DNA of 63,665 nucleotides, counting the filler, from Hausera hauseri (Eukaryota): the NCBI GenBank assembly GCA_046269625.1. It is 10 parts of 10 records of this genome, joined end to end, with 100 filler letters (N's around TTAATTAATTAA, not from the genome) between each part and the next. Parts side by side here need not be neighbours in the genome. Positions count along the whole stretch, not along the records: positions 34,590 to 38,621 come from JBJURY010806532.1; 9 more parts are not named here. One strand, 5' to 3'. The notes beneath the pieces were generated by a model. That model was not told where the DNA came from and ran no database searches. It was given only the letters and a program-made list of their open reading frames with translations. A program made the translations under genes and the position numbers. Below are positions 1-63,665 of the stretch, in pieces. Positions within the stretch are counted from its first letter, which is position 1, and each line of letters opens with the position of its first letter.

Positions 1-117
1 AAACAATATCATTTTACAAATCAAATCGACAAACATCGGAACACAAATATCAATTTACAAAGTTCAGCGTTCTAACATACGCCGGGGCAAAGATTGCGCC
101 TTACCACTGGCGCCAGA

Positions 118-1641
118 TCAGTCATCGTCATCAACATCCACTGAAGTGGGGAGAGGGGCAATGAAAGCTGAAGGTGGCGGGTGTGCACTGAGAGGGAGGT
201 CGAACCAATTAACTGGGGGCGGAATGAAATTTGCAAGGTGTGGGTGAATCTGGGCAGCCGCTGGTGTCCAGATAGTGTCCAATTTGTTAAGACGAGATAA
301 GTGACGGAATAAGTCAAAAACATCATTGAGCATATTGGTGTAATTCAAAGTTCCAATAGAACGAATACGATTTATGCGGCATGCATCACGATAAGAAACA
401 AAACCCCATGGGCCTCTTTGTAATTCGATACTTCCCAGTATATCGTCATAACTTTGAGCAAAGCAGGCTAAGAACTGAGCAACGTCAAAAGTAACTAAGA
501 CACGTCCATAAGTGCATCGAGCCACATGCAACATGACTAGGTTGAAATCTGGAGCCGAGTCGAGCATTTGGAGGGAAATGCCATGAATGTGAGATTCGAC
601 ATTAGACAAACGCACTCGTGGGTTAATGAGTGTGGTATAACGCTGTATTAAGGAGTCGTTCTGAATTTCCCCCAGGCTTACTCCGATACATATTTTAATA
701 GCTCCAGAAAGAGCGGTTGTAAATCCCACGAGGAGGAGATCAGAATCTACTGGTTGTCTAGCTAACCTCATGAAAGAAGAAGAGTTCAATTCAGGAGGTG
801 GCAAGGGTAGTAAAGAACAATCCATCGTACGAGTTGTACCATTAGAGGACTGGGACCAATAATCGAGCCAAGGTGACGGAATAGTGTGTTCAATTTCAAT
901 CATAATAGTTGTGGGTACCGTGACAATTTGTATTTTCGGACCCATGTTATTCCATACCGATCGGGAAAAACGGATTGAGGCATACTGAGGAATAGGAATA
1001 TCAAATTCATCTGTTTGACGTGACCACTGAAACTTGAGTTGACCTTCAGCCACAGACAAAAGAGTATCATGAAGGGTATATTGTAAGTCCGGTTGTTCAA
1101 TCAAATCCTCAACAAAGGTTCGAAGTGGTAGTGTACCTTTGTGTCGAAAGCGGTTGATTATAATTGATCTATTTTGGAGGCTATTACCCTTTAACCAATT
1201 AGGTAATGAGAACGGTGTTTTGTAGCACACGGTAGGGTGGACTAGAGAATTGGCCTTAATGGATTTATATGCATTGTTAGAGCGGGCTATTTCTTGAATT
1301 TCGGATGGAGATTGCATATTAGCGATTTGTATCGGCAACCCGGGAAGACTGCGTAGGTGAAGACTCTGGGCTGTATTATCCACAAAACGTAAGGAGAATT
1401 CATCTGGCTGCGATGTTTCAATGTTAGATGATTGTGCTGGTCTGCCATCGGCGGGTATCTCGTCACCCAGGCCGTATAAGAAATTCACGGCATTGGGTGT
1501 TGCTGTATTGCCCGATGAGGGGATGACTGTTTTTCGCCCACGTAACCAAGTTAAATAAGTTGGCTCGGCCACTGAAGGTAAGGAAGAATAAGAAAAATTC
1601 GCCACAGCCATGCAGCTCGCAGCTGTAGCCAAAAGTAACCG
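118..1641 (-). CDS. ORF4, accessory protein with a degenerate DnaQ/DEDDh exonuclease-like domain; in frame with pol after one TGA
   Basis: 504+ codon ORF. The segment RYTTLINP...IHGISLQMLDSAPDF...GRVLV resembles the DnaQ-family F.TLINP...IHGIT.EML..AP.F...VLVAHN motif. Confidence 0.65.
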   Translation of the reverse strand, partial: RLLLATAASCMAVANFSYSSLPSVAEPTYLTWLRGRKTVIPSSGNTATPNAVNFLYGLGDEIPADGRPAQSSNIETSQPDEFSLRFVDNTAQSLHLRSLPGLPIQIANMQSPSEIQEIARSNNAYKSIKANSLVHPTVCYKTPFSLPNWLKGNSLQNRSIIINRFRHKGTLPLRTFVEDLIEQPDLQYTLHDTLLSVAEGQLKFQWSRQTDEFDIPIPQYASIRFSRSVWNNMGPKIQIVTVPTTIMIEIEHTIPSPWLDYWSQSSNGTTRTMDCSLLPLPPPELNSSSFMRLARQPVDSDLLLVGFTTALSGAIKICIGVSLGEIQNDSLIQRYTTLINPRVRLSNVESHIHGISLQMLDSAPDFNLVMLHVARCTYGRVLVTFDVAQFLACFAQSYDDILGSIELQRGPWGFVSYRDACRINRIRSIGTLNYTNMLNDVFDLFRHLSRLNKLDTIWTPAAAQIHPHLANFIPPPVNWFDLPLSAHPPPSAFIAPLPTSVDVDDDD

Positions 1642-4600
1642 TCATAATATTACCTCATAGTTTAGGTCATAAGTTTGACATCTGGGGTTTCGCATATGAG
1701 TTTTAGTATTCTTACTGTTGATTGTAAGATTTTCATACATACTTCCAATTTCTCTATCTGTATTTGGGGGGTGTTTTTGGAGCCAAAGAATAAGGACAGA
1801 AACTAAGACGACCGATCCTATAACGACTAGAAGAGCAATAATCAAGGAGTATACAACAAAACTGTCAACAGACATTTCCGTTACGGTTTCAATTGAAGGG
1901 GCCATACTTATAACATGGCGAAAACCATGAAGGTTCATTGAATCAGTCAATGTCTTGCACGGTAAGGGAGTCGTTCGTTGAGAAACGGAAGGATACTGTT
2001 TTTGTTCACTTTTGAATACAGGCGTTGCGCGAATTTGAAAATATCGTTGGGTAGTCGACAGGGCAGAGGTTATGATGTTATCACGTAATGACATTAGCAC
2101 AGGAAATTGCAGGATGGCGTTAAGTAACAAAAAATTGTTAAAACCAGGTACAGTAAAGCTTAGTTTCACTTTATCCTTACTGATATTTGATACCATAGTA
2201 CTATAATTGGTTTTAATAAGGATGTTATTGGAGGTGAGGTGCTTTACGTTAATATTAGCTGGAGTAAGGCATAATATTTTCAATGCTCTGTGATGTGACC
2301 CTATTACTACTGTGGTCAGATCCAACTTCTGTCTTATAGCAATCCAAGGGATTGTATAAATTTCCTTTAATTTATTGTCGAATGTTGTTGCTACTCCTTC
2401 CCACAAGTACTCTCCGGATATTTTTAACGGCTTGGCTGGAGCTTGGATCCATTGGAAAGTCAAATATCGATGTGCATAACTTACGTGGCAATTTAGTTGC
2501 AACCATACAGCTTCACTGTAATTAAATTCTTGGTGATCTATTCTAAGGGGTTCAAGGGCCTCCCCAAGCCTACTAATTGAGAGTGGGCAAATTTGTCCTA
2601 TTGAAACAGCCCGTAATTGTAGCCCCCTATGTTTTTCACACCAGAATAGTAAAACTGGGATTTCCCTGTGATATATAAATGTCGGTGCCTTCAGCAATTC
2701 GGAGTTCCATCTACTGATTTGTGTACTATTAACCCATTCTTCAATTACTTGCTGTAAGGCTTCTTCGTCCGAATGTACATAGTAGCAGTGGCCTCCTGGT
2801 GACTTAAACATACAATGGAATCGTTGGTAGCGGTGACGGCCTTGTACCAAAAAGATATTGACCTTAATGTTGTGAAGGAAGTCCGACACAAAGGTATATA
2901 AACGTAATTCATTCCTTTGCTTTGTCCATCCCCATTGAATTTTTATTCCGTGTGATAAAGATAATAAGCATAGCAATAAACAAAACATGTACAATATAGA
3001 AAACTTCGGCACGCCTAGATTTGTTGGAGCTAACTCGTTCCTGGTCTGGTTAATGCCAACATCCTGAGGTATTACCGTAACTAATTGTGTAGGGGCCTTT
3101 TTGCACCGATCTGCTGCTACAGTTATGATTTCGTCTCGCTTCCCGATTTTTTTTCGTATAAAAATGTTCGTTTCTGTAACATTTTCCACTTTATAGGGAC
3201 CTTTCCACGGGCGAGCTAATTTTGGTGACTTACCTTTTTTTACTGCAGGTTCCAAAAGCATCACGAAATCGCCTTGTTTGATTGAGTGAGGACGTGCCTT
3301 TTTATCGTAATTTCCCTTATATGTTTTCTGATAATCAAGTGTTAACGATTGTGCTAAGGCCCATGCTTTCGTCAATCGTTCCTTCAAATAGTTTACATAG
3401 TTCGGTTCATGTTTTGCCAGGGTCTCATCTGGAATTATTTCTAAATCCTTCGGCAGAAGTGGGTCACGCCCATACATAAGGAAGAATGGTGGTTGCTGTG
3501 TTGCCGAGTGTGGCGCAGTTCGCAAGGCGAACATACAAGCTGGGATGAACAAATCCCAGTCATCTTGTCTATCGTCCGTTACCGTAGCCAACATTGATAA
3601 TAATGTGCCATTTAATTTCTCGACCATACCATCACAGCAAGGGTGATAAGCAGCTGTTTTAAGCTTATATATAGAGAACAATCGGCAAACCTCTTGGAAC
3701 ATTTTATTTATAAATTCCGTTCCTTGATCTGTTAATATTTTCCTGGGAGCACCGTACCTGAACACTATTTCCTCGACAAATAATGCTGCAACAGTAAAAG
3801 CTGATTTATCAGCCATTGGAAATGCCTCTGGGAATCTAGTCAAGTAATCTACAAACACCAATATGTATTGGTTCCCGCTCTGCGTCTTCGGTAACGGTCC
3901 GATTATATCCATCGCTGAAAATTCCATGGGACTCGCTGGTGGTGGTATCGGATGCAACGGAGGTTTACATCGGTATCCCCTATTTCGTCTGGTCGCACAG
4001 ATCTTACAGCTTGCACACCATTGTTCGACATCCTTTTGAATTGTGCGCCAGTAATATTTTCGTTTAATTCTACCCAATGTCTTCTTATATGCAGGATGCC
4101 CTGCTAATAATCCGTCATGTTCTTGTTGCATAATGTCGTGTCGCCTAGATTCTGGTATCACTACCAACTGCCGATCATTGTACCAATAGCGTAATAATTC
4201 AGATGCAATAAGGTATTTTGCACCTTGACTTACCAAGTGTTGTATTAGTTCTTTATGAGAGGTATTAATTTTTCGTGTTCGCACAAATTCTCTGATTACT
4301 CTCAATTCCGCATCTTGCTCTTGTTGGTTAATCAGCATCTGAATTTCATCATCTGGGATATGTGCCGTAGTTATCTGGAAGGTCATTAATTGTGATATGT
4401 GTTTTGATTCACATCCTTCCTCCAAGCATTCTAGCTCTCGTTTAGTAGCGGGTCTACGTGACAACCCGTCCGCATTTTTATTATTTCTACCAGGCCGATA
4501 AAACACAGTTAAATTGTATGCTTGCAATTTTAGTTGCCACCGTTTTAGTCTTGAGTACGGATCTTTTACTGTTGAAAACTCTAACGGTGCATGATCTGTG

Positions 4601-6909
4601 AAGACTTTCACTTCATGACCCCATACGTAATATCGGAATTTTTCAATTGCAAAGACAATAGCCAACATTTCCTTTTCTATTACAGCATATTTTTGTTCAG
4701 TTTCCGACAAGGTTCTGCTTGCATACGCAATTACGTATTCCCATTTTGAGTCTGGTGGCATTTGTGATAACACAGCTCCCAATCCAGTGTTACTTGCGTC
4801 TGTAAATATAATGAATGGCAAGGAAAAGTCTGGATATCTGAGTATTGGTGCTGAAGACAACAGTTTCTTTAGTGTGTCAAATGATTCCTGGGTTTCTATC
4901 GTCCATAGGAATTTAGTTCCTTCATGCGTTAACGCAAATAATGGAGCTGCTATTGTACTAAAGTTTGGAACATGTTTTCTATAATAACCACACGTACCCA
5001 AAAACGCGCGTAGCTCTGTTATATTCTTCGGTATAGGCCATGCTGTGATGGCGGACACTTTTTCTGGGTTTACTTCTATGCCCTCAGCTGAAACAATGTG
5101 TCCAAGAAAAACAACTTTCAACATTGCAAATACACATTTCTTAAGTTTCAATTTGAATCCCCAAATTTCTAGTAAATCAAGAATTCTTTCGATATCATCT
5201 AGATGTTCGTCCAAGGTTCGTGAAAATATCACGATATCATCAATATAAACCATTGCGTGCGTACAGTCTAGCAGCATTGCCTCTAAGGCTTCTTGAAACG
5301 TTGAAGGTGCGTTACATAATCCAAAGGGCATTACATTGAACTCATATTGGCCTTTACCGGCGGAAAATGCTGTCTTATATTTATCCTCCTCAGCCAGTGG
5401 TACTTGCCAATACCCACTTTGCATGTCCATCGTTGTAAAATATTTGGAGCCTCGTAGTTTATCAAATATATCTTCCTGTAGTGGGAGTGGATATGAGTTC
5501 TTTACTGTTTGACTATTTAACTGTTGGAAATCCACACAAATTCTGGCTCCCCCGTCCTTTTTTGCTGCTACTACAATTGGCGATAGCCATGAAGAATTAC
5601 TTTTTCTGATGACATCATTTTCTAACATTTGTTGTAATTGACGGTTAACTTCTTCTTGCAGTGCATGTGGGATGCGATATGGTCGTTGCTTAATTGGCCT
5701 TTCATTTAATAAAGGGATGTGATGGACTACGCGGTCGGTTTTACCCAGGTCTGCATCTGATTTAGCAAAGGCCCTTAGGTGCCTTTTAAGAACACACAAC
5801 AGACGTATTTTATCTTTTCCAATTAAATCGGTTTTTATACTGTCCGCCTCTTCGAACGTGCTGATGCATTCTTCGGGCTGAATGATGTGCGATATTGCAC
5901 ATAACTGTCCAATAGTTGTATTTTGTCTGAGTACAACCGCTTGTCTATCGGTATTTACTACTCGAACTGGCAAATAGCCATCTTTAATGGGACTAATACT
6001 GCACGCTGCTTTTATTCCAAGCCTCCTATTTGAGGTTACATCAGGTTCGAATAGCATAGTTCCATTTACCATGTTTGGTGCATAACCTTGTATAATGTGT
6101 TCACTTGTGGGTTCCAATATGATTCCTTCTGGTACAATAACTACTTCCTTCCGGAATTTTACCGCTGGTATCGCGAGCTGTCCTGTAGCTAGGTTCAGAT
6201 ATCGTCCTGTACATTTACGTTGTAAATCAAGTCCCACAATTACATCCTCAACTAACTTATCGAATACTTTGAATGTGTGCTTCAGGCGTTTATTATAAAG
6301 TATTATATAAGTCGTCCAATAACCTACTGGCATTAATTTGTCGCCCCATCCTGATACAGTTGCTCGGTCCTCTTTCTTGGGGGGGGGCAGTTCAGATCTG
6401 TATCTCTCTGGTATACTCGATAATAACACTATTGAATCGTCACAACCAGTATCCACTAGAGCCACAACGTCCCAATCTTCGTGAATGGTTACTAAAGTAT
6501 ATGGCCTTTTCGTGTCCATCTTACTTTTACTAGATCGAAATGCACAGAAGTTACTAAAACTTGGTACTCTTACGTTCATGTTTTCGATTTCTGTATCCGA
6601 ATTTTCCTCATCTTCTGGCTTTATTTCGGTGATAGGTAATCTACTTGGTGTGACGATTTTTATGCCTTTCAACTGTTGTCGTAACTCTCGGTATTTAATA
6701 TATTTAGCTTTGCTACCGCTATATAACGCATCTAATTGATCATCTTTTAACTTCTCCAGACCATCTTTATCTGTTACGGGTAACTTGGGCAACGGTCTTC
6801 CCTGATTCCTAGGTTTGATTTGGTGCAGTCGAGTACAACTATTAATTTTATTGTCTCGTTCCTCACTCCTAGAATTCTTTATCCACCCCCATACATTTTT
6901 TTGGGTATT
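1642..6909 (-). CDS. pol: Pol polyprotein (aspartic protease, RT, RNase H, integrase) with in-frame C-terminal type I membrane protein extension
   Basis: ALVDTG; YIDD; TDAS...EKEMLA...TDH; HHCC; MDIIGP/TDQG/VEKLN; WKGPY. Then the signal-like FSILYMFCLLLCLLSLSHG and TM FVVYSLIIALLVVIGSVVLVSVLILWL. The frame is open from 6909. Confidence 0.93.
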   Translation of the reverse strand, partial: NTQKNVWGWIKNSRSEERDNKINSCTRLHQIKPRNQGRPLPKLPVTDKDGLEKLKDDQLDALYSGSKAKYIKYRELRQQLKGIKIVTPSRLPITEIKPEDEENSDTEIENMNVRVPSFSNFCAFRSSKSKMDTKRPYTLVTIHEDWDVVALVDTGCDDSIVLLSSIPERYRSELPPPKKEDRATVSGWGDKLMPVGYWTTYIILYNKRLKHTFKVFDKLVEDVIVGLDLQRKCTGRYLNLATGQLAIPAVKFRKEVVIVPEGIILEPTSEHIIQGYAPNMVNGTMLFEPDVTSNRRLGIKAACSISPIKDGYLPVRVVNTDRQAVVLRQNTTIGQLCAISHIIQPEECISTFEEADSIKTDLIGKDKIRLLCVLKRHLRAFAKSDADLGKTDRVVHHIPLLNERPIKQRPYRIPHALQEEVNRQLQQMLENDVIRKSNSSWLSPIVVAAKKDGGARICVDFQQLNSQTVKNSYPLPLQEDIFDKLRGSKYFTTMDMQSGYWQVPLAEEDKYKTAFSAGKGQYEFNVMPFGLCNAPSTFQEALEAMLLDCTHAMVYIDDIVIFSRTLDEHLDDIERILDLLEIWGFKLKLKKCVFAMLKVVFLGHIVSAEGIEVNPEKVSAITAWPIPKNITELRAFLGTCGYYRKHVPNFSTIAAPLFALTHEGTKFLWTIETQESFDTLKKLLSSAPILRYPDFSLPFIIFTDASNTGLGAVLSQMPPDSKWEYVIAYASRTLSETEQKYAVIEKEMLAIVFAIEKFRYYVWGHEVKVFTDHAPLEFSTVKDPYSRLKRWQLKLQAYNLTVFYRPGRNNKNADGLSRRPATKRELECLEEGCESKHISQLMTFQITTAHIPDDEIQMLINQQEQDAELRVIREFVRTRKINTSHKELIQHLVSQGAKYLIASELLRYWYNDRQLVVIPESRRHDIMQQEHDGLLAGHPAYKKTLGRIKRKYYWRTIQKDVEQWCASCKICATRRNRGYRCKPPLHPIPPPASPMEFSAMDIIGPLPKTQSGNQYILVFVDYLTRFPEAFPMADKSAFTVAALFVEEIVFRYGAPRKILTDQGTEFINKMFQEVCRLFSIYKLKTAAYHPCCDGMVEKLNGTLLSMLATVTDDRQDDWDLFIPACMFALRTAPHSATQQPPFFLMYGRDPLLPKDLEIIPDETLAKHEPNYVNYLKERLTKAWALAQSLTLDYQKTYKGNYDKKARPHSIKQGDFVMLLEPAVKKGKSPKLARPWKGPYKVENVTETNIFIRKKIGKRDEIITVAADRCKKAPTQLVTVIPQDVGINQTRNELAPTNLGVPKFSILYMFCLLLCLLSLSHGIKIQWGWTKQRNELRLYTFVSDFLHNIKVNIFLVQGRHRYQRFHCMFKSPGGHCYYVHSDEEALQQVIEEWVNSTQISRWNSELLKAPTFIYHREIPVLLFWCEKHRGLQLRAVSIGQICPLSISRLGEALEPLRIDHQEFNYSEAVWLQLNCHVSYAHRYLTFQWIQAPAKPLKISGEYLWEGVATTFDNKLKEIYTIPWIAIRQKLDLTTVVIGSHHRALKILCLTPANINVKHLTSNNILIKTNYSTMVSNISKDKVKLSFTVPGFNNFLLLNAILQFPVLMSLRDNIITSALSTTQRYFQIRATPVFKSEQKQYPSVSQRTTPLPCKTLTDSMNLHGFRHVISMAPSIETVTEMSVDSFVVYSLIIALLVVIGSVVLVSVLILWLQKHPPNTDREIGSMYENLTINSKNTKTHMRNPRCQTYDLNYEVIL

Positions 6910-9530
6910 TTACTACTTTTTATTTTTCGTTGCTTTGACCATTTGGATCCATAAACGCTCACTCTATCTGCTCCTCCACCACCATAATCTTCGTCTCGCT
7001 TTTCTCTCTCCCTCATCCACTGGGCCATAAATGCATGTTGTAAGCATCTGGCTAACGGCGGACAAAGTGCTGTTAGTATTTTCTTGGAACAACCAAAAAG
7101 TTGGAAATTTATAAATCCATTAGTTATTTGTGCGATTATCGTTCGTAGAATTTGCACTATGAAGTAAATAGCTAGAAATCCAGATGACACTTGTCCAAAC
7201 GTCATCATTCCCCCCCATAACTTTTTGAATATCGTCTTAGCTGCCTTGGTAAAATGATCCGGGCTTAAGATGTTTTCCCAGTTTGTTTTTCCATTTCCTG
7301 TATCAGTAACTTTCTGTGTATATGACACTATAAGCCTTTGTAATTGTTTCGGAAACAATAAGTATCTTCTTAATTTTTCCATACTAGCCTCATCGTACAA
7401 ACCTCCTTGAAAAAAATTAACATTATTGTCGAACTTCAATTGTTGTTTTAATGCCAGCATTGTCAGTTTCTTGGGAGTTATTATTTTCGTTCTTGACGGC
7501 ATCGTAACCCAGTGATCATGTCCAATCTTAAACAGTGGTGCAACGTTTCTTATGCACTCCTTTAATACCGTTGGATCTTCGGTTGGTATCAACATTACTC
7601 TCGTTATTGGTGCTACGTATCTTATGTGCCCATTATATTTTACGGCTATTTCATTGGTACATATCGTAGTATCTACCACTGGTACGTCAACTTCCCGACA
7701 CTGAAAGGTTACTAACCCTTCTCCAGTAGTTCTACCGAATACTCCTCGTTGTTTTGTTGGTAGGATTGGGGTATCTATCGAAGGGTTATGGGCTGCTACT
7801 GTGACTCGTAATGCCAATAGATCCTGTGTTATCAAGCAGTCGTTTTGGAGCATTTCCTTGTATATTTTATACTGATTATTGAGCATATAGTGGAACAGAT
7901 AATCCATTTTACCGTTGTAATATACCATTGGTTTAATCTCAGTTGGGTGCACTTGTTTTTGCGCATCTACTACTTCTGTTGTCTTAAGGTATATATCTTC
8001 GACGTTAGTAGAATATACCTCTGTTTTACATTTGATCACTATTTGTTTTCTTATCAATCGTATTGCATCATCGACTGTTGACATTAGGACTGCCGGTGTC
8101 TCAATCTCTGTTAACCGTTGTACGTCCGTATCCTCAGTGTGCGTCGGTGTTGGCTTTGAAAATCTAACACCTTTTGTAATATTGAACGTTACAGCTTTAA
8201 TGAAGGCTAGATTACAGGTTATAACTTCCACGTTCCAGGTAATTATCGAATCTGTGGTAAAACAATACCCATTACCATATACACAGTCCATCCGAATCAT
8301 TAGTTTCAATGTGTCAGCGTCAAACGTAATTTCTTTATCGGTAACTGTCCATGCATACAGATTTTGTACCACTATCCGTGATACTTCATCCACAGTTTGT
8401 CCTGTACATGTCCCGTCTTTACCTACCATACCTCCTTCATTTATTGTTAGGTATTTAATACCATTAACTATTGTTGTTATTTCTACCTTGTCGTTTACCT
8501 TCAACTTACCCAGTCTCACAGCCTCTTTGCAATCGTCCGGCAGCACTCTCTGGGGCTCATCTGGTGACGCTATTAATAGGTTCGTTGAGTGAGTATGGGC
8601 TTTGCCACAATGCCATTTTTTTGTTTGTTTCGTCAATTTACATTCCAACGCTCTTACTCGAAAAAATTTATTTTCCTGATATATATAATATTTTGTTGAT
8701 GGTTCTGTTATCAGTTTGTCCGGTTCGGCATCAGGGCATTTCTCTAGATCAACTAAGGAGTACGTGGCTCCTACTTCTGGTTTATCGCAATCAAATGCCT
8801 TGATCCCCTGCCCTTGAGGTAGACGCCATAAAACTAACATAATTAACAAGACACTCATCATTCCTTCCAAATTCAATCGTGGCGCATTATCCAATATTTC
8901 CTCAAAACCTTTTATTATTTGTAGAAAACCCTTTTCCATGTTATAGGGATTTTTAACGGGCCGACCTTGCTTTTGCTGGTATCCTCGTTCTGCTGGTTGT
9001 GGGATATGATTAAGGTCCAACAATTTGTCCCACCCACCAAATCGCTGTGCTCCCCCGGATAAATTATTCTTTGCAATCTCCATCGCAATCTCGTTATTAT
9101 TTTCAAAGTCCTCTTGCTTTTCACTTGACATCTGTACTCTCATTGCTAAATATACGAGGATTGCGATCATACGGTCCTTCGACACTGCTCCATCCTGCAT
9201 CCATTTTTGAATTATCTCACTATCCTTTAACGGATCGATTGAACTTGGTAATTCTTCCTTCGTTATTGCTTTTTCCATTTGCTGCAATACTTGTTTAAGG
9301 TGCCCTTCAATACCATGATCACCTTCTTTTTCCTCCTCTTGTGACCAAGGTTTGTCATCATCCTTGTATAAGATTTTATAAATTTTATAAAAAGTTTGTT
9401 TAATTTGTCTACTCTCCGGATATAAATTATTCGTCTCGGTCGTACGCAAAGCTCGGGTTAGTGTGTCAACACTAATTTGTTCTATTAGATTTTTTTTGGT
9501 CTCCCTCTTGGTTTCTTTCTTATCTGGGCT
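6879..9530 (-). CDS. env: Envelope glycoprotein, chuvirus/gB-like (class III-type), preceded by a ~200 aa helical leader and internal signal sequence
   Basis: Hydrophobic MMSVLLIMLVLW is followed by GIKAFDC...TYSLVDLEKC, a Cys-rich ectodomain (DGTC, QNDC, FQC, TICTNEI), GGLY, and the TM region GQVSSGFLAIYFIVQILRTII. The frame is open from 9530. Confidence 0.8.
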   Translation of the reverse strand, partial: SPDKKETKRETKKNLIEQISVDTLTRALRTTETNNLYPESRQIKQTFYKIYKILYKDDDKPWSQEEEKEGDHGIEGHLKQVLQQMEKAITKEELPSSIDPLKDSEIIQKWMQDGAVSKDRMIAILVYLAMRVQMSSEKQEDFENNNEIAMEIAKNNLSGGAQRFGGWDKLLDLNHIPQPAERGYQQKQGRPVKNPYNMEKGFLQIIKGFEEILDNAPRLNLEGMMSVLLIMLVLWRLPQGQGIKAFDCDKPEVGATYSLVDLEKCPDAEPDKLITEPSTKYYIYQENKFFRVRALECKLTKQTKKWHCGKAHTHSTNLLIASPDEPQRVLPDDCKEAVRLGKLKVNDKVEITTIVNGIKYLTINEGGMVGKDGTCTGQTVDEVSRIVVQNLYAWTVTDKEITFDADTLKLMIRMDCVYGNGYCFTTDSIITWNVEVITCNLAFIKAVTFNITKGVRFSKPTPTHTEDTDVQRLTEIETPAVLMSTVDDAIRLIRKQIVIKCKTEVYSTNVEDIYLKTTEVVDAQKQVHPTEIKPMVYYNGKMDYLFHYMLNNQYKIYKEMLQNDCLITQDLLALRVTVAAHNPSIDTPILPTKQRGVFGRTTGEGLVTFQCREVDVPVVDTTICTNEIAVKYNGHIRYVAPITRVMLIPTEDPTVLKECIRNVAPLFKIGHDHWVTMPSRTKIITPKKLTMLALKQQLKFDNNVNFFQGGLYDEASMEKLRRYLLFPKQLQRLIVSYTQKVTDTGNGKTNWENILSPDHFTKAAKTIFKKLWGGMMTFGQVSSGFLAIYFIVQILRTIIAQITNGFINFQLFGCSKKILTALCPPLARCLQHAFMAQWMREREKRDEDYGGGGADRVSVYGSKWSKQRKIKSSKIPKKMYGGG

Positions 9531-11983
9531 TCAGTATTTCGTTGCATCGTTCCTTTGGGCAGTACTTCGTCACCTAGTTCTGGTACTTCTGCAAATACCC
9601 ATAACGGTTCCGGTATCTCCTTTAATTGATTAATCGAATTATCTGAACCTGACTTGAGGGGCCGGATGTATTCTGTTGCACCCAATACCTTATTTATTTG
9701 TCGTTCCAATTTGTGTTGATCATCGTCCCTTTTCCTTTGGGATTCCTCAAGATATATTTCAACAATTTCGTTAGGATCCATTCCAGACATAACTCCTAAT
9801 TCCGTCCATTTTATATCTAAGTCATTTACTTGACGCCCCATGAACCTAATAGTAATAACAATATCCTCGTCATTACAACGCCACTGATTTTCAGGTAACA
9901 ATATCTTTAATATCTTCTGTATCGGTGCCTCAGGGTCTATCATAGCTTGTGTTTCAGTGTATACCTTTCCGTCAATTATCCTAAATTGAAGCAAAATGTC
10001 ACCTTCCTCTTTTTGAGGCTTAAAGCCTTCCTTTTGAGCGAATATTTGCAATATCAACCGTGCCATATCTCTTCGCGGAGCTCCATCTGCCGCTTGGGCT
10101 ATGAGATATTTTCTAACTTTGATAATCCGTGTTTTATGCTCGGTTATCCACTCACGGAGTTCATACATTTGATCCATTATTGTTGGTGTTACATCATTGG
10201 TTGGGTCGTTCTCTATTTTCTCGAGTAATGCCCTGAACTGTTCTTCGTGGTAGTCGATTTCATTTGCATTATCTGGCTCTTCAGCAGTTGCTGGAGGCGT
10301 TGTTACTTCATAATCTTCTAGTATCATTATAGGTATATCTTTATCTTTTTCACCTTCCTCCCTTGTTTTGGTTAGTACGTCTGTATTGTTATCGTTTAGC
10401 GGTGCTATCTGATTAAGGTGTAGCGATTTCAATCTTTCAAACTGGGTTCGCATATCATCAAGTTCCAATTTGTGTTGTTTCATTTGAAAAATCATTTCTT
10501 CCCGTGTTAAAGACATATCTTCTGTCTCAGGGGATACAGAGATTATACCTTCCTCCCGGAGACCTTGTGAACTATTAGTATGTGCTATCTGATTAGTCGC
10601 ATCCATTTCTTCATGCATCTGATAGCAATTCGTGTCATCCATTGGATTAAATGATGCACTTGCATCATACACAGAGTGCATCAGTGCCATGCTAGTCGGA
10701 TTAATATTGCCATACCTTATCGGGCACTTCTTTGCCAGATGTCCTGCTTGGCCACAATTGAAACAGTTCTTAGGTTGCGATACACCAAAATTTTGTTGCG
10801 TTGCAGGCTGTATCAAGCCTTGTTGTTGCTGTATGGGACATGTTTTTGCTGTATGTCCCCTTTGGCCACAAGCGTAGCATTGCTTCGGAGATTGTGCATG
10901 TGGCGGAGTGGTAAACGGCATTTGTGCCATATATGGGCATGACTTCGCCAGGTGTCCAAAGTTTTTACAATTATGGCACTGTATAAGCCCTTTTGCATTG
11001 ATATTATCGTGTTCGAGTATGGTTGTTTGGTTTCTGTTACCTGTGGATCGTAATGAATACGGCATAGTTTTGGCAGAACTTCCCATTGGCGCGACCTGCA
11101 ATCGATTGACTGCAGCACCGGTTGACATAGCATTTGATCCTGTTGGTTGTCGTACATTGCCGCCGTCTGTTGGGGACGTTTGTCGTTGTATTGGTGGTTG
11201 ATGTGGACGCACTCCGAGTCCCATATTCCATTGAGGCCTAGTGTATACCATTGGATGCCTCGGTGGTCGCAACCATTGTTGTTGCGGCCATCCTTTTCCA
11301 AGGTCCACGTGTTTGTTCCATGTGTTACGACCTGTTGGTTGGTTAATATTAAATGTTGATGACTGAGTAATTTGCGCATGAGGTATAGACGGTGACGTAT
11401 CTTGATGTAATAAACCTCTCTGTAATATTTGTGACATTTTAACATCGACATTTTCATGAGCTATAGCCTTTTTAACTAATTCACTAAATGTCGTGGCCTC
11501 ACTCTCGATTAAATGTCGCTGTACTTTGGGGTTTCGTAAACCCGTTATGAAGCAATCCACAAGAATAGGCTCTGTTTCAAAAACCTTCTTGTCGTCGGCT
11601 TTTTTATCTCTATTCTCGTTTTCCAGCGCGACTTTATATCGTTTTGCTAAAGCTTGTAAGGCTAGAGCGAACATATTCACGGATTCTCCCGCATGCTGCA
11701 CGCGTGATCGTAAATGTCTTAATCGGGCATTGGACGAAGGGTCCGGATCGACACATTTTCTCAATCTTTCAACTATTTCCTTCCATGGTTTATCCGCCTT
11801 GTCTATCTGAAGGTATGCCTGCAGTGCCACACCTTCCAAGTACCCTACCAATTTCTTTACTTTCTCTTTATCATCCCAGTCGACGCTATCCGCCTGTGCT
11901 TCATACATAGTAATGAAGTCGTCAAAGGCGGCCGGCTCACCGGCATATCTATTAATATTTAAGCCTGCATATAATTGCGCCAT
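9485..11983 (-). CDS. gag: Gag with capsid-like N-terminus, 3 CCHC zinc knuckles, SUMO/ubiquitin-like domain and C-terminal AT-hook
   Basis: Retrotransposon-gag N-terminus (WDDKEKVKKLVGYLEGVAL; QHAGESVNMFALAL). Knuckles CHNCKNFGHLAKSC, CYACGQRGHTAKTC and CFNCGQAGHLAKKC. Ends RKKPRGRPKK. Confidence 0.9.
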   Translation of the reverse strand: MAQLYAGLNINRYAGEPAAFDDFITMYEAQADSVDWDDKEKVKKLVGYLEGVALQAYLQIDKADKPWKEIVERLRKCVDPDPSSNARLRHLRSRVQHAGESVNMFALALQALAKRYKVALENENRDKKADDKKVFETEPILVDCFITGLRNPKVQRHLIESEATTFSELVKKAIAHENVDVKMSQILQRGLLHQDTSPSIPHAQITQSSTFNINQPTGRNTWNKHVDLGKGWPQQQWLRPPRHPMVYTRPQWNMGLGVRPHQPPIQRQTSPTDGGNVRQPTGSNAMSTGAAVNRLQVAPMGSSAKTMPYSLRSTGNRNQTTILEHDNINAKGLIQCHNCKNFGHLAKSCPYMAQMPFTTPPHAQSPKQCYACGQRGHTAKTCPIQQQQGLIQPATQQNFGVSQPKNCFNCGQAGHLAKKCPIRYGNINPTSMALMHSVYDASASFNPMDDTNCYQMHEEMDATNQIAHTNSSQGLREEGIISVSPETEDMSLTREEMIFQMKQHKLELDDMRTQFERLKSLHLNQIAPLNDNNTDVLTKTREEGEKDKDIPIMILEDYEVTTPPATAEEPDNANEIDYHEEQFRALLEKIENDPTNDVTPTIMDQMYELREWITEHKTRIIKVRKYLIAQAADGAPRRDMARLILQIFAQKEGFKPQKEEGDILLQFRIIDGKVYTETQAMIDPEAPIQKILKILLPENQWRCNDEDIVITIRFMGRQVNDLDIKWTELGVMSGMDPNEIVEIYLEESQRKRDDDQHKLERQINKVLGATEYIRPLKSGSDNSINQLKEIPEPLWVFAEVPELGDEVLPKGTMQRNTEAQIRKKPRGRPKKI

Positions 11984-12108
11984 TTAATGTCTGCAATCTC
12001 GTGCTTCACGTCGTATTTCAAAAAGTCAAACAACAAGAATAGTTATATAAAGGGATAAAGATCAAAACAACTGATTTAACAAAAATAATTCAAAAGGAAC
12101 AGATTAGT

Positions 12109-12121
12109 GGCGTGGTCGCCA
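12109..12121 (-). promoter_or_regulatory. Primer binding site, probably tRNA-Arg
   Basis: Minus-strand TGGCGACCACGCC lies between the LTR end and gag. It is complementary to a ...CGUGGUCGCCA tRNA 3' end, as in animal tRNA-Arg(UCG) isodecoders. Confidence 0.7.
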
Positions 12122-12125
12122 GATT

Positions 12126-12680
12126 TGTTGTGGCCCCTTGCCTAATAAAAGCTCTCTGTATTTTACTTGATTATCTATTTATTTATTACTTTGGAGACTT
12201 CCCCAATTAAATGCCCGTCTACCCTACTGTTTATGGTGCCCTCAAGATCACTGGGCTTGTCCCAAAGATCGTGGTTACTTTTAACCCTAACCTCAGTCCC
12301 TCTTTAGTTTTACCTCAGTAGCCACTGAGCTAACTCTCAAAAGCTACACTCGTTAGTTAAAGTAATGGGTCGCAGTAATTATACTCAAATTAAAAAAAAT
12401 AGGTAGTATGGCGGCTACAAACAAACAAAAAAAACAAAAAGAACATACTTTATTACAAGCCAAACCGTTCAAATCATTTTGTCAATAAAGTTTTTTTTGT
12501 CAGTCCCCAGATGCAGTTTATATAATACTGACATCGTGGGATTAAATTACAAAAATCAGCCAATGATTCAACAAATAATGACAGAGTGTCACAAAAATTG
12601 TTACACAAAATCAATCATACACCCGTATTACTACGGCTAATTGTTACACCAGTTGCCGAAAAAGAATACAATTTGTTACA
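12126..12680 (-). repeat. Putative 5' LTR
   Basis: The minus strand ends ...CCACAACA 4 nt before the PBS. It contains TATATAAA (~12516-12523) upstream of AATAAA (~12448-12453). Candidate start TGTAACAA at 12680, with alternatives near 12605 and 12648. No second LTR is available to confirm the boundaries. Confidence 0.55.
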
Positions 12681-14762
12681 TCTGTGTAACCTGATCCTTT
12701 AGCGGCTCAACAATTTTATGCCAAATTTATCAAATTAATCATTATTATTAATTAATCATTACTATATTTAAGTATAAAAAATGTAAACATTCATTGTCTA
12801 ATTGGACACAAAAAGTGGCCCTACGTATTTATCATTTGCAATTTGTACAGCTATACGCGGAACAGTGCTTCAAACGTTAGGGGTTTGTATTTGAAAAATG
12901 AATTTCCAATCGGTTAAAACAGACTTTCAATTGTAAATTTCCGTCGCCATTTCTTTTTGGATTTGAAGTAAAATGTATCAGATGAATAAATAATTTTTGA
13001 ATGAACGAGTAATTATCAACAGTTCCTGTGAAAACCAGAATATATTAAATCCGTTTGGAAACGTAACAGATAATCAATTTAAAAAACTTGACATCCTTTG
13101 TTGTAAATATATAATTGCAAAACAATCCATTTGTAATTTTTAATACATTCGTTTGTTACTCCGTGTGTTTCAAAAAATTTGGAAAAATCTCTGATTGAAA
13201 ACTGTAAACTTTTTATGGCAAGTTCAACTCGTATAGAAAAGATGATTTGGTCGAGAATATGCTCAATGATTTATGTTTTTATGATTTACTAATTTTATGT
13301 TGATGATGAAGATTTTCCTTCTGATGAAGGTGAATATATTGTACAATTTATAGTGATTTGTTCCATTGCAATGGATTTGATTATCACAATTAAGTAAATA
13401 TTAGAAATGTTAAAATTTCGAAATAAATTTTCTGTTAATTATCTCGAGATTTTTGGTATACTTGTGGAATACTTACAGTTAATTTGATTAGTTATAGTTT
13501 TGGAGTATGTTTATATTAAGGAATTGTAAAAAATTGTACAACTTACTGATGTAAGGATATGTAATATTAATTATCTTTTGTATCTTACAAAGTATAGTAG
13601 AAATTTAACGTTAGAATAAATTTGATTTCTACCTTTGTCTTCAACAATTCCTGTGATGAAATTACATATTAAGATCAATATTAGAGAATCACATTTACTC
13701 TAAAATAGATGAAAAAATCATCATTATATTATAATTATAATTTTTTTTAAAATATAAACGCAAAATGAAAAATTTTAATATACAACGACATGGAATCATT
13801 AAAGTAGACTTAGAATTTCAGTGTTTTGTTGTTTCTTTGTAATATTAGTTCTGTTTTACAAAGAACAATCATAATTTGTGACAAACCATAAATGTTCATT
13901 GTGATTTATTAAAAATATAGCCATAATTTTAGCTGCAGTCATTCACTTAAGTTGGGGGGATGGGCTATGTCGGACAAATTCTACCCCACCCAATTAAAGT
14001 CACAATGTTAAGGTCATTTAAAGTCAGGATTAAGGTCATCTTTTTATATGAGCAAAAAGGTTATAAACAAATTCTGAAAATAAGAAAAAACATTCAAATA
14101 AATAAAACGGATGAAATAATCTCCGTCTTGTTCTACTTTATTATCTGGTGTTGAAATAAAGGTAATGCTTAAGGTTTATTTTTAATTAGCTTAGAATTGG
14201 TTTTTGTGCGTTTATTGGTTTCATTGTGCCGTGATTCCTTATTCTGTCGAAATTTTGTAACATACTCAGTGTAGTGTGACGCTCGTCATAAGGATTTTTG
14301 ATTACGGAAGGAAAAAAATATCCATAAGAAGTAGAACGTTTATTTGTTTTTCGTTCTTTGACGTTTCTATTGTGAAAGACGATGCCGAACGCCTTCTTTG
14401 AGCTCTTTGGCCTACCACCGATCTCTGAGATTGTCCTCCGAAGTATACTCGATGGTTGGAGATCCGTTGACTACCTGATGGCCTTAATGACTCAAAGAGT
14501 CAATTATGGCTGCCATCAACCTGATTAAAACAGCTATGAATCCTTATGAGTCAAATATACGCCTGTTTTTACCGCTTGAGTAAAACTCATAGAGACGCTG
14601 ACTGGGTAAGGCCTATGGTTTCTGTGTGGGTTATGTGTCATACAAAGCGGCTGTGCTGCAGATCTCTCGAGACATACTAAAGTCGGAATACAATCGTCCT
14701 GGGATGGTTCGTAGGAATGACATGTTGCGGCATCTTAGCTATTCAGAACTCTGAAGATTGGG

Positions 14763-15263
14763 CTAAGCGGTGTTTAACAGGACCATGTACTCATGGAGGT
14801 TGTCGACCAAGCAATTCGCTCTCGAATGAATCATTGGTCGTCGTGGTGTTCGCGGACGTTGGTGTCCCAGTAACAGAGCCGTGGCTCTCACTACAAGAGG
14901 ACCGTCGTGTGTGACGATTTGGGACTTTGTGTTACGATAGCTTTGTCTCTTGGTTTCCTCTTCAGACATTGAGGACTCCCTGGGAGACCCCATTTTGTTG
15001 GAAGGTAGAGTCCTGTATTGGAATGTACTTTCCTCCTCATCGGAGTCAATTCGATATCCCGGTTTTTCATGCAACATGTAAGGGCACTCTCCTCCGATAA
15101 GCTTACAAGATGAACAACCAATTTTGGATCGTTTGCTGCCTCCGACGGGTTGCTCTTTTCGTTGATTCGTTATCTCGATTCCCAATACCTCTAGCTCCTC
15201 AAGATCAATCCCGTCTTTACGGCTTGTTTCTTTTAGGTTATTGCATGCGCAGTAATGAGCCAA
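14763..15263 (-). CDS. Hypothetical Cys-containing ORF in a GC-richer island (14.33-15.4 kb), probably element-derived
   Basis: 166 aa ORF with HYCAC and CSSC...C...H. Local GC is higher than the flanks. No recognisable family. Confidence 0.2.
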   Translation of the reverse strand: MAHYCACNNLKETSRKDGIDLEELEVLGIEITNQRKEQPVGGSKRSKIGCSSCKLIGGECPYMLHEKPGYRIDSDEEESTFQYRTLPSNKMGSPRESSMSEEETKRQSYRNTKSQIVTHDGPLVVRATALLLGHQRPRTPRRPMIHSRANCLVDNLHEYMVLLNTA

Positions 15264-16339
15264 GTAAATCCTACCAATAGTCCTCGCATTGGAGTGAATT
15301 TCGTTTTTTCAACCTTGGTGATCCTGGTTTTCTCTTTCTGTGGCCATTGCCTCGTTTCTAGGTAGTCACAGTAGTTAAAAAAGGAGGCTTGTAGACCGGC
15401 CCCTCAAATTAAAAAAATTTTCATTCGCTTGCCTCACCACCACTCGCTCATAATAATTTTTTTAAAAAATTTCAAAAACATACATATAATACTCCTTTTA
15501 TAACTACTCCCAATATTCAATTATAAAAATATACAAAAAAATGATTTCAAATAATTCTGATTGTAAATTCTGTGAAACAGGTCGTATAATAATATAAATA
15601 ACTTGACTGTACTGATAAATTTAGAATTTTAGTCAGAGATTGTAAATAAATTTAAAATTTTTCTTACTAATTATTGGAATAACTCCAGTTGTTTATAAAA
15701 CCCATGGCTGACAAATGATTATAAAATAGTTATAATGCGAATGATTAAAGAAGAATGTGAAATAAATTTAGAATTTCTGTAAATCAACTAACAAGTTACG
15801 GATCTGCTACTATATAATCAGACTATGGACAAATCAAAACTGAACAAGATGTGAACAAGTATTAGTTGTTGACTTTAGAGTCTAAAGTTAAAGCATCAAA
15901 TCTATTAACTGACGATATTTCTTTTGCACTTGATTTCTGTGAAGTGCTGTTTTCCTTGGTTGATTAATAAAGGTGATTTTTTATTATTTGCGTTGTTAAT
16001 ACCCCTCATATAGTTTCTCATAGTCTCTTAAAGACGATTAGACTGCAGTAGGGGTAAAATTAATACTAAAATATATAGCTAAGACAAGAGATTAAGTAAA
16101 GTGATACATTCACTTCTCGCAGTCAGTACAAGCATCACTGTATAATATATATTAAAATCTTAAGGTACAAGCAGACTATTCGAGAACGAATAGTCCTAAC
16201 CTGCTTATAGAAGGAATAAATTCAAGTGAAAATATTGTTATAGAGGGAGACGATAAGGGCCACCCCAACTGTAACACTAGTTACTGTGTTTAAATGCACT
16301 TCATTTGAATATGCTTTGTTTTCAATTTTAGAAATAATG

Positions 16340-16765
16340 ACATTAAACCAAAGTATTAGAAAGTTGATTAGTTCTTGGTTTGAGCAAGGTTTTGATGCAC
16401 CGAAAATCTGCAGCATATTGAAACCGCAGGCATCAAAGGCTGCAATTTATAGGTGAATCAATCGCATTGGAAAATCTGGAATATCAGCTAATACTAGCCC
16501 CAAACGGCCGAGAAGCGTGCGAACAAAGGCATTCATAGCCAAAGTCAAACGAAACGTCCTTTCCAACAAGAAGCGCAAGTCGGCCCGGAAAATCGCTAGT
16601 GAAGCATGTTGTTCAGCTTGGACCGTTCAAAATACAATTCGTATGGACTTATATTTAAAAGCATATAAAAATTCGTATTTCCGCTTTAACCAGTGCCCAT
16701 GACGCACGAAGAAAGTAATTCTCTCACTGGATCACTTGTTCTGTCAGAAACTTTGATTTCTGCCG
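16340..16765 (+). pseudogene. Tc1/mariner-superfamily transposase remnant (HTH region)
   Basis: RPRSVRT...VKRNV...RKSARKIA...TVQNTIRMDLYLKAYK, flanked by stops and frameshifts. Confidence 0.65.
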
Positions 16766-18146
16766 NNNNNNNNNNNNNNNNNNNNNNNNNNNNNNNNNNN
16801 NNNNNNNNNTTAATTAATTAANNNNNNNNNNNNNNNNNNNNNNNNNNNNNNNNNNNNNNNNNNNNAATTTCATCGAAAAACCAAATACGTTTCTCGTTTA
16901 TATGTTTGTTTGTTGTTTTGTGATAATTATTATATTATTTTATACCATGTGCATTACAATGGACATTTCGAAAAGTTGTTCAAAATCTTTTAAAATTTAC
17001 ACCTTAAGTGTATTTTAAGACTGCACATAACCATTATTGACAGAAAAAAATTTTTGGTTACCTAAAAAAACTCAGGCCTGACCGGGTTAATGATTAAAAA
17101 TTCTATATTAAGACTGCAAACGTTGTAATAAGTGTATGAATGTCGATAGTGTGATTGTAGTAACGGTTTTACAAACAAAAGGCTTGTTCAACATTCACGT
17201 TTTGAAATATGAGACACAAATGTGCTAGAAAAATGAAAGAATTAAATAATCATCAAAATTTACCAATTTTCGTCGAAACTCAAACCGGCTTAGTAGAAAT
17301 TCCGAACTAGTTTCATGTTCGTTAAATGAGAATAATAAGTATGATAGTTTAGGTATGTAGATAGTTATAAGTGATTAGAAGACATTTAGTAAATTGATAC
17401 ATCACATCATTATTGCATACTATTCATAATTTTTAAGGGGGTGTTATATTCGATGAATTGAATACCAACCTGACTGACAGCAAAGGTTGTCAGCATTTTG
17501 TGAATAAAAAGGTTCATTCTGAAATGAATCAGTCTTACAAATAATTGCACCAAAAACGCTTCTGGTAAATTCGAAGGGTTATTGCACGGCTCATCTGTTC
17601 CTTACGAAAATAAAACCTATTTACCAGATTTTCATTTACTTGTGCACGTTGAAAAACAGTTCCCTGAATAAACAGGGAACAGAGAGAAAAAGAACATCTC
17701 ATGGGTGCAAATCTTCACATTAAATCTGAATATACTTCCCTTAGTATCAATCACGTCATTTCACTTAATAAATAAGGGTCTCTTCTATAAAATGTTTTAA
17801 GTGCTTCAGTTTGTCAGTTGAAAAGACAGATTGGACAGCGTGTTGTTGGTCAGCATCACACACGTTGTGCTCAGGATGGACGCTTGCATCTGAGGAGAGA
17901 AATATAAAAAAACATTTGATTTACATATAGAAAAGATATTTACATTATTTCTTTCATCATACCTGGCCATTTTTATCGGAGTGCCCCTCTCCAGAGGAAT
18001 ATATCCACATTTAAAATCTAAGCTCCATTCATGCACACTGATTTTATCAATCATTCTAACAACCACGCCCAGTCTGACATTCAGTAACTCAGAAAAACAA
18101 AAACGAGAACTAATAATAATATTTACATAACACTGAGATACCTTCT

Positions 18147-18931
18147 TCAGAGATGTCTATAATTTATAAATTGCTTTCTGATATTCACGGCACCAGAATG
18201 AGAATCATTTTTGGGAAAAATGAAACTTCGGTGCTGTTTGCAGTCTATGCGCTCACTACCCGTGTCAATGACTAAAGCTGTGACCTCTTTTAATCGCGTT
18301 CCATTAAGAATATCTGTCAACGAACTAACAAATTGTGTGAGACGACCTGTCAGAGGTAAAACATTTACTTCACAGTTTTCAGACGTTAAACTTGTGGATT
18401 CAGGAAGCTGTTCAACGATATTAACTGCAAGTGGTTCTTCAAGCAGTACAACATTTTCCTTTTGCTTTGGTTTAATTACATTAATAAAATCACTGAATTT
18501 CTTAAAACGCGGCAGTTTATAGTTAAAATCAATTGAGGTATCTTCGCAGATCAATTGCTGATTTCCACTCAGTAATTGTAACCTTTCTTTCTTGTATGAA
18601 TCTTTCTTTTTCCTTGTTTCTTCTTTGGGAAGTTTAACAGTCTCATTAACAATCTCACTTGGTTTATTATTAATTTCATCTGTTTCTTGTTTAATGTCCG
18701 AAACCTTCATAAACGAAAAATTTCTTAATTCTTCTTGATACTCAACACTTATTTGCGGATCACCGTTTGAATTTTGACTATATTCATACGTACAAAACTT
18801 ATTCTGTTGGTAATGATTTGAATCCGCATTATCCTGATTTTCTAAATTGTCATTCAATTTATCATGTGATATTGCGTCAAAAGAATAGGTACTTGACATA
18901 TCTTCAAAGCTCAATATTGGATCATCAGACA
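18147..18931 (-). CDS. Hypothetical host protein (large exon; possible further exons down to ~17.5 kb)
   Basis: 273 aa ORF with protein-like composition. No recognised motif. Confidence 0.4.
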
Positions 18932-19299
18932 TTTGAAAATTTGTATTTGTAATTTCAAAGCAAATCAATCACAATTTATTTTGTGTTGCTATATTCCTTT
19001 TCATATAAAAATTTATATATATATATATCAATATATAAATTTATATCTTTATATAATTCTCAGTGATTCTGATAAAATATCCTTAAGATTGTTGGTCGAT
19101 GCACATCTGACACATCCGATCTGAAAATTGGGATTAACCTTTGTAAACAACTTAACATTTTGCATTTTTAGATTTTGTGTCGATAGAATTAAAATTGAAA
19201 TTATAAAATGCTACAAAGAATATATGACAGTCTGAGATCTGTATATATGTTGTAATATTTTTCAAAGTGATTGATTCAAGGTGATCTCTAATTTAATAC

Positions 19300-22200
19300 A
19301 TTCTGATCATCTTGCGTACAATTGTAGTTTGCTGTTCTTTCTCACATTTTTTGTCTTTTTAAATACAATTGGGTTTGCTGTTCTTTTTGCTTCAATACTT
19401 CCGAAATTTTGTAATTATTTAACTCGGAGTGAGTGACATCTTTTTCAAGTTTTCTGATTGTTGAATTCAATTGCTCAATCTCAACGGTACTGCTTTCTTT
19501 AGAATAACGAACTTCATTTTTAAGTCTTCTTATTTTCAGCCTGGTAATTATTTTTATATTGTTCTTTCTCTTCTCTCTCTTTGCTAATTGCTAATTTTAA
19601 TTGAGCTTTCTCGTCGACAAACTGATTTTCTTACTATGTGAAACCTTTTTCAAACGATCTATTTCTATTTCCAAACGGGTATGAGAAGATTTATTGTGTT
19701 TACGAATTTCTCGGTTGTCCGTTCTTTAAACCTTAAATCCCGAAACACTGCTCTTAAGCTTGTTGTAGTTCAAGAATCTTAGCATTCAATGTTGTTTCGA
19801 TCTTTTGAATCTGTTCGTCGAATTTTTTTCAATTCGATGAATTTTATTATTAAGCTCGAAGATAACATCTTCGTAATGTGAAACCCGTGTATTGTGTTGT
19901 TTAAGTAATTTTTCGTATTTTTCCCGATTCTCATCGAATTCTTCTTTAGCAATTTTATAATCTTCGCAAAATCTTCATAATTTTCAATTCCCTTTCGAAG
20001 GTTAAGTTCTAGATTTTCTATTTTCTCACTGACGATAGATAAGGGTGTTTTAATGTTTGCTAATTCAACATCTTTCAGATTCTTTTCACACTCAATCTGA
20101 TAGATTCGGTTCTGAAGAATAAGAATATTGTCTTTGTATTCATTCCTAGATTGATCGTACGACAAAGATGAATTATCCAAATTCTTTTGAAGATCGGAAA
20201 TAATATCGGATTTTAATACGATATTTTTTTCATGATCCTTAATTTGTTTCCTTAAATCTGCAATTTCCTTTTGATGATTCTGTAATGCTACTTCAATCTG
20301 CGATATTCGATTGGTTTTACAACGGATTTCTTCATCCTTTCTCTCCATTGTCACACAATTGGTTTCCGACAAATTTGTTAATGATTCAACTTGTTTTTCA
20401 TAGCATTCAACGGTCTTTTGAAATTCTGAAATTTTATTCTCCAAGTTTTCATTAAGCTTCTTAGAGTTTTGCAATTCCGTCGATTTGATTCGAAGTAAGT
20501 CGAGCTCTTCGTTCAATATTTTCTCTTTCAATTGCAAAGTGTCTATATCATTATCTTTTTCTGAAATTAGTTTTTGATAATTTTCTTCCAACTTTGAAAC
20601 TTTATCTGTCGAATCCGAATATTTCAAAAAGCAAATATCGTATTTGCATTCCAAAATTCGTATTTTGTCTATTAGATCATCGTTCGCCTTTCTGATCAAA
20701 TCCAATTCATGAGTTTTTAACACAATCTCCTCAGTTTTCTTCGATTCTGCAATTTTATACGTTTCAAAATCTTTTCCCAATGAACTATTCCTTGAAATCA
20801 AATTACGAATTGTAGTAACAATGTCTAATGTAGTACTTTGAGTACGCGGATTATCTTTAATTTCAGAATCGGTCACTGTACCCAATACTTCGCAAACGCT
20901 ATCTAGTTTATTTTGTAAATTAAAAATGAAGCTTTCTTTCTCTTCCATTGATATTTCATTCATTTCCTCTAACTCTGAAATTTTGGCCACGCTGCAATTG
21001 TACTCCTCGAGGCAAGTATTGTATTTTTCTTCAACAAGTAAGATATTGTTTAACATACGTTCGTTATCTTCCAATAATTTTTTATTCGTTTCCTCTAACT
21101 CAGAAATTTTCGTCTTGCATCCATTGTACTCCTCAAGGCACGTATTGTATTTTTCTTCAACAATTAAGATATTATTTAAAACACTTTCATTATCTTCCAA
21201 TAATTTTTGATTCGTTTCCTCTAACTCGGAAATTTTTGTCATGCAACCATTGTTTAAAACGCCATTCATATCTCGTTTAATTGACTCGATCTCTATCTCC
21301 TTTGACAAAATAAGCTCTGATATTCTACAATTTTCAGCTTGAAGCCTATTGATGTCGTCCTCATAAGTATGGATATTCTTTAAAAGATTTTCAATTAAGT
21401 CTAAAACACTGATTGAGACATTTTCATAACTTCCAGCACAGTCTGATGTTAAATTTTCGGCTTCTTTATTAACTGAACCTACCAAACATCGAATCTTCTC
21501 AATGAAAGAAAGATTATCCTTCATAATCCATTCATTTTCTTGTAATTCCAAAGAAGCCTCTTCTAATTTGGTCAAACAATCTTGATATTCGTACACGATC
21601 CTTTCTAAATCTGTTTTCATTTCCAACATCTCATCCGAATGTTTACATTCTAAATTAATTTTACAATTTTTTAATTCACTTTCGAAATACTCTTTATATT
21701 CACAGATTCGAAGATTACAGTCATCGGTCAGTTTTTGAATAGCTGTTTCATATGATTTAACGGTGTTCTCTATTTCTACAGTTTTCTCCTGATTACTGAC
21801 TTTCAAACCCGTGACCCGAATCTGAATATCTTTGTGATTAGCAACCAAATTGTTATTAATGCTGATTAAATTGAAAATGTTTTCGGTAATTTGAGTTATT
21901 TCTTCAGCAATTCCAGAAAACATTGAATTTTGTGCTTTCAACTGAATCATTTCAATTTTGCAGAGTGATTTTTTAACTTTTAATAAATCGAAGCATTTAC
22001 CTGATTTCTAACCAAATTTAATTTTGCATTTTTTTTCTTCATACTCGGTTATTGAACCTTACCAAGAATCAAAATTTTCTTTTATCACGTGTATAAAATC
22101 GTTCAAGTCAATACTCACTTCCTTGTCCATTTACTGGCATACAAATGACAAGTTAGTTTGACAGCTATCTAGATCATTCTTCCACGATTTAATTTCTGAT

Positions 22201-22480
22201 AAATACGCAGACAATTTGTTTCTCTCGTAAACCTGTGATAAGAGACTGTTAATTTCAGAATGCAACAAGATAATTCACTCTATCACCCAGCGAAAGCAAA
22301 TTTTCCCGAATATTATTAATGGTATTGAAAATTGGAACGTGATTGTTGGAATCAATCTTCAACGAAAATTGATTTTCCGAAAAAGAAAAGTGTTGGTTCA
22401 GAATGGCTTCAATTGCTTCACACGATGAAAAAATTTCAGATTGTTTTTTAAAGTTTTCGCTATTTTTTCTAGGATACATT
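19300..22480 (-). CDS. Large coiled-coil protein, frameshifted or pseudogenised (core ORF 19779-21950)
   Basis: 723 aa E/K/L/N-rich heptad-like ORF. Similar composition continues in other frames on both sides. Confidence 0.6.
20950..21250 (-). repeat. 126-bp (42 aa) intragenic tandem repeat, about 2.3 copies
   Basis: KISELEETNxKLLEDNExxLNNILxVEEKYNTCLEEYN occurs twice, followed by a third KISELEE. Confidence 0.85.
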
Positions 22481-24829
22481 CAGATATATATATTGTTCGA
22501 TAAACGAATGGTAAAGGGTTCCGAACATTCATATTTGTCTGCCAATTATAGCTTTAATCCTTTCGAGATATACCTTTGATCGTTTTCCTTGAAGGGTGAC
22601 CAGTCGATCGTCCACAACACGGTAATTGGTATGCAGAGACCGGAGAGAGTAGCACAATGGTCTAATGGCACCAAACAATAAATCGGCTGCACCACAGTTT
22701 TTAGAATGCCGTACCTGTCATTTTTGACCGTTTTCTGTGTTTGTGTATCTATCCTTGCGTATACTCATATTGGGTAAACTACTGTGTAAATTAATGTTTT
22801 AATTCGTTTTATGACGTTCATAATTATATCCATTATGACGTGTTAGACTGCAATAAGCAAGGCTTATACCTAGAATGCCGGATCGGTCATTTTTGACCGG
22901 TGTATAAATTACATAATACGGGTTGAATTTATATTTAGTAAAGCAAGGATATAGTAATTGAAAAGGTTAATAGTAATCATAAATGCATATTCTTATTTAT
23001 TAATCGTGCATGGTGATTGCGTTAGTCGATAATTACTCAGATTTGTGTTAACTGTAATCATTTTATTTTATCAGTTCTTATGAATACTACTGTTGGAACC
23101 TGACTGACTAGTTGGGAATCCGGAAGACTTGAGGTATAGATAAGAAAGGTGTATATAGTATATATAGAGGTATGTATGTGAGCATGCGTGTGTATATGTA
23201 CAGAACGGGGTGAGTGAATGGTGACGTTGTATATAGATATATTGTACATATATTTTTATGTTTATCATGTGAATTTTGTGTGGAATTGAGATTGTTTGGA
23301 AGAGATCTGCGTGCTTGAAAATGTAAAGTAGGCGTGGAAATATAAAAAAGAATGTGTTGTGACTGCTATAAATAAACGGCCGGGGTCGACATTCAGGGGA
23401 GCCGGAAGACGAGAGTGGCCGAAATATTGATTCCAATTGTTAACTGAACTCAACTATTTATAGTCTCTCATCGTGTCAAAAGTACGCCGAGAAAAATCAA
23501 AAACCGTCATAACAAATATTCGAATTCATAACGATGGAACGACAATTTTGAAATCATTAGGAGTTGGAAAGGAGGGAAATCAAGAAATAAATACAGTAGC
23601 GAAAAACCAGTAAATAGTTGCATGCGTACTCAGATTCGGATGTTATCAGTTGAACTCAAAAGAAAATTATTTCAAATATAACAGCAACTACAAATAGAAT
23701 CAGAATTTGGCAAAAAATACTTGGGCATCGAGTGTACCTTGTAATAGTACTTCAATGCATTCGAAATAATTTTTTCTGATGCATATCCTCTTGTCATTTT
23801 ATGAGATATTTATAGACACGTGGAATATCGAATTTTCATCATTTATAAAACCATCGAAAATATCCACACAGAAGTTTTAGGTTAATTGGACAAAATTTCA
23901 TCATAGGCCAATTCTTAAATTATATGAATCAAGAATAAAACTAATATACAGTGACAACAATCAGAGACCCAATACAGTTTTTATAAAAGTCTCGTCGTTG
24001 TTTCTGAGTATTGAAGGCTACAACAGAAACATATTTGATAATCGTACGAAAATGAAACGACAAATGATAAATACTTAGACACCACTTCAAATATATTGGG
24101 TTATATATAATATATAAAATTATATAAGAGAATATGAAATTGATGGAAAATGGATTGATTGATAAAATGATGAATACAAAATTTAAATATTCTGATCTAG
24201 AAGTCCTGTTATGGACAACTTCAAAAAGATCAAATTTTATGGAAAATATCAAGAAATTTAGTGAAAACTATACATCAGTTGATGCAGAAAAGCTTGGGGA
24301 CCACGTCTATGGATCCTTTCCAAGAAAGGTAAAAAATCCGAGTCAAGAAGGACGAAAAAACAGAGATGCTTTCGTTGTCCCAAATGATTAATTGCAGTTT
24401 ACAATTATGTAATTATGAATTGCAGGAAATTAATCGTGTGATGATAATTAACCACAAATTAAGTCATGGAGAAAAGTTATTGAACGAAGAAAGTAAGAAA
24501 AATTTCTCGAAGAACGAGGATACTATTCAAAGAAGATTGAGGATACGTATTGTTGCAGGACATTCATATATACGACATCTAAAATTTGCACTTATTCTCA
24601 GTGATGAAATTAAGAAAATAAACATTGGTAATAATTTCATAAATAATGAACTATGCTTCCACATATACTTGATTGTGTTTATTAAGAAAGAAATGGGTAG
24701 AAATGAGGCCGAAAAGAAGCATACATGTCTCGTCTACGAAGAGAACAGTAGAAGCGATGAAGAAACGACAGATCGCGACAAATTAAGGACTGAGATGGTT
24801 ACTAAACTTGACAGCTTATCATATGAGGG

Positions 24830-25580
24830 AAAAGGTGACATTGCTCCGGCTCTTAGTGAGTCAATTGTGATTGGCTTGTGGTTGGAACGGTTGAAAAGTA
24901 GTTTGAATTATATAGTTAGTTATTACGTTTGTTTTCCTGGTTTCATGGTTGTCGGCTCGGGCCGTATAAATGTACGCATGGTTGTAAAAATCGACGTGTA
25001 TGTTTGGAAGCTCGTATTCAAAGGTGGAAAAATTCCCCCGCGGAGGAGCACCGCGTTAACAATGGCTAAGTGTGGTTGCAAAATTAAATTAGACGTTTTT
25101 CTATATTATTATATAATGGTAAACACTTTTGGGGAATTCAATCGACTTTATGGACCGTATTTTATGGGATCAAAGTCAAGAATAAAAGGGGTAATAAAAG
25201 AGAAACAGACCTGGAAATTGGGCCTTATGGGATTTGAGATGGGTTTAGAAGTACATGGGTTCGGGGAAATCATAAATAAAACTTTCGGATTCGATAGAAA
25301 CAGTAGCTTGAGGAAAAGAAAAATTTATTTAATAGAAGATATGCTTGGTTTTGGGATGGATACACTATGCAACATCTATAAAAAATCTCCAAAAGGAATC
25401 TCGTTAATTTGCGTAGCCGGTTTAATAAGACAAAAAAGCAAGTATCAAAATGATTCACGAAACATATGCAGATTATTTGGTATATTTTTGTAAAGAAAGA
25501 AGGTATAACTTTATATAATTTTGTGAAAAAAAACGCTGAGCTATGGGGTAGCAGGAAAATAAAGCGTCGCAATTAATTAT
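24830..25580 (-). pseudogene. Possible decayed non-LTR retrotransposon AP-endonuclease region
   Basis: Minus-strand fragments TFIRP and RSNHKPITI resemble APE motifs (T(F/Y) and SDHxPI). Weak. Confidence 0.25.
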
Positions 25581-25976
25581 GAANNNNNNNNNNNNNNNNN
25601 NNNNNNNNNNNNNNNNNNNNNNNNNNNTTAATTAATTAANNNNNNNNNNNNNNNNNNNNNNNNNNNNNNNNNNNNNNNNNNNNGTGCAGATTTCCGATTT
25701 CATATCACTGGTGTGATCGCCAGTAAGAGAACTAGAAGATTCCATATCAATTTATATTTCTATATATAATTGATATTATTCAAACAAATTATCACATTTT
25801 CTAACTAATTTAATTATCAAAATAGAAATTTAAACATGGAAATGTTCAGCCAATTTAAAACACGGATTCATTTAACAAATATATATAATAACATTGTTTA
25901 TTATTGTGCTGTAAAATATTTGTTTAAATATTTGTTTGAAAAGTATCTTTTTCAAAATTATTTTTATAAATTTGGT

Positions 25977-26961
25977 ATGGCCAACCGAACTGTTCGAGAT
26001 GCTCATACAATTCATGGAAAAAATCCCCAAAATTTAATTGAAAAGGTTATTAGAACTCGGATATATGATTCTAGATATTGGAAAGAAGAATGTTTAGCAC
26101 TTACATGTAAGTTGTAAGTTTTTTGTTATTTTTTATTTAAATTTTGCTTTAGCTGAACTCTTAGTTGATAAAGCTTGTGAATTAAAATATATTGGCGGTG
26201 TTTTTGGTGGAACCAATACTCCAACTCCATTCTTGTGTTTATTGCAAAAGCTACTTCAGATCCAACCAGATAAAGATATTGCAATCGAATTTATCAAACG
26301 GAATGAGTTTAAATATTGTCGAGCATTAGGAGTCATGTATTTGCGTATCACCGGAAATGCTGTAGTAATTTACAAATATTTGGAAACGTTATATAATGAC
26401 TATTCCAAGTTGAAGAGGCAAGATCAAGACGAAAAGTTCACGATTACCCACATGGATGAATTTATCGACGAATTGTTGAGAGAAGATCGAGTCTGCAGTA
26501 TTGTTTTGCCGAGATTACCAAAACGAGATGTTCTCGAAGGGTCTAATGAACTCGAGCCAAGAGTTTCAATACTCGACGAAGATTTGCAAGATCTAATGTT
26601 ACAAGTCGTTGAAGAAGAAGAAGAAAAAGAGGAAATGAGAAAACGATCAGACAAAATTACGGCTAAGGAAGAAGTCAGTCGACGAAAACGAAGCCGTTCA
26701 AGAAGTCGGGATAGACGAAAATCAAGAAGTCGTTCACGAAGCCGAGGGAGATCTCGTTCACGTGGTAGATCACGATAGAGATCGAAAGACCGTGCTCGTA
26801 GACGTTCGCCGAGACGTGATCATAAAGATCGTAAACATGATAAACGGGAGCGTTCTCGCGATAGATCAAGAGAACGAAGATACGACAGAGAATCGTCACA
26901 AGATCGCAATAAAAGAAAAAGTGATCGAAAAGACTATGATAAACATAAGGACAGATATTAA
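25977..26961 (+). CDS. PRP38: Pre-mRNA splicing factor PRP38 (PRPF38A-like); exons 25977-26106 and 26153-26778, or to 26961 if the TAG is bypassed
   Basis: MANRTVRDAHTIHGKNPQNLIEKVIRTRIYDSRYWKEEC; PTPFLCLLQKLLQIQP; HMDEFIDELL; RS tail; 46-nt GT-AG intron. Confidence 0.93.
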
Positions 26962-28484
26962 TCTCGTTTTGTGGATTCTTTTTATAAATATGTTCGCTTA
27001 ACTTTATTGTTATTTTATGTAATATTATTATTAAGAGATATGTATAATTTTCTCGATGTTAGAGGCGCGTTGAAGCTCCGTGTATTTTTACTCTTAATGG
27101 ATCAGTAAAACGAAGACCAAATATTAACTTTAATATAAAATGTAATTTACTTTCTTCGTAAGCCGTTGCGTAATCTTAGCCCCATTATTATCAAAATACT
27201 TTGAATCAAATGACATCACATTAATCGACGCCCACTAAATTTACAAAAATAAAAGTTTTATCAAAAACAATAACTTTTTTATACATTGAAAATGAAAATT
27301 TTGAAACGGTCGCAATTATTTTTGTGAAATGATTGTTATAAAAGGGTAAAATTTATTTCTCTTTAATTTATTTTCTGTCAGGTTGCAGATTAATTTAAGT
27401 TTTCATTTATCCCAAATATTATTCAAACTTAACAAACCAAAATGAAAATGAAGCCATTGTGACGGATTAGTTTGATTGATAGTCTCTTTTGGTATAAATG
27501 CAATTAAAGAAAATATTCTGTTTTCATTCGAACATTCATATGGTAAATTAACAAGTGTAAACTTTATTGTAGTTCATATGTTTCGAAAATTCCGTGAAAA
27601 TGAGACATTCGTGGAACACAGTGTTGTATACGGTGGGTGATTCTCACGTGTTTACCGAGTAAATAATTCTAAATTCAAATAATTTCTGATGGCTATCGCA
27701 TAGGAATTGAAGAGGGAACCAAACGTTCGGCAAATTAAAGTAATCAGACTGAATGGTGCGACAAGTAAATCTCAAAACGAAATGCCACCATATAGTTCCA
27801 AAAATGTAAAAATTATGTATTTGTGGTGATAAAAGTTGATATAAAAATAAATATCCTTGTACAGAATCAAACAATGCTTCATAACCAAAAAAGCTAATCA
27901 AAACATTTGAATTCGAATTTATTGAATATGATACAACACATTATTAAGGTCAAGTCACATGCCACAGTTTGACGCATCATTTACAATACTGCATCACAAA
28001 ATATTTAAATTCAAAAGATTTTTGATTAGATTTTTGGGCATGAAGCACTTTTTGTTTCTATTTATATTTTTAATATCGATGGGAAAATAATTATTGAATG
28101 GATTGGTACTTTTAATCATTTAGAATAATAATCACTTTTACTGCCTTTCAAAGTTTGTTATTTTAATTTATATGTATAAAACTGCAAATTTTTAATGGTT
28201 GAAACATATTTCTTACAAGTAAAATTGACCATTCTTTTCACCCTCTGACATCATAATTTTCATTATAAGAATTATTTCCATGTATAAACAATTGTTGACA
28301 CGCAATACTCGATATTATGAAAATTCGTTGTTAATGTAAATGAACTATATTGAAAGCATAACGACAAACATAATTTCAACATCATGTAAAATTTGTTTTA
28401 AAATAATGTAAAATTTCCAATTTCATTAATTTTTCCATTATTTTTCAAACATTCTAGATAAATTATTAGTAACCTAAATTTTCA

Positions 28485-29006
28485 ATGTCTTGTGATGTTA
28501 GAGACATTCTATCCATCGAGGATTCTTCGTCTAAAAAGCAGAATTTATTAGATAAGGATGTTCTTTTAAGCAGTACAGAAAAAGTACGAATGCCAAATTT
28601 ATGGTAAAAATAATATATGTTTAGAAACCCGTTAAGAAACAAGAAAACCAAAAGAGGCCTCGAAACATTCCAAGGGAATTATGGGGATTAAAAGATACAT
28701 TCGGAGGGTCAGTTGATACATTTTTAAAAATTTCTTTTAGTAACAAAATTTTTATTTGGTATAGTGATTTTCCATCTATATTACCTGCTCCAGAGGTTCA
28801 GATTTACAAACAACCAAAGGCCCAAATTGCTGGAAAAGTTCGATCATGGGTTTGGACAAGTTTTAAGAATTCGGCAAGAACTGTATGGGATCTTGTTATA
28901 AAATTTTTTGTTATTGATATCTTAGGACAATTTAATGCTTCATCATTGGAAACGATTTGATCTTATTGATAAAGAGAAGGATTATTATTTTGCTCAGTTT
29001 AATAAA
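28485..29006 (+). CDS. DMAP1: DMAP1/SWC4 5' exons: 28485-28583, 28625-28707, 28765-28882, 28926-29006; rest not found
   Basis: Spliced translation MSCDVRDIL...KRPRNIPRELWGL...KVRSWVWTSFKNSARTDNLMLHHWKR...DYYFAQFNK. Introns of 41, 57 and 43 nt, all GT-AG. Confidence 0.85.
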
Positions 29007-31744
29007 GTAAATATGATTCATGGTCTGTCAAATATTTGTAGTGGTAAATTACGGATTTATTTCTGTTTGTGATAAACTAAGAATAGTTTCATAAAATAGT
29101 TTTTCACATTAATTTTTATAAAATAGTTTTGTGTAATTATTGTATTAGAGTTAATAGAGTAATTCGCATACAATTTCGACAAATGTTCTAGTAATTGTTC
29201 CATTTCAATTGAGAGGTTATTGTGTTGTTAAATAAGAATATTTGGCACACAATGTCTTTATCCATGAATTTAGGGAATTGCATATTTGTAGACTTCTATA
29301 TGATTACGAGGTAATTTGCATATTTTATTTCCGAATAATTCCAGAAATGAAATATATGTAAAACTAAGCTAAATTTAATGTAACCGAGGAAACCATATTT
29401 TCTAATAATACTAGATGAACAGAAAAAAATCAAAGCACGATTAATTGTTACAGATTGAATTTTCGAATCTAATATCAAATTTTGTATGCACCAGATGTCA
29501 TAATTTGTGTTCAATTTCCACTACATTTGTCGTTAGTTTGCTATTATTAATGTCTTCATTTGCGCGATATTAGAACATTGAACAGATTCTGCAACATAAT
29601 TGTCCACAAAAACTGACATTTTTATGAAATAAATTGCCTTTTGGTACTTTGATTCTCAGTAATCGTTACTGATAAAATTAAAGNNNNNNNNNNNNNNNNN
29701 NNNNNNNNNNNNNNNNNNNNNNNNNNNTTAATTAATTAANNNNNNNNNNNNNNNNNNNNNNNNNNNNNNNNNNNNNNNNNNNNGTTCAAGTAACTAGGGA
29801 ACCTCCGTGACCTAGATTATGACAAGATGCACAAAAGTGGCCAGGAGTTGTTGCGCGAAATGTGAAATTTTGTCATCTGCTACCGAGACCATCCACAACT
29901 TATAATGAGAATGGCCATAGACCAGTGAGTCGCTGTCATGTTTCATAGCAAATTATCGCAGCATGCCAAGGTACATGTAAAACCTGTTAATATTCGAAAT
30001 CGTTATTCATTTCTACATGCGCCTGATAATTTTTAAACTCCACACTTAATTAAAAGTAACCCAACAACGCACTGATTCAAACCCACTACTGCCGGCGTAC
30101 AAGTCAATGGTCAGCCACATTGGTTTGCTAACGGCATTCTAATGTGACATTTGAGGAGATTCCATAACATTACGTGAGCACGCACGCAATACAGACACCC
30201 ACACTCATCAGTATTATACACTTTTTCATTAGCCTGAGAAATTTGGGCGGCGTGCCTTCTCACGTAAACTTGTTATCGGGTATGGAAACGTACAGCATAC
30301 TGCGGATACATAATGTGATCATCCATGATGGTCTGTATAGACAGTGTTTCTGACACCGAATGTGGCATTTGCAGAGATGCCAGAACATTACGAGAAAACG
30401 CTCGCAGAATTTATAGTAATGAAATTGTGTATTAATCTGAAAAATTAACAGGTAAGGGGCACTTCTCGTAATGGTTTTGTCGACAACGGAATGGCAAATA
30501 TCTATGAAGTCGGATCAATAACACTGCGTTATCAAGAGTTGGAACAGGGAGCGCCCAGGAGTCGGAGCCAACAGTTTTGTGTCCAACTCGGCAGCCCTAC
30601 TACAGGCATGATTTTTTTTTACCTGTAACTGCGAGGCAGACTAATCCACTCAAATAGCATGATCATGTCCTAGGATAAAGACCCGACAAAGTAGATATCA
30701 CACAGCAATTTATTGGGCATTAAGAAATGCCTCTCTATTCCTCTCGGTCTTTTGTTAGCTTGTAGTTCCCGCCTGTTTTTCATACCTTTTCAATCAGCCT
30801 TCCCCTGTTTTTCGCAAGTCACAGCAGTCGTTTACAAATCTCATACTACATACTGCTGAGCCAAGGCCGTGCAAGGGAGGGGTGACTGAGTTGGTAGGAC
30901 ATGTCGACACTGACCTCCAACTATTGTGTGGGGTCCCATTTATCTTGTAAAAAATCGGTAATGAAAATACTCAATGCGCTGTCTGAAACTGAGCCTACAT
31001 TTTATTATGTTAATTATTAAAATTATCTGTTCATAACCCACAAGAGATATGTTTCGCATTTATTAAAAAACTTGTAATCCATTGGAAACAGACAGCAGAA
31101 CAGCAAAAAGCATTGGCGACAGACGAGTATCCCTAGATAGTCAAGATGGTTGTGGGTTGCTATACCAGCGGGCTGGCGCTACAAATGGGAGGGGAAGGGG
31201 TGGGATTTAGAAAGGATATATCCGGAGATTATGTCGATAAATAAAACCTGTGGGCGAAACTGACAGCGATGGACGAGTGTAAAATACAACCATGCTGCCA
31301 GGGAAGATACGAATATCATAAACTGCTCATTGTCCTAATCTCATTTTGTCTTGCTCGTTGTATGTCAGCTTTTGCTCGTTCATGTTAGATTTTCGTTTGC
31401 GGTCACAATTTCCAAAACATTAACTGCATTTATGTATGACCCCCTTATTATTCTAAAGCTTTTCATGATCAAGAACATTGGTCGTTTTTTTTTTTCCATA
31501 CATTCTTAATGAACACATATCACTGATAATGGTATATTAGAAGAATGTGATTTTGTTAAATCCATGATAACTTACAACGAAATTTTACACACAAAAAACG
31601 ATTACACCCCAGTGTAAATGCAAACATCAATTGGAGTCATAGAGTGTAGTGCTTGCGTGTTATATTGTGACAGTTTTGATTTATGTATACTGAATAATAA
31701 TTTCTTGAATAAATGTTCACTTTATAGATGATCGGCTGATCAAT

Positions 31745-34489
31745 ATGGCGTGTACGAAGACAGTTGCAGACCTAAAGTCTTACCTTCAATCATATCCTGC
31801 AGAATACCCGATCAAGCAAGGGTACATTGCGAGATTACTTTGTGAGGGTAGAAGCAATGAAGAAATTATGCAGCAGTTAAAATATATTGCCGTCGGCAAA
31901 GAGATAGATAAATGTATAAACGATAAATTGGTACGGGCATTTCTGATTCGTTTTGATAGAAAATTGAAACAAAAGAAAGCAAACATCACTTTTAACTGGT
32001 TACAGCTTACAAATTTATTTACTAAAAACTATGATGTACCATTTAAAAAATGTACTGGTTTTCTTTCTTCACAGCTGTTATTAAATCGCACAAAACAAAT
32101 TAAATCCACAACAACTGTATATAAATTGAAAAGGCATTGTTTAAGTTGTATATCAAAAATAAGAACACAGATAAACTTAGCAAAAGATAATGCATATTTA
32201 CGTAAAAAAATAAAAGAAATGAAGAGAAACACCAGTGCATGTAGTAATGAATGCAGATGTGAGAAAGAAATTCTTAAAAAAACAACTAAAAGTGTAGATA
32301 TATTGAAACGCAAATACGTAAATGAAAAAGTAAACAGGACACAATTGATAATATACAAGCATTTGTGGTGTAACGAGAAAGAAGCGAATCGGCTTAAAGA
32401 ACAGTTAGAGAAGTGTAAAACAGACATTTGCGTTACGCAAAAGGAACTACAGGAAGTCAGACAGTTTAATGAGAAAATAAAAATTAATATTAAAGAATTA
32501 AGGCTGAAAGCGAAAAAAAGAAGTTGATGAAATGAAAAAGCAAAATGCGAAAGATATCGCAGCAGCTGTGAAAGAAACAGATTCACAGATAAGTTTTTTA
32601 GAAAATGAAACACAACAAATACGAGAGAAGCTTGATGAAATGACTGAATGTAGTGAAGCAGTGAAAGAAGATTGCAAGACGTATGGATGCGACGTCAGGA
32701 AATGTGTGTACAAATGTCTTGTAAGTCAAGTCAGTGTGGATAAATGCTCCGAAATTATTAAATACGTAGGTGAGTGTTTGTTTCATAGGAAAGTTTCTTG
32801 CTTACCCGTAAAATCTGTCGTTGCGAATATGTCCTACGAGCTGGGTGTTTTGTCAGATATGCTGGTGGGCTACCAGCTGCACAAGATGCAGGGTGTTGCA
32901 ACGTTAGCATGGGACGCTACAAACTTTCAAGGCTCCCATGTTAATGAAGTGCATATAGAAACAGGCTCTGGCAGATTTGTAGTAAACATTGCAGTACTTC
33001 CTGGCGGTACTACTGCCGACTACTTCCACCAGATATGTGAAGCTCTCCTGGCTGTAATCCGCACTTACAGTGATGCATTTAATCAGGCGGAAACAGATGT
33101 CCGAAACATAGTTTTCGGCAAAATAAGAAGCTGCATGACTGACAGAGCAAGAGTTAATCACTCTGTAGTGCAGTTACTCCAGGAAGAGTTTGACGTGAAT
33201 GTGGTGGAGCTAAACTGCCTAGTACACCCGTTAGATGGTCTGGCTTGTGCTGCTAGGAGTATACTCATGACACTTGACACCAAGTGGAGAGTCCAATGCC
33301 AAAAAATACCTGGTACCGAATGTGTTGCAGCTACCCTTATTTACTGCATTTCCAAGCTGAGATACAAGAAAGGAGCGGGCGATCCTGCTGGGTTTAGGAT
33401 ATTTTTAAGACAAAAAAATCTCAGACCAGGCCTAATCCTCAGATATGTTGGAAACAGGATTAATGTCCTGTTTCGCATGGGGGACATCGTATTCCTTCAC
33501 CGAGATCAGAGAATTTGATGTGAATCGACGCCAAAACATATATGGCACTGAACCGAATGTGTTGCAGCTACCCTTATTTACTTTTTTACTTTCATTTCCA
33601 AGCTGAGGTACAAGAAAGGAACAGGTGACCCTACTGGGTTTACTGCATTTTAAGAGAAAAAATCTTAGACCCGGTTGGAAACAGGATTAATGTCCTGTTT
33701 CGCATGGGGGCCATCGTGTTCCTTCACCGAGACAAGTTGCTAGAATATATGAAAACATGTATTCGCACGCAACTGAAGGAGCTCATAATAGAACAGTTGC
33801 AGAACGATCTGGTTATGATCCAGCTCCGAGCTCTTGGGCTTTTTGCAAAAGTTCTGACAGAGCCATGGATGGGTGTGTTCTATGGAAATGCAGCGAAAAG
33901 ATTCACTCTTCAGCTGAACACATACATCCAGACAGGCGTTGACAATCTGAGGAAACTCAGCCACGAGCCAGACCACATATTACACTGCACGGAGGATGTA
34001 TTTGGGCAGCCTTTAAAACAATCGGATGATGTTGCGCGACTGCAAAATGTGCAGCGGAAATATAAGCAACATTTCACATACGCTGTTGCCGAGTTAGCAT
34101 CTTCATTTGAAGATGTGCTTAACAGACAACTGGCGCGTCATCTCAGTGGTGATCTGGCTGTTCCATCCGATGATATGCTGGCGAACACTGCATCAGCTCC
34201 CGCCAACAACATGTATGCGGAGAGGGTGTTAGGCATGACAGATGCTCTTTGGCGACGAGCTCCAAACGCCACCTGTGGCTTCATTAACGGCAAGGTCAAA
34301 GGTAACCTAAATAAGGTAATCGACTGGTTGGAGACATTTTCTGACAATGAGCAAAGAAAACTGGTTGCCTTTGCCACTAAACGCGCGCGTGAAGTGCGCA
34401 AAGCTAATGAAGCCAAAACTCATCTACTCCATAATGAGATGGCTAGGCATCAGAAACAGCATGTGCAGAAGATGGAAAAAACCAGAAAG
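31745..34489 (+). mobile_element. DDE transposase with CxxH motif (hAT/P/MULE/Kolobok-type clade), disrupted by a frameshift and an internal duplication
   Basis: LAWDAT (D1), MTDRA (D2), NCLVHPLD (CxxH), NNMYAERVLG (E). N-terminal coiled coil. Frameshift at the A-run near 32513-32519. Confidence 0.7.
33315..33731 (+). repeat. Diverged tandem duplication (~190 bp) within the transposase
   Basis: 33315-33504 and 33552-33731 share accgaatgtgttgcagctacccttatttac...gttggaaacaggattaatgtcctgtttcgcatgggg. Confidence 0.85.
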
Positions 34490-34589
34490 NNNNNNNNNNN
34501 NNNNNNNNNNNNNNNNNNNNNNNNNNNNNNNNNTTAATTAATTAANNNNNNNNNNNNNNNNNNNNNNNNNNNNNNNNNNNNNNNNNNNN

Positions 34590-37500
34590 CCCTCTCATGG
34601 GAATTATTGGAGAAACCAGTTCTGGGTTGGCATATATAAAGGACAATTTTGTCCTCATGATTTCGGTATCTAATTTACAGTCATTCATTATCATTTTGTG
34701 ATATAATTCCATTATTCCAACTTGTCCTTTGTAGTAGAATTAATTGTCTTTGTTTTTCAAATAATCCTCAATCCGGACATCCTGCGTTTCTAGCTGGTAA
34801 GTCTTCACATTTATTTCCGTTTCTGCGACGAAAAATGCCTCATAATTAGTGGCGAACATCACTACATCGCAACGAAAGATCATTTCTTTTTTAATAAATT
34901 TCAGTCCATGCTGATCCAAGATTAATATAGTAGATATAAGGTGTTCCGATACGTCCTCGCGTGTGCTTGAGTTGGTATCGGATTTATCTACATATCGCTT
35001 TCCGGTAGTTTCATTAAACCTTAATTCCTTGATTTTGATAAAATTACAAAAAAACTTCTTCCGGAAGGCGGTTCCCAGATTATAACCGAACTTCTAAAAG
35101 CACAGGTTCCGTCTTCTAAATAATATTTTTGATTTTCAGTGTAACTTAGTGACGCTATGGAACATTACTCTTGTGATCGCATCTCCAATTCATAGAAATC
35201 CACCACTACCACATTTGCTTGTAATCCTTTTCCGGTATCATATTCTGCGCCGTAACAATGTACACTGTACATATCTAACCTTCCGGCTACTACCTTGTAC
35301 GCCCTGATTATCTTTCCCGGTTGTATTTCTAATTCCATACTATCCCATTGTACTCTTCCGGTCTCCTTAGCCTGTTTGCAGTGCTGGCGTTCTAAGTTCA
35401 TAGGGATAATCGGAGTTGTCGGTTTAATTATTGAGGAATGCCCGCGTACTAATATACAATGGAAAATACTATGAGATCGTCTCAACATACATTCCATTCC
35501 ATCTAACTATATCAGTTCTTGTTGTTGGTACAGGAAATAATTTTTTTCTATTGTTTCCAACTTGTGCGGTCTAGCATTTTCGCACACGTCTAGATCCATT
35601 GGGGAATATCTCTGTTCTAGTTTAAACTTATCGCAGTCGTAGACGGTAACAGCGCTTATATATTTTATTAGCATCATCAAAGTGAGTAGGCTGATTAACC
35701 AATTTGATTCATTTTTCCGATAACCAACATCCTCTGTTGTTAAAATACGTAACATATCATCGAGTTTATTGCTGATCCGTCTGTCGTCTTCCTTGTCAAA
35801 CAGTTTTGACCAATTTACTTCGCAGGGCAATATTTCTGCTGCTTTTCGTGCTAATCTTATAACTCTATTGATTTCATTCTCTAGATTAGGGTTTATTTTG
35901 ACAGCTAAGTATAGTAATACTTTTCTCAATTCCTAGTTGGTGTTTTCTACCATGACCTTTTCGATTACCGATTCATCGGCTAAGTTACTTTTCGATAACT
36001 TAAAACGTGAACTTCGCATCATTCTGGCTTCATCGAATATTATCTTTTCTTTATCATATAATACATCACCTCGAAGGTTCGAATAATTTACAATTCGTAT
36101 TAAATTCTTTATTAACTCATTTAATTCCTCATTGTTTGTACTGAGAGTCGGAATCGACAACGGCCTCAGTTCTCTAATCAATTCTCCATTATAGGCCACC
36201 TCTTCTCGCGTTTTCTTGGGCCTACCAATTGGGCGTTTCGGCCTTGGGCCCTTAGCGGTTAGGTCACTCAGTAGTACTAAATTTATATCGTATTGTTCCT
36301 TGTTTTCACCAGTTTGTAAATATTCGAAATACATTGCAGCATCTCGGACTCCCATAATCTGTCCCACGCATTGCTATGACCTTGCATTACGTGTGGCTTC
36401 CTCTTTTGTCTGCTTATTAGCTATGGTTGCTACTATTCGACTTGTTTCGTCGGGAATAATCCCGACATCTATTAATTGTTCTAGGTCGTCGAGTATTCTA
36501 CCTCTAAAGTAAAATCTATAATTTAACTCGTTTCTTCCGCCGTTATTTAATAACCAGTCTCTTACGTCCCTCAGATAGGAATATGTAGTTAATTCACATT
36601 CTTTGTCATCCATCCACTCGTACGATATCATTACTTTCATTGTTACCTGAGGTTTAGCCCTCAAGATTTTAGCGTATTCTCTTATCAAAAGTTTCTGCAC
36701 CATGCTATAAATCGTATTCTTACTAGATAATTTAGTTAATGTCGGAATAAGTTGTCTTAACTTATTTTCGGTAATGTTTCCGTTAATTAGTTCGATTAAA
36801 TCCCTTTCATTTAGCGCTGAATCCAGGAACATCTCCACGTTGAATCTCCCACTCTGCGGACGTGTCTCTACTTCATTTAGTTGTACCGGAGTCGTGGGTT
36901 TTTCGGCAATCATCGCATCTAAATAAGCATCCCATTCCGGTTTGTTTTCAACGTCTAGAACTCTATAGTCCGCTAAGGCTATATTTGTTCTATGTACATT
37001 TCCTCGGATTTCTTCCTATCTTGGTTGTATTTCCTTCATCTGTGTAGTTCGGAATCCTACTGCGTTTCCACAAGCATACTGAATCATTTTCAGTAATTTG
37101 CCTAATTCATTAGAATTGATAAGTCCTTTTTGGTGATAATCTGTTAGTTCAACAATTACATCTCTTTGCCATATTTGTACGAATTCTCGCTTGTTTTTGA
37201 TTTCTGATTCGGTAAAAGCATATTTGTTCCGGTAGATTCCGAGCTCTTTTACTAATTTATCTAACCTTGTTGCTTATTGTTGGGTTTTAATACAGGTTTC
37301 TTCAACCTGTCTTATTTTAGGCATCAATTGTTTCATCTTATCATCATTAATCTTTGCCATTTCTACTAGTAGGAAGGCAAATTCATACATCTCATTTATA
37401 ATTTTTGAGTCAGGATCTATTGCGTCAAGCAATTTCTTTACAAACTTAGATTCCTGAAAACTAAGATGTTGGTCATCTTTTATCTTTTTTAACTCGGAAT

Positions 37501-38621
37501 GAAAATTCTGATCTGATCCGGCCTTTTATTCTTGTGGTTTGTGCAAGAATTTTATTGCGTCCGTTAAAGTGACTCGATATTCCGGACAAATGTCTCGGGT
37601 TTCAATATCTTGCACAGAGATCTTATCGATAGGTCTATCTGCTAAATGCTGAATTCCTTCTAGTCTGACATTTCTTAATGTTGGGTAAAAATTACAAGTC
37701 ATATTTCGCTTTTCTGTAAAATTCCTCTCTTCGACCATTTTATAGGTCTCTTCCAGTATCGTCGCTTCTTGTTTCTTATTCATAAAATTTAGCCGTCGTA
37801 ATGCTTTAAATTGAATTCGGACATTTATTTCTGCCTTTATTGTGTCCAAATTACGTGCGCTTTCTTCAAACTGTTTCTTTATAGAAGGCTTGCTCTCTGA
37901 AAATTTTTTCTTACGGTTTTCCACTAATTTACTTAGTCGCGTTACTAATTTGGACCATTGCGACAATTGATTGGCGATTATTGGCTTTGCCATTATAGCC
38001 TTATCTAGCATCTTATATGCATATTTTAACTCATCATCTGGACCTTTTACGAAGTTTATAATCAGACTGACATAACTAAATTCGTCCTTATATTCGTCGA
38101 ATTCTATGATGCAAGCTTTTATTATATATTTGGTTTCTTCATTATTCATGAACATGATTCAATTTTGTAAACTACTAATCTGCTATCTTTTTTCATTCTC
38201 CATTTTAATGCGACTCTAAGTCCGCGCATCGTCTAGGTTCGGCAAAGGCAATTTTTATCATTTCCATTAATGGAGCAATATATACTGAGTCTATACCCAA
38301 TATTTCTATATCGACATCACTTCGACTACTAAAAGGTTTTTCTCTAAGTCGATTAATTATTGCAAAACGAATTTCATCCATCATACGTTCTAAATTTCGG
38401 ACAACTCTCTTTAGTTTTGGATTTGCTTCTATGGTAGACAATAGCTTCTGAACCTTAGCGACTTTTACGTCGACATTATCTTCATTTTTGCTTCATCCTT
38501 CCGAAAATTCGACTCCACTTTTAATCCATGATTCTAACTCATGTTTCCATTTTAACAATGTTTCAGGTGATACCTCTTCAGGTTGTCCTAAGTCGATTGC
38601 TTCATCAAGCTTTCCTTCACT
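34590..38621 (-). pseudogene. Decayed relative of the gag-env element: helical region, UBL, AT-hook, leader, chuvirus/gB-like glycoprotein
   Basis: YRFYFRGRILDDLEQLIDVGI (UBL); RPIGRPKK; LRKVLLYLAVKI and WSKLFD (leader); signal followed by VTVYDCDK...YSPMDLDVC; MIMNDC...ANPELVSPIIP. Multiple in-frame stops. Confidence 0.8.
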
Positions 38622-38721
38622 NNNNNNNNNNNNNNNNNNNNNNNNNNNNNNNNNNNNNNNNNNNNTTAATTAATTAANNNNNNNNNNNNNNNNNNNNNNN
38701 NNNNNNNNNNNNNNNNNNNNN

Positions 38722-41700
38722 GCAGTGGTTGAAGCCTCTGTAGTAAGGATGAGTTCCGCATCAGGCTTGGGGAATGCAAGAATGTCGACAGTCTTAATTC
38801 CTTCGCATAGCTTATCAGACTTATCAAACAGGTCAGGAGTCCACTGGATTGGATGAGGTTTTTTGCCGCCGCTTAAGTGAGAAAATGGTGCGGTAAGTCC
38901 AGAGCAGTACGGCACATACTTGTGAACGAAGTGAAAGTTCCCAAAAAGCTCCTCATTTCTGTTGTTGTTCGAGGTAGTTGTATACGTTTGAGAGCTTCAA
39001 CACGTTCTGGCTGAGGATAATGACATTTGCTGAAATGATGTGTCCGAGAAAGTTAATACGCTTTTGGACGAAGTGACATTTCGTAAAATTAATTTGTAAA
39101 TTATGGTGGTTACGTCGTTGAAAAATAGAACGAAGATGTTCCTCATGCTGTTTGGTTGAAGACAAAGCAATCAAAATATCGTCGATATATAGGTGCGCGA
39201 AAGTAAAATCCGAGAGGATGGAATCGATGTGATGTTGGAAAGTCTGCGTAGCGTTGATTAAACCAAAAGGCATATAAATGTATTCGTACATGCCGAAAGG
39301 TGTCGTAACGGCAGTTTTCTCGATGTCCTGGGGTGCTACAGGAATTTGATGATATGCCGTGGCTAAGTCTATGGTTGAATATACTGTAGTGGAATTGAGC
39401 CGTTGCAGGATATCCTTAATTAATGGTAAAGGATATGCATCCATAAGAGTTAAAGTGTTTAGTTGACGGTAATCGCAGCATGATCGGAAGGATCCATCTT
39501 TTTTGGACAAAGTGTAAAGGCGAAGATAACGGCGATTTAGATCTTCGTACAATGCCGGAGCGTTTAAGGTCTAGAAATTCGGTTTCCACAGCTTGCCTAC
39601 GACGAAGTGACAATGGACGTACCTTTTGACAAATAGGTCTTTGGTGTTGCATTATGATGTGATGAGAAGTGCTGTTTGTAGGTTTGAAGATTCGGTCCTT
39701 CTGAACTAAGAGGAGGCATAAAGTGTGTATGTATTGCCGTAGACTTGCAGGTAATTGCGAGAGATTTGGTGATGGTGACGGTATTGAGTCAATATGTGCA
39801 GTGACGTGTGATGTTTGCGAGTTATTGAAATCAATGGGAATTTGATGTGGTATAGTAGTATTAAAAATAGTGTTTGAAGAGGTAATTTTGTCTACTGAAT
39901 GTGGTGAACCAACGCAATCGTAGTTGTCAAAACCAAATCTCGACTGAATATCGATTTTATCATTAAAAAATTTACGAAATAAAAAATGCATGTTGAAGAA
40001 GTTTGGATTACTTACAAGATTTTTGAGTATAGGCTTCCGCAGGAAGATTGTTTGCGCCTTGGCGGATATACTACTTATTCGCTCGGTAAGATATCCATTA
40101 GTGTTACGTTTCAGATATTGTTCTTTGTAATCAACTAAAAGATTATAGTGCAACAAGAAATCCGAACCTAGGATTGCTGTGCGGACGTTAGCGACGGTAA
40201 ACGTCCAATGAAAAGTGGAATGAAATTTTGGTAAGATGTACGACAATTTAGATGTACCTAAAATGTCAAGCGGTTGTCCTGAAGCCGTAAATAAAGATTT
40301 AGCTTTGAATGGTGAATTTTGTACAGAGAAAGTGAGTGGTATCAAAGAAACCGCAGCGCTTGTGTCGATAAGGAAGTCTATGGATTGCGTTGTTGGTGTG
40401 GTTATCGAAGCGTTTAGTGTAAAGACTGCAAAAGAAGTGTGTCGGCAGGTAGTATTAGAGAAGTTGCCTTTGCCAGATTCTGTCGTGAGTACTGGCGGCG
40501 AAATTAGTTTTTTTGGATTAGAGAGATCGACTGACTATTACTAGGGACAATAGAACGTCTGTCGGTAGAATGGTTAGGGTTGTTATTATAGTTGCAGCCT
40601 GAAAGACATTTCTGAGCATGGAATTTAAATTTCGCATGGTAAATGGAAACGATCTTGTCTGAATGTAAATTTGGAGAGTAATACCTACACCATAAACAGC
40701 ATTTATTAGCTTTCTTATAAAATTTGCTATGATAATAGCACACAAAAGATCGTGCAGGCAATGGTGACCTGTTTCTGAAAACAGAACGAATATAATTATA
40801 AATAGGAACACTTCGTTGTGGTAATGAAAGATCGTACAACCTATTATTAATGTTATTTATTGTGTGTTGTAATGCTAAGTTTTCAGCGCGTAATTGGCTC
40901 AACTGTTGCTATATTGTTGTATGGAGTTGACTGTCGCTTGTTGTGACCGCTGCTCATACAATTGGTTGAGAATTCAATTGTAGCACTTTAGGTGCTTTAT
41001 CAGCCAATTCCGCCAATTTATTCAACACCCTAGATTCCTAGACAACGGTAAGAAGTGCCCTAATTTGTACAGGAAACGCGTTTAAGAAATATCTCCGCAG
41101 AAGGTCTGAATTACGCTGCCTAGTTACACCCAGCATTTGTAGGTGAGTCAACGACGTACGCAAGAACTCAGAAGGTTTTGTGTTCCAATGGCGTTGCCGT
41201 TGAAAAACCGATGAATTATGGAGTCCATAGATGGTTTGGTAAGCTTTACAACGGAATTGTATAGATGGGTGTATGAATCAGGTTGTTAAAGTATGTCTAG
41301 CAAGTCATGAATGCACGTGTCTACTGTAGTCGGTAAAAGACAAAGTAGGTTATGGGCTTTGGCTAGAGAATAAGTAATACCATTAGACTGCATCCAAAAT
41401 TTATGAAAGCTAAGCCAGGTTTTGCTGGTGGGACGGAAGGTGTATATGTGGTGAAAGTAAATGGTGTGGTGACGGTCGAATTGTGGTGAAAAACAAAATG
41501 TGATGGTTTAGAGGTAGTTTTGTCAGTGGCATCAATGGTGGGTGAAGAGTCCATGCCACGACGTATGCGCAAATGTACATGGATAACAAGATGTGGGGTT
41601 GAAGGAGAGAAAAATTGTGGATATTGGCATTAACGAGTGGTAGATTATTAAGTTAAATAAGTCTGAAACAGCAGTAAAACGTTGTACATATTTGTGTAAG

Positions 41701-42635
41701 TACAGTGAGTCTATATGGTATGTTATATTGTGCGTCAGTATTTGAGAATTATTTAATAAAAAGTAAAACAAAAGGGTGTCACAGGCCCTATTGGGTGGTG
41801 TGGCGATTGAATGGATTATGGTTTGGGACCCACTGACGAAGGACGGGCGGCCGGGAAGTCGGTCACACTGCCATGCACCAGAAAATATGGGTTGACCGAA
41901 GCTTCACTGGGGGTCCAGTCAGAAAAGTATGTTAATTCGATTGTTCAATCGTGTTTCCATGGCGATCGATACTCAACTGGATATCATCAGTAGGGACGGT
42001 ATTACCGCTGTCCAAAGTAATAGTACGTAAATGGAGGTTAGACATAACAAGGGGTATATCAATATATACTCCGTAAATCATGGTTTCAAAGGAATTCAGA
42101 GGACGTCTATGGAAAATCAGTGTCAAACATAAAACTCTCAGATGAAGATTTAAGTTAAGGGCTGATGAAAATGTTAGTGGATCATGTGAACAATTATAGG
42201 GAATCTCTAAGTAAAGGGACATCAAGTTACAACTACAACTGGAGGCTAAACCTAAAAGGGGTGATGTTGTTATTCCAACGGCGGACATATGAAAAGCAAA
42301 AACATAAGAAAAACAGGGAAGAGAAATCGTTAATAAGTAAATGAAGAAGATTGTTGCCAGATGAATAGTACGCAATAACAAATCTCACCTCATCATGCGC
42401 TGGTTTCTCCGCGGTTGGCAGTATCGTTTTGCATGGTTGGCACTGCAGATCGACTTTCTCACGTCGTGTCGTCCTACGAGCGATCTGCATACTCAAGGAC
42501 TCTGAACAAACCCACCAGTTCTTTCTTGTCTGCTTTGTGCCTTTTGACAAACGTCTGTAATCGATCATCTTACTCGCTCCACTCTGCAGTCTAATACTGA
42601 TAATCTCACTGGTTTACAGCAGTTTTGTTGATGTT
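38722..42635 (-). mobile_element. Decayed Ty3/Gypsy LTR retrotransposon (gag, protease, RT fragments; probable LTR ~41930-42635)
   Basis: FLIDTSA protease; DYRQLN; YPLP; MPFGL; YIDD; gag-like KPSEFLR. Many frameshifts. LTR boundaries uncertain. Confidence 0.8.
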
Positions 42636-42639
42636 GCAG

Positions 42640-43290
42640 CAGCTGCATGCACGGCGGAAAAGAAGTTTTACTCAATGTTGGTATATTATTAGCGGTAATA
42701 TTTTTATTTTTTTCCGTCTGGGAATAATCTTTACCAATGTACTTCTTGTCAGTAGTGGACAAAAAATTCAAACGACTGTCTTCTTCTGCTAGTGACCAAT
42801 TCAGCCGCAAAATGGAGACATTGTGAGACATGTGTTTGCGGAATTCCGTTGCTACAAAACGGACGAGTTCTTTTTCGGTAATATATGCAAATCCTTTATT
42901 CGAATAGACTTTGCGTGATTTAATCGAATCGGTAACCGCTTGAAATTTAACTATGTGTAACACATTGGTTATATTTGAATGTTTAGCTTTGACAACATGA
43001 TCGTTGACAATTTCCATGTCAATTTTGTTATCTCTGAGGAACTATTTAAAGACATCTTTTTTGTGTGTAGAAAAGCAATATTTAAACAAATCAACTTTTT
43101 TGTTAATGAACCAACGACTTAATTCGTCGGTACGAGAATAGGATAGTAACAAAATAATATGGGATTAATGTCATTATGAACATTATGGTGTCCGTTTCAT
43201 TTGCTCCATAAAAACATGGCTGGGAAAATGAATTGAAATTCTTAAATTCATCGTCCCGAACATCGATATGTATAGTTTGTTCATTGAGAA
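42640..43290 (-). pseudogene. PRIM2: DNA primase large subunit fragment, frameshifted and truncated
   Basis: DLFKYCF...FLRDN; RKVYSNKGFAYI; EEDSRL; IGKDYS; LSKTSFPPCMQLL, after which similarity stops. Confidence 0.75.
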
Positions 43291-43668
43291 ATTCCAAAAT
43301 TGTGAACATTTCACCAGGTTTCATGTATGACGAGTCCAAAAGGTATTCAATCATACATCCTGGTAGATCATCAGATACCGCACTACTTTTGCCTGATCTT
43401 CTGAGTATATATGGACTATGTTGTTCAGTTAGCAATCTGATCATCAGATAATCCTATTTGCATGGCTTTCCAAAGATTCAATATTTGATTTAGATTTTGA
43501 GGTGGCTGACCCATTAAAGTTGGCGGCCTTGAAAGCATAACCGACATATATCTAGGAATTTGTGTCATGTGGACATGTTGTTGTGCGAGATACTGCTGAA
43601 ATAATCTTATTAGTGCATCTTGTATGTCGGCTTCTTGGGCATCTTTAGATGAAGGATACTTTTCTTTA

Positions 43669-44190
43669 CTATCTTTGAGTCCGGGTGTGTGTTGGAGTAG
43701 AAGTGGATCGTGTTTTTGCTGTTTCAGACAGTTTTACAGTTGATTTGGAAGTAACATCATTAGCACTACTTTGAGTGACATTAGAAATTGCAGTGAGCCG
43801 TTCTTTGTATTCGAAGATCGTTTCTCTAAATACTGCTGACACCCACATTATAGTATCTGCTTTTACCGACAGCTCGGCATTCTCATGTGATATTTTGTCT
43901 GCGTTTTTTGTTTTGTACACAAAAAAGTGTTCAGGTGCATTAAAAGCACCTCCGACAAGTTTAAATTCTAAGCGGATTCCGCCTTTTAATGTCTCAGATG
44001 ATAAATTATAAGTGAATGATTCATAGGCTGCATAGCGAATTTGACATGTCTGTTGGTAAGAACGTGTCGTTCCATATTGCTGCTTTATTGTTGGATCAGA
44101 TATAGTTTCAGTAATTACATATCCCAATATAAAAATCAAAGCTAAACACGAATGGTCAGGAAGTTTAATCTCAAAGACATTCTTGGCCAA
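43669..44190 (-). CDS. Hypothetical secreted or membrane protein fragment
   Basis: Hydrophobic LALIFILGYVI near the N-terminus and a S/T-rich C-terminus. Confidence 0.3.
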   Translation of the reverse strand: MAKNVFEIKLPDHSCLALIFILGYVITETISDPTIKQQYGTTRSYQQTCQIRYAAYESFTYNLSSETLKGGIRLEFKLVGGAFNAPEHFFVYKTKNADKISHENAELSVKADTIMWVSAVFRETIFEYKERLTAISNVTQSSANDVTSKSTVKLSETAKTRSTSTPTHTRTQR

Positions 44191-45044
44191 CAGAGTGCTG
44201 TTTTCGTCAGTATTTTTACTTGAANNNNNNNNNNNNNNNNNNNNNNNNNNNNNNNNNNNNNNNNNNNNTTAATTAATTAANNNNNNNNNNNNNNNNNNNN
44301 NNNNNNNNNNNNNNNNNNNNNNNNTAATACAACTTAATAAATCATTCCAATTCTGCTTAATACTAAAATATATTAATATGATACAACAAATACTTTGATG
44401 CAGTAAACACAAATTTCCTAAACTAAATCTAATGTGAGTTTTGTTTCAAATTGATTTAAATCACCTTGCGCCCATTGGAAAATTTAATTTTCAGAAAATT
44501 TAAAATTACGAACTTCCCAATTTGTTACAAGGCAAATTTACAACACCATAATAATTCTAAAATTAAAATCCGTTTTTAATTTTATTTTTCAGGCGGGGAG
44601 CATTGTAAGGTTCCACCTTACAACAAAATTGAATCATTTAAAAATTTCTAACAACAAAATATTAAAATTCATAAAAATAAATTTCTTAAACTTAAAAATC
44701 GCAAATTTAAATAATAATTCAAAAAATTAAATTTCCCGACACATAACAAAATCCCCAACAAGATCACATCGACTTAATATACAAATTTTAAAAAAAGCAC
44801 AATACAAAATCACGGGTTCGCCCAACATAAAAAACTAACACCAACAAAAACACATACAAATATATCAAAATAAAATCTCAAAATTTAAAATTCCTAAAAC
44901 ATAAAATCGGGATTACAAGTGCTGAAGTGACCAGCACTTGTAACAACCTCAAAATTAATCAACAATCAAGATCTGTGGATTTAATCTTTTGTTTAAATCC
45001 ACAGTTCAAAGATTGACAGTTATATTTCAAAAACAAAAAATCGA

Positions 45045-46019
45045 ATGACAAACAAGATGCCAGAAAGCCAAAAAAGAAATCCACAGATCAAGGATCGCAA
45101 AGAGGAAACATCAAAACCAATCAACAGGCCAGTACAAACAAATATCCCAAAAACGTCCAAACCGGGCGAACCGATCGCCAGAAACGATGCCAGGACCATC
45201 CCGACCGACACATCAAAACGGTCAAACACAACCCTCGATGACAAACAAACCGTACCGACTTCGGGGTATCGTATCCCAAAGATACCCCGACAAATACATG
45301 CCAAGGCGGACAATAGTGCCGACAGTCGCACCACCCAACAGGGCCATGATCGACCGGATGAACAACGACACCCCACCGAACGGTACGCCGCCTCCAGCGG
45401 AAAACGCCGTCGCGACACACACCGACGAGCCCCGTACCGGTCCTATTCGGATTTTCTGACGGTACGGGAACTCCTGCAAAGGAGTCGCTTCGTCAGACAT
45501 TTGGTCGGGCTGGAGAGAGACGACCCATACTCTCTCCCAGCGAGCTCGCTCCATCAGTTCTACCAGGAGGGGAACGACCGTCGTCTTTTTGATTCAGCGG
45601 TGTTCCTTCCGGTATTCCTACGACTGATGGCAGCTGCCGACCAACTCTACGAGTCGCTGGTGCCCTCGGAGAGTCGACTGATCCCAGACCGTCGAGATAC
45701 TCACGGACGGAAACCCATGGCCAGGACTCACTGTCCACGCGATGGTCCCACGTCACCCCGTCGTCGTCGGTTGGAGCCGGAAAGATCGGAACCGGCATCA
45801 ACGGACTCAGGTTCAGGTGACATTACAATATGTCCGCGCCGGAATACGAGGGTTAACGTGACCCTTTCCTCAACCGAGGATTCATACGCCTCGGCGGACA
45901 ACTCACGAGAATGTTCTTGTATGCCGATTATACTTCGTCGATGTTGTGTCTTCATACTCTCAATATCTGACTTCTTCGACATACTGAACATTTTTATGGG
46001 AATTTCTATAGTAATCTGA
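45045..46019 (+). CDS. Hypothetical basic, low-complexity protein in a GC-rich island, probably element-derived
   Basis: 324 aa ORF with a disordered R/P/T-rich N-half and an amphipathic helical core (FLTVRELLQRSRFVRHL...FLPVFLRLMAAADQLYESL). Confidence 0.35.
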   Translation: MTNKMPESQKRNPQIKDRKEETSKPINRPVQTNIPKTSKPGEPIARNDARTIPTDTSKRSNTTLDDKQTVPTSGYRIPKIPRQIHAKADNSADSRTTQQGHDRPDEQRHPTERYAASSGKRRRDTHRRAPYRSYSDFLTVRELLQRSRFVRHLVGLERDDPYSLPASSLHQFYQEGNDRRLFDSAVFLPVFLRLMAAADQLYESLVPSESRLIPDRRDTHGRKPMARTHCPRDGPTSPRRRRLEPERSEPASTDSGSGDITICPRRNTRVNVTLSSTEDSYASADNSRECSCMPIILRRCCVFILSISDFFDILNIFMGISIVI

Positions 46020-49000
46020 GGAGTGAGTCCATTTGGCGGTTTGGTAAGGTTACCCAGCGCCTATTCAGTTTATTTGATATTCTTATTATGTTTCTTGTTA
46101 GGGTTTTTAGGAGTAGTTTCCATCTCTATATCTTCTATGATACCTATTTTTTTTTTTTAGAGAATATGAGTAATTACAAAGAATATACAGGTAAAGAATA
46201 TAAAGGTATTTTCTATCTTAGCCAAAGTAATATGGAATTTGTAAAATATCTGCGTTAGTCAAATTTTTCTTTCCATTGCTTATAGGATTTTTCTTATTTC
46301 ACTCTCCTAGGTTACACTGTCTAAGTATAAACTATATTTTAATAATGGTGATGGTCATTGGGTCACTAATACAAACATTCATTCCCGATCCTTCGTTCTG
46401 TTTATGATTATCAAGGGAATACTTATCCATAAATAATTCTACGATTTGTTTTCTTTTATCCTAGTTATTTCATCAATATTCATTTATTGTTCTTTTATCA
46501 TCCTTCCGTGCAGTAGTGTAGTAAACATCATTATTGAAAAATGATACAATAAGTACAGTCATTCTTCTAACATATGAAAAGGGAACGTCAGATAGTCAAG
46601 GGGGAGCTCAGTGACCATAATAATTAGAACAATTACACTCGCTATATCAGAATATTCAAACATAACTCTACTGTATATCTAAATATTATTATTTCCTCAA
46701 ATATTAAATGGCCAAGGATGAGTTCAGTAATAGTGCAACTACGGATTAGGTTAAAACCACTGTTTCTGGACCAAGGACTCAAGTATATGGAAAATAATTT
46801 ATTTCTCTTGCTTCACTTTAGCTCATTTCCTTTCATTATGACACATATAACGACTTTAGACGTTACCGTCGTTGGTCTTGTTCTTCTGGCCTTTTAGGGA
46901 GCGATTAGTTTTATATTCATTCAATTCTTCTTCGCAGGGATCCACTCAAGGTTATGGTTGAATGTTGGTAAGATTGTCAAAGATTCAGGGAAGTGAACGA
47001 GTAATAATCATTAGTCAAGTCACATTCGTGTGATTATACTTCGTTTACCACTATTATTCTTATTGGTGTCAGATTGGCATATACACGTACACAATTATTC
47101 CAACCCCCGCAATCCTGTAAAATTTAAACATAATAATTTGATAATCTTTACTACTCATACTACCATTGTCGTTCTATTATACTCTATACTATACAGTGAC
47201 ATAATATTATTGAAGTACAACCAAATTGTATGACCAGGACCCGTAATCGCTTTTTTCCGAAATCGAAGATGTCCTGTACGAGAGACAGAACCAGGTCTCG
47301 ATAAGGGATCTATCTCTATATAAATATTACTCCGGAATTCCATATCAGTGTCGCACTGCCGTCCATCTTGAGAGAATTACACTATTTCAAATCCATTATC
47401 ATACGACCATCTTATTCAGATTTTAATTATTAAGATGAAAATTTATACTCCGGATCAATTTTATAATATCGTAATTACCGTACTAGTAGTGGTTCGAAAT
47501 TTTTCTCACATACGATAAAACATTGTTGTACTATGTAGAGAATTATAATTTCACTTTCGATATTACTAACCCAACCTGCCAATACAAGGATGAAATCCAA
47601 GGGTTTATTTAACACATGTATATTTAGGAAATAAAACAAAAGACAATCATATATAATCAACGTATCGTTGTTCCAATAATCCTTTCTTTAGATGTTGTAA
47701 TTTAGTATTTACACAATAAATCCTCTTAACCATCGTATATAAATACACCGAGCCTACCGTGTATTATATTCGTAGAACGGTCTGTCAATTAGCCTTCTGT
47801 AAGGAGAAAACCTCTACATTATTACATCTCGTTAATAATCGCTTCATAACCGTAACTTTCAAGTAATGTTGAAATCCTATTTATAATCAATTAAAATCAT
47901 CATATTATATTTATCTATTCAACACGGCTATCAGGGACGACTAAAGTAGATCCGGGATCATTTCTATTGGCAATCAAGATAAGTACATAACTTTAAAAGA
48001 ATATGTTTTATAAACAAAAGGACATTCTTATATATGTAATTTATGTTAGAGATTATTATCACACATACACCCCGAATCATCAAGCCATATCCCTCAATCG
48101 ACATTACCCATCCTGCATACCTGTACAAACCGTGATAGAAAGGATGCCACCGATTATATCATCTCCCAATTTCGTACGGTAAATAAAACATATATGAATA
48201 GTCAATACGCTTTGTAGTATGGTCAATGCAGTAGATTAATAATTATTTGGGGTTTATTCTACAATTATTAAATTCGTTTCAGAATATAATGTAGATTTGT
48301 TCATTTCAAACCCTACCAGATCACAGCAACAACTATCGCTATCAATCAAAATCTCAGATTACCGTTCTTGTGTATTATCAGCGACAGTCGTGGTCGAATC
48401 TGACAGAGTTAATCTTATTTAGATAGGTTTCAGCCAATTCTCGGTTACTGGGCCTGTACTTCCGATTTAATACGATTTTTGACGGGACTTTTCTGTCATT
48501 CATCGGAGACTCGTTTTTATCTAAATATGATCGCTCAGTGAAGGCAATTAACTGAAATTTTGACCCACGCCTGTGAAGACAACGCATTGCCATTTACATG
48601 GATTGTTTTAATTTCATTTATCAAAATTTTATTTTCTACAAACTACACAATTCATTAATAAGCGACTATTTGCGGTTAACACTCAAACGTAATAAACAAT
48701 TACCATTTTCTGAATTATTGGTCATAGATCGTTCATTATTTCTGTTCATGTCAGACATAATTTTTGAATAGGAATAACTTTCAGCCAAGATTAAATTATT
48801 GAATTCCTTCAAGAGATTGTTTTCTACGAGAATCTAACTGTCGATTTTCTATTGTAAAAAATAAATCAAGATAATATTTGAAAATCACCTCTCCACTTAC
48901 TTTTAAATTATAGGTGATTAAGTTTCAGTCGAATATCTTCTATGTTATTTCTTATTAAATTTATTGTTGTTGTGTTTTGTTTTACGGCTAGTTTATATAC

Positions 49001-50589
49001 TAGTCGCTATGTGTTTGTTGATTTTGAATTTCCATTTTCATAATTAACTAATTTGTCAATATTCTAAATGTTATATGGCCATTTATTCAAATTCTTAATT
49101 GACTATTTATCAACAAAATTATATGGCATCAATTAGTTTATATGTGCTATTGAATTTAGTAATTAAATTTTGAAAATGCTAATTAGTATGATCTTCTGAA
49201 GTTTATTTTACATGGCCAGTTGTAGGTAGCTACAAGTAATTTCATTAACTGCAATTGTCTAATCTAATTATTTGTCACATTTGTGGTTAATAACCGTAAT
49301 TGTCTAATCACTATCGCGTGCCAACCGCAAACAATGCCGCCGCAACTGGCTAACAACAGTAGTACAATGGCAGAACATAAAAATACCCAAATCAGGGGTT
49401 TCACAATGAGTACAAGAGAGATGGAAGGATTAATGTTTATTTGCAAANNNNNNNNNNNNNNNNNNNNNNNNNNNNNNNNNNNNNNNNNNNNTTAATTAAT
49501 TAANNNNNNNNNNNNNNNNNNNNNNNNNNNNNNNNNNNNNNNNNNNNTAATTCCATCTAGGTGTTATTATTACTAATCATTGAAATCTGTAAATACAGTA
49601 TAATTTCCTGACAATATTATTTTACAACAAATCACACACACACACACATTAATTTTCCATAGGATGCATGCCCATTGACAATTGTTATTTGTTTGTGACT
49701 TTGATTGTTAATATATATATATAGATTATCAATTAAAACTAAATAGAATTTAATTAAAAAAACAATTATTATTTTAACAACAGGACCATTCTACTTCAAG
49801 TGGACAATATCGATAAAATGTTATAAGATTTTATTCATACCTTTTTATTAACTCAATAAGATGGTATCATATACATATAATATGAATTGCTATCACAAGT
49901 ATCGACAAGAATTTTTTTATGATCATTTTACACGTTAGCGACATAAGACTTTCTGTATACTGACAGAATGATAAAAAATCATAATCATCTATATTGATCC
50001 GATTTCAAGAAATACGTTTAATCAACAATGAAAATAGGAAATTGTCAGAAATATTTATTGGAATCTGTGTCAATACAAATTTCGCTTCATTTTGGATGTA
50101 TATAGTTAAAATATAGTATGCACACATACGCGGCAAATACATCACTAAAATATCAACACCACATTCAATTGGTGGAAAAAAAATTTTTTTTCACAAAATG
50201 TCTAATAAAATATCCATGGAAATGACATTTATTATTCCAATATAAATACTTGTGCTTCTTTCTCATACGATTATACAATGTCTCACTTGACGACACAACT
50301 CATTAGTTTATACCACTCATTCGACGGTCTTCGGAAACACCTGTACAATCTCGATCGGCCTTTGGACAATGCTCAGCATTTGCCTCCTGAAGAGCTACTC
50401 CTAATTGCTGAGCGGAATTGGAGGGCATGAGAACCCTACTTACGCCATATGAAGCCGGTTGCTGGTGATATGGAATTTTTATACGGTAAGATTTTGCACA
50501 TATGGAAAAATGGCTGATTGCTATGCGTTGGACGATAATCCTCGTCAAGTACAATTTAAGACCGCTTTTGTCAAACGTGGTGGTGGTGG

Positions 50590-51077
50590 TAGTCAGACGG
50601 ATTAGATTCCAACGTGGCAGTCAGCAGATGAAATTTGCTTGAAGCAATATTGCAATATGATTAATTCCGATGGTCTCGATCATTCTTCTGCTTCGGAATT
50701 GGCTAATCCCTGTGGTTTGTGTAATCCGGTTTAGTAGCAGTAGTAATAATTTACAATACAACTGTACAATTACTTAGAACGATCATTATAGAGAGGTATG
50801 TGGGAAAAGTGTTGTCCAAAAACTAGGTCAAACAAAAAATATTTGTTATAGTCAGATAGGTGGGGAATGGAAACGTCGTTCCGAAACCCAACGCAAGCGA
50901 TGTGCCGTGTTTGAAGAAATCGAACGAATTATTGAAAAAGAGCTGGTAGTTTAATTTGATAAGGGGGTTTGTTGTCAACGGTATCTACAGACTCATACTA
51001 TCGGTTTATCAGAAGATGAATTAACCGCCATAAAACGCAATCTGCAATTGAAAAAGATAGATGTTGATACGGAATTT
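50590..51077 (+). pseudogene. Possible OPA1-like (dynamin GTPase C-terminal) fragment
   Basis: GLSEDELTAIKRNLQLKKIDVDTEF resembles OPA1 [21 protein letters not shown]. Upstream fragments are frameshifted. Confidence 0.35.
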
Positions 51078-53873
51078 GTAAGTTTCATTTTCAACACAAA
51101 CGCGCTTGATGATCCAAAACTTCGTACTCTCACCCTTTGAAAAATGTACAAAATTCAAATCACTCTTCTGTACTCTCTTTTATTCCCAAATCTTCCTTGA
51201 GAATCCAAAATAGTCAATGGCTTTCCCGATTCTCAATATTGCAGTCAGAGTCCAAATACAAAATTGAAAATGAATGTTTGTATTTTAAAATTGTACTCCA
51301 TTGAAATGTTACCACTCCTATTCGATTTTGAAGCCAAAACAATGCAGTTAAAATCCATGACAACAAGATCATGATATATTATTTAAACAAACGAATATCC
51401 GATTTTTGTTGATCACCTTGTATGACGTCATTTTGCAAATTTTACTTTCAATTTTCTACAAAACTTATAAATATCCGTCTTAGTATTCGTTCATATAAAG
51501 TTAATATTTATATAGAAATAAGAAATATTAGTGATGTAACTGATAATTAGACGAATACATTGATAACTGTGCAGCGAAATCCATATTTACGCAATGCGTG
51601 GCTATTAAATTCCATGGATGACAAACCAAAGGTTTTGACTGTGGAGCATCATGGACATTTGAGTCTTGAGAAAAACCCATCAATTGCGACATTAATTCAT
51701 CCAATCCTGGAAAAGAGTCTGCATATTATGTGTCAATAACGCTCATGTGGAGCATAATGAATATTAACCTAATTGCGGAAGTGTTATCAATGTGGATAAC
51801 TGAGTCAAATGTAGACGAATTTCGGCAGGGTTCGTTAGTCTTAATAAGAGCCTTAAAATATGTTTTTACAAATAAGCATGATCGTTTTGTTTTCCTTCAT
51901 GAATTTCACAATTCTATGTTGATATATATATGCAAATTTTGATTTTTTTACCATATTTTTGTTCCGGTTCCACTTTTAATAATGCTTTTCCAAAGCTTTT
52001 AGTTTCTTAACACGCTCGATTTCTGAGATTTTTAAATCAATTTCTGATGAGATATTTCACGATGGTTATTTTGTGATCAACATGAAATTTCAATTTTCAT
52101 TGGCAGTCAAATTGGACTGAATGTAGAAATATCTCCTACATTTTCATTCATATTGTTCAGCATCAAACATGTTTCTGAATGCAAAAATTCGGTGACTGCA
52201 TGTAAGTGTACGTTTCTATAATAAGGTATCTTTATAAATGCCCTTAAGATGATTTTAGATTGTTATGTGTGTATTTTATACATTGTGTAGCCTATATAGA
52301 TCTCAGTTAAAAGTTATTTACAACATATCACTTATAATATATGTAAATATTGATTTAATTGATTAATCATTACACTTATTGTAAATTATTGTACTATTGT
52401 GTCTTTTAACCATTTATAGTTCATCATTTACGTGTTATGCACATGTTATTTATTCATTTCATGCATTCAGATAAGTGCATATTAAAACAAGGGGAGACAA
52501 TATAAATATATCAATATATCTGATATTAACAAACAAACTCATATTTCCATAATGTCGCTCATTTTATCCATAACTAATAACAAAGTATTATTAACTAAAG
52601 TTCATCGCAGTGCTACCATTTCACAACGTACTAAAACTATAATTCCATTCACAATTTCCCCCAATAGAATTTAAAACAAAAGTAAAGAACCTAATCGTTT
52701 CTGTACAATTTTTCCTCTTAACAATCGACTCATTTACTGTAGCTCCCACCCCAGTGATCATATTTCTGAGTTTGTCGTACAAGGCACAAGAAGAAGAAAA
52801 TAACAAAAAACGCCTTGTGACTTACCACGTTACAGTAAATTGATACTTTTCACCGTGAATATTTCTATCGACACAATGTATCTCGTTTACAAGGCTCATT
52901 AAACATTATGCTCCTTATTCTTCACATTAATTAACCATCATGATAGGCGATATTTTCGCACGGATATTCTCATCATACAATACTCAGTCATTGGATCATA
53001 GAGGGATCAGTTACTTTCCGCGTTTGTGTTCATGCAGCAACAAAAAGCAGGTGTTCTGATAATAAGTATAAATAAAATTTTCTCGTACTATTTTTATGCA
53101 AGGAATATTTTAAAATAATTTTCTTTGTTTCTAGATCTTCAAATGTTGATGATATTATTAGAGCCCGACAGTTAAGTTGGGTAATCCGGTGTTGTATATA
53201 TATAGTAGGGAATTGCGGTTCTGGAACACCCCTACCCTCTACCCAATACTTCTGGTCATGTGACAGATTGCGTAACTTCCGGTCGAATTTTGCATATTTC
53301 CGGTATGTTTTGCTCAATTTTGAGCCAAAGGCACGCGGTATTACGCACTTTGAGTGGTAAAAATTGCACAGTCCATGATGTGCTCAAGTGACAATTTTTA
53401 AAAATTGCAAAAATCATGTCAGGGACTAAGAAATTGACCTTAAAGAAAAAATGGTTTTTCTGGAATTGCGTCGGAACCTAGGCGTGTCAACGCGGTTCTA
53501 ACGGTATGTGGCATGTTTGGATAATCATAGAGACGGGCCGACAAAAGAGTATAACGATTTTGGCACAGTTTCGGTTTTTCAGTTAAATTTTCCGCATGTG
53601 TGATATCTCAGCTCTCAAGAGTCCGATGGAATTGGCTGAGATGTCATTCAATTAGTATCATTAACGGTTAAACTCTGTTAGGGGTACTCAGATACCCCAG
53701 GCAATGTAAACTTTAACACTGTTTTTAAGTGTGATGTGCATAAGATCTGGAACTTTGTGCTTACATATTTATTNNNNNNNNNNNNNNNNNNNNNNNNNNN
53801 NNNNNNNNNNNNNNNNNTTAATTAATTAANNNNNNNNNNNNNNNNNNNNNNNNNNNNNNNNNNNNNNNNNNNN

Positions 53874-56800
53874 CTGTGCAGCGATCAATATGTGAAAAGT
53901 GCAAAAGTGCCCTTAGCAACGGTGCCTAGCGGCACCGTTGCTAGGCACTTCATGGATCGATAGTGCACAGTATGCACTATCAATCGGCACATGTGCAAAA
54001 TCGCTTTATCGATCCCCCCCGGGGGTCGGACCGAATCACATTTTCTCACTACTATAGCCACCAACGAGTTGTATATGGTTTTGTATTATCAATAAATTTA
54101 TTTAACATTAATCTTTAGTTTGGTATTAGATCACATTTCGTCAGAAAAATTGCAGGAGTACCTTAATATTGGCTCAGAATGTGATTTAGTATTAGCAATA
54201 ATTTTATTTAAAAATAATCTTCAGTCTGATATTAAATCACGTTTCTTGAGAAAATTTGCAGGGGTACCTTAAAATTAACTCAGAATGTTTGCAGGAAATC
54301 GCGTTGCTTATGAACCTGAGATGACGTTATGTATGCCCAAATTAATAATATTTCCTCAAGGATTGATCTATAACAGTATAAGACAAATCAACACATCCTC
54401 TTGTGTACATTGCAAAGACGGGAATCAAGTGCAGCCAATTCAAAGTAATATTTACTAGTAGATAGGTAAGAGAAGTCGTACCGATCACCCAAACTGCGCT
54501 ATTGCAATCAGAAATGTAACTAATGAAAGGGGCTATTGCAGATGAATACGGGCATACTGTCAAGTCGAAATGAAGGGATCAGTATTATAAATTACAGACT
54601 GGTACGACTGGACATAGATAATTAGTTGAATATATGAGTTGAAATCTCGATGGTGCAAAAAATGGAATTCCTAGTAGTTAATTCATCGTACAATTTATAC
54701 GACCGCTTGATTATCGGTTTTGACTTGCGGGCTAAAATCCAAATGATAATGGGATATAAGGACCGCAGTTTGTAGATAAAAAATAGTAGAGTGAATTATG
54801 ATGATCGTCAAGAATGTTGAGCCTCTCTACTTTCAGTATCATATGCAGGAGTTAACCACTCCAACGCGATATTTTTTCTTGAGGACACTGGAATACAGGG
54901 TACAGGAAGTATACATTAGATACAATTACCAAAGAGGCAAAGCACCACATATAACTTTTAAAATTTTACAAACGAATAATCCATCGACGTGTGAGTCCTG
55001 ATTACCTAGATATGAGAATCAACTCGTACCTGCAATGTAAAAGACTCCTTGTATACGAACCGACTTATCTGTGCTTTACTTAAATCCACAAGGTAAATAT
55101 TTATAAACAACCTTCATACTAACCAAAGCCATAAACCAATCCGCAAAGGTCTAATGACCACCAAGGCCACAAATCATTCTGCAGGGGTATGATGGCCAGA
55201 CCATCTGATTATTAGAATTCAAATATAAAGGTGCAGGTCGCTGCAGCTGCCGAACCGTCGTCGAACTCATAAACCTCAGGCCATATATTATACAAGTTTG
55301 TATGTTGGAGGTATAATCCTGGTTGAGATTGAAGGGTGAGCAAAAAATGATACCCCTCTTGTCAAAAAAGGTGATCAACATTGTTTTGGTTTTTGATTTG
55401 GAAACGCAAACTCAGATTGGCGGGTCCTTTTCCGGACTTGGACACTCAGCACCTTGGCGTTTTGTCTCCAAATAATATTCGAAACACCACTACGCATTTC
55501 TGGTGGAAATGTTTCGCAAAAAATTTGGACCTTCATCGGACATGGCAATCACATCTTTTGAGGAGGAAATTCTGTGTTCTTTTTGCTCGGGAGTAACAGA
55601 GTGCGGCATAAAGCGTTCAAAGAGCTTCCTTTTTTCAAATCTTCCATCATGATCGTAAAAACTGATTCCAAACTGAAATTTAACGACTCGGCAATCATTC
55701 CTATCGTCATTCGGCGGTATGACATTACCAATGCTTGCACACGGTCAACATTCTCCTGATTTCGACTAGAACCCTGACGACCCCATCTCTCATCATTTTC
55801 AGTCGATTTTCTTCCAGCTTTAATCCTCGAAAACCACTCAAACAGTCACGAACGACTCATAGTATCATTACCATATGCAGATTTAATCATTTCGTACGTC
55901 TTTGTAGCCGATTTGCCTAATTTAAAACAAAATTTAATGTTCATTCTTTGCTCCCTTTTTTCCGATGACAAGAACACAAATGAACGCAGACAAGTTTAAA
56001 CTTGTCAGAAATGACTGAAACTTTGTATACGCATTGCTAAAGGTTGTTTCTACGTGATACCGTTTGTCGAACAGAGCTATCACCATTGTACCGCTTTACG
56101 AGCGGCAGTTCTGGCACTTTTTGAACACACTGTATATTCTATTGTGCACGATTTCTGAACAAGACTACGGATCTCAATTCTCGCATTCCCAATATGACCC
56201 AAGAAAACATAACAGATAATATTGGTAAAAAAAATGTTAATTAATACTAATTTAAAAAGCTAAAAAATTGTAAAATTCTATATTTGAATAAATGCATATG
56301 ACAGGAATTGATGATTACTCAATTTGTTTCAATAATAAATAATCGTTCGTTAACTATTGGAACTTATAAATATTTGTAATAGAATTATCATTTATTGATT
56401 TTTTCGTTTTAATAAAAAATATCGTAAATTGTTAAAATTTTATAAATAAAACCGATATTCATTTAAGTTCATTAAAGTCGTTCCTAAACCGATTGAATTT
56501 TGTAGATATTTTCAATATGAATTATTATTCATTGGATATGTTGTTTCGATAAAACTGATTGTGAATTATTAAATTTTCATAAAATCTACATTCGTTTGAT
56601 TTAATAAAAGTTTTTCATATATGAATGAAATTTTTTAAATGTTTGCAAAAGATTTATCGTTATTATTTTAATAGTTTTCTATAGTAGGGAGAAAGTGGGG
56701 CGTCTCTGCAAGGTTAACTTGTGGCATGGTGACCTCCGAAGTGCAACAAACAAAATAGACTGAATAGGGGATATTGCATATGTAATGCAACCCTTTACTC

Positions 56801-57020
56801 TTCTAGTGAACTAATCTATCGAAAGTTGTGAGAAAATGGGGAGTCAGTCTCACTCCCTCCCACCGAGGGGGGCGGGGATAATCAATAAATCTATTTTACT
56901 CATGTGCCAATCAATAGTGCACATGGTGCAATATCGATTTGTAGTGTGTTAGGTAACCGTGCCGTTAAGCACCGTTGCTAAGCACATTTTTGCACATTTC
57001 ATAAATCGATCGCTGCATAG
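53874..57020. repeat. Long imperfect inverted repeats (53874-~54025 and ~56868-57020) bracketing about 2.8 kb
   Basis: ctgtgcagcgatc...cttagcaacggtgc is the reverse complement of gcaccgttgctaag...gatcgctgcatag. Confidence 0.6.
55335..56134 (-). mobile_element. Mariner-type element remnant with one TIR
   Basis: EQRMNIKFCFKLGKSATKTYEMIKSAYG...RRMTIGMIAESL...KTMLITFFDKRGII. The minus strand starts with TIR-like TACAGTGTGTTCAAAAAG. Confidence 0.8.
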
Positions 57021-57640
57021 TGCACAGTACAGGTGCGCTGCACATATGCAAGCGTGCAAAAATCAATAATATCGGATTTCCGATATTTCCAATATTGATG
57101 GTTGGCACCCGGCACCGGGTGCAATCGAGTACAAAATCGATTCTCTATTTGAATGAGCAATTAGAATTTAAATCGATCAATTGGTTTTCGAATAAATGGC
57201 AACTGAGACCGACTCTCCACAGGCCTTTGCGACAAAATAAAAATCGATAAAATCTTCATGTCACATGTACTAGTCGGTAGTGCATCCGGTGCACTACCGA
57301 TCGGAAAATGCTCATTGCGGAGGGGCCATTAGGCACTGTTGCCATAAAACTTTTGCACTTTTCACACTTCTGTAGCTGTACGTCCTAGGATTGATGGAAT
57401 TGATCGGGACCAAGTGCTAATGGATAGAGCATGTCGAGATTTATCTTTATATGCACTGTGCAGATGCACAGCACATGTGCAAGTGTGCAAAAATCAATAA
57501 TATCGGATTTCCGATATTTCCAATATTGATGATTAGGACATGTAACCAGGTGCATTCAAACACTAACATGGTGTAGTATATGAATGTGCAGTTAGATTTT
57601 AAATTTATCGATTAGTTTGCGAGTAATATCGATCTGCGAC
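57020..57640. repeat. Diverged direct repeats with internal palindromes (57040-57200 vs 57470-57630)
   Basis: gtgcaaaaatcaataatatcggatttccgatatttccaatattgatg is present twice. Many GTGCAC palindromes. Confidence 0.75.
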
Positions 57641-58509
57641 AGACGTCCCATAGGTTTCTTAGGTCCTAAGGAGTCAAAATTCGATATTATAATTAGCGGG
57701 GACAGATAAGAAATCGAATATGGTGATCACGAATCTCGAGTCAGATATTCGGAATTCGAAAATTTTTGACCAGAATATTGAATGTCGAACTTTTCGAAAA
57801 ATCTGACAACGGCAGTCGATTTTCCCATGTTCGAATACCCCCTCATACGTAAAAATTATTCCATGAAAATGTACTATAGAAATACAAAATCAATATTTCG
57901 AATTAAGCAAAATGTGCATTTAAAGCCCAGTGAAGTGGAAATCGATAAATCTATAAGCGGGCCGGGATAGGAAGTCATGTATGCTGAACTGGAATGTGGC
58001 ATCAGATATTAGAATTCAAGCTTACAAGTCAAATAAATAGCGATTCGAACTCGAATATTCGGTCAAGCATGCATTATTCGAAGAATCTACTGACGCCATT
58101 CAAATCCCCATTGGCGAAAACCTGCAGGACAATCAATACTGGTGCGATGCAGTACACCACTGTATATTAAAATACGGTTTTTCCAATATGGTAAAGTACA
58201 TAAAAATACTAATTAAAGGGTGCTTATTTTGATTGCACAATTGACGGTGAATTTGAAGGTGACGCACACTAAAATCGATAAATCTTTAAGCACATATAGA
58301 TAGGAAAGCATATATGTAGAATCCGAATATGATGTTAGATATTTGAATACATTATTCGAAATTGATAAATTAGCTATTCTTACTCGAAAAATCGATCGAG
58401 TGTACATTATTCGAAAAATCAGATGACGGCATTCGACTTCACATATGCGAAAACTTTTAAGGAAATCAAAATTAGCGCCGTTCAGTGCATCACTGTGTAT
58501 TGAATCATA

Positions 58510-59552
58510 GGACATATATTACCTATAATTAACCTAAATTAGCAATATTACCAGAATATTACAAATATAGTACCTGAAGATTACCCATATATGCTGCCTG
58601 CATTTCATACCCAATACATTCTATAATTCCTATATCACATACATACTCCCCGCATATTACCTGAATATTACTCATGTTAGCTAAATATTACTTGTATTTT
58701 ACACACATGCACACATGCACACACAGACATATATCTGTGCTACACCTTTTCTCAGGTTACCTACATTTTAGAGGCACAGACATGCACATGCACAAGCATA
58801 CAGACATATGTCTGAGCTATACCTTTTCCCAGGTTACTTACATGCACAGCTATACATTTTCCTAAGTTATTTACATTTTACATGAGTTATAGCTCAGGTA
58901 CACACATACACAGAGACAAACACATGCACACATACATTTATCTAAGCTATACATTTCCCTTATTGCATTTTACGCATACAGACAAACACACAGCACATAT
59001 AATCCCTAATTATCCTGATATATTCCCTGTCTATTCCTCATATATTTCTTCAGTATTCATTATTATCATCATATATACCATCTCTTAATTCCTTATTATC
59101 ATGACATATTCCGTATTGATTCCTTATCATCCTTGTATATTCTTTCCTTAATCCCTATACTCCTTATATATTCTCTTCTTATAATTCTCCATAATACTGA
59201 TATATTCCTTCATGATTCCTTATTATCCTGATATATTCCTTCCTTCTTCCATCCTCATATATTGCCCATATATTCTGCCTATATTACTTATTATCCACAA
59301 TATCCTACAATATTCTTTCTTCAGTCCATATAATCCTTCATAATCCTGCTATATTCCCTTCGTATTCCCTATGATCCTTATATATTCCCGTCCTATTCCC
59401 TATAATCCTCATATATTCACTATAATCCCAACATATTCCTTCTATTTCCTATAATCCTCACATATTCCCCATACTGCTCATATATTTTCATTCATATTCC
59501 CCCATAATCTTGCTATGTTCCCTTTTGTTTCCTATTATCCTGCTATATTCCC
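58510..59552. repeat. Low-complexity, G-poor degenerate minisatellite (CACATG and TATATTCC/TAATCCT units)
   Basis: Strong strand bias and recurring short units. Confidence 0.75.
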
Positions 59553-60012
59553 NNNNNNNNNNNNNNNNNNNNNNNNNNNNNNNNNNNNNNNNNNNNTTAA
59601 TTAATTAANNNNNNNNNNNNNNNNNNNNNNNNNNNNNNNNNNNNNNNNNNNNGGTTCATTCAAATTGAACAAATCTGATTGGTCGGCACAAGACAGTGCG
59701 CGTTGACATGGTTATATTTTTCATTATTTAAAAAATCTTTTCGGAGAATGGTTAGGTTTTTCTGCTCCTCTCCTGTCTTTATTTATTTCTAGAATTGTAA
59801 CATTGAAAATACTGATGTGTTACTTAGTCGAGCGATAGATGAGGTGCTGAGCTTTCCAAAATGTAAGAGTAAAAACGAATATCTGATCGATTGTATGAGA
59901 AAGCTGAGATAGCAATTGGATATTACATATACTTATGGAGATAATGAGATCAAAATGTTAGGTTTGAAGCCCATGATATCACGCCAATTGTTCAAAAGCC
60001 AACAGTTGAAGA

Positions 60013-60936
60013 TTGCTGTTTTGTGAATATCTGACTAATATAAAGTCAGAAATAAAAATGCCTCAGATATTCAGGTGTGGGTTCTACGAAACACTTAATC
60101 AAACAACGGCGATGACGAGTACATTTCGACCTCTTTTTATTTACCTTCATTCAAATGAATCAAAAGATTCTGAGGTATTCTTTACCAATGTTTTCAGTGA
60201 AATAATTTGTGACTACTTAACAAATGAGAATTGGCCTTTGTTGCCTCTCGATGTTAGCGATGTAAGCCACCTTAATGAATTGAAAACGATTTTAAGAAGG
60301 TTGGTAGTAAATACAAATAATGTTTATCAAATCAAACCACCAATGATAATGGTCCTTTCTAAACAAGGATTGGATACTCATATAATTTCAAAGCTCAGTG
60401 ATCCAAATTTGATGAATTTAGTTGATGGAGTATTCCAAGCAGGAAAACTAGCAAAAAGGTATATCATACTGCATGAACAGATCAGAATAAGTAAAAAAAC
60501 ACAAATTGAAATTGAAAATAAGGCAAAAGAACGAAAATTGGAAAAATTCAAAAAAGAAGAAGCTTTGAAGAAAAAGACAAAAGAAGGAAAAGATCGAATT
60601 GAAAAGGAAGAAAAAGAAAAGTCATTAAAACAATCATTGAAAGAAACGAAAATGGAATTTGCATTGTCACAAGTAAAAGAAATTCCGTCGTGTCAATCAA
60701 ATTATACATTGGCATTTAAATTTCCAGATGGTCAGACAATTGTTTGGCAATTTTTAGAAACGGCAAAAATCATCGATGTGATTTACTTTGTGGAATCAAA
60801 AGGATTTCTATCGGATGAATCAAAGATATTGTTTTCATATTCCATGCAAGATTTATATGAATCGGAAAACATTACAAATGATTTAAAAAGCACCGGAATC
60901 TCTAAAAGAGAAAGAGTTACTGTGCAAATAAAATAA
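60013..60936 (+). CDS. UAS-coiled coil-UBX protein (FAF1/FAF2-like); 5' exons unresolved
   Basis: RPLFIYLHS...FFTNVF (UAS), E/K coiled coil, LAFKFPDG...F...VIYFVESKGF...LKSTGI (UBX). Confidence 0.75.
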   Translation: MLFCEYLTNIKSEIKMPQIFRCGFYETLNQTTAMTSTFRPLFIYLHSNESKDSEVFFTNVFSEIICDYLTNENWPLLPLDVSDVSHLNELKTILRRLVVNTNNVYQIKPPMIMVLSKQGLDTHIISKLSDPNLMNLVDGVFQAGKLAKRYIILHEQIRISKKTQIEIENKAKERKLEKFKKEEALKKKTKEGKDRIEKEEKEKSLKQSLKETKMEFALSQVKEIPSCQSNYTLAFKFPDGQTIVWQFLETAKIIDVIYFVESKGFLSDESKILFSYSMQDLYESENITNDLKSTGISKRERVTVQIK

Positions 60937-61522
60937 AACAAAATAGTTTTGAAATTTTCTCAAATGTGTCAAACAAAACCTAAACTGTTAACGTGTTTCT
61001 TGTGTAATAAATGTTATCTTAATCAGAAATGTTTCATGTAATATTCTAGACACTGTACTCGTTACTTTTTAATTCAATAAATATCTAATTATGAGTACAA
61101 AACGTAAAAAAATTTCACCATTTTCCGTTAATATGATTCAACTTTATAATTTACAACAATCGAACAAATATATCATTTATAAATTAGACTACAACTAAGC
61201 TTGACCTAAATTGATTGACCCATAATTTTCTCATTGATAAATTTATTAAACTATTTTTTGAGGACTAGTTTTATTTTGTTATCAATTTAGTCAAAGTCAT
61301 TTTTTTAATAATTAAATATTTTTTAACATTTATAATCAAAATATAAATGACCAGGAATAAAGTACTCTGACGAAGATCTTAATAAGATCGAAATATCAGG
61401 TTCAAAAATTCGCAACATTGACCTCAAAAAGACATCATTTTACCATGAATAATTATTTAATAAATAAAAGTAATTAAATTATAAATGACCTTTACTTTTA
61501 ATACTTTTATTTTGAATTTAAC

Positions 61523-62105
61523 ATACTGCGTCAAAAAAGTCGTGAACACCATCAAAAGAATTTAATTGTTTTCACATAAACATGTATTTAGTCACATATC
61601 CACGAAAAATGAACACATATCAGGTTGGTTATTGATAAATTGCACAGATTTAAATTGTTACTATTTTGTAACACGCTTATGCAAGTTTCGTGGAAAGAGG
61701 AGTTACTAATTATATTAAGTTGGCAGTTGTATTTTTAGTTAAGGATGCTTGGTAGTGATGTTATTGATTTAAGAATGCATCAAGTGATAATGCAGAGGGT
61801 AAGAAGTGTTAATAGTTTTCGACAGATTAGTAATAACTTAAATATTTCAATTGGTGTGATATCGAAAATAGTAAAATTGTTTAAGGAAACTGGTAAAATA
61901 ACAAATTCATATGAAAATGGTGATAGACGTTGCATTCTTTCAGCAAGGATGATGAGATTCAGCCGCTTCGATAATGAGATTGGTTAGGAAAGAATTTGGG
62001 ATTTCTGTGACAAAACGAACAATTTGTAATTTCATGCATAAAATGGGTATAAGGTCAAATTTCCCACGACCCAAACCGTTACTTTCAACCAGACACAAGG
62101 AAATA
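61523..62105 (+). mobile_element. Tc1-like element remnant (TIR plus N-terminal transposase)
   Basis: TIR-like atactgcgtcaaaaaagtcgtgaacacc; SFRQIS...ISKIVKLFKETG; SVTKRTI...RPKPLL. Confidence 0.7.
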
Positions 62106-62411
62106 GTGAATTCATAAATTCATTAGCATCGACTTAATCTGGATATTGAACTGATCAGCATAATTATCTTATCTTTTTGAATGTACTTGGAAGTTATGAT
62201 TAATTTTTTTCTTTGCTTAATTAGTATATATATACTAGTTTTATTTTAATTACAACATAATTCTGTACCAACCAATTTTTATGACCTATGACACTCGGTA
62301 CAGTGGATTCGTGTAATAACCTTTTTCCTTCGTATGATTAATTTTGCGGTTTTCTATTAATAATACCTTTAATACATTTAATTCACTCAATTCTCTTTTA
62401 TTTATTCCGAC

Positions 62412-62694
62412 TGTTGTGTGGCTGCCATGTGGTGATTACTCTAATATCAACCAAGTGATTTAATTAAAGAGATATAAAATACATACTCACTTTTGTATTA
62501 CGGTGTTAATATACCGTTTGTTCTAAAGTTATTCAAAGAAGCGAAACAGTTGACTAGTGTGCCTCCTGGTGTCGAACTCGTACATTAAGATCGAGTAAGT
62601 CACAGCAACCCACAAGTTGCCGTATAATTAAATAAAGATTCGAAAGACTCAATTCTTTTAACCGTAAAACTTAACACTGGTGCCCTGAGTGAGG
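62412..62694 (+). mobile_element. LTR fragment with elongator tRNA-Met-like PBS (62678-62694)
   Basis: TG...TATAAAA...AATAAA...TTAACA, then TGGTGCCCTGAGTGAGG, close to the complement of the tRNA-Met(e) 3' end. Start uncertain (62412 or 62504). Confidence 0.5.
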
Positions 62695-63665
62695 AGGCAC
62701 GCTGACGTCGTCGACTTGCGCATTATGGGGCTTTGTTACTAAGGAAATTCAAATCCACTATCAGCAGCAAGGACGAGGTAAACGAATTGACAGATATAAC
62801 ACTTTAGTATTACATGTTGAATAAGACCAGTGAAACTAATTTGATATATATTGCACAATACTAATGAAATTCACAGGCTATAATGCAACCTTAGTTCCGT
62901 ATTTTAAATATCCAGATGATCTTCAAGTTGAACTCTTAAAAGGACACTGTCTCATTCCAGCACTGAGTCTACTTTTCTTATTTTATTTTTTAATAAATAA
63001 ATATCTTTATATTTTATTTATCAAAGGTGTTCAAATTGTGCCGAATAACGTTTTCAACTAACAGTTACAATTCCTACAATAGCTTTGTTTAATGAAACAT
63101 CTCAGAAAGTTTTACTTTAATTTTGATATGATAACATTGAATGTTACATGTCAAATTTCTAATTTCGCCTTCAACATTACTTGACGCACATTTGTACCAA
63201 ATGCATTAAATCAAATAAAATCAACTAAATAGAACACAAAATAGCCGAATCAAATGAAATATAAGAAATAAGACAAAATTGTTTTCCATTGGTAAATAAC
63301 GACGTATTTTGTACATTTGGTGTGCTGATAAAATTTAAATTAATGATAGATCTGCAGTTCCCAATGTTAGTTTAATGGAAAACCATTTATCTAAATGGAT
63401 AAATATGAATAAAGACTGCTTGCTGTAACTTGTTATTATCAAACTGTAGAGGTCCAGAAGTGTGTTGAGGCAACACCTCAAACACACTGCTTCATTGGGT
63501 AACGCCATGGAAAAATCTCAAATTGGCAGAGATATCGAGAATTTGGACTTCTTCCACAAGTTTTTGTCATCCTTGGGGACTATTTCCAGATGCCTAAAGC
63601 TGCCATGTTAATCAATCACAGGCAAGTATAAAAGAAGTAAAATGCATCTAAGTGGTCTGAAATTC

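Follow-up and report, generated by a model that had tools for sequence, protein, structure and literature searches.

The 4,032-bp contig studied here (positions 34590-38621) is very probably a broken fragment from inside a repeated element, in which one frame joins a ubiquitin-like (UBL) domain to a class III glycoprotein, with a likely Bcl-2-like remnant between them; the element is likely a Burro-like Ty3/gypsy retrotransposon of the gag-env-pol type. The window, that is the whole stretch of 63,665 nucleotides of Hausera hauseri DNA that was analysed, consists of 10 contigs joined via N-spacers, so that adjacency within it is meaningless; the finding takes up most of one of these contigs, which shows no repeat in the window by self-BLAST. 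The comparator, element 1, lies on the contig at 1-16765. The features of both elements are listed in Table 1.

Table 1. Features of the decayed copy (upper nine rows) and of element 1 (lower six rows), in window coordinates.
Feature	Position	Strand	Evidence
5'-most coding piece, other frame, cut by contig end	38208..38621	-	138 codons, 1 stop
Upstream Gag-side cargo	36914..38203	-	430 codons, 5 stops
Three-helix domain, part of conserved unit	36659..36820	-	profile and model
Integral ubiquitin-like (beta-grasp) domain, contains FRGRILDD	36422..36649	-	profile, PDB UBLs, model
Basic GRP motif, AT-hook-like variant or nuclear-localisation-like stretch	36212..36241	-	motif comparison
'Leader', likely degenerate Bcl-2-like block	35795..35989	-	profiles, place, register
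Sole hydrophobic segment of frame, predicted internal signal/anchor of glycoprotein	35654..35698	-	hydropathy peak 1.92
Class III glycoprotein, N-terminal part (Monjiviricetes_fusion, PF24664)	35060..35653	-	E 3.3e-10, 2 stops
Glycoprotein continuation, other frame, cut by contig end	34593..35048	-	PF24664 E 6.5e-6, 1 stop
Element 1 gag ORF: capsid, three CCHC knuckles	9485..11983	-	Pfam
Element 1 helical+UBL unit	9746-10126	-	profile
Element 1 RGRPKK	9491-9517	-	motif
Element 1 env ORF: Bcl-2-like block, signal, PF24664 glycoprotein, transmembrane segment	6879..9530	-	
Element 1 Bcl-2-like block	9015-9293	-	profile
Element 1 pol ORF: protease, RT, RNase H, integrase; downstream of glycoprotein	1642..6909	-	

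The sequence-only reading had described four ORFs sharing one minus-strand frame and split only by single stops, and we confirmed this arrangement, with the stops at 36374-76, 35933-35, 35507-09 and 35165-67. The extent proposed for it was too short, since the frame stays open for 430 codons further upstream. From 38203 to 35060 on the minus strand this frame holds 9 stops in 1,048 codons; by comparison, the remaining minus frames hold 126 and 95, and shuffled sequence averages 81. It ends in frame breaks near 38205 and near 35050, and each of the pieces beyond carries one stop, which brings the decay to 11 stops across three coding pieces plus two frame breaks. The whole contig is coding, with about 1,340 codons visible, and both of its ends are cut within coding sequence; a Pfam scan of the 5'-most piece returned no family match. 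This decayed copy is unable to make the protein. The single frame retains, in order, the cargo, the helical domain and the UBL, then the basic GRP motif and the leader, and lastly the hydrophobic segment and the glycoprotein.

The helical domain, which had escaped the earlier reading, stands directly before the UBL in every relative carrying the UBL unit; both fold searches made with it were filled by UBL matches, and no fold was assigned. A profile of the combined helical+UBL unit, built from 12 units of 9 other proteins with neither element included and with boundaries set by eye, matched residues 468-593 of this copy (39.3 bits, E 2.5e-14, 0/500 shuffles) and residues 620-721 of the element 1 gag (5.5 bits, 0/500 shuffles). 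The UBL family profile also matched the UBLs of ubiquilin-2, Dsk2 and RAD23B in the PDB (E 6e-5 to 3e-4), and a model from 11 sequences (pLDDT 81) has a beta-grasp C-terminal half (Foldseek E about 5e-5; Z 13.1, rmsd 1.2, 74 aligned). The fold predicted from the single sequence had a pLDDT of 31.6 and was not used. A direct Pfam/PDB scan of the UBL piece alone gave no ubiquitin match, and the Pfam ubiquitin matches in the relatives fall below curated cut-offs. The domain has no terminal Gly-Gly; among single-domain sequences it comes closest to ubiquilin, Dsk2 and RAD23B. On the third-party profile, the PDB matches and the fold, the UBL proposed for both elements is real and homologous between them. 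Compared pairwise, the two copies are equalled by 293/1000 shuffles for the UBL and by 77/1000 for UBL plus hook, and the match becomes significant only once relatives are brought in. Three relatives (P0032, P0033 and P0034) have two tandem helical+UBL units each.

The AT-hook consensus is an RGRP core with basic flanks. GRPKK occurs in both elements, as had been reported, but this copy reads IGRP and so lacks the first Arg of the core; with its basic flanks it qualifies as a candidate AT-hook only. RGRP is found in element 1, P0002, P0005, P0032 and P0034, and PGRP in others. A GRP[KR] motif arose by chance in 20/2000 shuffles of this protein.

The leader of the earlier reading lies in the expected place and register. 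It is a Bcl-2-like block, clear in element 1 and likely a weak remnant in this copy. In leave-one-out profile tests, element 1, P0002, P0007 and P0012 were each recovered by the others at 32-46 bits. The element 1 block scored 33 bits (0/500 shuffles). When a five-sequence profile (814 positions) was compared with the PDB, 51 of the 54 matches at E <=10 were forms of Bcl-xL, at profile positions 47-125 with a best E of 0.24, these rows not being independent of one another. The aligned part covers the BH1-BH2 region. Pfam Bcl-2 was matched in P0007 (E 0.00096) and P0032 (E 0.0015), below curated cut-offs in both. In the present copy the third-party profile placed residues 739-789 where the block is expected, with a weak 0.8 bits (39/500 shuffles of the whole protein); confined to the expected window, the match was reached by 13/1000 shuffles, and a profile including element 1 gave 7/300 and 5/1000. 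The pairwise comparison of the leader with element 1 gave 40/1000 shuffles, or 11/1000 when trimmed by eye. A direct Pfam/PDB scan of the leader piece alone returned no Bcl-2 match, and the ESM Atlas offered no usable match for the element 1 leader. The BH1-side helix is still recognisable here, the GGW of BH2 is not kept, and the stop at 35933-35 breaks the leader inside the Bcl-2-like helix. The leader of this copy is likely a degenerate Bcl-2-like remnant.

The hydrophobic segment coincides with the start of the PF24664 match, of whose 653 profile positions only 5-359 are present on the contig. Searched by tblastn against element 1, whose own glycoprotein matches PF24664 at E 5e-68, the two glycoprotein pieces gave E 5e-13 and 1e-12 (0/1000 shuffles). 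The pairwise alignment suggested as a check was thus significant for the glycoprotein (E 5e-13), but not for the UBL, hook and leader. All of the motif pairs listed earlier were found in the same order in the two elements, with spacings, in codons, of 94/113, 99/112, 39/46, 56/78 and 319/317 (this copy/element 1); the MNDC..NP..PIIP pair is among them, although it lies in a different frame, past the frame break near 35050. Because the non-glycoprotein pairwise tests fail, the motif pairs alone are insufficient to establish the module. Leader plus glycoprotein are 23% identical between the two elements, and in a glycoprotein tree this copy was unplaced on a long branch of 2.21. The old lineage deduced from low identity agrees with the accessible text of PMC13524379, but the low identity is inflated by the decay that this branch reflects.

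Database relatives were collected by a phmmer search, with stops read as X, against 1.84 billion representatives (26 proteins), by a profile search (7) and by a cluster look-up (2), 35 in total, and 24 of these were scanned with Pfam. A word-index protein search had found no match for the upstream 820 aa, nor for the element 1 env, which reflects a limit of sensitivity, since the HMMER search then found the 26 relatives. The best match, P0002 (E 8e-24), has capsid, CCHC, UBL, RGRP, Bcl-2-like block, signal and glycoprotein in a single ORF. PF24664 was present in 22/24 of the proteins scanned; in 15 of these 22 an aspartic protease follows the glycoprotein in frame, with an RT as well in nine, and the remaining 7 end in or just past the glycoprotein, this count of fused forms being biased upward because separate env ORFs would appear only as short proteins. 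Pol upstream of the glycoprotein was seen in 0/22 of the scanned glycoprotein-bearing relatives, as the sequence-only reading would have it, and in homologous relatives the stretch sits between capsid/CCHC and protease-RT-integrase. The capsid of the relatives is gypsy-type (Ty3_capsid, Retrotrans_gag), with no BEL/Pao domain in any scan. Among the nine capsid-bearing relatives, which were themselves profile members (earlier profiles, built without P0030-P0036, detected the same domains in P0030-P0036 at E 2e-25 to 1.5e-4), the UBL unit is present in 7, the GRP motif in 5 (one of them GRPP), the Bcl-2-like block in 4 and all three in 3; P0010 and P0019 have none of the module parts. The module is therefore shared by relatives, but as a family trait it is modular, with optional parts. 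We also observed two or more aspartic-protease domains per ORF in P0005, P0028, P0030-P0032 and P0035. P0008, a retrotransposon polyprotein of 2,627 aa, bears an NCBI label that assigns it, as a hypothetical protein, to a Flavobacteriaceae MAG, and is probably binned eukaryotic DNA. Locus scans of viral and metagenome contigs gave no match.

A large diverged repeat family was observed in one public run, in which 12,311 contigs are similar to this one and cover 30/30 bins; the survey rests on one run of one study (share of words 0.24), and the figure is not a copy number. By identity, 423 of these contigs fall at 99%+, 1,556 at 95-99%, 4,496 at 90-95% and 5,836 at <90%, and 126 extend past the contig ends. 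Some copies vary in length near 35050 and 35170. No RNA run matching the stretch was present among those listed.

These data bear on whether the contig could instead be a piece of an endogenised negative-strand RNA virus (chuvirus- or Monjiviricetes-like), with a glycoprotein lying beside unrelated ORFs and motif pairs due to chance. PF24664 is indeed a viral fusion family, and the motif pairs outside the glycoprotein are pairwise non-significant; however, the retrotransposon helical+UBL unit matches at the expected place with 39 bits, the long relatives are retrotransposon polyproteins, and a transposon family agrees with the thousands of similar contigs seen in a single run. We regard this explanation as largely refuted and extremely unlikely.

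The fusion of the Gag side with Env claimed for the family stood for P0002, P0032 and P0034, which hold the entire stretch in one ORF, but not for element 1, where gag and env are separate: the gag ORF stops just past GRPKK, and since the same stretch is split there at -1 overlaps, fusion is not universal. At both joints of element 1, gag/env (9485-9530) and env/pol (6879-6909), the ORFs overlap in -1 on a stretch of 7-8 A, and the first joint holds an A-AAA-AAA heptamer. The overlaps may be homopolymer slips in that copy or else two programmed frameshifts, which would yield Gag, Gag-Env and Gag-Env-Pol in graded amounts. Such joints lend something to the idea that some of the stops are real in the working family, so that Gag side and Env come from separate or recoded ORFs with no fusion, and the four stops of 35165-36376 are absent among the 40 differences listed of 1,026 between this copy and the run. 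Nevertheless, one stop falls within the conserved N-terminal block of the glycoprotein and another within the Bcl-2-like helix, and the three upstream stops (37526-28, 37274-76 and 37016-18, among the same 40 of 1,026) differ in about 99% of the depth of other copies. Together with the three single-ORF relatives, these observations make it very unlikely that the fusion is absent from the working family.

The element 1 pol is 35-44% identical to the pol of the relatives. Beyond the integrase it continues for about 480 aa (about 1642-3000), in which hydrophobic stretches occur, and after its stop a 507-codon ORF (118-1641) follows in the same frame with a weak match to RNase_T (E 0.027); long post-integrase tails are also seen in P0006, P0008 and P0021. 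P0013 is a close database relative of element 1, being 91% identical to its env over 272 aa.

The upstream Gag-side cargo of the decayed copy is absent from the sequence-only reading. A stretch of it (36926-37375) has one homologue, P0003 (38%, E 4e-17), and there is a hint of an internal repeat of about 190-230 aa in 36914-38621 (1/1000 and 0/1000 shuffles, with several windows tried). The statement that capsid and pol are not visible was borne out on the full 4,032-bp contig. The helical domain is preceded by 570 codons or more in which no CCHC knuckle was found, and the search there for a capsid gave nothing convincing (2.9 bits, 8/500 shuffles). A capsid-like alignment of residues 403-476 (7/300 and 8/500 shuffles) was dropped as unproven because the lone homologue, P0003, does not keep these residues. 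The contig is cut in coding sequence, and capsid and CCHC may therefore sit further upstream.

That capsid, knuckle and pol are all missing from 4 kb, and that the upstream cargo, with its lone homologue, exceeds in length that of compact relatives, could also point to a non-autonomous or rearranged derivative, which kept Gag-side cargo and Env, lost capsid or pol and was copied by other elements. However, the contig ends within coding sequence on both sides and the run has contigs that reach beyond these ends. Absence of capsid and pol from 4 kb is also expected, since Burro polyproteins, in the accessible text of PMC6431247, measure 4,873-5,140 aa and have a long stretch of cargo separating Gag from Env. 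We consider the derivative unlikely, and the internal piece of a gag-env-pol element remains the preferred reading.

Other contigs of the window contain features of their own. The neighbouring contig carries a separate decayed gypsy element (38722-40900) with gag-protease-RT pieces and no glycoprotein seen. Its RT piece (38936-39730) was rejected as a case of pol upstream of the glycoprotein because the spacer between the contigs is artificial. Two intron-free host-like ORFs were also observed, one of UBX/FAF1 type at 60010-60936 (Pfam E 1e-5 and 5e-5) and one RS-rich at 26098-26778, which resembles the splicing factor PRP38. At 31709-34489 there are three consecutive plus-strand ORFs, transposase-like by eye and with no Pfam match under E 0.01, in a region with a 180-bp duplication (33315-33505 and 33552-33732).

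For an internal piece of a gag-env-pol element, the domain order suggests how working family members would operate. A single polyprotein would be made, whose Gag side (capsid, UBL and Bcl-2-like block) would remain cytosolic, while the hydrophobic segment, as an internal signal, would direct the glycoprotein into the ER lumen. After cleavage by signal peptidase the Gag side would stay anchored in this membrane; a second transmembrane segment would bring protease-RT-integrase back into the cytosol. The outcome would be a coupling of capsid assembly to a fusogen-bearing membrane for cell-to-cell spread. We infer this topology from standard membrane-protein topology and from the second transmembrane segment of element 1.

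Optional cargo for host control is the likely role of the UBL and of the Bcl-2-like block, which might serve in proteasome docking or as a decoy, and in delaying apoptosis. More tentatively, and with the balance of probability against it, the helical+UBL unit and the Bcl-2-like block could together make up an old and swappable cassette for host control in a broad gag-env-pol clade, in which the Bcl-2-like anchor would double as the Env signal and an anti-apoptotic decoy would be left membrane-anchored after the fusogen is cut away. If true, the two parts would be no oddities of planarian Burro, and the elements would be selfish ones that prevent the death of the host cell during budding.

The contig is not a discovery by itself, since the copy is dead and the layout has been published for Burro. 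Its value is comparative: both elements, only 23% identical to each other over leader plus glycoprotein, and several relatives keep helical+UBL ahead of Env, the Bcl-2-like block was gained or lost just before the Env signal among relatives, and the cargo known from Burro is extended to compact elements. It also supplies small domains for testing proteasome and apoptosis interference by invertebrate enveloped retroelements.

Several known systems resemble the element. The Anakin elements (Dezordi et al. 2020, PMC7642597, accessible text) are BEL/Pao retrotransposons that carry a chuvirus-like glycoprotein; they share with the present element a class III glycoprotein of this type in a retrotransposon, whereas the relatives found here have a gypsy-type capsid and a pol 35-44% identical to that of element 1. 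The GAG-ENV-POL errantiviruses of PMC13524379 (Chary and Hayashi 2026), with an HSV/gB-type ENV, occur in Nematoda, Bryozoa and Platyhelminthes, and the accessible part of that paper argues for an ancient origin. Like them, the present element is multi-copy and has a class III glycoprotein behind a hydrophobic segment. Their order of glycoprotein before pol is found in element 1 and in 15/22 relatives, while this contig ends inside Env, and the Env identity of about 18-32% between their members can be set beside the 23% between our two elements. The elements catalogued in that part of the paper are intact, unlike this broken copy, and neither 'ubiquitin' nor 'AT-hook' occurs in its main text.

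The closest likeness is with Burro/GYPSM1, giant gypsy-like LTR retrotransposons of planarians (PMC6431247, Arkhipova and Yushenova 2019). As described in the accessible text, Burro exceeds 30 kb, encodes Gag, CCHC, a Ubi2/SUMO-like domain, a BCL2-like domain, an in-frame Env and a protease, and carries MATH/BIR/ankyrin cargo. Interference with proteasome and apoptosis was raised there and left untested. Our literature search found no description of a UBL/Bcl-2-like cassette beyond that paper, although primary reports and figure files may hold more. Compared with what the accessible text reports, this copy has no MATH, BIR or ankyrin domain by Pfam scans of the about 1,340 visible codons (4 kb), and its Bcl-2-like block is degenerate; for Burro the same text is silent on the GRP motif and on the helical domain that precedes the UBL. 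The copy shares with Burro the UBL upstream of Env in the same frame, a mononegavirus-like Env, the position between these two of its likely BCL2-like remnant, long Gag-side cargo and a high copy number, and decaying fragments with stops and frameshifts are likewise described from Dugesia japonica. By this analogy the piece appears to work as Burro and the GAG-ENV-POL elements do, with the pol and LTRs needed for formal membership lying off the contig.
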